DNA from: Utricularia gibba
Lineage: Eukaryota; Plantae; Magnoliophyta
Assembly: GCA_002189035.1 (NCBI GenBank)
Contig: NEEC01000002.1
Location: 3,658,001-3,722,000, forward strand
Reading direction: 5' to 3'
Length of the DNA: 64,000 nt
In this document: in pieces, positions 1 to 64,000 of the stretch
Layout of the letters: each line of letters opens with the position of its first letter
Numbering within the stretch: position 1 is the stretch's first letter
Program-made: the position numbers and the translations under genes
Notes under the pieces: model-generated
The model's database searches: none
Seen by the model: the letters and a program-made list of their open reading frames with translations, nothing else
Told to the model about the DNA's origin: nothing

Positions 1-287
1 GATTCATACAAAAGGAAGCTACACATCTACTTATGGATAATCGAGCTGCAATCTCCATTGCCAAGGATCCAACAAATTTCAGCAAAGCCAAACACATAAG
101 AATAAGGTATCATGTCATAAGGAATTACATCAAGGAAAAGAAGATCAAAGTGCAGTATGTTGAGAGTGGGAATCAGCTTGCTGATGGGCTTACCAAAGGT
201 TTGAACATAGTTCAATTTGAGCTAGCAAGGAAGAACATGAATCTCATGACTATGGAAGGCTTTCTCAAGTTGGAAGATCTCAATCTT
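1..287 (+). mobile_element. Ty1/copia pol C-terminus (RNase H)
   Basis: ORF 33..353 has DNRAAISIAKDPT...KHIRIRYHVIR...NQLADGLTKGL, the copia RNase H signature; followed by a G-run PPT (288-303). Confidence 0.95.
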
Positions 288-303
288 GGGGGGGGGGGGG
301 GAG

Positions 304-605
304 TGTTGGAGATCAGCCTCAATCCAAATCTTGAAGGTGATTGGAAGCACTAACCTTGTGTTATAAAGTCATGTTTCAATTAAAAAGGTGTTGGGTTCGA
401 GTTGTTGGGCTTTTTGTATGTTTTTAATGATTGTGGCTTACTGTTGGGAAATCTAGGTATTGGATATATATAAACCCTACTAGAAACTGGTGTGAATTAG
501 GTTTTCGGTCATTATTATTGTTCATGAGTTGTTTTTCATCCAAAGTAATCTCATAAGAATTATCCCTTTGTTCCTTTCCAAGACTTTATCTTTCTTGCAT
601 CAACA
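304..605 (+). mobile_element. 3' LTR of the copia element (302 bp)
   Basis: TGTTG...CAACA termini directly after the PPT; TATA-like tatatataaa near 465. Confidence 0.85.
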
Positions 606-745
606 TATGCGATTTTTATATTTCATTTTTACATTTAAAATGGATATAAACATTTTATAAGAAACAATGTAATTCTTTGAAAAATAGTTTTTTTAACTTA
701 CAATATTTGATCTATTTTAATTTCACAGTCGATAAATAAATTAAT

Positions 746-1157
746 GAATTTATTTTATGGTATGTCCATCAAAAACTCCCTACAAACTAATTCCCACAAC
801 TTTTATTAGTTCTCCTTTCTTTTTTGATTAAATAATCATGTGTTTTTTTTCAAATAAATTATAAAAAAATTTAAAATATATTTTTTATGAGTGTAAATTT
901 TAGAAATTTTTAAAATATGGGATATATATTTTAAATGGAAATAATTTGATGTTTCAAAATTCAGGAAATTAGTTCTATTTGAAAATATATATCCCAAATT
1001 TTAAAAATTTACAATCATAAAAAATATAATTGAAAATTTTTTATGATTTATTTGAAAAAAATACATAAGTATTTAATTAAAAAAAGGAGGGCAAATGATA
1101 GTTGTGTCAGTTAATTTTGACGAATTTTTTATTTAAATGTCATAAAATGAGTTCATT
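746..1157. mobile_element. Foldback MITE (long imperfect palindrome, possibly MULE-derived)
   Basis: ~810-945 is the near reverse complement of ~965-1090; weaker symmetry extends outward; TSD not resolved. Confidence 0.65.
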
Positions 1158-1197
1158 GATTAAATTCCTTATTAAATTATAGACTAGCTAACGTATT

Positions 1198-1503
1198 TGT
1201 TGTGGTTGAAAATCGGAGCAACGGCAAGGATCGATTTTCAGTCATGGATGTGGCTGGACGCGTCATATTCGACTAAGATTTCAGTGTATTGTGTGGCGTA
1301 ATCCGGTTAATAGAGATGAAAGGAGGCAAGGATTTTAATGTGGAAATCGTTAGAGGACGGAAAAATTATAGAGCTCGCCGAAAAATAACTTTACTAGATG
1401 GAGATGGGAAGAGATACAAGTCATGGAGCTTGGAGTTGAACCTTTTCTTCCTCGGAGTTTCTAGCATTTATCGTAGAAGTTGACCTGACCGAATTCTGAA
1501 TCC
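1198..1503 (-). mobile_element. 3' half of a Tat-family LTR (fragment)
   Basis: Reverse complement aligns with 6105-6390 and 53240-53541 (ttcggtcag...catctagtaaag...gattttca...aaca end). Confidence 0.75.
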
Positions 1504-2181
1504 TAAAGATCACGTTGGTAAAGAAAACGTTGCGAAAAACAGAATCAGACCTCAAATTAAATGCTGAAAAACATGGTAAGACAGTCACACGCGCAGGACT
1601 TGAGTAAGCAAGGCTTCACAGCAGATCCTCAGCCACAAGCGCTCACACGCGCATGCTAGACTATAAAGAACAAAAGTTGATGAAAAACGAAAGGAAATGA
1701 ATCCAAAACATGCTAGACTCTACTCTAAACCCTAGATTGACTCTCTGGTCGTCCACCATTCGCTCCTTTAGTCTTCGTGTTTGGATTTTTATATAATGGT
1801 GGGGATTTGTTGAGCTTTCTTGATGGGCTCGCATCAAATCTTCTATCCGAATCTTCTAAGATTTGATACAAATCTTCTAGGATGAGATCCAAATTTTCCA
1901 AGATAAGATGTGAATCTTATCTTATCCGAGAATCTTTGACCGAGTCTTCATTCGGATGGACCAAATCTTTGTCTCCATCAAAGTAGCTCGAAAATCCCCC
2001 AAATTAAGTCAAAATTATCCTGAAAAATCACAAAACACACTTTCCCTCCAAAAAGATCAAAGTGGTATGAAAGATATAAAATTCTCCTAGAAACATAAAG
2101 AAAGTGGGATAAAAAGAATGCAAAACCCATCTAAGTGAGTCTCAAAAAGCACAAATATAAGTAATACAAAATAACCTATCA
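1504..2181 (-). mobile_element. Partial Athila-type LTR (family W)
   Basis: Highly similar direct repeat of 55058-55734; ends ...cctatca. Confidence 0.85.
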
Positions 2182-2203
2182 AATGGGTATGGAATGAGTT
2201 TAA

Positions 2204-2507
2204 TATATTTGGTTTAGATGAATTAATGTAAAATTTTATTTGGTTAAATATTAAGTTTTTTGTCATTAAACTTCTTCGCTAGTTAAATGGTATTAATATT
2301 TAGATATTAGGTATTTTATATTTATATTACTAAAATATTCTTATTAAATAATTTAATATTACTTGCATTTTTCCATTCATTTCAATATTATGAAATAATC
2401 ATTAGGATTTATTTCTAACTGAAAATAAATTTTAAAAATCAGATTTTTTTGTCGTATCATTTACTTGTTGTATTCAAAGAATTGATTTTTCCAACAAACC
2501 AAACGTA
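2204..2507. mobile_element. Tourist-like MITE
   Basis: Imperfect TIR tatatttggttt / aaaccaaacgta flanked by TAA/TTA. Confidence 0.5.
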
Positions 2508-2789
2508 TTAAAATTATGAATTTATGAATAAGAAAGTAGAGTTGGGATTTCGAATGGGGTCGGGCCGGCCTGGCCCATTTTTTGGGTTTAGGTTTTCTTT
2601 CAGGCTGAGACAATTTAGTCGAATGATTATGAGCCAAAGAAATATGGCCTAGAACCGAAGCTCTTTATTATACCTGGCCCGAGCTTATTATACCTGGAAA
2701 ATTAAGGCAATAAAAATGAACCCAATTAATTATTTAGAATTGGTAAAGCATAAAAACTGGAAAGAATAACATAAATAGTCTTAAATTAG

Positions 2790-5000
2790 GATTGTTAATT
2801 GAAAATTACACCAACTGAAGCTCTTTCATTGTTTGAGCATTCCAAGCATATTATCAGAAAGCAAGCCTCAAACAAGAAAGTGTATGAAGTGGAGAGTAAG
2901 CCTAAGGTTTCAGAGATTGAACTCACGAAGAATGTTGTTACTATGTCAGAAATGATGAAGGAGCTATTCTTATTCCAGGCTAAGAACATTCTATGCGAAA
3001 CTGTCACAGAACAGGGCATGTTTGGATAAGTGTCTAGATTTATTTGAAGAAGAGCATGCCAAAATCATGGATATTTGGACCCTAGCAGAGAAATAAATAT
3101 GATTCATATTGAAATACTTACAATCCAAGCTAGAGGGATTATCCAAATTTTCGTTGAAGTAACAATGAAAATTTTTGCAAAGGGAAAAGCTCAACAATGG
3201 GGTAGTAAAATTTTCAAGAGCAAAAATCTCATCATGCACCTCCATTTCAAAGGCAAAATCAACAGAACTAGCAGCCATTTCAAGCCTCAAATCAAGGCAA
3301 TGCTGGAGGGAATTTCGGAAATTCGTTGGAAGAAATTGTTAGTGTATGTGTTCTAAAGACAATCAACTCATTGCCAAATCTTATCCTTTGATATTTACTT
3401 TGAATTGTTATCAAATTTATATCATTGATAAAATCCTTTACTTGATCTATGTGCTATAGAAATTATGATGAGATCATAATGTGAGATTCTTCAAGTACTC
3501 ATGATCAAGTTAAACACTCCCTGGCTAGAGTGTTTGTGAAATAAGGATATCACAAATACGGAGAGGCTGGCACACATTGAGTTCCCTAAACTGTTTAGCA
3601 ATGGTTCTCACAATTGATGTAATGAGATTACTAGAGCCTATCTGTGGGTGTCGATTAGAGAATCGATTCACTGGATGACTCATCTTCGAGATGCTACTAT
3701 GGGAAGCTAACCAAGTGTCAGTAGCAAGATCTCAAATATGACAGCCATGCAAGTAAGCTTAGACTTGAGATCAACAAAATTATCTTGATCTTAAACTCAC
3801 ATTTTCGCTCATGCAACTAATGGGAGCCTAACCATGGCTTACCTAGTATGGATGAGTAGGGATGTGACTCCTTAAGGTTGGAGATAGTTGATTGATCAAT
3901 AAAGGATTCATCACTCATGTTAGCGATGAGATCATATCTCAAGTAATTGCATCAAAGCCTAACAATAAGTCCTGGGCCTAGGGTAATGACACTCGAATTG
4001 TTTGAGTAGGTCATTGAGTGTTAGTGCTTGAATGCAATTATAAGTTCGATACATCAGAAAGACACACACCCATGTTCTGATACCGAATGAGATATAAGTA
4101 TGATGAAAGTTGTTCATTGCATGGTAGCTGGTCATGGAAGTGCTCAATCAGTTCACCTGATTATTCTTTAATCTTGGGGATCATGATATGTTGCTAGACA
4201 TCACTCATGATCGATAATGATGGATTTGATTAATTAAGAGTTAATTAATAAATCCATTATTACAACCTTGATTGAAGAAGCCTATAGGGTCACACACAAT
4301 ACTGGAGTCACTCATCGATATAAAATAGAATGACACAATTACATGAGATGCAAATTGGTAAAGTGGATAAATTAAATAGAGAGCTATTTTGAGATTAATA
4401 TTGATTAAACTCAAAATACAAGATCTCATATAGATATGATTTGATATGTCACAAAATATCTATCGAAAAAGATGAGATCTTGAGATCTGCTCCAAAGGTC
4501 TTGGTGCTCTTTAAGATTGATCCACAAGGAGGCGTTTTTCTCTACTAGCACCTGAGAAATTCGACCAGCATTCAAGAGCCTTGAGAAGGTAGTCACGGAG
4601 TGCTCCACATGTGGATACCATAGAGTCCGTCTGCTATTGGCGGTTGGTGAACAACGGAGCCATCTGAAAGGTATTTTGAACATCCCTTTGCCTGATGTAT
4701 ACCGTATTCTAAGATCTGCATTTGGGGTTTCTCAAAAATTTTAAATTCCGCTGCTTTTGAGACATACGATGTCTACGAGAAACCCAACAGAAATGTTGAA
4801 TACATTCATGGCGCAATCAATCAAAAATCAAGCTGAAAATCAATAAGCAATCCGGAATTTGGAGGTCCAAGTGAGTTAGTTGGCAGCAGAGTATGGAGAT
4901 GTAAAATAGAAAGGGAGCTTACCATCTCAACCCAAGTCAAACCCAAATTCCAGTGGAGGACCGAACATTAGTGACATGACACTTATGATTGGAGAAGAGA
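2790..5000 (+). pseudogene. Athila gag remnant, interrupted by a solo LTR
   Basis: Frameshifted zinc knuckle (C..CHRTGH), NTYNPS*RDYPNFR (YNPGWRNHPNFSW motif) and AIRNLEVQV after the insertion. Confidence 0.75.
3337..4789 (+). mobile_element. Copia (Angela-like) solo LTR, copy A
   Basis: TGTTAG...CCAACA, perfect 5-bp TSD GAAAT; reverse complement of 20324-21825. Confidence 0.95.
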
Positions 5001-5217
5001 AGCCTGGGTGAGAATTGGTCCAGATTGAGACTAAGGAAAACGAAACAAAAGAGTATGAAGTTGTTGTTCAGGGTGAAGACGAAATTGAAATACTACCAGA
5101 ACCTGTCACTGTGAAGGTGACCTAGCCTCTTTTTCCAAAAAGGCTGAAGATGAAAGAAGAGCAAACAGAGAAGGAATAAATTTTCAAAGCATTGGGAAAC
5201 ACTCAATTGAATTTAAC

Positions 5218-5826
5218 TTGGAGTATATTGATCTTGTGCCAAAGAGTGTTAAATATTTGAAGCAGCTATATATGCCCAAACCCAAACTGAAGGAGAAGGG
5301 AAAGGTGAAATTGAGTGAAAGCTGCTCAGCACTTCTCACATGGAAACTACTCGAAAAACGCAAGGATCCGGGTACGTTTTTTATTCGATGCAAAATAGGA
5401 GATTTGTGCATCAAGAGAGCTATGACAGACTTGGGAATGTCTATAAGTGTGATGTCGAATTCTGTTTATGAGGCACTTAGGTTGGGACCTTTGCAAGCAT
5501 TGGGTGTGCAAATTGAGCTAGCGGATAGAGAGTAATTTCTCCCAAATGCTTGATGGAGGATGTTTTGGTGAAAATTGAGCATCTTGTGTTCCCAGCTGAT
5601 TTTTTATGTGGTGAATATACCCACTGGAGGATCAAAGGATAGCAGACCATTTTTGAGCACCTCAAATGCTATCATCAATGTAAAGATGGGGACCATTGAG
5701 CTTTCTTTTGATGAAGACAAAATCACATTGGATATGAACGATGTGAAGAATTACCCTAGGGATTTTGAGAGCATTTGTGCGGTGGATGTCATGGATGGAC
5801 TCATTGAGGAGCACTTGGAGAAATAA
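5218..5826 (+). pseudogene. Athila aspartic protease remnant
   Basis: RKDPGTFFIRCKIG...RAMTDLGMSISVM...LGPL...IELADR, then frameshifted EDVLVK..FPADF. Confidence 0.85.
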
Positions 5827-5862
5827 ATTCAAGAAAAAGAAGAGGTTCATGAAGAGTCTCTT

Positions 5863-6390
5863 TAATGGGGTCTAAATCGGGCCTGGCTAATCGGTTACTG
5901 AAAAAGTAGCCAAAAGATGTTCTAACACACCGGCACATGCCGATAGACCGATAACTATCAGGGTTTGTTAGAAGCGGCTGTTTTGGACAGATTGAAAAGT
6001 AGCAAATTACGGTAATAGCAGAGCAGTTGGCAGTTATCCAGGGGCAGAATCACAGCACGTACAATAAGCACAGAAAGCAGCCGACTACTACGGAATTCAT
6101 GATTCGGTCAGATCGACCTCTTCTATAAATAGGAGAAATTCTGAAAAGAAAAGGGTTGGACTCCAAGCCCTCCAACTTGTATTTCCTCCCCACCGCTGTC
6201 TAGTGAAGTCATTTTCCGGTGAGCTCTGACAAGCTGCATGGTTTTTCCATTCTTCGACGGTTTCCACGTAAAAAACCTTTGTCCTTCTATATTTTCGCTA
6301 AACGCACTAACTACTCGGTTTCGACGCATATGGTGAACTCCATAACCGAAAAATTGGTTCCGAATCCAGTGCCGATTTTCACCCTTAACA
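5863..6390 (+). repeat. Tat 5' LTR
   Basis: Starts taatggggt (tgatggggt in the solo copy at 53031), ends cccttaaca; TATA ctataaata near 6123. Confidence 0.9.
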
Positions 6391-6410
6391 TTTTGGTGCC
6401 CATCTTGGGG
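6391..6410 (+). promoter_or_regulatory. Primer binding site (degenerate, tRNA-Lys/Arg-like)
   Basis: ttttggtgcccatcttgggg directly after the LTR, resembling TGGCGCCCAACGTGGGG. Confidence 0.6.
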
Positions 6411-6447
6411 GGGGGGGGGGGTCGTTCATCGCGGAAGTGTCGAATGC

Positions 6448-7700
6448 ATGCCATCCATCCATCATCTCACGCGGACGGACGATGCGCCAGGCCCTTCTCA
6501 CAAGCAAAGTGCAGTACAACAACACATCCGTGGGGCAAGATCTATTGTCCCACTCGAGAAATCCACAGAAGCCGCTCACCAAACATCCATCATGGTGGAA
6601 AATAGCATGGCCACCAACTCCGGCAATGAAGGAAGTGCCGGCATACAAGACCCCGGCCTCATGGTCATTAGTAGGGAACAACTGAAAGCCCTTGTGACGA
6701 AAATCTTCTCTGACTTTAAAGCATCTTCGGGTTGAACTCCAATGCACAGGAGGGTACACTTGAAACCACACAACGAGCAGAAAACCAACCCCTCATTCCG
6801 GAATACTCCCCGGACACGGAGACTGAATCCGAAACCGTGGAGGAGATGTTGCGAAGGAAGAGGTGCAACCAAGTCATCTATGAGCCAGGAACCGATAGGG
6901 GAAACATGACTGGAGAGATCTTTGAAAAAAGGTAGGAAGAGCTGAAAGGAGAACTAGACCAGATTTGTGAGAGAAGAAGACTTATTGGCAGACAAACACT
7001 GCCCAAGAGGAGAGAGAGTAGAGGCTTTAGGGATGCCTTTGCTCAGAACGTATGCACTGGAAGAGGGACGTTCTGGCCGATATTGACTTGGCTCTGAAGA
7101 GCAGCATTGAAGGAGCGGCCGGTACCCCAGCACTGCTCTTCGACCCCTTCTAGGATGAATTAATTGGGGAAGAACCAGAGAGGGGATTCAGGGTCCCCGA
7201 CAAACTACCCACATATGATGAAAAAAGGGACCCCATATCCCATGTAAGCTGTTCACTTGCTCGCTCCAAAAGGGAGCAAAGACTTGGTTCAAGCAGTTAG
7301 AACCGTGTAGTGTAGGATCTTATTGAGAGTTTGTGTTGCTCTTCACTACCCCATACGCTATCAACATCGAAGCTCTACCTTCAAAGGCAACACTTTATTT
7401 TATTCGGTATGACCACCAAAAAGAGAGCTTGAGAAAGATCATGAAATACATCCGAGTCGATGACGACCTCAGAGCCGAAATGAAAAGCCACCTAGAAATT
7501 CGGTCGGGGTTGCAGCAAGAAGTGCAGCACAACAGGGTCCCCGACTGAATAAACGCCGTGAAGTGTATCAGGTGGGACCAACCAAAATGGGCTCCTATTA
7601 TGAGATACACAAGACAATAGGGCACGATATTGTCAACTATCGAGTGATGAAAAGGATGATTGAGCAATATCATGCTGACACTGGGAGGAATGGTGCGACC
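6448..7700 (+). pseudogene. Tat gag remnant
   Basis: Fragmented frames including GFRVPDKLPTYDEKRDPISHV. Confidence 0.7.
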
Positions 7701-8547
7701 TGAGACCTCACACAAAGGACAGAGCGAAAGAGGAGATCAGATTCTATTAAAGAGATGTTCTCATCGGGCCAATCGCATGAAATGAACCTTAGCAGGGATA
7801 TGCGGAAGCACCAAGGTTAGGAGAATTCTCGTCAATCAGGGATCTTCCTACAACATCATGAAGAAAGAAGCTGTCGAGTTACTCACATCGTCTAAGGAGG
7901 GGGATATCCGTCCAATCCGCATGGAATTATACGCATTCGATCAATGGGCTGTGCAGACGGTCGGAAAAATAACCCTTCTCGTAACCTTTGGTGTTGCAGG
8001 CCGAAACTGGACAAAAAGACTGGAATTCTTGATATTGAACTCGCAGGTCTCATATAACATCATTCTTGGCCGACCCGGCATCAACCAATTCGGTATGTTA
8101 CCATCAATCGTGCACCTGAGAGTTAAGTTTCCAACACCAACGGGCATCTATACGCTGGATATCGACAAACCAGCCGCCCGATCCTTTTATGTGTCTTCCT
8201 ACCGAGATCCCTACGCGAAGAAATCAAGAATAATGATGGTGGAAAAGGAACCTCCCAGGCAAGCAATGGAACCAGTGGGGTACAAGTCATTGCAGTTAGT
8301 ACCAAAAGATACACAAAAGACGACCCGCATTGGCACCAACTTGAACGTCGAATTTGAGGAAAGGTTAGTGGGACTTCTAAGAAAGAATGCAGATATTTTT
8401 GTTTGGTCTACTGCTGACTTTGTGGATATCAACCGATCTATTGCTGAACATCATATTGATACCTATCCGGGAGCAAAGCCGATTCGGCAAAAACAATGGC
8501 ATTTTTTTGAAGAAAAGTGCCGGATCATCAAAGAAAAAACGAGAGAG

Positions 8548-9674
8548 TGTTGGGTTTCTTGTAGACATTGTATGTCTCAAAAGCAGCGGAATTTTAAAAT
8601 TTTTGAGAAACCCCAATCGCAGATCTTGGAATACGGTATACGTCAGATTCAGGGATGTTCAAAATACCTTTCAGATGACTCGGTTGTTCACCAACCGCCA
8701 ACAGCAGACGGCCTCTATGTATCCACACGTGGAGCACTCCGTCGATAACCTTCTCAAGGTTCTTGAATGCTGGTCGAATTTCTCAGGTGCTAGTAGAGAA
8801 AAAAGGCTCCTTGTGGATCAATCTCAGAGAGCACGAAGACCTTGGAGCAGATCTCAAGATCTAAATCTTTTTGATAGAAATTTTGTGACATATCAAATCA
8901 TATATATATGAGATCTTTTATTTTGAGTTTAATCAATATTAATCTCAAATTAACTCTCTATTTAATTTATCCACTTTACCAATTACATTTCATGTAATTG
9001 TGTCATTCTATTTTATATCGATGAGTGACTCCATTATTGTGTGTGACCCTATAGGCTTCCTCAATCAAGGCCGTAATAATGGATTTATTAATTAACTCTT
9101 AATTAATCAAATCCATTATTATCGATCATGAGTGATGTCTAGCAACATATCATGATCCCCAAGATTAAAGAATAATCATGTGAACTGATTGAGCCTTTCC
9201 ATGAGCAGCCACCATGTAATGAACAGCTTTCATCATACTTATATGTCATTCGATACCAGAACATGGGTGTGTGTCTTTATGATGTATCGAACTTATAATT
9301 GCATTCAAGCACTAACACTCAATGACCTACTCAAACAATTCGAGTGTCATTCTAGGCCTAGGACTTATTGTTAGGCTTTGATGCAATTACTTGAGATATG
9401 ATCTCATTGCTAACATGAGTGATGAATCCTTTATTGATCAATCAACTATCTCCAACCTTAAGGAGTCACATCCCTACTCATCCATACTAGGCAAACCATG
9501 GTTAGGCTTCCATTAGTAATGAGCGAAAATATGAGCTTAAGATCAAGATAATTTTGTTGACCTCAAGTCTAAGCTTACTTGCACAGCTATCATATTCGAG
9601 ATCTTGGTACTAACACTTGGTTAGCTTCCCATAGTAGCATCTCGAAGATGAGTCATCCAGTGAATCGATTCTCT
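8548..9674 (-). mobile_element. Copia (Angela-like) LTR copy B, truncated
   Basis: Collinear with 20324-~21505; lacks the last ~320 bp and the second TSD copy; splits RT between ...KTRE and LLEVGY. Confidence 0.93.
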
Positions 9675-10805
9675 TGGAGGTTGGCTATGTGAAGGAGATC
9701 CAGTACTCCGAATGGGGAGCCAATGCGGTCGTTGTCCTTAAGCCCGGGGGAAAATGTTGAATGTGTGTCGACTTCACCGACCTCAACGGCTGCTACGAGA
9801 GGGATCTTTACCCCTTGCCGAAGATTGATAAACTGGTGGATGCCATCGCCGGATCCTGATTCCTGAGCACCATGGATGCCTATTTTGGATATCATCAAAT
9901 CTTTGTCGCCGAGAAGGACCAACCAAAAACCAAATTCTACACCAAGGATGGAGTTTACTGCTATGTTGCGATGCCCTTTGGCTTGAAGAATGCTGGGCAA
10001 CTTATCAGAGGCTGGTGAACAAAATCTTTTCTTCTGAAATCGGTACTTCTATGAAGAAGATTATTTGACGTATTTGGATTCCTGTTTCTCTCTATGTCGA
10101 TCATAGAGATTAAAACTCAATCCGTTGAAATGCTGCTTCAGGGTGCAGAGTGGGAAGTTCCTCGGGTACTACGTATCGAAAAGAGGGATCGAGGCCGATC
10201 CAGCAAAGATCAAAGCAATATGCGAAATGCAACCTCCAAGGACAATCAAAGAGTATCAAAGCCTTACGGGTAAATTGACTGCCCTCAGTCGGTTCATATC
10301 CCGATCTGCTGATAGATCGGCATCTTTCTTCAAGGCTCTCTGGAAGGGAAACACTATGGAATAGAACGAGGATTGTCAGGTTGCTTTCGAAAAACTTATG
10401 GAATATCTATCATCACCGCCACTGTTGATGTCTCGAAAGAAGGAGAACCCTTGGGCTTTATCTATCAATATCACCCGTTGCGGTCAGCATAGTCTTGACA
10501 ACCATCTTAGGAGAAAAGCACCTGCTGGTGTATTATGTGAGCAAGGTTTTCCTACCGTCCATAACCCGATACACAGTGATAGAGAAATTCATCTTGGCTT
10601 TGAAAATGGCGGCCACCAAAATGAGATCCTATTTCTAGGATCGGCACATCATGGTATTCACCAATCAGCCTTTGAAGAATATCCTATCTCGACTTGAAAT
10701 TTCCAGAAGGGTCGCCAAGTGGGCGGTCGAATTAAGCACAATGGATATTGAATTCAAATCGAGAACGTCGATCAAAGCCCAACCTTTGCCGACTTTGTAG
10801 TCAAG

Positions 10806-11141
10806 ATGACCATGCCTATCGACCGGTTCGTGGAAATCAATGACCGATGGGCCATGTATGTCGATGGTTCTACATACAATGGGGCTGGAGGAGGAATTGA
10901 CATCCGAACTCAGGATGGAGATCATATTTACATCACGGTGAAATTCTTATTCCCCGCCACCAATAATGTCACCGAATATGAAGCTCTGATTGAAGGAATG
11001 AAAATAGCCAAGGAACTTGGAGTCGCAGAGCTCGATATTTATACCGATTCACGGCTAGTGCAAAGACAATTTTCGGGTGAGGGAGTTGGCAAAAACTTTC
11101 AAGGAGTTTACCCTATCGCATGTGGCACGCGAAGAAAATGA
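10806..11141 (+). pseudogene. Additional (archaeal-like) RNase H domain
   Basis: WAMYVDGS...GAG...ATNNVTEYEALIEG...IYTDSRLV; this extra domain is diagnostic of the Tat lineage. Confidence 0.9.
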
Positions 11142-12559
11142 ATCTGCCGATAGCCTCGCCCGATTTGCCATAGGTTTTCTAGGGTTAAAAGAGGGGAGTG
11201 TGACGATCCGATTGCGGGATCAACCTTTGGTGACCTTGCGAACAGTGAACTAAATCACACAGCAACTCGGAAGTGACATCTCTTCACAGCTAAGTCCCCT
11301 CAAAGATAGGATGTCACCTTATATCCAGTATCTGCAAAACAGAGAAACACCATCTGACAAATCGAAAGCCTGAAAGTTGGAGATTAGGGTAAGAGATATA
11401 CACTAGTAAAAGGAATTCTCTGTCAAAGATCCTTCCATGGACCCCTACTGAGGTGTATCGGGAAAGAACATTCTCAAGACCTTATTACCAATTTCCATGA
11501 AGAAGAGTGCGGCAGTCATGATGGGATACGATCACTATGCAAAAAGGCAATGAGAAGAGGGTACTATTGGCCAACTATGAAATAAGACATTACTGAAGTG
11601 GTGAGGAAATGCAAGATATGCCAATATCATGCAAATGTAATAAGAAAACTAGTAAAAAACTTGACCACTCTACCGCTCTCGTGCCTGTTTGATCGCTGGG
11701 GGCTGGATATCATGGGACCTTTCCCTTAGACCTCTAGCCAAAGGAAGTTTGTCATCGTGGGGATTGAATATTTCTACAAATGGGTAGAAGCAGAAGCCGT
11801 GGCAAAAATTTCAGAAGAAACAGTTATTCAATTTCTGTGGAGGAACGTCTTCATCCGATTCGGGATACCCCGAGAGCTAGTAACCGATAATTGAACCCAG
11901 TTTGCTGGAGGAAAGATGGATGCTTTTCTAGATAGGTATTCAGTTAAACACAACTTCACTTCAGTTTATCATCCTCAGAGCAATGGCCTCATGAACAAAA
12001 CTACAGGATTTTGGAGGGTCATGGGCAGACTGGTTGGATGAGGTGCTATGGTCATATCGCACCATCCCTCGAACCACTATGGATGAATCCCTCTTCTTAT
12101 TGGTTTACGGATCGAAAGCAGTATGCCTAATCGAATTAATGCTGAAGAGCTACAGGGTGGAACACTATAACGAAGAGGAAAATGCCGATCTACGAAAACT
12201 TGAGTTGGAGTTGTTTGAGGAAAAAAGACAGAGTATTTCATAGCCGACTAGGGGCTTACTAGAGAAGAACTGAAAAGAATTATAACAAGTCGGTATTCCC
12301 AAGGGAATTCTCGGAAGGAGACTTGGTACTCTAAAGCATTCGACCATAGAGGCGTGTAGGAAAATTAGACCGCAACTGGGAAGGCCCTTATTAGATTTCA
12401 AGGGTAATCAGAAAAGTAGCTTATTGTCTAGAACAGCTAGATGGCGTGGAATTTCGAAGGTCACGGAATGCATCGCATCTAAGGAAATTCTAAGTCTATC
12501 GCGAATCTCCACAGGTTTTGGTATTTTCTTCATCAAAACACTCAAGCGACTATATATTC

Positions 12560-13280
12560 CTCCAAAGTGGAGATGAGTTAAAAAAAATCAAAAGCTCTGG
12601 TAGTGTCATGTAAGCCCAGGCAAACCTCCTAAGCCTGCGGCCCCTGATGGGCATAGCAAACCAACTCGGGGCTCTCCCAGAGTTATGTGATCCTCCAAAC
12701 CCAGGCCCCAGTGACATGGGTAAGCCTTGGTATAACTCGGGCACCGGTTCCCCTAAACCGTTCGCGTAAGGTTCAAAAAAGCCCTTAAGTACAAACCTTA
12801 CTGCTGAATCTCGAGACGACAAGAGCACCCAAAGAAAATCTGCCCATGTTAAAACAATGGGATTTCGGCCAGAATAGGGCCCATTCGGATTGGGGAAGTT
12901 GTTCAACCCATGAGGGGTTCTGATCTACTTCCCTAGCAACGGTTTAGCTTGCGTAAGAAAAGACTAAGGCAAATAAAGATCAAAAAACCCAGCCAAATGG
13001 TTGGCAAGGGACACACAACCTTTGAATCATGTGAGTCCACACAAACCCTCCAAATCTAAGTCCCGCAATCGGCATAGCAAAATATCCCGAGGCTCCCTCC
13101 GAAGTATTGAATCCCCCAAACCTGGGCACTGATGGTGATGATAAACCCTGGTACAACTCGGGCACCGGCTTCCATAAGCCGCTCGTATAAGCCCCGAAAA
13201 AACCCTAAGTAAGAATTTTGCTACCGAATTTCAAGACAGTAAATGCACTCGAAGTAGATCCAACTATGCCCCGAAAGCAT
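12560..13280 (-). other. Two diverged ~290-bp repeats encoding a similar ~95-aa antisense peptide
   Basis: Copy 1 GFFEPYANGLGEPVPELYQGL...FGG...FAMPIRG.R..FAW; copy 2 GFFGAYTSGLWKPVPELYQGL...FGG...FAMPIAG.R..FVW. Confidence 0.7.
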
Positions 13281-14640
13281 AGATAAACTAAAGGAAGGAA
13301 TCCCAAACTAGGATCTCAAAATATAAAAAAACTCCAAATCGGGGACAAAAAAAAAACATCAGTCTCAAAAGAAAGGAATTAAAGTTCAGGGAGGGGATCA
13401 GTTGAGGGGCCGACATGTCCTTCCATCCTTGCCCTCAGCTTGGCTTCATTCTCTAGCCCAATCCTAGCCCGAATAAGCACTATTAGGCGCTCCTGATCCG
13501 CTTCAAACCTGAATTTCGGGGCTTGATACACGTCCGCGATGGCATCCAGCATGTTCTCGTCCTTCCTAAGGGATCGAACTAATTGAAGCGCGGGTGCGTG
13601 ATCGACAACCCGAATTCTCGGCTGATTTGGCGCCTTTGTTGATATAGAAGCCTGCCGATTAGATCCCCGGCGTAAATATCTGATAACTCAGAGAAGCAGG
13701 CCGAGTTGACAAAATCTTCCAAAAGCCTCCCCCGAGATGCCTCTTGATCAAGCAACTCAGCTTCCAAGGCCGAGACGCGATAATTGGCTTGCCTCAGCTC
13801 AGCCTCCGCCTCCTTGAACCAAACTTGAAACTCTCCCTCTCGGAATTGACATCATTGTTAAGTGTCATTTTCTAGTTAATTATTAGGTATTATTATGTGT
13901 TAATTATGTATGAAGTCGCCCAGATTAGGAGTCTTATTATTAAGTATTTTATTTTTACTAGAAAATTCCTATTTTCCCATTTTGTGTATATTATATGTCT
14001 TTTTTCTCACAGTTTGACCGAGACATGTCAGGAGACTGTCATAGAGTGTTACAGGAGTATTGCAGATGGTCAGACTCTGAGTTTTCGTGCCTTGTACGCG
14101 AGTTGGAACGATTGTGGGCGGAAGACTGACACTAGTCAAGGCCCCTGACTTATGGCATGTCAGAGTCTCCAGCAATGATTGGGCGCAAACTTGCACGCAA
14201 AGAAAGTCTGGTGGCGCACGCAAGACAGAAGGGCGCATCATTGTTGCAGTCTTTCTTAGACTAACGACTCTTAGTTAAGGTCCATGAGTAGCAGGCCACT
14301 TCTCGCGAATTTTGGTGAAGATCAAGGTGAAGAGCACCAATTCCAACCCTGCTGGTTCGAGGGAAGTAGTAGATTGTTTGTGGCCTAGGTACCGCGAGAG
14401 TGTATAGGTTGTGACCTCAGACCTGCCACTGGCCATTGGCAACAGCTGGGCAATCGAAGGCAATCCTCTTGCCTCCTAATCGTCTAAGGGGGAATCACTT
14501 GAGGCTATTCCCGTGCCTCCTTTTCAATTAGAGTGTAAGGGAGAGTAGGCTATTCCTTGCTCCTATAACCAGCTATTCGGAAGAAATCAGTGAAAAATGA
14601 GGCAAAGACGGACAAAGGAAGGAGATGGAATCTTATTCCC

Positions 14641-15160
14641 AAATAGGCGAGATTAGAGCTCAAGGCTCAATGATGCGCTATGGGCGTACCGTACAGCTTA
14701 CAAGAATCCTATAGGAATGTCTCTATAGCGAATGATCTATGGTAAGGCATGTCATCTTCCTTTTGAATTACATCACAGGGCATACTGGGCCGTCAAGTCA
14801 TGCAACCTGACTAGCGATCAAGCTGGGGAGAGTAGACTTTTAGACCTAAATGAGCTGGAGGAAATTCGCCTCAATGCCTACACTAACCAGCTCTTGCACA
14901 AGGAAAAGGTAAAATGCTACCATGATGATAAGTTTTATGGGAAGCAATTTTTAGTAGGTCAAAAAGTTCTCCTATTTGATACCACCTTGAAGCTCTTTCC
15001 CGGTAAATTGCGTTCTAAGTGGCTTGGACCTTATGAAGTTGTGAATGTTTTTCCTTCTGGTGCTGTTATTATTCGTTCATTTGAGACATGGAAAAGCATT
15101 AAGGTCAATGGACATCGATTGAGCCATTTTATGAGAAATTTAAGCGCACAGTGTGTGTAG
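14641..15160 (+). pseudogene. Integrase C-terminal remnant of the inner Athila
   Basis: LNDALWAYRTAYKNPIGM, YGKACHLPFELHHRAYWAVK, KLFPGKLRSKWLGPY. Confidence 0.92.
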
Positions 15161-15485
15161 CTTACTGCTAGTCGAGGGCCATTAACAGGTGTCACAGTCA
15201 GCCAAAGATTGTAAATTGGCGCTGAATGGGAGGCAACCCATGACTTTAATTTCGTAACCGTTACTCTTTCCTCGTTCTTATCACCCACTACTCCAAGTTA
15301 CTTTATTTTCACCTGCCCCATGCCACCACTTACTCCTTTAACTGCTTCTACACTCAATCTCTCTTTTATCTTTTGGCATTCCCATTTTTACTGACCGTTA
15401 CCCCACTTCGCTGTTGTGACTTGCATTTCGATTCTTCTCATTCTCTCGCCTGAAATTCCCCGATTCTCCGAATTTTCTGCTCACC

Positions 15486-17148
15486 ATGCCTGGACGCCCC
15501 ACATCTCCGGTTAACCGAAGCGCAAGTGCTGCAAAGGCAGCAACTCGGAAGCGCCAACCTGCTGCTGCTAGACCATCCAGAAGGACCCAGCGTCGCCGCA
15601 CCAACAACCCAGCAGAAGCCCCTGCTCCCACTGAGCATGAGCCATCTTTAGGCGCTGCGGTGGAGTCTGTTCCGATTGAGGCAACACCTCTGACTATAGT
15701 GTTGCCGGTGTTGTACCTAGAGTGGTACCCAGTCCCTGCTGCTGCTACTGTTGCTGCTGACGAGCCGGAACCCTCAGAGCCAAATTCCCCAGCAGCAATT
15801 TCTGTTCCCGAGAGCCTGCATCCCACAGAATCGAAAGAAATCACTGGAGGAAAGGGTAAGGAACCAGAAATTCCTAATATTCACTCATCCCCTTCTCCAG
15901 TACAGGACGAAGATGACATTGAGGAGATCACCATCGACGAAGCGGTTGATCTCTGGATCTCTGAAATGGAGTGTGCCGCTAATGAAGGGCATGCCTTGAG
16001 TTTCTCCCTGGAGAACAGGATGTTGATGAAGCAAGTCAGCCCACACAGCGTGGTAAAGGACAGCACTGTCACACAAAATTCTGGCGAGACCGAGCACTGG
16101 AGTCCCCTGCTTGGACTCAGCTGAAAAACATTGTGAAATTTTCAGATAAGAATGCTCAACTCCTATTTAATCTCTTGACCTCGCGCAGAATATTATTTGA
16201 CTTCAAATTGAATACGCCTACTTTGGTGCATCTGAATCTACTTGATGATATCAACCGTTTATTTGATGCTTCCTCTGAGTGGTGTAGATTTTCTGAAATT
16301 AGTCTTCCAGTTTATCCCAAACTTGTTTTCGAATTTGATACAACTATTGTGATTGAGGATGTGGCTGGAGATCCCCTTGCTGAAAATTTGATTTCTTTCC
16401 GCCTTGGAGGCAACAACTTTCTCATGTCTACAAACGATTTTAATGTGGCTTTAGGCTTTGTTTCTGAATCTGATTTAACCACTACACGTTACCTCCAAGC
16501 ATTCTGTGATTATCCAAGCATTCTTCCATGTCTGTCTGTTAGCCCCCATTTTCTGTACGCAAACTCAAGGCCCATTACATGAGAGCCCCTACTCTTTTAG
16601 TTTTGAACAGGTACTTGGGAGGCTGTTACAGCGCAACCCGACAAGGCACCAGCATCATTGCCAAGGTGATTGTGTTCTTCTTGTGGGCGATGATGAAGAA
16701 ACTTCCAATCAACCTGGGATGGTGGATTGCAACTCAAATGGACTCCATCACCGCCAAGAATGAGAGGGTTCTCCCCTTTGCTTCTCTCATCACCAAGCTC
16801 GCCCAACACTTGAAAATGAACCTGTAAAAACAGACCCCTCAGGTAGACAATCATTTCCGTTATCTAGATTTTGGATGATTTGTTTTCTTGCAGCTACTTG
16901 AAGGAAGTTGAGGGAAGGCTGTTTTTGTTCAAGCGGGTACCAAGAGTACCATCACCTCCATGCCCTCCTCAATTGTGAATCCATATGGTGCGCCAACAGA
17001 CATTCCTCTGAGCACTGCACCATCAAGCCCCACCAAACACACCCTGCTTCTCGCTATTCAGAGTCTCCAGGAACAGGTTTCTGCACTTTCAACGAAACTA
17101 GACACTCTGATAGCTACTGCTTCACACTCCGACATGCCCCATGACTAA
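15486..17148 (+). pseudogene. Athila env-like extra ORF remnant
   Basis: Pro/Ala/Glu-rich N-terminus then VYPKLVFEF...ISFRLGG...FNVALGF...INLGWWIA...LPFASLITKL; position between INT and PPT. Confidence 0.75.
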
Positions 17149-17435
17149 GGTATCCTCCCTCCGCTGCACTTGATGATGAGGACATCCTCAAAATTAAGTG
17201 TGGGGGAGGAGTTTATGTTTCTTTTTTTTTTATTTTCTAGTATTTTCTGGGTATTAGGACATATGTGTTAAACTTAGTGGAATTTTTTCTGTTTTCGTGC
17301 TTAATGTTTTGTTTTTCTTTTGTTTTTTTTTTGTGAAAAATCTCCACTATACTCCTCAAGTACATTTGCTTCCATGAATAAGGCTAGAATTTTTAGGATT
17401 GATCATGCTTAGGTTCATGAATTCCTGGCTACTAG

Positions 17436-17479
17436 AATAATAATAATAATAATAATAAGAATAATAATAATAATAATAA

Positions 17480-17530
<51 letters not shown>

Positions 17531-17547
17531 TAATAATAATAATAATA
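17436..17547. repeat. (AAT)n microsatellite
   Basis: ~37 units with a few AGA/ACA interruptions. Confidence 0.98.
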
Positions 17548-17963
17548 CAAGGGGTGCCAAAGGTAAGGATGTTTGGCAAAACCATGGTTAACACCACACA
17601 TCAGGTTTCGTAATCCAAAAATTCTTCCCCAAAGCGGGGACCTCTATAAAAAAAAAAACAAAATGGGCGGGGGGGGGGGGGGGGGGAAGAAAAAGGTCTT
17701 GAGTCACTATAGTGTATGTTATTTGCTATTTTTGACTTGATGATGTAGTGTATAAGTAGTCATTAGTTAAATCTTTACCTGATGCATGCGAACTTGAGTG
17801 GCTTGCCTTAATTTGATTGAAGGATAGGAAAAGAATTGGAGTAAACGCCTACTGTAGGAACAATGTACCTTCGTAATGCATCATGACTTAGGTTCTGCCC
17901 TTTTTCATGGACTGCTATAATTTTCATACTTGAGGACAAACATGATTTAAGTGTGGGGGAATA

Positions 17964-18911
17964 TGTTAAGTGTCATTTTCTAGTTAATTATTAGGTATTA
18001 TTATGTGTTAATTATGTATGAAGTCGTACAAATTAGGAGTCTTATTATTAAGTATTTGATTTTTACTAGAAAATTCCTATTTTCCCATTTTGTGTATATT
18101 TTATGTCTTTTTTCTCACACTTTGACTGAGACATGTCAGGAGACTGTCAGAGAGTGTTGCAGCAGGTGGTCAGACTCTGAGTTTTCGTGCCTTGTACGCG
18201 AGTTGGAATGATTGTGGGCAGAAGACTGACACTGGTCAAGGCCCCTGACTTACGGCATGTCAGAGTCTCCAGCAATGATTGGGCGCAAACTTGCATGCAA
18301 AGAAAGTCTGGTGGTGCACGCAAGACAGAAGGAATGATGGGAAGGGGACCCAAAGGAGTTAATGCACGTGGGAAGTCATATAAAAACCACTTGGAGCAGA
18401 TTGTTTGTGGCCTAGGTACCGCGACAGTGGACAAGTTGTGACCTTGGACCTGCCACTGGCCATTGGCAACAGCTGGGCACACGCACACAATTCGGTTTTG
18501 AAGGCAATTGAAGGCAATCCTCTTGTCTTCCTAATCGTCTAAGGGGGAATCACATGAGGCTATTCCCGTGCCTCCTTGTCAATCAGAGTGTAAGGGAGAG
18601 TAGGCTATTCCTTGCTCCTATAACCAACTATTCGGAAGAAATCAGTGAAAACCGAGGCAAAGACGGACAAAGGAAGAAGATGAAATCTTATTCCCAGGAA
18701 CTGCGTACCGTAGTCAAGGCCCATCATTTATGTTGTAACTTTTCTTTCTGCATCTTAAAAACCCCCTTTTACAAAACCGTGACATTTTGTAGAAGTTTCT
18801 TACAAAACACTTTTCACGAAAAACAACTCCCTGTGATCGATACTCGTACTCTGCTTTCTGGTGTTTTACGTTTTAAATATTTAAAATTTGTTGAGAAAAC
18901 GACACGCATCA
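17964..18911 (+). repeat. 3' LTR of the inner Athila (family Z)
   Basis: TGTTAAG...GCATCA; matches 13856 onward and the reverse complement of 36223-37483. Confidence 0.93.
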
Positions 18912-20323
18912 ATCATCGATCGCTTTTCCCATTTCATCAACCACATTATGAAGCTCCTCCTCCCGACGAGAAGGCTTCCTGATAGTCGTCCTCAAAGTAC
19001 TCCCTTCCTTCTCCAATAGTTTCACTTTGGCTTCTTGAGCTACTATGTGGGTTAGAAGCCGGATAACCTCTTCCGAGTAGGATCCCATCTTCTGAGCCAT
19101 CTCCCATCCGAAGGTCAGAGCCTGGAAAAAATTACCAAGTAAGAAACCGGTTATACACAATTCTGAGAAGAAACAAGACGAATACCTACCAAATCTCTTT
19201 AAGCATGACTTCCGGCTGAACGTCCGGAAGACTCGGTATGGATTCCTCCAACATTCTCCTTAATTCGGCCGGAACCGAAGGAGGGGGAAGTGCCGGATCG
19301 CCTCTTACCTCAATTGGAGAAGAATCCCTCTGCACCTCATTCGGGGGGGGGGGGGTGGGCGATGTGGAAGCACCAGCCAAAAAGGGGCCCGTTCAGAGAA
19401 TCGGGGCCTCGAAAGGTTTAGGAGAAGGGAAGAGTTTCTCCTTTCCATTCCCAGGTGGAGGAGGATGGGTCGATTCCCAAGTCTAAGAAACTTCAATTAC
19501 TTGATCCCCTTCTGAATAATGGTCGGTAGAATCCGAGTGAACTTCTGGGGAATCAGCCTAAAAGAGGAATTGAAAAAGATCATAATCATGAATCCTTTAC
19601 GACGGCTTATATAAACCAAACCTGAATGGAAGGGACAGCATCAGATTCTTGCATCCTCTGCATTTTGACAGAGAAGTGGGCCATCACTGAATCCTCCAAG
19701 GCAGACCAACATGCCATTTCCTCAGCTGCACACGAAAATGAAGAAAGTGGTGAAACACAATAAAGGTATTGCAATTCATGGAGGCAAAACTCGACTACCT
19801 CTGTGCTTCCTAGAAGGTTTCTGCGCGCAAACCTTAGCCCTTTTTCTTTTCTTTGGAGTTGAGGGCCGAACAGAGGGCTCAGGAGCTGAATCGGAGGGGA
19901 GAGAAGTTGTCGGATTGGAAGTGGGGGGTGCAGCCGAATTAGAGGAAGCATTATGTGGAGATTGTAAGAGAAGCCAATACTCCAAGTCAGAACCCAGAGG
20001 AATGAGGAAATCGGGCCACTGTCCATCTTGACCACGACCGAGGATCCCCCATGTCGATAAGGAGTCTCGAAAAAGCGTCAAGGTTTGAGACTCGTACCTA
20101 ACTGAACACTCACCCAGCCTACGATAAACTTCCCTACTGGATTCGTTAGAAGGACGGAATCGGCCAAATGGCTTAAACTTCAAAGGAGAAGAGGCCTTTA
20201 CTGAAAAATTCCATCTCGCCCCCAACGGGGGAGCAACCCAGATAAAGGAAGACCACCAATTGTGGTGGGTATTGGGGGCCTTGAGGATGAAATCACGGTG
20301 ATCCTCAAATCGGCAGAATTGAA

Positions 20324-21825
20324 TGTTGGGTTTCTCGTAGACATCGTATGTCTCAAAAGCAGCGGAATTTTAAAATTTTTGAGAAACCCCCAACGCAGAT
20401 CTTGGAATACGGTATACATCAGACATAGGGATGTTCGAAGTACCTTTCAGATGACTCTGTTGTTCACCAACCGCCAATAGCAGACGGCCTCTATGGTATC
20501 CACACGTGGAGCACTCCGTCGATAACCTTCTCAAGGCTCTTGAATGCTGGTCGAATTTCTCAGGTCCTAGTAGAGAAAAATGCCTCCTTGTCGATTAGTC
20601 TTTGAGAGCACGAAGACCTTTGGAGCAGATCTCAAGATCTAAATCTTTTTGATAGATATATGGTAACATATCAAATCATATCTCCGTAAAGATCTTATCT
20701 TGTGGAGATATGTATATGTTCCAAATCTTATCTATATATGATCTTTTATTTTGAGTTTAATCTATAGAAATCTCAAATTAACTCTCTATTTAATTTATCC
20801 AGTTTAGCAGTTACATTTCATGTAATTGTGTCATTCTATTTTATATCGTTGAGTGACTCCACTATTGTGTGTGACCCTATAGGCTTCTTCAATCAAGGCC
20901 GTAATAATGGATTTATTAATTAACTCTTAATTAATCAAATCCATCATTATCGATCATGAGTGATGTCTAGCAGCATATCATGATCTCCAAGATGTAAGAA
21001 TAATCAGGTGAACTGATTGAGCCTTTCCATGACCAGCCACCATACAGTGAATAGCTTTCATCATACTTATATCTCATTCGATACTAGAACATGGGTGTGT
21101 GTCTTTCTGATGTATCGAACTTATAATTGCATTCAAGCACTAACACTCAATGACCTACTCAAACAATTCGAGTGTCATTACCCTGGGCCCAGGACTTACT
21201 ATTAGGCTTTGATGCAATTACTTGAGATATGATCTCATCGCTAACATGAGTGATGAATCCTTTATTGATCAATCAACTATCTCCAACCTTAAAGAGTCAC
21301 ATCCCTACTCATCCATACTAGGCAAGCCATGGTTAGGCTCCCATTAGTAATGAGCGAAAATGTGAGCTTAAGATCAAGATAACTTTGTTGACCTCAAGTC
21401 TAAGCTTACTTGCACGGCTGTCATATTCGAGATCTTGCTACTGACACTTGGTTAGCTTCCCATAGTAGCATCTCGAAGATGAGTCATCTAGTGAATCGAT
21501 TCTCTAATCGACACCCACACATAGGTTCTAGTAATCTCATTACATCAATTGTGAGAACCATTGCCTAAACAGTTTAGGGTACTCAATGTGTGCCAGCTTA
21601 TTCGTATTTGTGATATCCTCATTTCACAAATACTCTAGTCAGGGAGATTTAACTTGATCATGAGTGCTTGAAGAATCTCACATTATGATCTCATCATAAT
21701 TTCTATAGCACATAGATCAAGTAGAGGATTTTATCAATGATATAAATTTGATCACAATTCAAAGTAAATATCAAAAGATAAGATTTGCCAATGAGTTGAT
21801 TGTCTCTAGAACACATACACCAACA
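20324..21825 (-). mobile_element. Copia (Angela-like) solo LTR, copy C
   Basis: TGTTGG...CCAACA, perfect TSD TTGAA. Confidence 0.96.
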
Positions 21826-22279
21826 TTGAAAATGTGAAAAATTGTGCATTGGGCGTTTAGCCTTTTGGTATGCGACCTTGAAAAGTTGGAAGAAGTCCAC
21901 TAGGGTCATACCTGGATCCATACCCACTGAATAAAAGAGGAATGTGATGAAGCAAAAGATCGAATTCGGAGAGAGAAAGTAGAGCGGAATAGAAAATATG
22001 TGAAGAAACTGGACTATAAGGGGATGAAGCAAGAATTGAAGTCCGCTGTCCAAATAAGCAAACAGAATAGGAAGATTAAAGCGGGGAAGGGGCGTCTCTC
22101 CCACACCCCATGGTATTTGACTATCCTGAGCTTGGCTAAGGATGTATTCATCGAGAATCGAATATTTGGCCCGAATGGCGGAGATATTCAACTCACTGGA
22201 TTTCCTAACCATCTTTCTTTCGGGAGATAGAGAGGAAAAAGATTCTGGAGGGGGTCACAGAAAGAGGGAGAGGGAAAAT

Positions 22280-22746
22280 TGTCAGACCGATAACTGTCAG
22301 GGTTTGTTAGAAGCGGCCATTTTGGACAGATTGAAAAGTAGCCAAATTTCGGCGATAGCAGAGCAGTCGGCGGTTATCCAAGGGCAGAGTCGCAGCGCAT
22401 ACAGCATGCATGGAAAGCAACTGGCTACTACAGAATTCATGATTCGGTCAGATCCACCTTTTCTATGAATCGGAGAAATTCTGAAGAGAAATGGGTTGGA
22501 CTCCAAGCCCTCCAACTTGTAATTCCTCCCCATCCCCATCTAGTGAAGTCATTTTCCGATGAGCTCGAACAAACTCCGTGGTTTTTCCATTCATCGACGG
22601 TTTCCACGTAAAAAACCTTTGTCCTTCTATATTTTCGCTAAACGCACCAAACAAAGCACAAAACCGCTACCCGGGTTCGATGCATCTGGTGAACTCCATA
22701 ACTTGAAAATCGGTTCCGACTTTAGTGTTGATTATCGCCCTTAACA
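22280..22746 (+). repeat. Tat 3' LTR (shorter at its 5' end than the 5' LTR)
   Basis: Follows purine tract agaaagagggagagggaaaa; aligns with 5945-6390. Confidence 0.88.
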
Positions 22747-22751
22747 CTCTT

Positions 22752-23640
22752 CTAACAAAATTGGAAGCTGAACAAAAATTCAAGCAATTAAATATGGTGC
22801 AAGCTAGGACTCAGGAAGAGAGGCTAGCTGAATTGAAACCATTGCCTGATCATTTAAAATATGTTTTTCTTAATGTAGAGTTCAGGAACCCTATTATCAT
22901 CTCCACTAGTCTGAGCTTAACCAATATTCAAATCTTCTCGAGATGCTAAACAGAAACAAGAAGGCAATAGGTTGGACTCTTGACGACATTCAAGGGATCT
23001 GTCCATCCATATGGATGCAAAATTTGTTTCGAAAGCAGTGATGCCACCTGGAATAGATTATCATGCGAGGAACAAGCTAAAGAGTGATGCTAAATACTAC
23101 ATATGAGATGATCGATATTTATGGAAGAGATGCAATGAATGCATTATTTGAAGGTGTGTTCATGAAAATGAAATTCCAAAAATCGTTGATTCTTGCAATG
23201 CAGGACCTTTTAGTGGCCATCATGGACCAAATAAAACAGCAAGAAAAATTCTAGATTGCGGACTCTATTGGCCTCATATTTTGAGATATTGTTATGTTTA
23301 TTACAAAGATTGTGAGCTATCCCACAAGGTGGGAATTTATCAAAAAGAAATGAAATGCCTCAGCAAGGAATTCTAGTATGTGAATTATTTGATGTTGGGG
23401 TATAGATTTTATTGGACCATTTCCTACTTCAGCAGGTTTCAATTACGTTTTTGTTGCGGTTGATTATGTGTCCAAATGGATTTAGGAAATCCCTACATGG
23501 ACCGATGATGCAAAGATTGTGATTAATTTCTTACGCAACAACATCTTCACGAGATATGGAACTCCTAAGGCTCTGATCAGTGATAGGGGAACACATTTTT
23601 ACAATCAGGCTTTAAGGAGTGTTTAGAAGCATTTCAATGT
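22752..23640 (+). pseudogene. Outer Athila pol remnant (RT N-terminus fused to integrase; RT core and RNase H missing)
   Basis: ELKPLPDHLKYVFL, AIGWTLDDIQGICPS, then directly KSDAKYY...GHHGPNKTARKILDCGLYWP...GTPKALISDRGTHF. Confidence 0.85.
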
Positions 23641-23681
23641 TTGGCACAAGCCTTCTGAGAAATTACAGCAGTAGAAACAAG

Positions 23682-25420
23682 ATGTTGGCAACACGAAGTG
23701 CAAAGAAGGCTGCAAAGGAGAAGCCTAAACGGAAAAAGATGCAAAAGGAGCAAGCAAAGGAAGGTACGGGGATGCTGAAGCAGCCACAACTATTGCTCCA
23801 ACACAGGAAGAAGTGGTTCAGCAAGTTGCTGCCAATGCAGAGGACCCCTGAGAAGTGGACGTGATTCCTCAAACAGCGGAGGTGGGGGAGCCCTCTACAC
23901 AGAAGAAATGGAAGGACCCAACCTACAAATTAGAACATACCAACCTCCAGCAACGATTGAAGGACATGCAGCAGAGTTACAAGAAAAGAAAGGCACCAGC
24001 TGAAGAACCACCCTCAGAGCTGTAGGTCTCATCTAAGAAGAAGGGAAAGAAACATGGAACGAAAAAGTAGAAGGCCCCGTTGGAAGAACCTATGACTGAG
24101 AAGGAATCTACTGTACCTGAAGAACAAATGCTGCCCATCATGGAGGAAAATGCTGGAATTTCTAGAAATGAATAAGAGGCAGCAGAGGAAGAGGCGGAGG
24201 CTGAAAATGAAATTCTGGAGGCGAAGAATCAGGAGGAGGCTGGAGGTAAGAAGGAAACTTGACATTCAGAGAAAATGGACGAACAGGCTATGCAGCCATT
24301 GGTCCAAGGCCAGAAAGAGCAAGGAACTCCACTTGCAGAAACCGCCACAAGCATAACAGAAGAAGAGGAGGAAGGGATGGAAAAGGTAAAGAAATTTCTT
24401 CCAAAATTAGTCCCTATGTTTATGAATGTTGGAAAGTTCACAGTGGAGAGGGAACTATTTCATCGACAAATGACTGGAAAGGGAATCCCTTATGTCAAGC
24501 ATCATGCAGACATATTGAACAACAAGTACCTGAAGTTTGTAACAGCAGAATATGTGGACCGGTATGGAGAGGTAAAAGGTGCTAAGGTATGGCCCTGCCG
24601 CCACATTGACTTTGAAATTCTTGTCGAGTTGAACATAGTGGACAAGGTTTATGAAATGTTTGAGAACACTGCATTTATGATCTTATTCAAATTAAAACTT
24701 CCTGCTTATGTGGAACTCACATATGAATTTGCCTCCACGTTTATATACCGAATTCTAGAAACTGGTTTAGAGCCAGCTGCTATTTCTATTCGTTTGATGG
24801 GGACTGAATTTTCATTTTCATTAGCTGAGTGGAATGTAGCTCTTGGTTTTTGCTCAAAACAGGAAGTCGGTTCGTATGGTTTCGCTGCTTCTTTATTTGA
24901 TTATCCATCAGACTTTGATGCTAAGGAATTTTATAGAATTTTGACTGATCAGCATGTCATTGAATTTAAGGTAAAGGGAACAAAATCTGAATTATTTGTC
25001 GATCCTTTCGTGCGCTATGTTCATATGTTAGTCACTACAACCACCTTTGGTAGGAATGTCGGATTTAATGCTATTTACAAAAGTGAATTATTTGTGTTGT
25101 GGTGTATAATGCAAAAATGAACTTTAAACTTAGGTGCCATGCTTGCTGAACAAATGAATAGGGATTGTAGGCATTCGAAAATTCAGCATTTAAGCTTTGG
25201 TCATATTGTCATGCATCTCGTTCACACTTTTTGCCCGGAAAAACTGTTTGAACTTGAATTCTTCCATGTTGAGACTAAGAGAGTTAATGTATATTCTTTG
25301 AAAGTTAATGGACTAATTAAAGCCCAAGAAAGTGGCTTTGTTTTTAGATCTTTAGCATGGTTGGAAGGAAGTGTTATTCCAAGGAAGAAGAAAGCAAACA
25401 CTACTGCTTCTTCAACTTAA
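23682..25420 (+). pseudogene. Outer Athila env-like extra ORF
   Basis: Glu/Lys-rich N-terminus; 281-aa open frame with PAYVELTYEFASTF...ISIRLMG...EWNVALGF, homologous to 16133-16827. Confidence 0.78.
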
Positions 25421-25705
25421 ATTGAAGGAGAAAATGCTTCTACTGCCCGGAAATCCTTGAAGTGATGAGCGAAAAAATTTCAAACCTGATTTGTGTAGTC
25501 ACAGAGTTGAAACAAGGAGTGGGCGATGTCTCGATGAACAAGTAACTTGCTGGTATGATGATTTAGTGTAGTTAGTTTTTATTTTTATTCTGTTTTATTT
25601 TCATGTTTAGGATCCTGTTTACGTCAAGAAAGAGTGGCATCTATTAGTTCAAGTCTAGACTTAGAGATGCGTTTACTATATGTTCTGTTTAGTAGCAATA
25701 AACCA

Positions 25706-26332
25706 TAAGTGCTTAGCCACTCATGATAAGGTAAAGGAAAATGTTTTCATAGCATATCCTAAACAACATCCTTGCTTTAAAACTAAACAACAACGAGCAA
25801 TATCCAATAGAAGTGGAAAAGACAATTTGTTCACCCAGGAAATCCAAATCTAGTCTTAGCTAGGACTAGTAAACGTCAAGAATGAAAATAAATTCTCAAG
25901 AGAAGATGTGTTCTTCTGGTTCGTCGTTCGCCTCCTTCTTCTTCCTCAAGAAAAATCTCTAGAAACTTGTCATGAGTCTCCAAAGGGAGATCTGCCTTCT
26001 CTCCCCACCTTTCCTAACTTTTTGTCCAAAATCTCCCTTTTTCACCTCCTTGGACTTTGTGTGTACTCTTTTTCAGACTTCTATCAACTTCTCTGCCACC
26101 ACACTGTTCATATTCGGCTCCTTGGGATTTGTGTTGCGACCTATGCTGCATTGCTCGAAGGGAACTGTTAGAAGGTTGGGACTAAATCTGTGATTTAGTC
26201 CCAACTAAGACTAAAAGTGCACTCCTACGGTACTTATGTGCAAAAATATAGAAACAGGCAATTAAGCTTAATTTTTGTAGCACAAAATGAGTAAATTCCA
26301 TGCATTGAGCCACTCAAAAATATCTGTTATCA
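25706..26332 (-). mobile_element. Family Y LTR fragment (5' part)
   Basis: Reverse complement of 49087-~49710. Confidence 0.85.
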
Positions 26333-26800
26333 ATGACATATCTAAAGAGCATGTGCGGACACAATAAATAGTGAAAGGGTGAGTAGGGATAGACTAATCC
26401 AGAGGAATATAAAGAAGCTTGGTGTTATAAGGTGTGAGTGCTTGCCCAACATTTTGATAAGAAAAGGCAATTACATTATGCCCGGATTACTCTGGAACAA
26501 GCTTCCACTTCACTACCCAAAAAAAGAAAAAAAGAGAAAAAAAAATGAGTTGGCAACTATGATCCTAAGTGACCTTGGATGTATCAACTCTATAAGACAT
26601 GATCTTCAAAAATACTTTTCAAGAGAAATCTACTCATGCACATTTGAGCGATGAAATGACATGCACACTTGCACTTCTATAGCTCATGCATCGGAAATTA
26701 CTATTAGTTGTTTATGTCCATCATTGACACTGAAGGAATCAGTTTTCTATTAGTCTTAGGTAGGACTTGGGGACAAGTGTAGTGTCATTGTAGTATAGTG

Positions 26801-28179
26801 TGATAGCACACAAATTTTCATGTTTTAGGATATAATAATTATAGCTTTTTAATTATGCTTTCATTGCTTTTATAGTTATAAGTATTTTTTATATAACTTA
26901 GGAAATATGTGGTTTTTGTGTGTTAGTGGGCTAAATCCTTTGATTTAGCCCACCCCATGTTCTAACCCAATCGTGAGTCCACCAGCAAGTCTCAAAATTA
27001 TGTAAAGACACAAAGATTTTGTGCAAATGACCATGTAGTAGGAGGAGTAGAAGACAATGAGTGCACTTCCATCACATTAGTCTGCAAGTCAGGAGCAAGA
27101 GCAACAATGGTGTCAAAAATTGTACTTTGAGAAGTGAGAGAGGAGAAAATTAGGAGGAGAGAGAATTGAAAAGGGAGCTAGAGCGAGCAGCAACATAGGG
27201 AGAGGGGGCTTCTCCCCAACACAACGAGCATGGAACTAGAGGGAGGAACAAAGGCGATTTTCTGGAGAAGAACCTTTACTCTAAAAAACAAACATCAAGA
27301 CCTAGTTCAGTGCTACTGTTCTAGCCTGTGAATAATAGCAAATGGAAATCAGAACTAATATTGCTTTACTTTCGTTTGTTGACGTTTTTAGTTTCTGCAA
27401 CCAACTCTCTCACAATGTCTTTGACATTTTCACCACTTTATCTTAATGTTATCATATTTTTCCTTCCATACATAAGTAGCTAAAATTGTAGATATGACTT
27501 AAGGTAAAGCATGGTGGTGTGGGTCTAGGGTTTATAACATATTTCATCATTGTTTCTTAGATCTTGTTTCTATCATTCCATGGGTAGATCTAAGGAGGGA
27601 ACAAGTAGCTTCGCAACTCAGATGCTTGATTTAGAGGTAGACCAACAAAGCAAGGTGGGGACAATAGGTGTTAGTCTAGAGTAGAACCAGTAGAACCAGG
27701 TAGACCTAGTTCTACACACTTTGCATGCGGGTAGACCTAATTGTGTTCGTGATGATATTGAGGACTATCTTAGCTGAAAATATGATGAATGACCTAGATA
27801 GACTTCGGTTGTTTAAAGTTGTGAATATAGGAACATAGTAAATTAAATTAGCCATCTTAGCACCACACCACCTGCAGACCCTTGAGGCATCTTAGTATTA
27901 CTCTGTATTAAAATCAATATTTGTTATTTTCAACGTTGAGACTTAATCTTGTTTATCGAACTTACCTACTACTGTTAGTTTGAGCTTAGATTAAGAATCA
28001 CTGTTATTCCAAAATCTACATCCACTGAAATGCTTAGCAAGCACAAGCTCCATGTGATCGACCTTGAATTCTACTCTACATTTTGTGTTTTATTTATACT
28101 TTGTCAGATTAGGATTATAATTTTATTTGATACGAAATTCTATTTTTATTGCAATGATAATAGGAATTTCTGTTTATTA
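26801..28179 (+). repeat. Family X LTR, probable 3' LTR of the outer Athila
   Basis: TGATAGC...TTTATTA; reverse complement of 38032-39422; no TSD, follows the Athila 3' UTR. Confidence 0.8.
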
Positions 28180-30104
28180 GAACCTTAGAGCCACGCCTAG
28201 TTTACCTAGAGTAAAGACAAATGCTGTCCTAGTATTTGTGTTGTATGAAGAAATAGAATATGTTGTAGTTTTTCTATTCCACATATTATATTTCAAGTGA
28301 AATTTTTTGGTTGTAGATATGGTTCTTGTTTCAAACAATTTATCTCTCCTTGATGTTCTTGAATGTAATGCAAATAATGCAAAAATGTAGCATGTTCAAT
28401 AGCTGTAGGAGATAGCTGACAATTTGATATTGTAGATCCATACGTATATAATTTATTATAGTAATTTAAATAACTAAATTTATGGATATAAAAGAGCAAA
28501 CCTTGCACTGCCATCCTAAACAAATTTCCATCATGTCGAATTGATCTTCTTCAGCCATTGATTAGAGCTGGACATGGGTTTGACTCTATGGGTTATGGGT
28601 CAAACCCACCTAGCCAAAAATCAATTTTGTAACTTGGAGGATGGGTGTACCCATCCGAAGTCATGGGCTGGCTCAAGTCAACATAATATTTTTTTTTAAA
28701 ATTCGTTAATTATTTGTAATATTATATTCATTTATTCAAACCCTCACCACCCCCATTAAAAGACATATTTTTTTACCTAGTTTACACACATTGCAACCTG
28801 TCGCTCTACACACTGCAAATGAATTTTTGCAAGGTATATCTCATTGTGAGAATTACCTTGAATTATTCATGTTGACGTCATGAGATGCTTTGGAGATGAA
28901 AAAAGGATTGTAAGTTGGTTTTTTGAGTTTCTCAAGCAATGTTACTGTTGAAAACATTGTAGATGATAATGACATTGGATAAGTTGAGGCTATAGTTTAT
29001 AATACCCGACAGCTTCTTCCTATAGGATAAGGAGGATAATGAAACTATCGAGAGTGACTTACCACTTCGAGGTTGGGCCGATGGAATTTGTGGTTAGTTC
29101 GGAACATTTTTTATGTGGATGGAGACTACTCATGGAACCATTTTTAGTTGATTTATTGAATTTCTTGGAAGTTTCATTGTCTCACTTGACTCCTCGATCA
29201 GTTGCATATGTGTTATCATTCATTAACATGTGCACTGAAGAACATGTACTTGCTCTTCTAGTTTTTTTCACAATTAGCATATGTATGAAGATTGGAGAAC
29301 CAACCACTTCTCATTGAATGGAAAGTAGGGTATAATATTGGTAGAAGATGTATATAGTGGGTATTATGATTCGTGGACCAGCTTCATGTGGGAATCCCCT
29401 TTTAAAGAACCAAATTTTTCCATACAACTTGAGTCTTCATCTACTATTGAAAAAGCAAAGGGTATGATATTTTTCCCATTTCATAAATAAAACACTCATA
29501 TGAAATTTATTTTATCCAATTTAATATATTTACATAAGAATTGTCACCATACTTACCATATCTAGCTTGGGATATGCAACAGTGTGATAATGTCATCATC
29601 CTTATGTCATACACTCATATGAATATGAAGGATACTACCTTACCTATACACATATGCAATAGATATGAAACTTCTTGGAGGGGTTGGTGATAGCCTTGAA
29701 TGTGCCAGCTTTCTTGAATGAGCACCGTGTTGGACAAGCCAAAATAGGCAGTCGATCCAAACAAGGTGTAATGTTCAAACGACAACACAAATGCTTCAAT
29801 TGGGTTGTGTTAAACCCAATGGTTGGGCTGGTAAAAGTTATTTTTATTAAACAACAATCTTTTGTTTTTGGGCTGCATTGTAGGCCCATAAGTTCTAACC
29901 CACCAAGTCGATATGCACTTGCACACTATGATCCCATCTCGTACCCATCTAATAATGCATCCAACCCATCCAACCCAAAGGATATCTGGGTCAATCCGTA
30001 TCCATGCCTAGCCTTAGCCATTGAAGTGCTTCTTCATTTATATTTCGAGTATTTTGCATGATGTTGTCAAACTTGCTTACATCTTCAGAATATGCAGCTG
30101 ACCA
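28180..30104 (-). pseudogene. MuDR/MULE transposase remnant interrupted by a hAT element
   Basis: Joining across the TSD reads AAYSEDVSKFDNIMQNTRNINEEALQWLKKIN..W, like the region after the MULE DDE core. Confidence 0.5.
28562..30016. mobile_element. Non-autonomous hAT element with captured coding fragments
   Basis: Perfect 8-bp TSD GCCATTGA (28554-28561, 30017-30024); imperfect TIR ttagagctggacatgg / taaggctaggcatgg; AACCC subterminal motifs. Confidence 0.88.
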
Positions 30105-31020
30105 TGATGAAATGGGTAATGCATTGGGACTCCTAGGGGATGTATGCTCATCACTAAACAAGCTCATACAAACCATATATCAAACAACTAACTCACAAGG
30201 TCTAGGTCTACTCGGACTCTTGTTTTCCCCCTAATCTTTGGTCTACCTCTAATTAGGGTTGTTAAGTTGGGTTTCACTACTTCTCCCTCCTTAATCTATC
30301 CTGGTTTGTTAAGGAAGTAGCATGACCTATGGGTTGATTAAATCTAAGATTGATTAGCACATTTCTCCTCCTTTCACCCCAAAACACCCCCTAAGTGCTT
30401 AGCCACTCATAACAAGGGAAAGGAAAACGTTTTCATAGCATATCCTAAGCAACATTCTTGTTTCACAGTTAAACAACAACAAGCAGTGCATTACAGAAAT
30501 AGAAAGGAAAATTTTTTCATGCAGTAAATCTAAAATTAGTCTTAGCTAGGAACAGTATGCATCAAGAATACAAGTAAATCTTCAAAGAGAACTGGTTCTT
30601 TAGGGTCATCGTCCCTTCCATCTTCCACCCCAAAAAATTCTACAGAAAAAAATCTCGTGAGTCTCTAATGGGGGAGATCTCCCTCCTCTCTCCATTTTGT
30701 CCCCCTTTTTGTCTCAAAATATACCTTTTTCTCCTCCTTGGATTTTGTGTATACTTCTTTTCAGACTTCTGTCTCATCCTTTGCCACTACACTATTCATA
30801 TTCGGCTCCTAGGGATTTGTGCTATCGACATGTGCTGCATTGCTCGAGGAAACTATTAGAAGGTTGGGACTAAGTCGCAGATTTAGTCCCAACTAAGACT
30901 AAAATAACACAACTACGGTACTTATGTGCAAAAATATAGAACTAGGCAATAAAACATAATTTTTGTAGCACAATATGAGTAATTTCCATGTATTCAATCA
31001 CTCAAAAATATGTGTTATCA
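30105..31020 (-). mobile_element. Family Y LTR, truncated
   Basis: Reverse complement of 49087-~49995; ends tgttatca. Confidence 0.88.
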
Positions 31021-34000
31021 CCACCGAAACCGCCCAACTCTACCCGCCCCAACCTGCCTAGTGCATGCACATACCCGCCACACTACCCACCCTGCTACCC
31101 ATCCCATAGATCCGTTGGTTAGGTTGATTATCAACCGAGTATAGATTTTAAAAGTATAATCTTTTTAAATATATTGTAACAACATTTCACAATCAGTCAA
31201 TTCCTAAATTAATCATTGAAAAGCCTAAATTTAAAAACTGGTAGTAAATACAACAAACCGATAACAGAAGTTTGAATCCAAAGTCCAACTTGTTCAAAAA
31301 CACCTAAAAGGATGGTTCATTCTTGAGAATCAAGTGCATGACTTTCTCCAGATGGAATTTCTTCATCTACTTCACCTTCTTCCATTGTTGGACAACTCTC
31401 AAGGGTTTTTCAAGTGTCTAAACAAAAATATCAAATCGTTTTTCATGCCATGTAGACTTAAATAAATAAAAAGATATTTAACTCACTTTTTATGAATTTT
31501 CATAACCAACTTTTGTCACACATGAGTGCTTATAATGTCTTTGAGTGGAGTTATGAGGATTTAAAATTCTACCACTTGTGTTAAATGCAGATTCAGAAGT
31601 GATTGTTGAATTTGAAACAGCTAGAACATTCTTATCCATTTTTTTCAGAAGTGGCCACTTAGAACTTTCAGATTTTCACCAACTCAATATATCATAAGTC
31701 TCACATTTAGGCAAAACCTCTGTTTCCAAGTAATGATCTAATTCTATTGCCAACCATGAATGTCTGTTTTGTTTCTTGATAAAATTATCAAATTCTGATT
31801 TATCTTATAATGTCATGCTTGAGGAAGTTGTGCTTTTAGAAGCACTACTACCAGGGATATCACTAATATAAGATTTGGTAATATTATTTATTCAACTCTC
31901 ATTATCTTTCAATAAAGAAACAATTAGCATGAACATCTGAAATTTTTTCAATTGCTTCACTTCCATAGATTCTTCAAAAATAGAAGTCCACAAGTGCCAT
32001 TTTATATCTTGGATCCATAACCACATCCACTACTATCATCGCATGAACAACATCTCAATATTTCATAAATTCTTCCCACATAGAACAAGCCATCTCTCTA
32101 AGCATTGTATCATTCATAACTCATTGACCATTCTTCTAACCTGGTTCTAATTAAACATATCTTTGGAAAAAAAAAATTGGAGGTTGGATAACTCGTACCT
32201 GATATTATTTCATTCACTTTATAAAAGAGTTTCAACTTTTTACAAATAAATTTTGCCTCTAACCAACTCTCTTGTGTTGGACAAGACTTGTAACCAACAA
32301 ATCTCATGGCAAGTCTCACAAACGTTTGTTCATATTTGATAGTGGTTTCTTGCATCAAGTAGAGTTCCACTAGATCTTGCAATAGACAATCAATTCTTTT
32401 GAATATTGAATTTTTAATTGAGTAGCATACTTTTTAAATTTTTCTTTTCTTTTGGGTAACCTTGTCCAATAGATACACTATTTCTAATTCTCTCAACACC
32501 ATCATTGAGTTTCTTCAATCCTTTTTGAATGATTATGTTCAAAATATGAGCACAACGATGCATATGCAACACTTTTCCTTGTAGCAACATATCATTCGTA
32601 GAAAGCTTATCCAACATTGGAGTAAGCATGGCATCCCTTGTCTACAAATTATCAACCATTATTGAAGAGTTTTTCTGATAGATATTTCGATCTATCTGTG
32701 AGCAGCATAATTCCTCATATGAAGTTTCAACAATATGTGGAGAGAGCACATGTGCAAACCTGCATCATTTAAAAATTAGTATAAAAAAACTTATAGAAAA
32801 AAAGTTACAAAAAAGAAAAACATTAAATATGAAGCTTCCACTACATATTTGTGAAATTTGTACTTATCACCATATGACCTTTATTGTTATCATTTGAAGC
32901 AATCCTACAATCAAAATTTTTCGAGATTTGATAGACCTTTTGTTTCTTATCTCCATATATCTTCAAAATGTCATTCTTTAATGTATTTCGTGAAATCATT
33001 TTAAAGTTTGGATTCAAGCTGTTGAAAAATCTTTGGAACCCATAATGGTCAACTATACACAATGGATAATCATACTAGATAACTGCAACAATAAGCTCAT
33101 GCTTTGAAACTTTTTCACTAAAAGAACATTCAGTTATGATCTCCCAATAGATTTTAAATTAACATTTATAATCATTTGTTCGACATTAATTTTTTTGGCC
33201 TTTTCTTACATGTAGTCATGTAGTGGATCTTCAAGTGTGATGTTCCACTTTTACCTTTCCTGACAAAAAGTTTCTGATAGTATTTACATTTTTCCTTAAC
33301 TTCTCCGCTTATACATTCTGCCACCATTATGATGTTCTTTTCCTTTTTTTAAAAGAGGTTGATGTGCTATCCTCATCAATTATTTGTATGTCATTGTTAT
33401 CAGCCTCTTCTTCATTCTGAGATGGTAAAGAACCAGGTGATAACTCTTGATTTGAACAATTATCCATCAAAAAAATCTATGGGTTCCTATAGATGTATAA
33501 TTTATTATGCAAACAAAAAAGTATAGTCAAATTCCATTTAAATTTTTTTCCCATATTATAGTAAGCAAAAAAAATATATATCAAAACTCAAAAGTAGAAC
33601 TTTAAAAAAAAAAAAACCCAAAAGCAGAACATATGTGTAGATAAAATCAATATCTTTTTGCAAGAATATTTACAAAAGTATAATTTCTACCAATTATCAA
33701 AAGCATGTGAAAAAGAAATCAAATATAAATCATTGAAAGTGACAACTCATTTTAAGACTATGCAACACAAGTATTTACAAAGGAAAAAACAAGAAAACAT
33801 GGTGGATCCTACAAATAAAGAAAGAAAATCATTGAAAGTGACACCTAAACTAAACATACTAGATCCTAACATGGAAAATGAAAGGAAAGACACTTCCCTT
33901 TTTAAGGTTAAGACAAGACCAGAGCCAAAACTCACATTGTATTTATAAGGTCAAGCGGTGTCCTACAACAAATCACAAGGGGAAGACACTTCCTGGTACA

Positions 34001-35025
34001 AGGTAAGCAAAACAAACAGCAGCCTCATAATCAAAGGGGCGAGGCACTCCCCACATGAGGCTACGCAAAATGAGACAACAAGTGAGCAATTAAGAGAAGA
34101 CACTTCCCTCATCAAGCAAAAATGGGTGCATAGTCAAAACATGATTTTTGGTTGCCCCCAAGCCACGGCTACACCATCGGCGCACCTTCCTTAGCCTCCC
34201 CTGCGGCAGCCCCGACGTCTGATCCTACACATGAGAAAAGTTAAGGGAGTTAGAACATGGTAGGAAGCCTCAACCCACGCCACGACCACGCCCTGATCGC
34301 TGCCCGAAGGCCCATGTCTACCGTCGTGCAGGTTCACCCACATTGTCGGCAACTTGAGCTTCTAATCGCAAAAGACCCATGTCGCCCCCACTCACTTGAG
34401 CTCTTTGCTTCGACGACCTTGGCGAGCCGAGTTGCCATCAGTGTTCAGTCACCACCGACCTTGCCCGAAGGCTCCTTCTCTTGCTCGAACCGACACACAT
34501 GGATAACAAAAAGTGTGTCTTTTAAGAAAAAAAGTTGAGCAAGCCAACCATTAGGCTCAGCACAACTTGATTCAAGTTCAATTTGGCTGAGTATATATAT
34601 AGAGCTTGTGAATGTGTTTGAATTTTTTGATCCTTCCACTATCTAAGAACTCTATCGTTACTATCTAATAATTCATTTTGCTAATGTTCCTGAATTATGA
34701 TATTTTTACAATTGTGTTTCAATTAACCCAAGATGCTAGAATCACATCAAAATATAAAATCAACATACAAAGACTGGCTTTAATACTACAATTCAAAGTT
34801 TGTTATACCTTCAATATGCAGACTGGCCCTTTGATGTCCATGCACTACAAATCAACATTTGCTATGCCTAAAACAAAAATAATTATAATGACCTGGGTCA
34901 ATTCATGACTTGAAACAGGTCCAGCACATTGATTCATAAAACCATATCCACTGAGTCATAGAATCTATTCTTGACTTGGTGGGTTTGACCTGCAACATAG
35001 CGGATCAGACTCGTGTGCAGTTCTA
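31021..35025 (-). mobile_element. Degenerate hAT (Ac/RICESLEEPER-like) transposon
   Basis: ACCCG-type subterminal motifs at 31021-31110; candidate terminus gtgtgcagttcta at 35025; transposase remnant inside. Confidence 0.7.
31300..33470 (-). pseudogene. hAT transposase pseudogene
   Basis: BED finger (EKCKY.QKLL...SGTSHLKIH), SRNTLKNDILKIY, CAHILNIIIQKGL, SGTSYPTSNFFF, dimerisation motif TSESAFNTSGRIL. Confidence 0.9.
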
Positions 35026-35388
35026 GCAATAAAGAGGCGGTCAATATCCCATGGTTCTATTAAAACCTGAATATTTACATATAAATTCTTATTTTAAAAT
35101 ATAATTTATTATTTATAAATTTAAAAAATAAACAGGTTTTAATTTTTACACAAATAGCTGTGCGAGTGAAGGCCATTTCGCTACCCGCTCCGTTTATAAA
35201 TGGATTGTGATTTTTTTTCCGCTACCCACCTTTTGTGGGTAATAAACAGGACCGATATGTTTATCCATCAGGTAGTGGGCAGCTTATCCATTTTGCCATC
35301 TATAATTCACTTCTAATTGGTTCATCCACATTCGAAATATTTAAATGTATATGATTAATAACAATAATTTAAAAAAGATATTACAATA

Positions 35389-35392
<4 letters not shown>

Positions 35393-35432
<40 letters not shown>
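35393..35432. repeat. (TA)n microsatellite
   Basis: ~20 TA units. Confidence 0.97.
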
Positions 35433-35440
<8 letters not shown>

Positions 35441-35621
35441 TTTATTTATTTATTTATTTATTGCTAACTATTATTTCAGCTTTTACTAAAGAATGCCATG
35501 TGTTACCTGCACTAAGTAGCATACGCCTAATTGTGGAGGGAGTAATGCCCACAAAGGTGGAAAATATATATAAAAAAAGTTCTTTTATAACTGGCAATAT
35601 CTCATATTGCAAATGAAATAA

Positions 35622-38020
35622 TGATAAACGAAAATAACATATACTTGTTTTAATACAGAGTAATACTAAGATGCCTTAAGAATCCGCAGATGGTGTGGTG
35701 CTAAAAAGCCTAATTTAATTCGCTATGTTCCTATATTCATAACTTTAAACAACCGAAGCCTACCCAAGTCATTCTTCATATTTTCGGCTAAGATAGTCTC
35801 CAATATCATCACCAACATCGCAAGGTCTACCCACATACAAAGTGTATAGAACGAGGTTTACCTGGTTCTACTGATCTTACCTTGGACTAATACCTAATGT
35901 CCCCACCTTGATTTATTAGTTTACTTCTGAATCAAGTGTCTAAGTTGCGAAGCTATTCATTTCCCTTTTTAGATCTACCCATGGAATGCTAGATACAAAA
36001 GCTAAGAAACAATGATGATTTATGTTATGAACGTTAGACCCACACCACCATGCATCATCTTAAAGCATCCCTAAGATTCTAAGTACTCATACTTTGAAGA
36101 TAAACATAATGTCATTAAGATTAAATAGTCAAAGTAACATAAACATTGTGAGGAAGTCTATCACACAAACTAAAACATTCAGCGAATGAAAATAAAGTAA
36201 AAGATTGTTATGATTCTCGTCTTGTTGCATGTCGTTTCCTCAAAAAAATTTAAATATTTAAAACGTAAAACACCAAATAGCATAGTACAAGTATCGATCA
36301 CAGGGAGTTGGTTTTCGTGAAAAGTGTTTTGTAAGAAACTTCTACAAAATGTCACGGTTTTGTAAAAGGGGGTTTGTGGAATGCAGAAATAAAAGTTACA
36401 ACCTAAGTAATGGGCCTTGACTACGGCACGTAGTTCCTGGGAATAAGATTCCATCTCCTTCCTTTGTCCGTCCTTGCCTCGGTTTTCACTGATTTCTTCC
36501 GAATAGCTGGTTATAGAGCAAGGAATAGCCTACTCTCCCTTACACTCTAATTGACAAGGAGGCACGGGAATAGCCTCATGTGATTCCCCCTTGGATGATT
36601 AGGAGGACAAGAGGATTGTCTTCGATTGCCTGCAAAACCGAATTGTGCACATGTGCCCAGCTGTTGCCAATGGCCAGTGGCAGGTCCGAGGTCACAACAT
36701 GTCCACTGTTGCGGTACCTAGGCCACAAACAATCCACTACTTCCCTTAAACCAGCAGGGTTGGAGTTGGTGCTCTTCTCCTTGATCTTCACCAAAATCCA
36801 CGAGGAGTGGCCTGTTATTCATGGACCCTGACTAAGGGTCGTTACAGAAAGATTGCAACAAAGCGCGTGGAAGTATGTAGAATCCGAATTGAATTCAGCG
36901 AAGAACCGAGTGTATTGCTCAAGACTTGGAAGGAAACTTCATCTTCTCCTAAAAACTAAAAGGTTTTAGCCACAAAGGGCCATGGAAAACGAAACGAAAA
37001 GGAAGCTTAGTGTTCTTCCTCGTTGAGTAGGCTTGGGTTAGTTGTTAGTTGATAGCCTGTTTTGGGACTTTCTCGTGCATTAACTCCTTTGGGTCTCTTT
37101 CCCATCATTCCTTCTATCTTGCGTGCGCCAGCAACCTTCCTTTGCGTGCAAGTTAGCACCCAATTATTGCTGCAGACTCTGACATGTCGTAAGTCATGAA
37201 AAGCCAGTGTCAGTTTTCCGCCCACAATTGTTCCAAGTCGCGTACAAGACACGAAAAGTCAGACTCTGACCACCTGCAATACTCCTGCAACACTCCACGA
37301 CAGTCTCCTGACATGTCTCGGTCAAAGTGTGAGAAAAAAGGCATAAAATATACACAAAATGGGAAAATAGGAATTTTCTAGTAAAAATCAAATACTTAAT
37401 AATAAGACTCCTAATTTGGACGACTTTATACATAATTAACACATAATAATACCTAATAATTAACTAGAAAATGGCACTTAACACATCTGCTACTATTCAC
37501 TATCCGAAACAGTAGTGTTGAACTGAGCTTGGTGGTTTTCTTGAGGATGAAGCTCTTCTTCTCCTCTTCTCGTTGATATTCCTATTGTTAGAGGAGAAGC
37601 CCCCTCTGTGTGGCTTTTGAAGCTCCCGCTCTCCCTTCTGCGATTCTCTCTCCTCCTGATTTTCTCTCCTCTCTCGTTCCCAAAGCATGTACAATCTCTG
37701 ACAGATTTGTTGCTCCTGCCCCTTACTTCCAATTTGCTGCCACGACAGTGTACTCATTGCTTCTTCTTTTAAGCTGTCTTTTTTCAGAAGCCTGATACTT
37801 GCAAGAAATCCATATTGTCTCCCTTGATTTTTTGGAGTTGTTGCTAGACTCAACATGTTAGTACATAAGATGGGCTAAATCAGATTTAGCCCATTTGCAC
37901 ACAAAGTTCATATGTTCACTAAATTATACAAAAATACTTAAAACTATAAAATAAACAACTAAACATAATTGAAAATTGTAATTTTCATATCATAAAAACA
38001 AGAAAATATATGTGCTATCA
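35622..38020 (-). mobile_element. Family X solo LTR with internal deletion and a nested family Z LTR
   Basis: TGATAAAC...GCTATCA; flanks AATAA/GATAA (1 mismatch). Confidence 0.82.
36223..37483 (-). mobile_element. Family Z solo LTR (1261 bp, longest copy)
   Basis: TGTTGC...CTTAACA; flanks CGTCT/CATCT (1 mismatch). Confidence 0.9.
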
Positions 38021-38031
38021 GATAAACATAA

Positions 38032-39422
38032 TGATAAACAGAAATTCCTAATATCGTTGCAATAAAAATAGAAAATCCGTTATCAAATAAATTTATAATC
38101 CCTAATCTACACAAAATATAAATTTAGAAAACGTGTATAGTGGATATCGGGGTCGATCACGAAGAGCTTGTGCTTGCTAAGTGTTTTAGTAAATGCATGA
38201 TTTCGGATAACAGTAGGTCTTAGTCTAAACTCGGACTAACAGTGACAAGTTCAGTAAACAAGGTAGGTAAGCAATATCAGGTTTCAACGCTAAAGTGATA
38301 GGTACTGGTTATAACTTAGAATAATATGATGATGCCTTAAAGGTCTGCAGGTGGTGTGGTGCTAAAATGTTTAAGTTAAATTACCATGTTCCTACACTCA
38401 CAACTTCAAATCACCTAGGTTTACCCAGGTTATTTGTCATATTTTCGGCTAAGTTAGTCTCCAATATCATCACCAACTTTACAATTAGGTCTACCCGCAT
38501 GCACAGTGTATAGAACTAGGTCTACCCGATTCTACTGGTTCTACCCCGGACTAACACCTACTACCACCCGCCTTGATTTGTTGGTCTGCCTCTAAACCAA
38601 GCTTCTTAGTTGTTAAGTTACTTGTTCCCCTCCTTAGGTCTACCCATATAATGATAGAAACAAGAACTAAGAAACAATAATGAATTTTACTAAGACCCAC
38701 ATCACCATGCTTCTCCTTAAGACGTCCCTAGGGTTTTAGCTACTCATACTTTGAAGGTTAAGCATGATAGCATTAACATAAAACAACAAAAATGTCAAAA
38801 AAATTGTGAAAGAGTTGCGTGCAGAAACTGAAAACATCAACAAACTACAGTAAAGCAGTAAGAATTCAGTTTTCCGTCTGCTACTGTTCCCTGGCCGGAA
38901 CAGTAGCGCTGGACTGGGTTCTGATACTGTTCTTGAGGGTGAAGTCCTTCTTCTCCCCTGGTTTGTGTTCTTCATGTTGGAGTTGGAGGAGAAGCCCCCT
39001 CGGGTGCTCTCCGTGCTCCACCCCCAGCTGCCTGCTTGTTCTTTTTGCTCCACTTCCCGCTTTCTCTTCTTTTCTAAATTAATATCTTCACTCATTTACT
39101 CCCACGCACTGTTCCTGACACCACCTCTGTTCTCGGCCTGAACTTGCAGACTGCAGGCGACAGAACAGTGACCTTTGTGTCCTGCAGCTTGGTGACTTGC
39201 ACGAAATCCAGATTTCTTCCTTGACTTTCGGGTTGCTGCTAGACTACAAAATCGAGTTAGACATGGGGTGGGCTAAATCAAAGGATTTAGCCCACTAATA
39301 CACCAAAAATCATATTTTCCCTAATCAAATAAAAATACTAAAAACTATAAAATTAACATTTAAACATAATTAAAAATTTATGATTTTTCATATCTTAAAA
39401 CATGAAAATTTGTGTGTTATCA
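38032..39422 (-). mobile_element. Family X solo LTR (1391 bp)
   Basis: TGATAAAC...GTTATCA, perfect TSD CATAA. Confidence 0.93.
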
Positions 39423-40661
39423 CATAAATGTTTCAAGGTTGTTAAAACTAAGAAATGTATTTCATTGCATTTTGTCCAACATATATTTATGTCATCTCAT
39501 AGAATAAACATAAAACTGATACTAATATGAGATGTTAGCATCAATACATGATTCAACTCTTGAATCAATATATTAGAAAAAAAATATCAAAATCAATACT
39601 AATATCTCATATTAACATGAATACATGATAGTATAAATGCTAATATCTCATATTAAGATTGACTATTAAGAAATCTAAAAAAACATAGAGAATAAACAAA
39701 TAATGTTACCAGACTCAAATTCATAGTCAAGTTCTTTTCTTCATTTGACTATTCATTGGTCTTGTTTCTTCATTAACTTCTCACCGGTTTCCCAAACATT
39801 CATAATCGCTTTTCTTTTTGAAGATGAAGCACTTCTTAGAAGAAGAAGTTCGATTGCCTTTTCCAAATGTCACATATTTATATCCCTCATTGGCATGCCT
39901 TTTAATGGGGTTTTTTAGAAAAGTAACTATCTTCTCTCCTACCCATTTGAAAAATAACCATCCGTTTTTTCTTATTTGAGAACTAACCATCTCTTTTAAT
40001 TTATTAAATATTAATCATTATATATTCGTTTTTTAATTCAAAAAATACCAACCTATGTGTTTTTTTTTAAAAAAAATTTTTTAGTTGCATATATAAATAA
40101 TAAAATGTAATTAATTTAATTTTTAAAATATAAATTATTATATTTTTACCATTTACTCAATGTTCAATACATTTATAAGAAATAAATTTATTTTATACAA
40201 AAAAATAAAAATATTTATTTATTATTTAGTAGAATCTAAGAAATAATATTCATTTATTATACTTATTAAATATATAAGTGTATTTATGAATTTAATTAAC
40301 AAAAATCTTGTTTGATAAAATTAGTTTTAGGGATCTTCTTTTGATTTATAATTTTTATAACAATTGTATTTAGAACACCAATTAGGTCATGTTTGTTACG
40401 TGGATATAAATTATTAGGGTTTAGGTTATTATGGTTTAATTCATCCCATGAATGATGGTTTATTCAAAATAATGTGTTTGATAAATAAGTTACAATTATT
40501 TAGGATTAGCAACTTTATATGTTTGTTAAAAATGTTTAAAAATGGGTATTTGTAGCTAAATATTACAAATTGACTATTATATCCTTATTATGTTTAATCA
40601 TGCAGACACTCCAATATTACGGTGGGTAAGTATAGCAGACTTCAATATTACGGTGGGTAAG

Positions 40662-40990
40662 ACTATCTAGGTCATTCATCATATTTTTGGCCAAGCTATC
40701 CTCAATATCATCATCAACATTGCAATTAGGTCTACCCACATACAAAGTGCATAAAACTACGGTCTACCCGGTTCTATTGGTTCTACCCTAGACTAATACC
40801 TACTGCTCCCGCCTTAATTTGTTGCTCTACCTGTAAATCAAGCATCTGACTTGCAAAACTACTTGTTTCCCTCCTTAGGTCTATCCATGTAATGATAGAA
40901 ACAAGAACTAAGAAACAAACATAAATTGCCTTATTAATACTAGATCCACACCACCATACTTTACCTCAAGGCATCCTTAAAGTTTTAGCT
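40662..40990 (-). mobile_element. Family X LTR fragment
   Basis: Matches 38425-38750. Confidence 0.8.
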
Positions 40991-40994
40991 ACTT

Positions 40995-41699
40995 CTTTTA
41001 TGCATACTATTCCTAGCTAAAACTAGTTTTAGATTTACTGTGTGAACAATTTGTCTTTTCTACTTCTTTTATGCATTGCTTATTGTTGCTTAACTTTGAA
41101 TCTAGAATGTTGCTTAGGATATGCTATGAAAACGTTTTCCTTTCTCTTGTTATGAGTCGTTAAGTGCTTAGGGGTGCCTTGGGGTGAGTTAATCAGCCTT
41201 AATCAGCCGTAAGTTACACCACTTCCTTAACAAACCAGGATAGATCTAGGAGGGAGAAGTAGTGAAACCAGCTTAACAACCCTAATTAGAGGTAGACCAA
41301 AGATTAGGGGGAAAACAAGAATCCGGATAGACCTAGATCTGGTGTGTTAGGTTTTTGATTTATGGTTTGTATCAGCTTGTTTAGTGACAAGCATACATCC
41401 CCTAGAAATCCCAAGGCATCACCCATTTTATTTTAGAAACAACCGAGTTCATAAACTTGTTATTTTTCTTTATTGCATTTTATCGTAATTCTACCTTAGT
41501 CCTAGTTAAGACCAAATTTACCAACGTGACACTGATTCTTTGCATTGACCTTCACATAGTAAGCACCTATCTCCTTGTGTTCAACCCTAGTCCACTATGC
41601 TCATATTTTTCATATGATTTGATGTGAATTAGGTTTATAAATTTTATTTGATAAGAGAAATTTGCAAATTAACGACTTGCACAAATTTTTCATTTATCA
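40995..41699 (+). mobile_element. Family Y LTR 3' fragment
   Basis: Matches ~49550-50259; ends catttatca. Confidence 0.82.
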
Positions 41700-41987
41700 A
41701 GTCACCCACTAGTGTCTCTATTAGTGTCACTGGCTCATTCTCAAACATCTCTTCAAGTTCAAAATGACTCCCACTTGATTCTTTGAGAAGAAACTCTTTC
41801 TCTAAAAAGATAGCATTCCTCGAGATAGAAATCTTTTCCTCTTGGGGATTATAAAAGTACTATCCCATAGTTTCTTGTGGATATTCCAGAAAGAAACACT
41901 TGTAAGATTTGTTCTCCAACTTATCTGACTTCAACCTTCTTACATAAGCAAGGCATCCCCAAGCTTTGAGGTAGGAGAAGCTTGGTT
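41700..41987 (-). pseudogene. Copia integrase C-terminal fragment
   Basis: PSFSYLKAWGCLAYVRRLKSDKLENKSYKCFFLEYP...YFYNP...ISRNAIFLEKEF. Confidence 0.88.
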
Positions 41988-43575
41988 GTCTAAGGGGAAA
42001 TCACATGAGGCTATTACCGTGCCTTCTTGTCAATCAGAGTGTAAGGAAGAGTAGGCCTTGCTCTTATAACTAGCTATTCGGAAGAAATCAGTGAAAACCG
42101 AGCCGAGGATAGACAAAGGAAGGAGATAGAATCTCATTCTAAGAAACTATGTCCCGTAGTCAAGGCCCATCACTTAGGTTGTAACTTTTATTTCTGCATC
42201 TTAAAAACCCTCTTTTGCAAAATCATGACATTTTGTGAAGGTTTTTTACATAACACTTTTTCCGAAAAACAACTCCTTGAAATCGATACTCGTACTACGC
42301 TCTTTTATGTTTTACGCTTTATACATTTAAAATTTCTTCAGGAAACAACACGCAACATTTAGTATATATTATGCATAAAAATACAAATAACACTAAAATT
42401 AACAGAATATTATAAATCATAATTAAAATACCTAATTTTATCATTAAACATATTAATTTTATAACTTAAAAACACTGATAAAATGTGTGTCATTAGCCGT
42501 CGATTGCATTCAAAACCAAATTGTGCATGTGTGCCTATCTATTGCCAATGACTAGTGGTGAGTACAAGGTCATTACTCGTCTACCGTTGCGGTACCTCGG
42601 TCACAAACAATTTGCTACTTTCCTCGAACGAGTAGGGTTGGAGTTTGTGCTCTTTACCTTGCTCTTCATCAAGATCCACGAGGAGTGGCCTGGTACTCAT
42701 GGACCGTAACTAGAAATCGTTACAGAAAGACTGCAACAAGACGCATGGAAGTATGAAAAATCCGGAATAAATTCAATTAATTATCAAGTTTAGTCTAAAG
42801 ACTTGGAAGGAAACTTTATTTACTCCCAGAAACTAAAAGAATTTAGCCACAAAGTGCCATGAAATCAGAAACGAAATTGGAAAGCTAAAGTATTCTTCCT
42901 CCTTTAGAGAAGGGGAAGAATCAAATGTTCTAAGTGCCAAAACTAAGTATCAAAAGTCCGAAAATAAGTGTTCAATGTTTGTTTTATCTTACTTTCCACG
43001 TGCATTAACTCCTTCTTGTCCCCTTCCCATCATTCTTTCTTTCTTGCGTGCGCCATCAGCTTTCCCATGTGTGCAAGTAAGCGCCCAATCATTGGTGCTG
43101 ACTCTGACATGCCGTAAGTCAGGGGCTTTCACTAGTGTCAGTCTTCCGTCCACAATTGTTCCAAGTTTCGTGCAAGGCACGAATAGTCAGAGTGTGGTCT
43201 CTTGCAAGCATCTTGCAACACTCCGTGACTGTCTCTTGACATATTTCAGTCTGAGTGCATGGAAAAGACAAAGAAAATATATATAAAATAGAAAATAAGA
43301 TTTTTCTAAGGAAATCAATTAATTATCAATATGACTCATAATTTAGGTAACTTAATACTAGATTAACATCAAATAATACATAATAAAAAACTAGAAAATG
43401 ACATTTAACATATTCGCTCACACTTAAATCATACTTGTCCTCAAGTATGAAAATCATAGCAATTCACGAAGAAGGACAGAACTTAAGTCATGATACATTA
43501 CTAAGATAACTCCATCCTACTATAAGTATTTATTCCAATTCTTTTCCTATCCTTCAATCAAATTAAGGCAAGCCC
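41988..43575. mobile_element. Family Z 3' LTR plus PPT/3' UTR, rearranged
   Basis: 41988-42357 is the LTR 3' third on +; 42501-43410 is the LTR 5' part on -; 43411-43575 is the reverse complement of the PPT region at 17805-17963. Confidence 0.85.
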
Positions 43576-44165
43576 TAATCTACACAAAATATAAATTTAG
43601 AAAATTTATATAATTGATTTCGGTGTCGATCACAAGGAGCTTGTGCTTATCATGTATTTCAGTAGATGCAGAATTCAAAGTAACGGTAGGTCTTAGTATA
43701 GGCTCAAACTAATAATAGTAAACAAGTTCAATAAACAGAATTTGGTCTCAATGAGAAATGTAACAAGTACTGGTTCTAACTTGGAATAATATGAAGATGC
43801 CTTAAGGATCATCACCAACATTGCAATTAGGTCTACCTGCATGCAAAGTGTATAGAACTAGGTCTATCCGTTTCTATTGCCTCTACCTCGTACTAATACC
43901 TGCTGCTCCCCTCTTGATTTGTTGGGCTACCTCTAAATCAAGCATCTAAGTTATGAAGCTACTTGCTCCCTTCCTTAGGTCTACCCATGGATTGATAGAA
44001 ACAAGAACTAAGAAACAAATATAAATTTCCTTATTAATTCTAAGCCCACACCACCATACTTCACATTAAGGCATCCTTAAGGCTTTAGCTACTTATACTT
44101 TGAAAATAAGACATGATTTCATTCAGATAATGTGGCAAAAATAATAGAAACATTGTAAGCAAGTC
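43576..44165 (-). mobile_element. Family X LTR fragment
   Basis: Matches 38100-38820 with a deletion. Confidence 0.8.
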
Positions 44166-44233
44166 TGATTTCATTCAGACATGATTTATATAAATTACAT
44201 ATTATCTTCTCATTTTTACTATTTTATTTGTAG

Positions 44234-45143
44234 TTACAAAGACTACAATTGGAGTTATTGGAGGTACAATCAGAGATAGAGAGATTGACTAGTACTCTTC
44301 GTAACTATGAAGAAAGAGCTGAAAGCTTGACATGCCAGAAGTTACTCGTTTCAGATATTAACTTGGTACTAACCGATGTTGTATATCGTAAAAATAGATG
44401 AGATCCTACGCCTCCAATTATGATTAAGAAATAAAGAGGTTAGTATATTTAATTGTTTCATTTTTCTAAATTACATCTAAGATTAACTATTTTTGTTTTC
44501 AATGTATTTAAGACCATATTCTAGATTTTTTTTGAAATGGTGTATGGCAAATTTTGATGTAGGAATATGGTTATCAAGAGGAATGTATTGTGTGTTCTAT
44601 TACTAATAGTATTTTTGGTGATAGGGATATACTCAAGTCATTGATAGAGTATGTTCTTGGAGATAATATCAAGGAGAATTTGGTGTTTTTATGGGATTAA
44701 ACATAATCACTTCTGAGAGTTAGATCGACAACGCATTTGATATCATGAAGTTGACGCCATTATGGTATATTTGGGAGAATAAAGTATTTGAAGGCAAATA
44801 CAACTCTACCAACACATTGTTAGTGGATGACTCTCTATATAAATCATTTTAAAGCCAGTTAGTGACTTTAAATTATTTATTAAATTTCTTTATTCTTAAT
44901 TTTTTTTCTATAAATGTCTCTAATGTAATTTTTTTAGGTTAACAATACAATATTTTGTATATCATGGAATCACATTGAAGGTCTGCACAATATGCTTGCC
45001 TCCTATAATGTCTTTCATTTGTTACTTCTTGGTGTTCTAGATGCGGATAATGTGGGATGTTACGTCAACGAATTCTGCTTCAGTCAAAAGCTAATTAATG
45101 AGACTGATCCACATTGGCAAATCTATAAACGCAATATTGAACG
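44234..45143 (+). pseudogene. Three exon-like segments of an unidentified gene inside the MULE
   Basis: AG/GT-bounded 44234-44438, 44563-44764, 44938-45143; the third is stop-free for 68 codons. Confidence 0.5.
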
Positions 45144-48100
45144 GTATATGTATTGATTACTGTTATTTAAAAAAAACTAAATATCCATTTTGATCCTTTG
45201 AATACTACTATTCGTATTACATCATTTATACTTTATGTTTTAATCATATTTCATACTCGAATTAATTTTCTTTTCGTTATTTTAATTTATTTAATCAAAT
45301 TATCTATTTTTTACTCAACATTTAAGTAAAAAAATAGTTTACTTATTTTTAATATTGATTATGAAAAATAATTGAAATCACGTTTTAAATCAAAATTGAT
45401 AATATATTTTATTTATCATATTTTAACAAGAAATATTTTAATTATATAACAATTAATTTTTTTCTTTATAAGCATTCATGATTATGTTCATTTTTTTATT
45501 TATTATATGAAAATTATAAATTAAAAATGATATTAATGGAATTCATGATTATTTACTATATGATTAAATTTTTAATCACCAATAATAACAATCATTTTTA
45601 TTATGGAATAATAAATATTATGAATTAAGTGAAAGGATTTAGTTTTTTAAATATGTTGTTTTTAGATTTTATTTATTCATTTTACAAAAATACTTAAGTC
45701 TCTTTGTGATTAAAAATACTTTTTAATTTTTTTTATTTTGAATTTTTTTAAAAAAATATTTACTTTTAAATGTTTCATATAGAATAGATATATTAAGTAG
45801 AAGATTATTAATAAAAGAAAATCGATTTTTTTTATTAATGAAAATATGTTGAAACAGAAATATCTTATTATATTCAAAAGCGATCTTTAAATCATATGTA
45901 TAATAAAATATTCTAAAAACTGAAAAGATAAGGTAATTAACAAATAAAACAATCAAACATAACTAATTTTGCAAATGAAATATGAAATCAAGGTATTTTA
46001 CTAAATAAAACTACTCACAAGCGTAATTTTCCAACCCATCCATTATTTCTTATATTATACTAAATAATAAATAAATATTTTTATTTTTTTATACAAAATA
46101 AATTTATTCTTTATAAATGTATTGAACATTGAATAAATGTTAAAAATATAATCATTTATATTTCAAAAGTTAAAAATCATCATATTATATTATTTATATA
46201 TGTAAATAGAAATTAATTAAAAAACAAAAATACATGCATTTTTATTTATTAAATTAAAAAATTAATGTATAATGATTAATATTTTATAAATTAAAAAGGA
46301 TGGTTATTTTTCAAATAAGAAAAAACGGATAGTTACTTTTCAAATGTGCCAATGAAGGGATGATTAATTTTCAAAAGACCCTTTTAATGTGACACATCTT
46401 TAATGTAGGTTTACAAAATGAGCTTGGGCGTTATAAATATGGGCTTAGGGCTTTAGATCTAAACCATGAGCCCATGATATATGACTACCAATGAACCCTT
46501 TTTAATATACATGTTAATCCATTGAATATCACAGAGATAAGCAAGCATGATATCACTATCTACAATAAGAATTAGGGATTGTGTGTATTTTAATTTATCA
46601 ATAATATTTTAAAGCAAAGATATAACAAACAGTTATTAGTAATTAGTTTTGTAATTTTAAGAAAATTATAGTAAAATAAATAATTGTGGAAAGGTTTTGA
46701 GGGTAAAAATACTAATAGTGAATTATTTTAAATACAAACATGATTGGTTTTGTAATAAATTTCAAAAGTGATATAGTTTTGAATTAGTAATCCTAATTAA
46801 GTCTATTTGTGTCATTCTTTTATAAAAATTGTTGAAATACAATAGATTAAAAAGAATTCAATATTATCCTAATCAACAACAACAATCATAAACATCAAAT
46901 AAGTCAATAAGCATACATAAATGAACAATATCCAATGGTAGAAAATAAATATCCTAATCAATTTTAAAATCATTAATTTTCATAATATCTATCTCATCTT
47001 CACTTGAAATTTCATCATTAATATTACCTGAAAACATTAGACATATTAGATACAATACACAAAAAATATAAGTTTTCAATTAATATGTACTATAACCTAA
47101 AGTGACTTCTTATTTGAAACCATGTAACCAATTACTAACACAAATCATTGCTTGTAATGTTTTGGCAACAAAGAACTCATGTACTTTGTCAAAATTTGAC
47201 CATTAATATTAAAAATTGATTATGAAGCGATGGTTGTTATTGGAATGCTTAGAATATCACATGCTAGTGATGAAAGTTGAGGAAATGAATATTTGTTCAC
47301 TCTCCAATAGGTTAGAAGATCTACATCGCTTTCCACATCTCCCTCTAAATCTATATCTAGTTCATATATGCTTTTTCTTTGTACTCCTTATATATTCTTT
47401 GATTAAATTTTTTTAAAATAATATAGTTACATGATAAGCACAATTGATATCAAATACATAATTTTAATGAAAAAAAGAGAATACTTACATAAAGAAAAGA
47501 TTTTGTATTTTTTGAATAATAACTTGCTCCAATTGAATTGGAATGTACTATTTCTAAAAGAGTTGAAGCTATAATGTCCATAAAGAACAAAAAGATTATT
47601 CAAAACTGTTTTTGTATCATTTACCTTTCTTACATGATCATTTGAATACAATTTTATTTTTCAAAGCAAAAACTCAAAAATTCCAATTTTGTTCTTGGGT
47701 CAAGAATTGCAATTTTGTTCCAATTTTTTTATAGCATGTTTACTTCTCTTTTTGTTATCCATTATGCATGTATCAAGGGATTTTTTTTTCACTTGTTTAC
47801 ATGTTTCATTTGTTTTATCATGTGGGTCTTTTAAATCCTCCATTAAAAAGGTAGTTGATTATTACTAAATGCTTTTTTGTTAATAGTATTTATTGTTTGT
47901 CAAACAATAATTCAAAACACTGCTTAAAATTGTTTCTCATAGCAGAGGATAAACTTGTATAATTATTTTTTGTTGAAATGAGAAAACAACATTGGGATTC
48001 ATGATGCTTTGATCAAACTACTCAATAATGGAAACATTCTCTTTGTTTGTTGAATCAACCTTGATTTATAGAGAAAGTTCATTGTTTAATCCCCTGCTGA

Positions 48101-48239
48101 TTTTTTTTTTGTTTTTCAGAATGTTGTTTTGCTATTACTTGTTTGTGATTTTCTTTGTTGTTGTGTTTTCTTATTTGTTGGAGTTGCATTTTTTCTTGAT
48201 TGGCTTGTTTTTCTTTATAAGTTCATTTCACAAATGGAT

Positions 48240-50673
48240 ATGGAGGCAACCAAAGGTAAAAGAAAAAAAGATGTCTCATCTTCAAGTCAACTGAGTAAAA
48301 AATCTGTCAAGAAAGTAATATGGGATTTGACTGCAAATGAGATCTTTTTTCAAGGGGCACTAATAGAGGTTGAGAAGGGAATTTCCGCAACACTTCATTT
48401 AATAATGAAGGATGGGAAAATTTATTGAGTGTATTCAATAATACCCAACCATACAAATGCAATTTGGTGCAAATAAAAAATAATTGGAATAGCCTTCGAG
48501 AATATTGGAGGGTGTATAAGAGGCTAAGCAATATGATTGGAATAAGATGGGAGGTTATGGATGGTCAATTCAAATATATACAGAATGGTGGAAATTGTAA
48601 ATTGAGGTTAATATATTTTTTGAAACATCATATTCTTATCAATATTAGTATGTTTTGTTGCTTTTTAATAGCTATTGATTTCTTCCATTGAATAGCATGT
48701 TAATTTGCTTTTTTATCCTGTTGACTTGTTCCAAAAAGTAGCAGGTTTTATTTTTTTAATTATATATGATTCTGACTTCATACATGTGTTAACTAAATGA
48801 ATTAGATACATACTATTCATTAGCTTTTATGTTATCAATATTAGTATATGTTAATAGTTCTGAAACTTTTACAAAACATTAATGTTCTTTTAGTTTTTTA
48901 AATATATCATGTTTTTATTTTTTCACATTCATCTCATTTTAATTACAATTGTTTTGTAGCAGGAAAATGCTGTAGCTTCTAAGTTCAAGAATAAACCACC
49001 TATATTTCTTGAGTTGATGCAAAAATATTTGATCCCATGGTTGGATATGCACCTGAGCATTATATGCCAAATGCAGGGATACAACATGATAACACATATT
49101 TTTGAGTGGCTCAATGCATGGAATTTACTCATTTTGTGCTACAAAAATTAAGCTTTATTGCCTAGTTTTGTATTTTTGCCATAAGTACCGTAGTAGTGCC
49201 AATTTAGTCGTAGTTGGTACTAAATCTGCGATTTAGTCCCAATCTTCTAATAGTTTCCTTTGAGTAATGCAGCACAGATCGCAATACAAATCCCAAGGAG
49301 CCGAATATGAATAGTGTCGTGGCAGAGAAGGTGGCAGAAGTCTGAAAAAGAGTACACACAAAGTTCAAGGAGGTGAAAAATTGAGATTTTGGACAAAAAG
49401 GGAGGAAAGATGAGAGAGAAGGCAGATCTCCCATTGGAGACTCAAGACAAGTTTCTGGAGATTTTTCTAGAGGAAGAAGAAGGAGAGGACGACAAACCAG
49501 AAGAACACAGCTTCTCTTGAGAAAATATTTTCGTTCTTCATGTTTATTGTTTCTAGCTAAGACTAGATTTGGATTTCCTGTGTGAACGAAGTGTCTTTCC
49601 TACTTCTGCTTCATATTGCTCGCTGTTATTTAATATTTGTAGTCAAGATGTTGCTTAGGATATGCTATGAAAATGTTTTACTTTTCATTGTTATGAGTAG
49701 CTAAGCACTTAGAGGGGGGTGCCTTGGGGTGAAGAGGGGAGAAACATGGTAATCCATCCTTAGACCTATTAAATCATAAGCCACACTACTTCCTTAGTAA
49801 ACCAGGATAGATCCAGGAGGGGGAGGTAGTGAAACCCAACTAACAATCCTAATTAGAGGTAGACCAAAGATTAGGGGGAAAAACAAGAATCCGGGTAGAC
49901 CTAGATTTGTGAGTTAGTTGTATGATTTTTTATTTATGTTAGCTTGTTTAGTAATAGGCATACATCCCCTAGGAGTCCCAAGGCATCACCCATTTCATTC
50001 CAAAAACAACCGAGCTCCAGAACTTATTAATTTTTTTTACTGTATTTCGTTTCAGTTCTGCTTTAGTCTAGCTAAGACCAATTTTACCAACTTGACATTA
50101 ATTTCATGCATTAACTTTCACATAGCAAGCACCTGCTCTTCATGTTCGATACTAATCACTATGCTCATAATTGTTTTATGCTTGAAGGTGTATTAGGTTA
50201 TAAATTTATTTGATAGGAAAATTTGCATTTAACGACATTGCACAATTATCCGTTGATCACAACAACAAGATAAAGAAGAGAATAACAATTCATATGAAGG
50301 AAAACTTGATGAAACTACTCTGTTGGTTGTCTTTCAGACCCATGAAGGTATTATAACTGATTTGAATATTCAAGAGCAACCAACACCAGTATTATCTAAG
50401 AAAAAACAAATTGTTCGTCGTAGGAATAGTGACCGTATAGCAGCATCTTTGGAAAGATGGGCCAAGGCATCAGAGGCAATTTTTGCAGCTACTATAAGAA
50501 AAGAAAAATTTTCAATAGCTAGTTGCATGAACCAATTGGCGAATACCACATGGATCGTTGAGGGGAGCAATATGTGGCTCCGTGCTCTTTATTTATTTCT
50601 CCGTTCTAGCAACAGGGAGATCTTTATGATAATCGAGAGTCATACTGCGCGTTGCCGATGGATTATGCAATGA
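48240..50673 (+). pseudogene. PIF/Harbinger ORF1 (Myb/SANT-like DNA-binding protein), interrupted
   Basis: KVIWDLTANEIF...FNNEGWENLLSVFNN...QIKNNWNSLREYWRVYKRL; C-terminal FSIASCMNQL...REIFM. Confidence 0.8.
49087..50259 (+). mobile_element. Family Y solo LTR (1173 bp)
   Basis: TGATAAC...TTGATCA, perfect TSD CAACA. Confidence 0.95.
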
Positions 50674-51109
50674 CTTCAAGCGCATCACCCGAGGCTGGTC
50701 GATCTGATTACAATGATTCATGCATTGTGCTTGGAAGCTTGCTCTATTAAATTGTTGTATTACATGTTGCATTTCATAAAAACTAGTTTTCCAAATTCTT
50801 CCTTTTATTTACGAGACAAAATATGAAACGCTCATCTTCATTTTTCTTTAGACATAATTATTAAAAAGCTTTATTTTATAGATACATCAAATGCTTTTTG
50901 TTTTAAATTGTGACCACTCGTTGTATAGATTTTTCAAAAGCTTTCTCATCTACAATTGTGGCCATTCATTGGTAGATTTTTTTTTTGTTCATGGGTTGGT
51001 TGATTTTTTTTTTTAATATTCTCTATAAATGGTCATTTTGGAGAACTCCTTAATTAGCATTATTGAAATCTCATCTTTTAGAAATTTTCCAACTCTTTCA
51101 TGGCATCCT

Positions 51110-52740
51110 TTTCAAACCCAATGGGATCATTCTCAGAAGATAGTGAGCATGACTCAAATCTCACTGAAAATGAAGAAACCAATGAAGAAAATAGTGATGT
51201 GGAGCTTCAAAAGGTTCAAGAGCAAATGGCATTCTTAGGTGAAGGCTTTGAGTTCTTCTCAACAATTTAGAACTATCATAATAGTTATCTGGAGAAAAAT
51301 AGAATCCATGATTGTCCGGTCTCAGGATGAAATTTATTGTTACATATTCGCGCATATCAGGATCTCCGTATGAAACCATTAGTATTCCTCCACTTTTGTT
51401 CGTTAGTTGTTGATGAATTCGGTCTACAGAAGAGGCGACACATCACATTAGAGGAAGAAGGTTGCAATTTTTATGAAAATTGTTGGCACACGGATGAGAA
51501 ATCATCTCTTACAAGAATATTTTCAAAGAGAAGGTGCTACTATAAGTAGAGCTTTCCATAATGTACTGAAAGCTTGTAATCGTATGGCCTCAGTTTGGAT
51601 AGCACCCGGAAGAGATTTCACACATGTCCCATCATACATTAGAAATAAAACTTGCTATTTTCCATTTTTTTAAGGATGTGTTGGAACTATAGATGGAATG
51701 CATATCAAAGCTTGCATTCCAATGAAGGAAAGAGTACGTTTGATAACACATATTTTTGAGTGATTGAGTACATGGAAAAGATTCATATTGTGTTACAAAA
51801 ATTAAGTTTTACTGCTTAGTTCCATATTTTTGCGCATAGTACCGTAGTTGTCTTATTTAAGTCTTAGTTGGGAGTAAATCGTAGATTTAGTCTGAACCTT
51901 CTAATAGTTTCCTTTGAGCATTGCAGCACATGTTGACAACACAAATCCCAAGGAGCTGAATATGAACAGTATAGTGGCAGAAGTCTAAAAAGGAATACAA
52001 ACAAAATTCAAGGAAGAGAAAAAAGGGGGATTTTGGACAAAAAGGGAAACAAGATGTAGAGAGAAAAAGATCTCTCCCATTGGAGACATACGAGATTCTT
52101 TCTGGAGAAGGTTTTATGGGGGAGAAGAAGGAGGACGACAAATAGGAACGAAGCTGATGTTTGAAGACTATTTTTCTATTTTCGAAGAATATTACTCTTA
52201 GCTAAGAATAGCTAGCGACATTTTCCAGTTTTCTTTTGACATTTTAAATTCCTTGCTTGTTTACTTTCTCATATTCAACTGTGAGATTACAATGTGGATG
52301 ATGTTTTCTTTTCTATTTTCTTTTATCTTAAGCATGAGTGGCTAGGTACTTAAAGGTGACTTGGAGTGAAAGGGGGAGAAATATGCTAATCAATCTTAGA
52401 TCTAGTCAACACATAGGTCATGCCACTTCCATAACAAACCAAGATAGATTCAAGAAGGGAAAGCAATGAAACCAAGCTTAACAACCTTAATTAGAGGTAG
52501 ACCAAAGATTAGGGGTAAGGGGAAAACAAGAGTCCGGATAGATCTAAATCTTGTGAGTTAGTTGTTTAATTTATGGTTTGTATGAGCTTGTTTAATGATG
52601 AGCATATATCCCCAAGAGTCCCAAGACGTGGATATACTCGTCCTCAAGAGTTGTTTAACCACAGACATTCAGCTCTACGTTCTATCATTGAAAGGACATT
52701 CGGTATTTGGAAAAAATGTTTTCATATTGTCTCGAATTAT
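51110..52740 (+). pseudogene. PIF/Harbinger DDE transposase pseudogene
   Basis: ATISRAFHNVLKA, GCVGTIDGMHIKAC (first catalytic D), ELFNHRHSALRSIIERTFGIWK; centre deleted; candidate right TIR ttcagaacactgc ending ~52947. Confidence 0.88.
51741..52627 (+). mobile_element. Family Y LTR, 3'-truncated
   Basis: Starts TGATAACAC; collinear with 49087-~49980, then jumps into the transposase C-terminus. Confidence 0.9.
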
Positions 52741-53030
52741 TTGTAACCTATGTAATAACGTTTCATGTAATGATTTGTATTTGATAAGATTTATGTGAAA
52801 TTGAATACTTTTAATTTCTAGATTTGTTCTTAAATTTATTTATACATTTTTTCTGAAACATTTTTAATTTCTATAAATTATTTCTACTTCTATTTTATAT
52901 TTTTCGGAAAGTAGAAATAGTCCAGAGAAATATTTCAGAACACTGCTTTAACCTTCATATTTTTTACTATATCTCAAATGACATCATCTTTAGAGTTACC
53001 AAGCTCTTTCAAATTCATCTTAATACTTTC

Positions 53031-53541
53031 TGATGGGGTGTAAATCGGATATGCTTAATCGGACTCTGAAAGGTTGCCAAAAGGTACTCTGACAAGATAG
53101 CACCGACCAACAGACCGGTATATATCAGAGGCACAGTCTGAAAAGCGTCTGAATTACGGTAGAGTAGGCGGCGATTTTCTGAAAAGCAGGATCCTAGTAT
53201 AGGTGCAGAAAGCAACTGACAACTTCAAGAGTCAGGATTCAGTCAGATCTGCCTCTTCTATAAGTAGGAGAAATCCTGAACGAAAGGGGGTTCGATCCTG
53301 AGCTTTCCAACTTGTATTTCTCCCCTCACCTCCATCTAGTAAAGATTTTTCTCCGACGAGCTCCGGTAACTCCGTGGTTTTTCCATCCTTCGGCGGTTTC
53401 CACGTAAAAATATCTGCCCAACTTAATTTTTGCTGATTAAATCGAGCAAATCACAAAAAGCTTAATCATGTGTGGTACATACGGCTGCAACCATAACCTG
53501 AAAATCGGTCCCCTCTCGGATACTGATTTTTGCCCTTAACA
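53031..53541 (+). mobile_element. Tat-family solo LTR (511 bp)
   Basis: TGATGG...CTTAACA, perfect TSD CTTTC; related to 5863-6390. Confidence 0.93.
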
Positions 53542-53759
53542 CTTTCAATTTGCATGAAACACAAGTTTGCAATAGGATATTTTAATCTGGATATCAAATT
53601 GAAAATATGAAAAAAAAGGCTCCAAGAAGTTGCATATTTTTTTAAGGCATGTACCAATCTTCATCACTTAAACAACGCTTATAATTTCTCTCATTGTAGC
53701 AAAGACTAATGAAAGTAAGTTTTTATTTTATGGAATTTAGATTTTATCATACTAATTCT

Positions 53760-54240
53760 TATTACACTAGGATAGATTCAGGAAAGAGAAATAGTGACAT
53801 GTGCATTCTAAGACAAACCTAATTTGAGATAAATGAAAAGTTATTGAGATAAAAGATTTAATTAGACTTGAAATTTTTGATTTTTTTGATAAATAATTTT
53901 TAATTTAGATGGGATAAGGATGTTGATATGCATACTATTCCTAGAAACCTTATGTCATCATATGATTTTTTTCTATACCATAAATTAAATGGATTTGTTT
54001 ATTTCTTTTATTCTAACTTGCCATTGAACCATACTAATTGTATCTTATAGTTAATATTTTATCGTGACAAACTAGAATACATTAATTTTTATACAACAAA
54101 CACATTGCTTTTCATATTCAATTCTAATTCCACTATATGCTCTTATTCACTTGATATATGAAGTAGAATTAGGTTTACAAATTTATTTGATGTAAGAATT
54201 CAAATTTGTACAACAATGTGCAAAAATTCTTCATTTATCA
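53760..54240 (+). mobile_element. Old family Y-like LTR 3' fragment
   Basis: Degenerate similarity to 41250-41699; ends catttatca. Confidence 0.55.
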
Positions 54241-54464
54241 AAAAACTTCCAGAAATATCTTCTAAATGAACTTATATAATATATTTTTTAAATTCTCATA
54301 GTTTTTCTTCTGATGCTCTCACATATCTGACACTTTTTTTGATTTTTTTAAAATGTATCACCTGATATATTTAAACCATCGCATACAATAATATTCAAAA
54401 TGTGTGTATAATACCTCACTTGAAAATACTCTCCTTTGCACAACAAAACACCTTGTAAATTTAA

Positions 54465-55957
54465 GTTGTGTTCTAAAAATTTTTAAAATCAATTTTTATT
54501 TTTAGAAAAATAAAAATTTAGAACACAACTTAATTTTACTTTTACGTCTATGATGGTGATTCTGCAACTGCATAGAAACCGTTGAAGTAATAAAATAAGA
54601 TCGTATCCACAGGGAATTGTTATTGAAATATTCTTTTCAAAAGAAAGAGTTAAAAAGATTGGAAACAAAAGAAAGATTTGGTTTTTGAAGAAAATAAGAA
54701 AAGTGGCCTTGGATCTAAGATCGACCTTACTTGAAACTCGCCCTTGTGTGTGTGCAAACCTTGAGAACTGACCTGCTTGCGCAAGCTTTGGGGGTGTTAT
54801 GCTAAAGTAGTGCTACTCGGTGACCGTTATAGCACCGTCCCTTGTTTTGTGAGATTATGGAATCAACCACGCCACCAGCCATTTCACCTCTTGTGATAAC
54901 CCATGTTTTCCCCACACCCAAATCTAACCCCTACACCTCACACCTCGCAGACAGATTAGACTGAATGTGTCTTATCAACGATGTCCGATTGAGCCCTTCT
55001 CCTTAGGTGCTTGAAGCCAATCTTTGATTCTCCCACACTCCCTTAGGTTATATGGTACTAAAGATCACGTTGGTGAAGAAAACGTTGCGACAAACAGAAT
55101 CAGACCTCAAATTAAATGCTGAAAAACATAGTAAGACAGTCACGCGTGCAGGACTTGCGCAAGCAAGGCTTCACAGCAGATCTCAGCCGCAAGTGCTCAC
55201 ATGCGCATGCTTGACTCTAAACAACAAAAGTTGATGAAAAATGAAAGGAAAGAAATCCAAAACATGCTAGACTCGACTCTAAACCCTAGATTGACTCTCT
55301 GGTTATCCACCACTTCTACCCCCTTACGTCTTCACGTTTGGATCTTTATATAATGGTGGGGATTTCCCGGGCTTTCTTGATGGGCTCGCATCAAATCTTC
55401 TATCCGAATCTTTGAAGATTTGATACAAATCTTCTAGGATGAGATCCAATTTCTCCAAGATAAGATGCGAATCTTATCTTATCCGAGAATCTTTGATTGA
55501 GTCTTCATCCAGATAGACCAAATCTTAGCCTCCATTAAAGTAGCTCGAAAATCCTTCAAATTATTCCAAATTCGTCCTGAAAAATCACAAAACACACTTT
55601 TTCTCCAAAAAGATCAAAGTGGTAAGATATAAAATTCTTCTAAAAACATAAAGAAAGTGGGATAAAAAGAATGCAAAACTCATCTAAGTGAGTCTCAAAA
55701 AACACAAATATAAGTGACACAAAATCAATTATTAGTCTACCAAAAATATTTTTGGTATTAAGCTTCAAAAATAGTTTTTGAAAATAGAGATGAGCTATTT
55801 TTCTATACTATTTCTACTTTTCAATACAAATTCTTAAAAATTTTTCATAATTTTCTAGAACATCCATTTTTAGTTCTATTTTTATAAATTATTTCTACTT
55901 CTGTTTTTTATTTTTTCAAAAGTAAAACAAATTCTAAAAATTTTCTAGAACACTCAC
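54465..55957. mobile_element. Tourist-like MITE split by the family W LTR
   Basis: TIR gttgtgttctaaaaattttt / aaaaattttctagaacactcac with TAA/TTA flanks. Confidence 0.62.
54551..55734 (-). mobile_element. Family W solo LTR (1184 bp)
   Basis: TGATG start, TATTA (mutated TATCA) end, perfect TSD GTCTA. Confidence 0.88.
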
Positions 55958-55960
55958 TTA

Positions 55961-56480
55961 GTCTATCCTTTAAGATCTTAACTATACAATTATTCATTGA
56001 TACACTATCCAATATGATAGAAAAAGTCTTGGATTCTATCCCCCAAACTTTAGGCACATGAAGTAACGTCAATGATAATTCAAGTGTCGTATGACTAGAT
56101 GAAGTAATCATGAAATCTAAATTTGTTTTGTTGCAAATGAAGACTGGCCACTGAGCATATTTCCAACATCATAAAACAACTTGCAAGAAAATATTTTTTT
56201 GTAATCTTTTCATTTCCATTTCTCACCAACTTCTACCATGTCAACCTTAATAAAATAATCCCATATCCCAGACATATCTTTTTTATCATTTTTTGCATCT
56301 CTATCATGAAATTTAAATAAATATGTCCTTTATTTTTGAGTGAATGACAAAACTTCTAGTTGCAAAATTACAATAAAAATTTACTGTACGACCTTTTCCA
56401 ACATGTAGCTAAACCTTCTTACAAACTTCCAAATTAATGGTTGTTATTATTCGGTAATAGGTAAGCCTTCATCTTCAATA
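55961..56480 (-). pseudogene. Second hAT transposase remnant
   Basis: SGIWDYFIKV (BED start) and KVWGIESKTFSIILDSVSMNNCIVKILKDRL. Confidence 0.65.
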
Positions 56481-56989
56481 TTTTGAATTTTAGATATATC
56501 ACTATTTTTTATGCTAAAAAGACATTAAATAAAAAAGCTAACCCTATAAGTATACATATAAAAAAAATATTAACAATCAAAAAATTATTGTTAGAAATCA
56601 ACTTGAAATTAGATATCAAATGTTAGTAAGAAATCATTTGATTGAAACAAATTCGAAAATCATTTTTTTTAAAATGAACATTTTTTTATTTGAATATTTT
56701 ACTAAAAATATAAGAGAAATATTATTTTACATTATATTCCTACATGGGGATGGCATTCATCTTCAATGTACTCCAAATTCTAATTCATATATCAAATCAA
56801 ATATTTTATTTAAATGTAAACCAACACATCAAGATGCTAATAGTAGATATTACTCCTTGATAGAATCAATAGAGTTAGATAAACTTAGTTTTACGTATTT
56901 TGTATATGAATAGACCTAATTGTGGAATAATTGATGATATTAGAAATTATTTTAACCAAAAACATGATTTGGATAAACTTAGGTTGTTT

Positions 56990-57319
56990 AGAATTGTAAG
57001 TATGAAAACATTATCGATTAAATTAAAGATATAAATCATCTAGATTACCTTAATATATGTTAGTATAACTTTATGCTTAGAACCATTATTTGTTACTTTA
57101 TACGTTGAGATTTAATTTTATTTATTGAACTTATGTACTGTAGTTAGTTTGACCTTGGACTAAGTGTATCATTTATTTCAAATTTTGCATCTCGAAAAGT
57201 AATTTGCAATCACTTGCTCCTTGTGATCAAACCCAAAATCTATTATATAAGTTTTTTGAATTTGTATTTGATATAAAGATTTCATCTTTTGCGATGATTT
57301 AATAAATTTGCATTTATCA
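56990..57319 (+). mobile_element. Old family X-like LTR 3' fragment
   Basis: Degenerate similarity to 27920-28179; ends catttatca. Confidence 0.55.
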
Positions 57320-58350
57320 CACATCATCAGAATATTAAACGATTAGTATTATTAAGGATTAATGTATGAGATGAGATATAAGATAGTTTTTTTTATAACT
57401 TGTTTGATTATTTTGAGAAGTATGAGATTATTATCCTTAAAGCCAGAACAAAACTCTGATACTGTATAGGAAGGATTTTTAAAAATCTTATCCGATCAAT
57501 CAAATTCTATTTAAGCTTTACGTACCTGTAATCAAACACAATTTTTTCTGGATTCCTAGAATTCTAGACTGGGTCGAATCAAACCCATTAAAGAAACATA
57601 GCAGAATATTTGGGAGAATTGTTAGATCCGAAATGATATAACGGTCAATTTTGCAGAAATTTAATGTATTACTTATGTCAGAAAATTTTGTTTTTAAAAT
57701 ACCTGTTGTTTTTTTTACTTTATCAAAACTATTAAGATAATTTAGTTTACTTCAAAGTTATTATTAATCAAAAAAATTATTTAGATGAATTACTCTTAAT
57801 GATGAAAATAATAATAATAAATAATTAAATAAAAAATTGTAATATAAACTATAATGTGCCTCAGGTTGGAATTATTTCCACCTCAAACTCTATCTACACC
57901 ATACCTAAAAAATAATTGCATATATGATAAGATGTATGATCCCAACGATGTTATATTTAGTACATATTTTTTATTCTTAAAATGATAAATCAATAATCTT
58001 GCATAACATAATTATTTTTCACTTTTTTAAAATGAGAAAAAAATAATAATATAATACTATAAATTTTAATTTAAATGAAGAATAAAGATTTATTAGTATA
58101 ATTTCGACTATATTTTTATTCACCGAGTATCAACAAGATAAAGAATTATGATTTTTAAAAATTTTATATTTTGAAAGGATAAAAACTAATATGTGGATAA
58201 GTATTCAAATGCAAAAACATTTAATAAATCATAATATTATCAAATCTAATGACCAATTAATCAAGTATATCATAAATTTTCAAATGTTACATAAATAAAT
58301 GTATAACTCGAAAATGATATAAAATTTCAAATATATTTTTATTAATAAAA

Positions 58351-58399
58351 TATATATATAGATATATAGATATATAGATATATATATATATATATATAT
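58351..58399. repeat. (TA)/(GATATATA) microsatellite
   Basis: Direct reading. Confidence 0.95.
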
Positions 58400-59796
58400 G
58401 TTACAATGTTTAGTAAAATTTATAAATTTTTATTGATTAAATAAAAAAATATATTGTCTCCCTACCTTTGTATGGTTCAACTGCCTCTCTATTCTGTCCC
58501 CCTTCCTACCTCCTCTCATAAAATATAGATACAATGTTTTACGGATGATCGGATTTTAGTGACAATAAAGGCGACAAATGCTTACAATTTATTTTCAATT
58601 AAAATCATTCAATTTCTTTTAAAAAAACTATATTTTGTATAATAACAATTCATGTAAAAAAATAATAAAAACACAGGTATTTTAACAAAAAAATAAGAAA
58701 GTACAGGTATTTGAGTGATGACAAAAAAATAACAGGTATTATGATAAATTTTATTATCTAACATAGATATAACAACAAAATAGCCATCAATTTTGCTTCA
58801 TTAAGAGGAGTTAAGCGTCAACTGTCACCCGCATCCGGGGCCGCCACTGCACAACTAGATAGATGTACATCACTAGAAACCACGCCCTCTGGTCGGGAGT
58901 TTGGACCACCCACGATTTCTTGTCTAAATCCGGTCATACAAAAGACATATAGCCAGCCAGCCAGCCTGCCTGCCGGCTCGTCCCCTCGATCGAGCAAAGG
59001 CTCCCTTCAACCAAAGAAGTTACCTTATATTGTGGGGGTGGGGTGGGGTGGGTAAAAAATCTTGGCCCCCAGAAATCTCACAATCTTCAGGACCGCAAGT
59101 AGTTAGTGGGTCACCCGCCGGCTTTTCAACGACTCATCCAATCCAATCTGGTAGCATATCAAGATCGGAAAAGCGATTGAGAGAGTTTGGGGGTTCCACC
59201 CTGCGGGTCACTTTTTTTTTTCTCCTAGGAGTAAAAAGAGTCGTACACGCAAGTAAACCAGGCTTATTCTGTGAGTATACCAACCATATACAGTTGACTT
59301 TAATGATGTCTGTGACTCCATTGGTATGGAATATGGAATGTTACAAAAATGCTACAACATACATAAAAAAAGAAACAAATAATAATCTCAACGACCTTTA
59401 TAGTAAATTATTATAGAATGGTAGAACATGATTAAAATTCATGGAGAAAAGGGAAATGAATTAAAAAAATGTTTTTTTTTTTGAAATAAAAGATCGCATC
59501 TCATGATACTTGCGTTCATCTAAATTATTCATTTTATGGGGAGAAACGATACGGACTCGTCATGGGTTGCTAACAAAGTGACGATTGTTGAATCATAGAA
59601 GAAAGATCACCATATCTGTATGTATGTATGTGTAGCAAAGACGCCAGTCTGATACTATAAAAAAAATACGTAATGTGGCCCCACAATTCTCTATTTAGGA
59701 ATCAAGCAAGGACCACCCTAATTCCAACAGTCATTTCAAAACTTAATCTACGAGGGGTAATTCAGTAATTCACTTTTATTCCAGTCACCCTTGTTC

Positions 59797-59980
59797 ACGC
59801 GCTTTCAGGCCGTCGTTGTTTCTGAGAGCGCGGGAGTCATGCAACAAACAAAATGTTTAGAAAGCACCGCTGCAACTTGCGCAGCTGAAAGGAAGGGAGT
59901 GTTGTTTTCTGTCCTACGGAGAATATTGCGCATTTAGGGGGATCCAGCGCGTGAAGCAGAAACGCCTACGAGACTATAAA
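59797..59980 (+). promoter_or_regulatory. Putative IQM promoter: three CGCG boxes and a TATA box
   Basis: ACGCGC 59797, GCGCGG 59828, GCGCGT 59947; TATAAAT ~59974, 56 bp before the ATG. Confidence 0.55.
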
Positions 59981-60029
59981 TTTCAGGGCCTCTTTTTTTT
60001 TCTTTTGTTATCATCGTCATTCCCTGTGT

Positions 60030-61867
60030 ATGGAGCTCACGCCTCAATTGCTGTCTACTCCTGATTCCAATTACCCTCTTCCGTACCGTGGGAATGATCC
60101 GGAGTTTCCGATTGCCGCCATGCCCGAGTCTTCCGATGAGTCTCGACGAGTTGAACCCCAGGGCATCCATAATGGCGATGTCGGCGCCGGCGCTTCCTCG
60201 GACGCGGCAATGAGACTTCAGAAGGCGTATCGAGGTTACCGTGCCCGGCGCTTGTTAGCTGACTCCGCCGTCATTGTGGAGGAACTCTGGTACATAGGAT
60301 CTTTCATTTTCCTTCTTCGTCGATGGTCGTTTTATTATTATTATTATTGTTATTCTGTCTGTGGCCTGGCCTGGCCTGATGTGCGAAATTGAAGGTGGCA
60401 GTTGTTGGATTTTGCAAGACTGAATCGCACAACCATATCGTTTTTCAATTTCTTCAAGCCGGAAACAGTTTCCTCGCGATGGAACCGCGTTAGCTTGAAT
60501 GCTTCCAAGGTATTCGATGTTTTTTCTATATCAATTTCCATTCTGATTCCGCACTTCCTGTGAATATTGAAAAGACATGCTATCAGGTTGGTAAAGGTTT
60601 GTGCGAAGATGCCAGGGCGCAGAAGTTGGCTTTTCAACATTGGATTGAGGCAGTGAGTTTCTCCTGCTTGATTAAATATTTTATGTTACTCGTTGACTTT
60701 ATTCCACTTTATTCAGATTGATCCTAGGCACCGATACGGGCACGGCTTGCACTATTATTTCAACGAGTGGTGTAACGCAAGCTCTGGCCAACCATTCTTT
60801 TACTGGTGAGAGCACAAATTTAAAAAGAAGCCGGGTTTGTACTGTTGAGATTTGCTCTCCTAGATTACTTCCTCGGTACCGTCGTTGACTTGTTAAGATG
60901 ATTAGCGGCATGCTGCTTTAATGAGCTCCGATGCAAAACTTTCTGCAGGTTGGATGTGGGAGACGGGAAGGAGGTTGATCTCCGTGAGTGGCCAAGATCA
61001 AAGCTTCGTGAGCAATGCATCAAGTATCTTGGTCCTGTACGTCAAAACACATACCATTCTTTGGTAGATATTCATTTTTCGGTGTCTTTAGATGGTGGTA
61101 ACAACTTCATACTGTGTTCTCTCTTCATGATGGTTGGTTCCTCTTAGATATTGTTTTCCTTTGATCAGAATGAGAGGGAACAATATGAATATGTTGTGAT
61201 TGATGGCAAGCTTACACATAAACTAAGCGGTAGGCTTCTTGATACGAAGCACGAGCCATCAACTGTTTCAAAGTGGATTTTTGTGCTGAGTACATGTAAA
61301 AAGCTCTATGTTGGGAAGGTATGTTCTTGCAACTCTTTGAGCCCCGTTACTTCTGCTTTGATCCTGAAAGACATTTTCATTGACACCAGAAGAAGAAAGG
61401 TTATTTCCATCACTCCAGCTTTTTAGCGGGAGGAGCTACTCTCGCGTCTGGTAGGCTCGATGTGGAGGATGGTGTGGTTAAGGTATGATCAGTTAGATAT
61501 TTGGAACTTCTGTGAGTTTCTCTCCTCACTGCCCAAAGTGTTCTCTAAAAGGATAGCTCTTTATCTTCTTGGGATCCAATTCCCAGTGCATCTCAGGCTA
61601 CAGCGGACACTACAGGCCAACTGAAGAAAGCCTTGATGGTTTTTCATCATTTCTCAAGGAAAATGGAGTTAGCTTGGATGAAGTACAGGTACTGCATACA
61701 TCAAATGCAAGGCAAATGGAGCTAGCGGCGACATCTGTATATTTGAGCCGTGGTCCGAGCTGTCAGTTCGACCTCACAGAATTGGAAGTGCAAAGAACTT
61801 GATTTGATTGAGGAATACCCCTAATTCTCCTTTTTCTAATCAGATTTTCAGACGAAGTGAGGAATAG
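60030..61867 (+). CDS. IQM3: IQ-motif calmodulin-binding protein, IQM family (IQM3-like), 328 aa as spliced
   Basis: Exons 60030-60289, 60395-60509, 60587-60652, 60717-60805, 60949-61036, 61169-61318, 61390-61482, 61587-61688, 61844-61867, all GT-AG and in frame; motifs [71 protein letters not shown]. Confidence 0.9.
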
Positions 61868-62939
61868 GAGAGCAGTGAGAACTGACCTGTTCATTGAACC
61901 TGTTGTTCTGGAGATCCTATGACCAAAAGAAAGTCTTTCTGGTGGACTTGGATGCCCAAGGAGAGGGGAGGCTCCACAATGAAATGATGGTGTAAAATCA
62001 TACCAACAAGCACTTAGGCTTCAACAACCAGGCATCTTTAATTCTTAGCAAGTTTGACCGTCTGGAATTCACTCCCAAAATTTTCCACTGGAAACTGTCA
62101 CATTTTTGTAAACTAGATTTTTGTGACGAAAACTTTGAGACTAAAAAAGGAAAAGGTTGGTGGAGGTGCGGTGGGACTTGGGAGTGGGAGGGGCCACCTT
62201 TATTTTCTTTGATAAATGGTCAAATAAAACATTTAAAAATAAGTTTTAAATTGTCATATTCTCAAAATTTTTTAAACAAATAATATTCTTATTATTTAGT
62301 TTAAAAATAAATCATTAATTCGTGAAATATTCAATATTTCACATTTATTTTTTTATTTTTGTATTTCTATATTTAGCTATAATTTTATTAATATTTTTAA
62401 AAATAATGATGAATCCAAAATGATTTATATTTAAATTATATAAAATTTAAAAATTAATAAAATATATACATTGTACTGTTCAATTTAAAAAATATAACGT
62501 AATTATCGAGTAAATTTCATGTAATCATTTAAATATGTTTTAAAATTAAATAAAAAAACACATAAATAATTATCATAAATAATTCTTTCAAATAATTTCA
62601 GATTTTTTAACCAAAAAAAGTTGATTGGGCATTGCTCAATAATATAATTGATGTTAGATATGATAATTGATTTTATATCATTTATATTTGTTATTTTGAA
62701 TAACTCTTTTATGCCTTTTTATATATCTTTTATTTCAATTTTTCTATGATTTTTAATGAATCTATATTTTATATCAATTTTATTTTTTTAGAGAGATATT
62801 ATATTTTGAAATTTTTTAAGACGATTACGATGTAAATTAGAGAAATTAGGATTGATTTTGGTAGAAATAAAGATTGAGCTATCGGTACGAAAACTTACTC
62901 AAGGATTTTGGGATAAAAAATATTTGAGTTTTATCTTAA

Positions 62940-63020
62940 AAAATTTGAATCTATCTTCGAAAATTTGAATCGTGTCTTTGAAAATTTGAATCTTATTTTA
63001 ATTTGAATAGAAAATTTGAT
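62940..63020. repeat. Short tandem array of an aaaatttgaatc-containing ~22-bp unit
   Basis: About four degenerate copies. Confidence 0.6.
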
Positions 63021-64000
63021 ACAAACCAATAAAAAAAAACCCAAAAAATCTTCACAATTATATGAGGACACATCAAGTTATTGAGAGTTCCAGAGTCTCT
63101 CAGTTAGTTTATAAATCTAGAATTGAGTCCAACATCTATTTTTCGTTTCTTTTGGTTTTTCAATAGTTTTCTTATGTTAGAGTAGAGCATGTGCATGTAG
63201 GGGGCTTGTAGTTGAGGATTTGTGATGAAGTTTTGCTTGTACAAGTTTTTTTTTACTAACATGCTCTTTAGTAACACAAAATGTTAAGTGAATATGAGAG
63301 ATTCTAGGATTGGTCTCAATTATCTAAAGATAAGAGTTCAATTGGGTATTATTAGTGAGACACATTTGACCTAATCCATCTATGAGGGTGCGAGGTGTAG
63401 GAGTTATGATCAAATGCGAGAAAAACATTGATTATCACAACAGGAAAAATAACTTTGGTATTATGATTGAGTCTATAATCTTATTAAATAAGAAACAATG
63501 TTATAACATTTATCAAATAGTACTATTCTAGAATAACAACCTCAAAACTTATTTAAGCGAATCAGTACTCAAGGTTTATACACATACATATAAGTGAATT
63601 TTAGTAAGGTGGGGCTTAAATTCAAAGAAACTTTTCACATTGTTTCTAAAATCAATCCTCTTATGTTTGGCTCTCTTTGAGTTATTGTTTTAAGAAAATC
63701 CAAATAATCAATTCCTTATGAAGATGATATTATTTATTACTTTACAATTTCTATGTACTTGTTGAATTACCATCAAGTTTTTGATGTCATTGCTGAAAAA
63801 TTTTATTCTATTGGATTTTCTTTTGTGATTTTGTTTCTTGTTATTACATATTTTTCTGTTATTTACTAAGTTTTTTCTATTTTGTGCACTTGTCTAAGCG
63901 AATACTCTTGATATGTGTTGCATGCATGGGCATAGGATTTCAACTGAACCTTATTCATTAGACCTGGAAATTGACAGGACTTGCTGGAGAATGAGGTTGG

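Follow-up and report, generated by a model that had tools for sequence, protein, structure and literature searches.

A duplicated minus-strand segment behind pol in a long-dead Tat-lineage retrotransposon of Utricularia gibba, possibly the relic of an antisense coding unit

A long-dead LTR retrotransposon of the Tat lineage in Utricularia gibba carries two diverged copies of one segment, in direct orientation and 421 bp apart from start to start, between the stop codon of pol and the stop codon of an ORF on the opposite strand. The duplication itself is clearly beyond chance. Both copies can be read on the minus strand as variants of the same peptide, and the differences between them show a marginal tendency to spare this peptide. 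The explanation that we favour, with a probability of roughly 0.55, is that the Tat-lineage element once possessed a duplicated antisense coding segment, of which these copies are what remains. All positions refer to the window, which is the entire stretch of 64 kb that was analysed. It consists of plant DNA with 36% GC and is dense with decayed transposons. The host element comprises the following parts:

5938-22746 (approximate limits), plus strand: host LTR retrotransposon, Ty3/gypsy, Tat lineage, decayed and with three interruptions
5938-6390, plus strand: 5' LTR of the host element, with the ends TG..CA and a putative primer-binding site behind it; pairs with 22280-22746
10806-11141, plus strand: archaeal-type RNase H (aRNH) of pol, matching Pfam RVT_3 (E 1.1e-7) and RNase_H (E 4.4e-7)
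11300-12493, plus strand: decayed integrase of pol, with a weak rve match and remnants at 11598-12243
13379-13860, minus strand: remnant of the C-terminal part of the main antisense ORF, resembling a coiled coil and read in two frames; its stop codon is at 13379-13381, and the nested element truncates it at 13856
13856-18696, plus strand: LTR element nested in the antisense region, which it splits, with LTRs at 13856-14641 and 17964-18696
22264-22278 and 22280-22746, plus strand: polypurine tract and 3' LTR of the host element

An aRNH domain located between the RT/gRNH and integrase domains is a hallmark of the angiosperm Tat lineages (PMC4408406), and the pol of the host element shows this order, with aRNH upstream of the integrase remnants. 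The Tat setting assumed in the original prediction is borne out by this RVT_3-type domain, by the pair of LTRs, and by the polypurine tract GAGGGAGAGGGAAAA upstream of the 3' LTR. The two LTRs (5938-6390 and 22280-22746) are 84% identical according to blastn and differ by 13% substitutions in a MAFFT alignment. A matching 5-bp target-site duplication was looked for at the ends of the element, and no clean one was found. The name "Tat-lineage" is used here without the label "Retand", because PF04195 was not detected in the antisense stretches of the element. In the plus frames, pol terminates with a stop codon at 12491-12493, after a GPY motif (near 12390) and the C-terminal residues NASHLRKF. 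The possibility that the repeats encode a C-terminal extension of pol was rejected, because pol ends after GPY and HLRKF and before the repeats begin.

The host element is broken by three inserts (8545-9674, 13856-18696, and 20321-21825). Reading of the RT breaks off after IIKEKTRE at the insert 8545-9674 and resumes exactly past it with LEVGYVKEIQY, so that hardly any of the RT is missing. An alternative pairing of 8545-9674 with 20321-21505 as the LTRs that frame the studied pol was discarded, because the RT reads directly across 8545-9674. A unit of 1.1-1.5 kb with TG..CA ends occurs three times in the window (8545-9674, 20321-21825, and 3337-4789, the latter on the minus strand), and its copies are 90-93% alike. 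These are probably solo LTRs of another family, two of which reside within the Tat-lineage element. The LTRs of the nested element (13856-14641 and 17964-18696) are also about 90-93% alike. The flanks of this element form no target-site duplication (ATCAT versus GGAAC), a sign of possible recombination or of an accompanying deletion. The element contains an ORF for an integrase C-terminus (14732-15160). A 149-aa ORF at 16133-16582 looks similar to a 281-aa ORF at 24275-25120 (plus strand), which matches Pfam ATHILA ORF-1 (PF03078, E 9e-7). A TAT/ATA-type microsatellite at 17356-17601 reads on the minus strand as a poly-tyrosine ORF. Many pairs of diverged repeats, in direct or inverted orientation and 70-87% alike, occupy the right half of the window (25703-31020, 35631-44166, and 49087-52625), where they indicate several further old nested elements of LTR type.

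The duplicated unit and its immediate surroundings are composed as follows:

12550-12924, minus strand: stop-free stretch that contains copy 1, 124 codons (12553-12924) followed by the stop codon at 12550-12552
12606-12850, minus strand: first copy of the unit (copy 1), with 52% GC and an open minus frame; aligned with copy 2 by blastn, by MAFFT, and locally
12851-13026, minus strand: spacer between the copies, 176 bp, 35% GC, unlike either outer flank
13027-13270, minus strand: second copy of the unit (copy 2), with 48% GC, a 1-nt deletion near 13207, a TGA, and a TAG
13271-13378, minus strand: T-rich and AT-rich spacer between the antisense ORF stop and copy 2, 33% GC, 53% T on the minus strand

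A blastn comparison of the window with itself aligned 12606-12840 to 13027-13260 with 67.7% identity over 235 bp (E 1e-16) and yielded no third copy of the unit anywhere in the 64 kb. The MAFFT alignment covers 243-244 bases, of which 81-82 are substituted, and contains one gap of 1 nt. The flanks (12400-12605, 12841-13026, and 13261-13460) align no better than shuffled sequences. Two repeats of about 290 bp downstream of the main antisense stop had been proposed; the repeat and its position stand, whereas the similarity extends over no more than about 235-250 bp. As the copies differ by approximately 33% and the LTRs of the host element by only 13%, the duplication predates this insertion and was carried by the active lineage. 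Judging from these two distances, some of the divergence between the copies arose during the active life of the lineage.

In the minus frame, both copies encode the pattern GFF..Y..GL..PVPELYQGL..P.FGG..S..A...FAMPI.G.R...F.W..M, so that the translations and motifs of the original prediction were reproduced. Copy 1 had been described as open for 118 codons, which is the length in amino acids of the listed ORF (12550-12906, TTG start); the stop-free run is in fact 124 codons long. For copy 2, the predicted 1-nt deletion near 13207 and the TGA opposite a CGA were both found, and a TAG opposite a TGG at the 5' edge of the homology had been overlooked. Each of the two stops is a single transition away from the sense codon in copy 1. 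Among the 81 aligned codons, 22 are identical, 42 differ with a change of residue, and 17, rather than the dozen or so counted earlier, differ synonymously. A plus frame that shares the same third positions (KPWYNSGTG) was rejected as a candidate: it is interrupted by two stops, located at the same alignment columns in both copies, as the original caveat about this frame had correctly stated. In copy 1, the conserved motifs have no ATG ahead of them, and an ORF defined by a start codon is thus not present there. In the present DNA the two units lie in different frames with stops between them. Canonical GT..AG pairs approximately 100-150 nt apart would be able to connect the frames. One such pair, from 13019 to 12920 (100 nt), would join the frame of copy 2 to the ORF of copy 1, and pairs from 13414 to 13264, 13288, or 13315 would join the main antisense frame to copy 2. 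Introns between these antisense frames would be a matter of inference from the DNA, as many frame-compatible GT..AG pairs fit.

All tests for coding constraint rest on two sequences from one dead copy of the element. Omega (NG86) is 0.30 in the chosen minus frame and 0.41, 0.64, 0.75, 1.26, and 1.43 in the other five frames. Since transitions between the copies outnumber transversions by 61 to 21, the null distribution was obtained by permutation according to base class: the differences were shuffled among sites with the same base and, in a further variant, also within CpG classes. Observed pN/pS in the chosen frame is 0.46, compared to null values of 0.75 +/- 0.15 without and 0.71 +/- 0.13 with CpG classes; the corresponding P values are 0.004 and 0.01, and P is 0.04 for the best of six frames. 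Codons that differ only synonymously number 17 versus 11.9 +/- 3.1 expected (P 0.075; best of six, 0.25). The BLOSUM62 total is 176 in the minus frame versus 135 +/- 23 after permutation (P 0.035), and a plus frame with stops reaches 167. Differences are distributed over codon positions 1, 2, and 3 as 27/81, 21/83, and 36/83, i.e. in the order expected for coding sequence (2<1<3). Thus, the frame singled out originally is the best of six by openness, by pN/pS, and by the highest BLOSUM total (176 versus 167 for a plus frame with stops).

A run of 124 stop-free codons in any of the six frames arose in 2.4% of the shuffles of 12500-12960, and stretches of at least 110 stop-free codons cover 23% of the transposon-dense window. 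Indels are scarce, with one event per 81 substitutions (0.012) compared to 0.034-0.079 in nine non-coding repeat pairs from the same window; about 3-4 events would be expected, and this deficit alone is not significant (Poisson P approximately 0.08-0.24). The cores of the copies are GC-rich (48-52%), like the neighbouring antisense ORF (47-57%), and are embedded in AT-rich or T-rich flanks that share no similarity. Such a sharply bounded GC-rich core amid dissimilar flanks weakly suggests exons bordered by introns or UTRs. When the tests of open frame, pN/pS, and indels are roughly combined by Fisher's method, as if they were independent, P is about 0.001-0.02. Individually, the possible coding signals are weak, yet all of them favour the same minus frame. 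The signature of purifying selection that had been proposed holds up in its direction, with the chosen frame having the lowest pN/pS, but not in its strength, as P for the best of six frames is 0.04 or 0.25. We regard the pattern as apparently real in direction and marginal in support, its significance depending on the measure that is used.

Searches for relatives were negative throughout. The unit peptide has none in Pfam and retrieved none from a word-indexed protein search; a profile of the two copies found no relative in PDB sequences, and none turned up among 1.84 billion representative proteins searched by profile or in viral, prokaryote-genome, and metagenome contigs. The ESM Atlas gave no usable match, and four 11-12-mers of the conserved core had zero occurrences in the supplementary sequences of PMC11963269. 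A calibration, which covers the word-indexed search only, showed that a 296-aa protease-RT fragment and a 169-aa antisense ORF of the host element also remained blank, and that none of six ORFs from the window was present in the collection. Thus, blanks for plant transposon proteins carry little weight in this search. AlphaFold2, run on the two-row alignment, produced a poor and uninformative model (mean pLDDT 41.3). The recognition score of a protein language model was 1362, which is under the level reached by 91% of known families. At the RNA level, folding z-scores of the two copies were not significant on the plus (-1.9 and +0.7) or minus strand (-1.0 and -0.7), and Rfam returned only sub-threshold noise for the copies.

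The main antisense ORF next to the repeats has a GC content of 47-57% over almost its whole length, which falls to about 30-33% right past its stop. In the Tat lineage, antisense ORFs encode PMD or TRP28 (PF04195) plus a C-terminal coiled coil (PMC4408406). PF04195 did not match the antisense stretches at 21706-22254, 19779-20369, 19610-20077, and 18912-19259 at E <= 10 or the remnants at 13382-13552 and 13582-13767 at E <= 0.1, and it did not match the two repeat copies; this absence is weakly informative, as the antisense region is decayed and split by nested insertions. Long stop-free antisense stretches also exist in the 3' part of the host element (21706-22254, 19779-20369, and 18912-19259, all on the minus strand). 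One of these has a basic patch of the PKKRKR type, and one shows a weak NET2A-like coiled-coil match. By eye, 21706-22254 resembles the TRP28 N-terminus, albeit without a PF04195 match even at E <= 10.

If the repeats are indeed coding relics, the following scenario may be envisaged. A short coding segment opposite to the gag-pol strand would have been duplicated in an ancestor of the host retrotransposon family. In the active ancestor, this segment would have lain immediately past the point where the antisense accessory gene ends with its coiled coil, and it might have been translated either as two extra 3' exons spliced to the antisense gene or as a small second antisense gene; a spliced extension and a separate small gene are equally possible. 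The product would have contained a unit of about 80 residues twice, rich in glycine, proline, and aromatic residues. While the family was active, the copies would have diverged under constraint at the protein level. After insertion at the present site, neutral decay would have followed, with copy 2 acquiring two stops and the frameshift and copy 1 staying open by luck. The sequence shows that the segment is duplicated, where it lies, what its frames look like, and in which direction the substitutions are biased, whereas translation, splicing, and any function of the unit are what we infer in this scenario. By analogy with the Tat antisense proteins, for which nuclear, nucleic-acid-binding, and regulatory roles have been proposed (PMC7264820, PMC11963269), the unit would serve the life cycle of the element in an accessory or regulatory capacity. 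The second accessory gene with a tandem domain that had been suggested for this locus is a fair hypothesis but is not established: the signature of selection is marginal, copy 1 has no ATG upstream of its conserved part, the units are out of frame with each other and have no relatives in the libraries searched, and the structural model has a pLDDT of 41. It is a tentative and rather doubtful extrapolation that active relatives of the element make an antisense protein with a tandem unit of about 80 residues (GFF..Y..GL..PVPELYQGL..FGG..FAMPI), spliced or separate, that has no relative in the libraries. Should it be true, this tandem-unit product would give plant retrotransposons an accessory module that has not been described.

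A duplicated coding segment is not the only conceivable origin of the repeats. The spacer between pol and the 3' LTR may simply have been duplicated as non-coding DNA, as in the repeat expansions near pol in Retand/Tat elements, and the open frame and the excess of third-position changes would then be due to chance. This is a serious possibility, to which we give somewhat less than even odds. The signal resembling selection has a P of only 0.04 to 0.25 once six frames are taken into account, long stop-free stretches are common in the window, and the unit has no ATG, relatives, or confident fold. However, openness, pN/pS, the 2<1<3 order, the BLOSUM total, and the small number of indels, which are partly independent of each other, favour one and the same minus frame. 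Moreover, a neutral tandem unit of 421 bp would be expected to be alike throughout, whereas the similarity observed here ends sharply at the GC-rich core, and the arrays described have units of 8-100 bp in at least three copies, whereas this region holds two copies and Tandem Repeats Finder was blank.

Two further explanations were considered, both with low probability. The retrotransposon lineage might have captured, and then duplicated, a piece of a host gene or some other mobile element, in which case a coding-like pattern would be inherited from the source and need not serve the retrotransposon. Plant LTR retrotransposons are known to transduce cellular sequences (PMC11963269), and the GC-rich, ORF-like core with its sharp borders would suit such a capture. 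We consider it improbable nonetheless. No similar protein or domain was found in the libraries searched, although their coverage of plants is doubtful, and the 64-kb window holds no further copy of the kind that a dispersed short element often leaves. In addition, the substitution bias lies between the two copies and must hence have arisen after the duplication, within the lineage of the element. Even less probable is a doubled cis-acting element that is conserved in its nucleotide sequence as such, for instance an RNA structure used in export or packaging, or a DNA site bound by a protein. In retroviruses, duplicated transport elements lie in the untranslated stretch downstream of pol. The position of the repeats in such an untranslated stretch and the sharp edges of the conserved core would be compatible with a role of this kind, but the copies show no signal of a stable fold (z-scores from -1.9 to +0.7), no Rfam family came near its threshold, and change with a three-base periodicity would not be expected. 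The duplicated antisense coding segment thus remains the explanation that we prefer.

Plant retroelements have few accessory genes, and the antisense genes of Tat/Retand elements belong to them. If the unit described here is a real coding module, the antisense side of these elements would encode more than the PMD/TRP28-plus-coiled-coil protein described so far, and duplication of exons or domains would be shown to act on this side. Antisense transcripts might then also be spliced, and the field has been asked to look for such splicing (PMC7264820). In practical terms the unit is a lead from one dead copy, providing a short set of motifs and coordinates with which the remainder of the genome can be searched.

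Antisense extra ORFs located between pol and the 3' LTR have been reported from maize Grande (gene23), rice RIRE2, and Silene Retand (PMC7264820, PMC11963269, PMC4408406), and 32 of 104 of them have no recognised domain (PMC11963269). The unit resembles these ORFs in that pol contains aRNH, in its location in the same region and on the same strand relative to gag-pol, and in having no relatives outside transposable elements. The known ORFs are at least 600 bp long, start with ATG, and encode PMD or TRP28 (PF04195) plus a C-terminal coiled coil, whereas the unit lies past the stop of the coiled-coil-like ORF, lacks an ATG, comprises about 80 codons twice, and stems from one dead copy. A second point of comparison is the tandem arrays of Retand type next to pol, for which units of 8-100 bp are reported that occur at least three and up to 85 times (PMC11963269). 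The repeats share with such arrays the place directly behind pol, the family-specific sequence, and the direct orientation, but they consist of two copies with a period of 421 bp, about 245 bp of which are alike, and a divergence of 33%. Tandem Repeats Finder reported zero rows for the unit region, in which at least three short head-to-tail copies as in a Retand array were thus not found. Finally, the intron between gag-PR and pol of Ogre (cited in PMC4408406) is an example of a spliced gene in a Tat-lineage element. Introns are used by this lineage, and in the element analysed here GC-rich blocks are separated by AT/U-rich spacers with frame-compatible GT..AG pairs; however, the Ogre intron is on the sense strand, whereas the antisense splice sites considered here are predictions from sequence. 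At worst, the two copies represent an ordinary old duplication. At best, they add to the established antisense extra ORFs an unrecognised, internally duplicated unit that follows the coiled-coil end.
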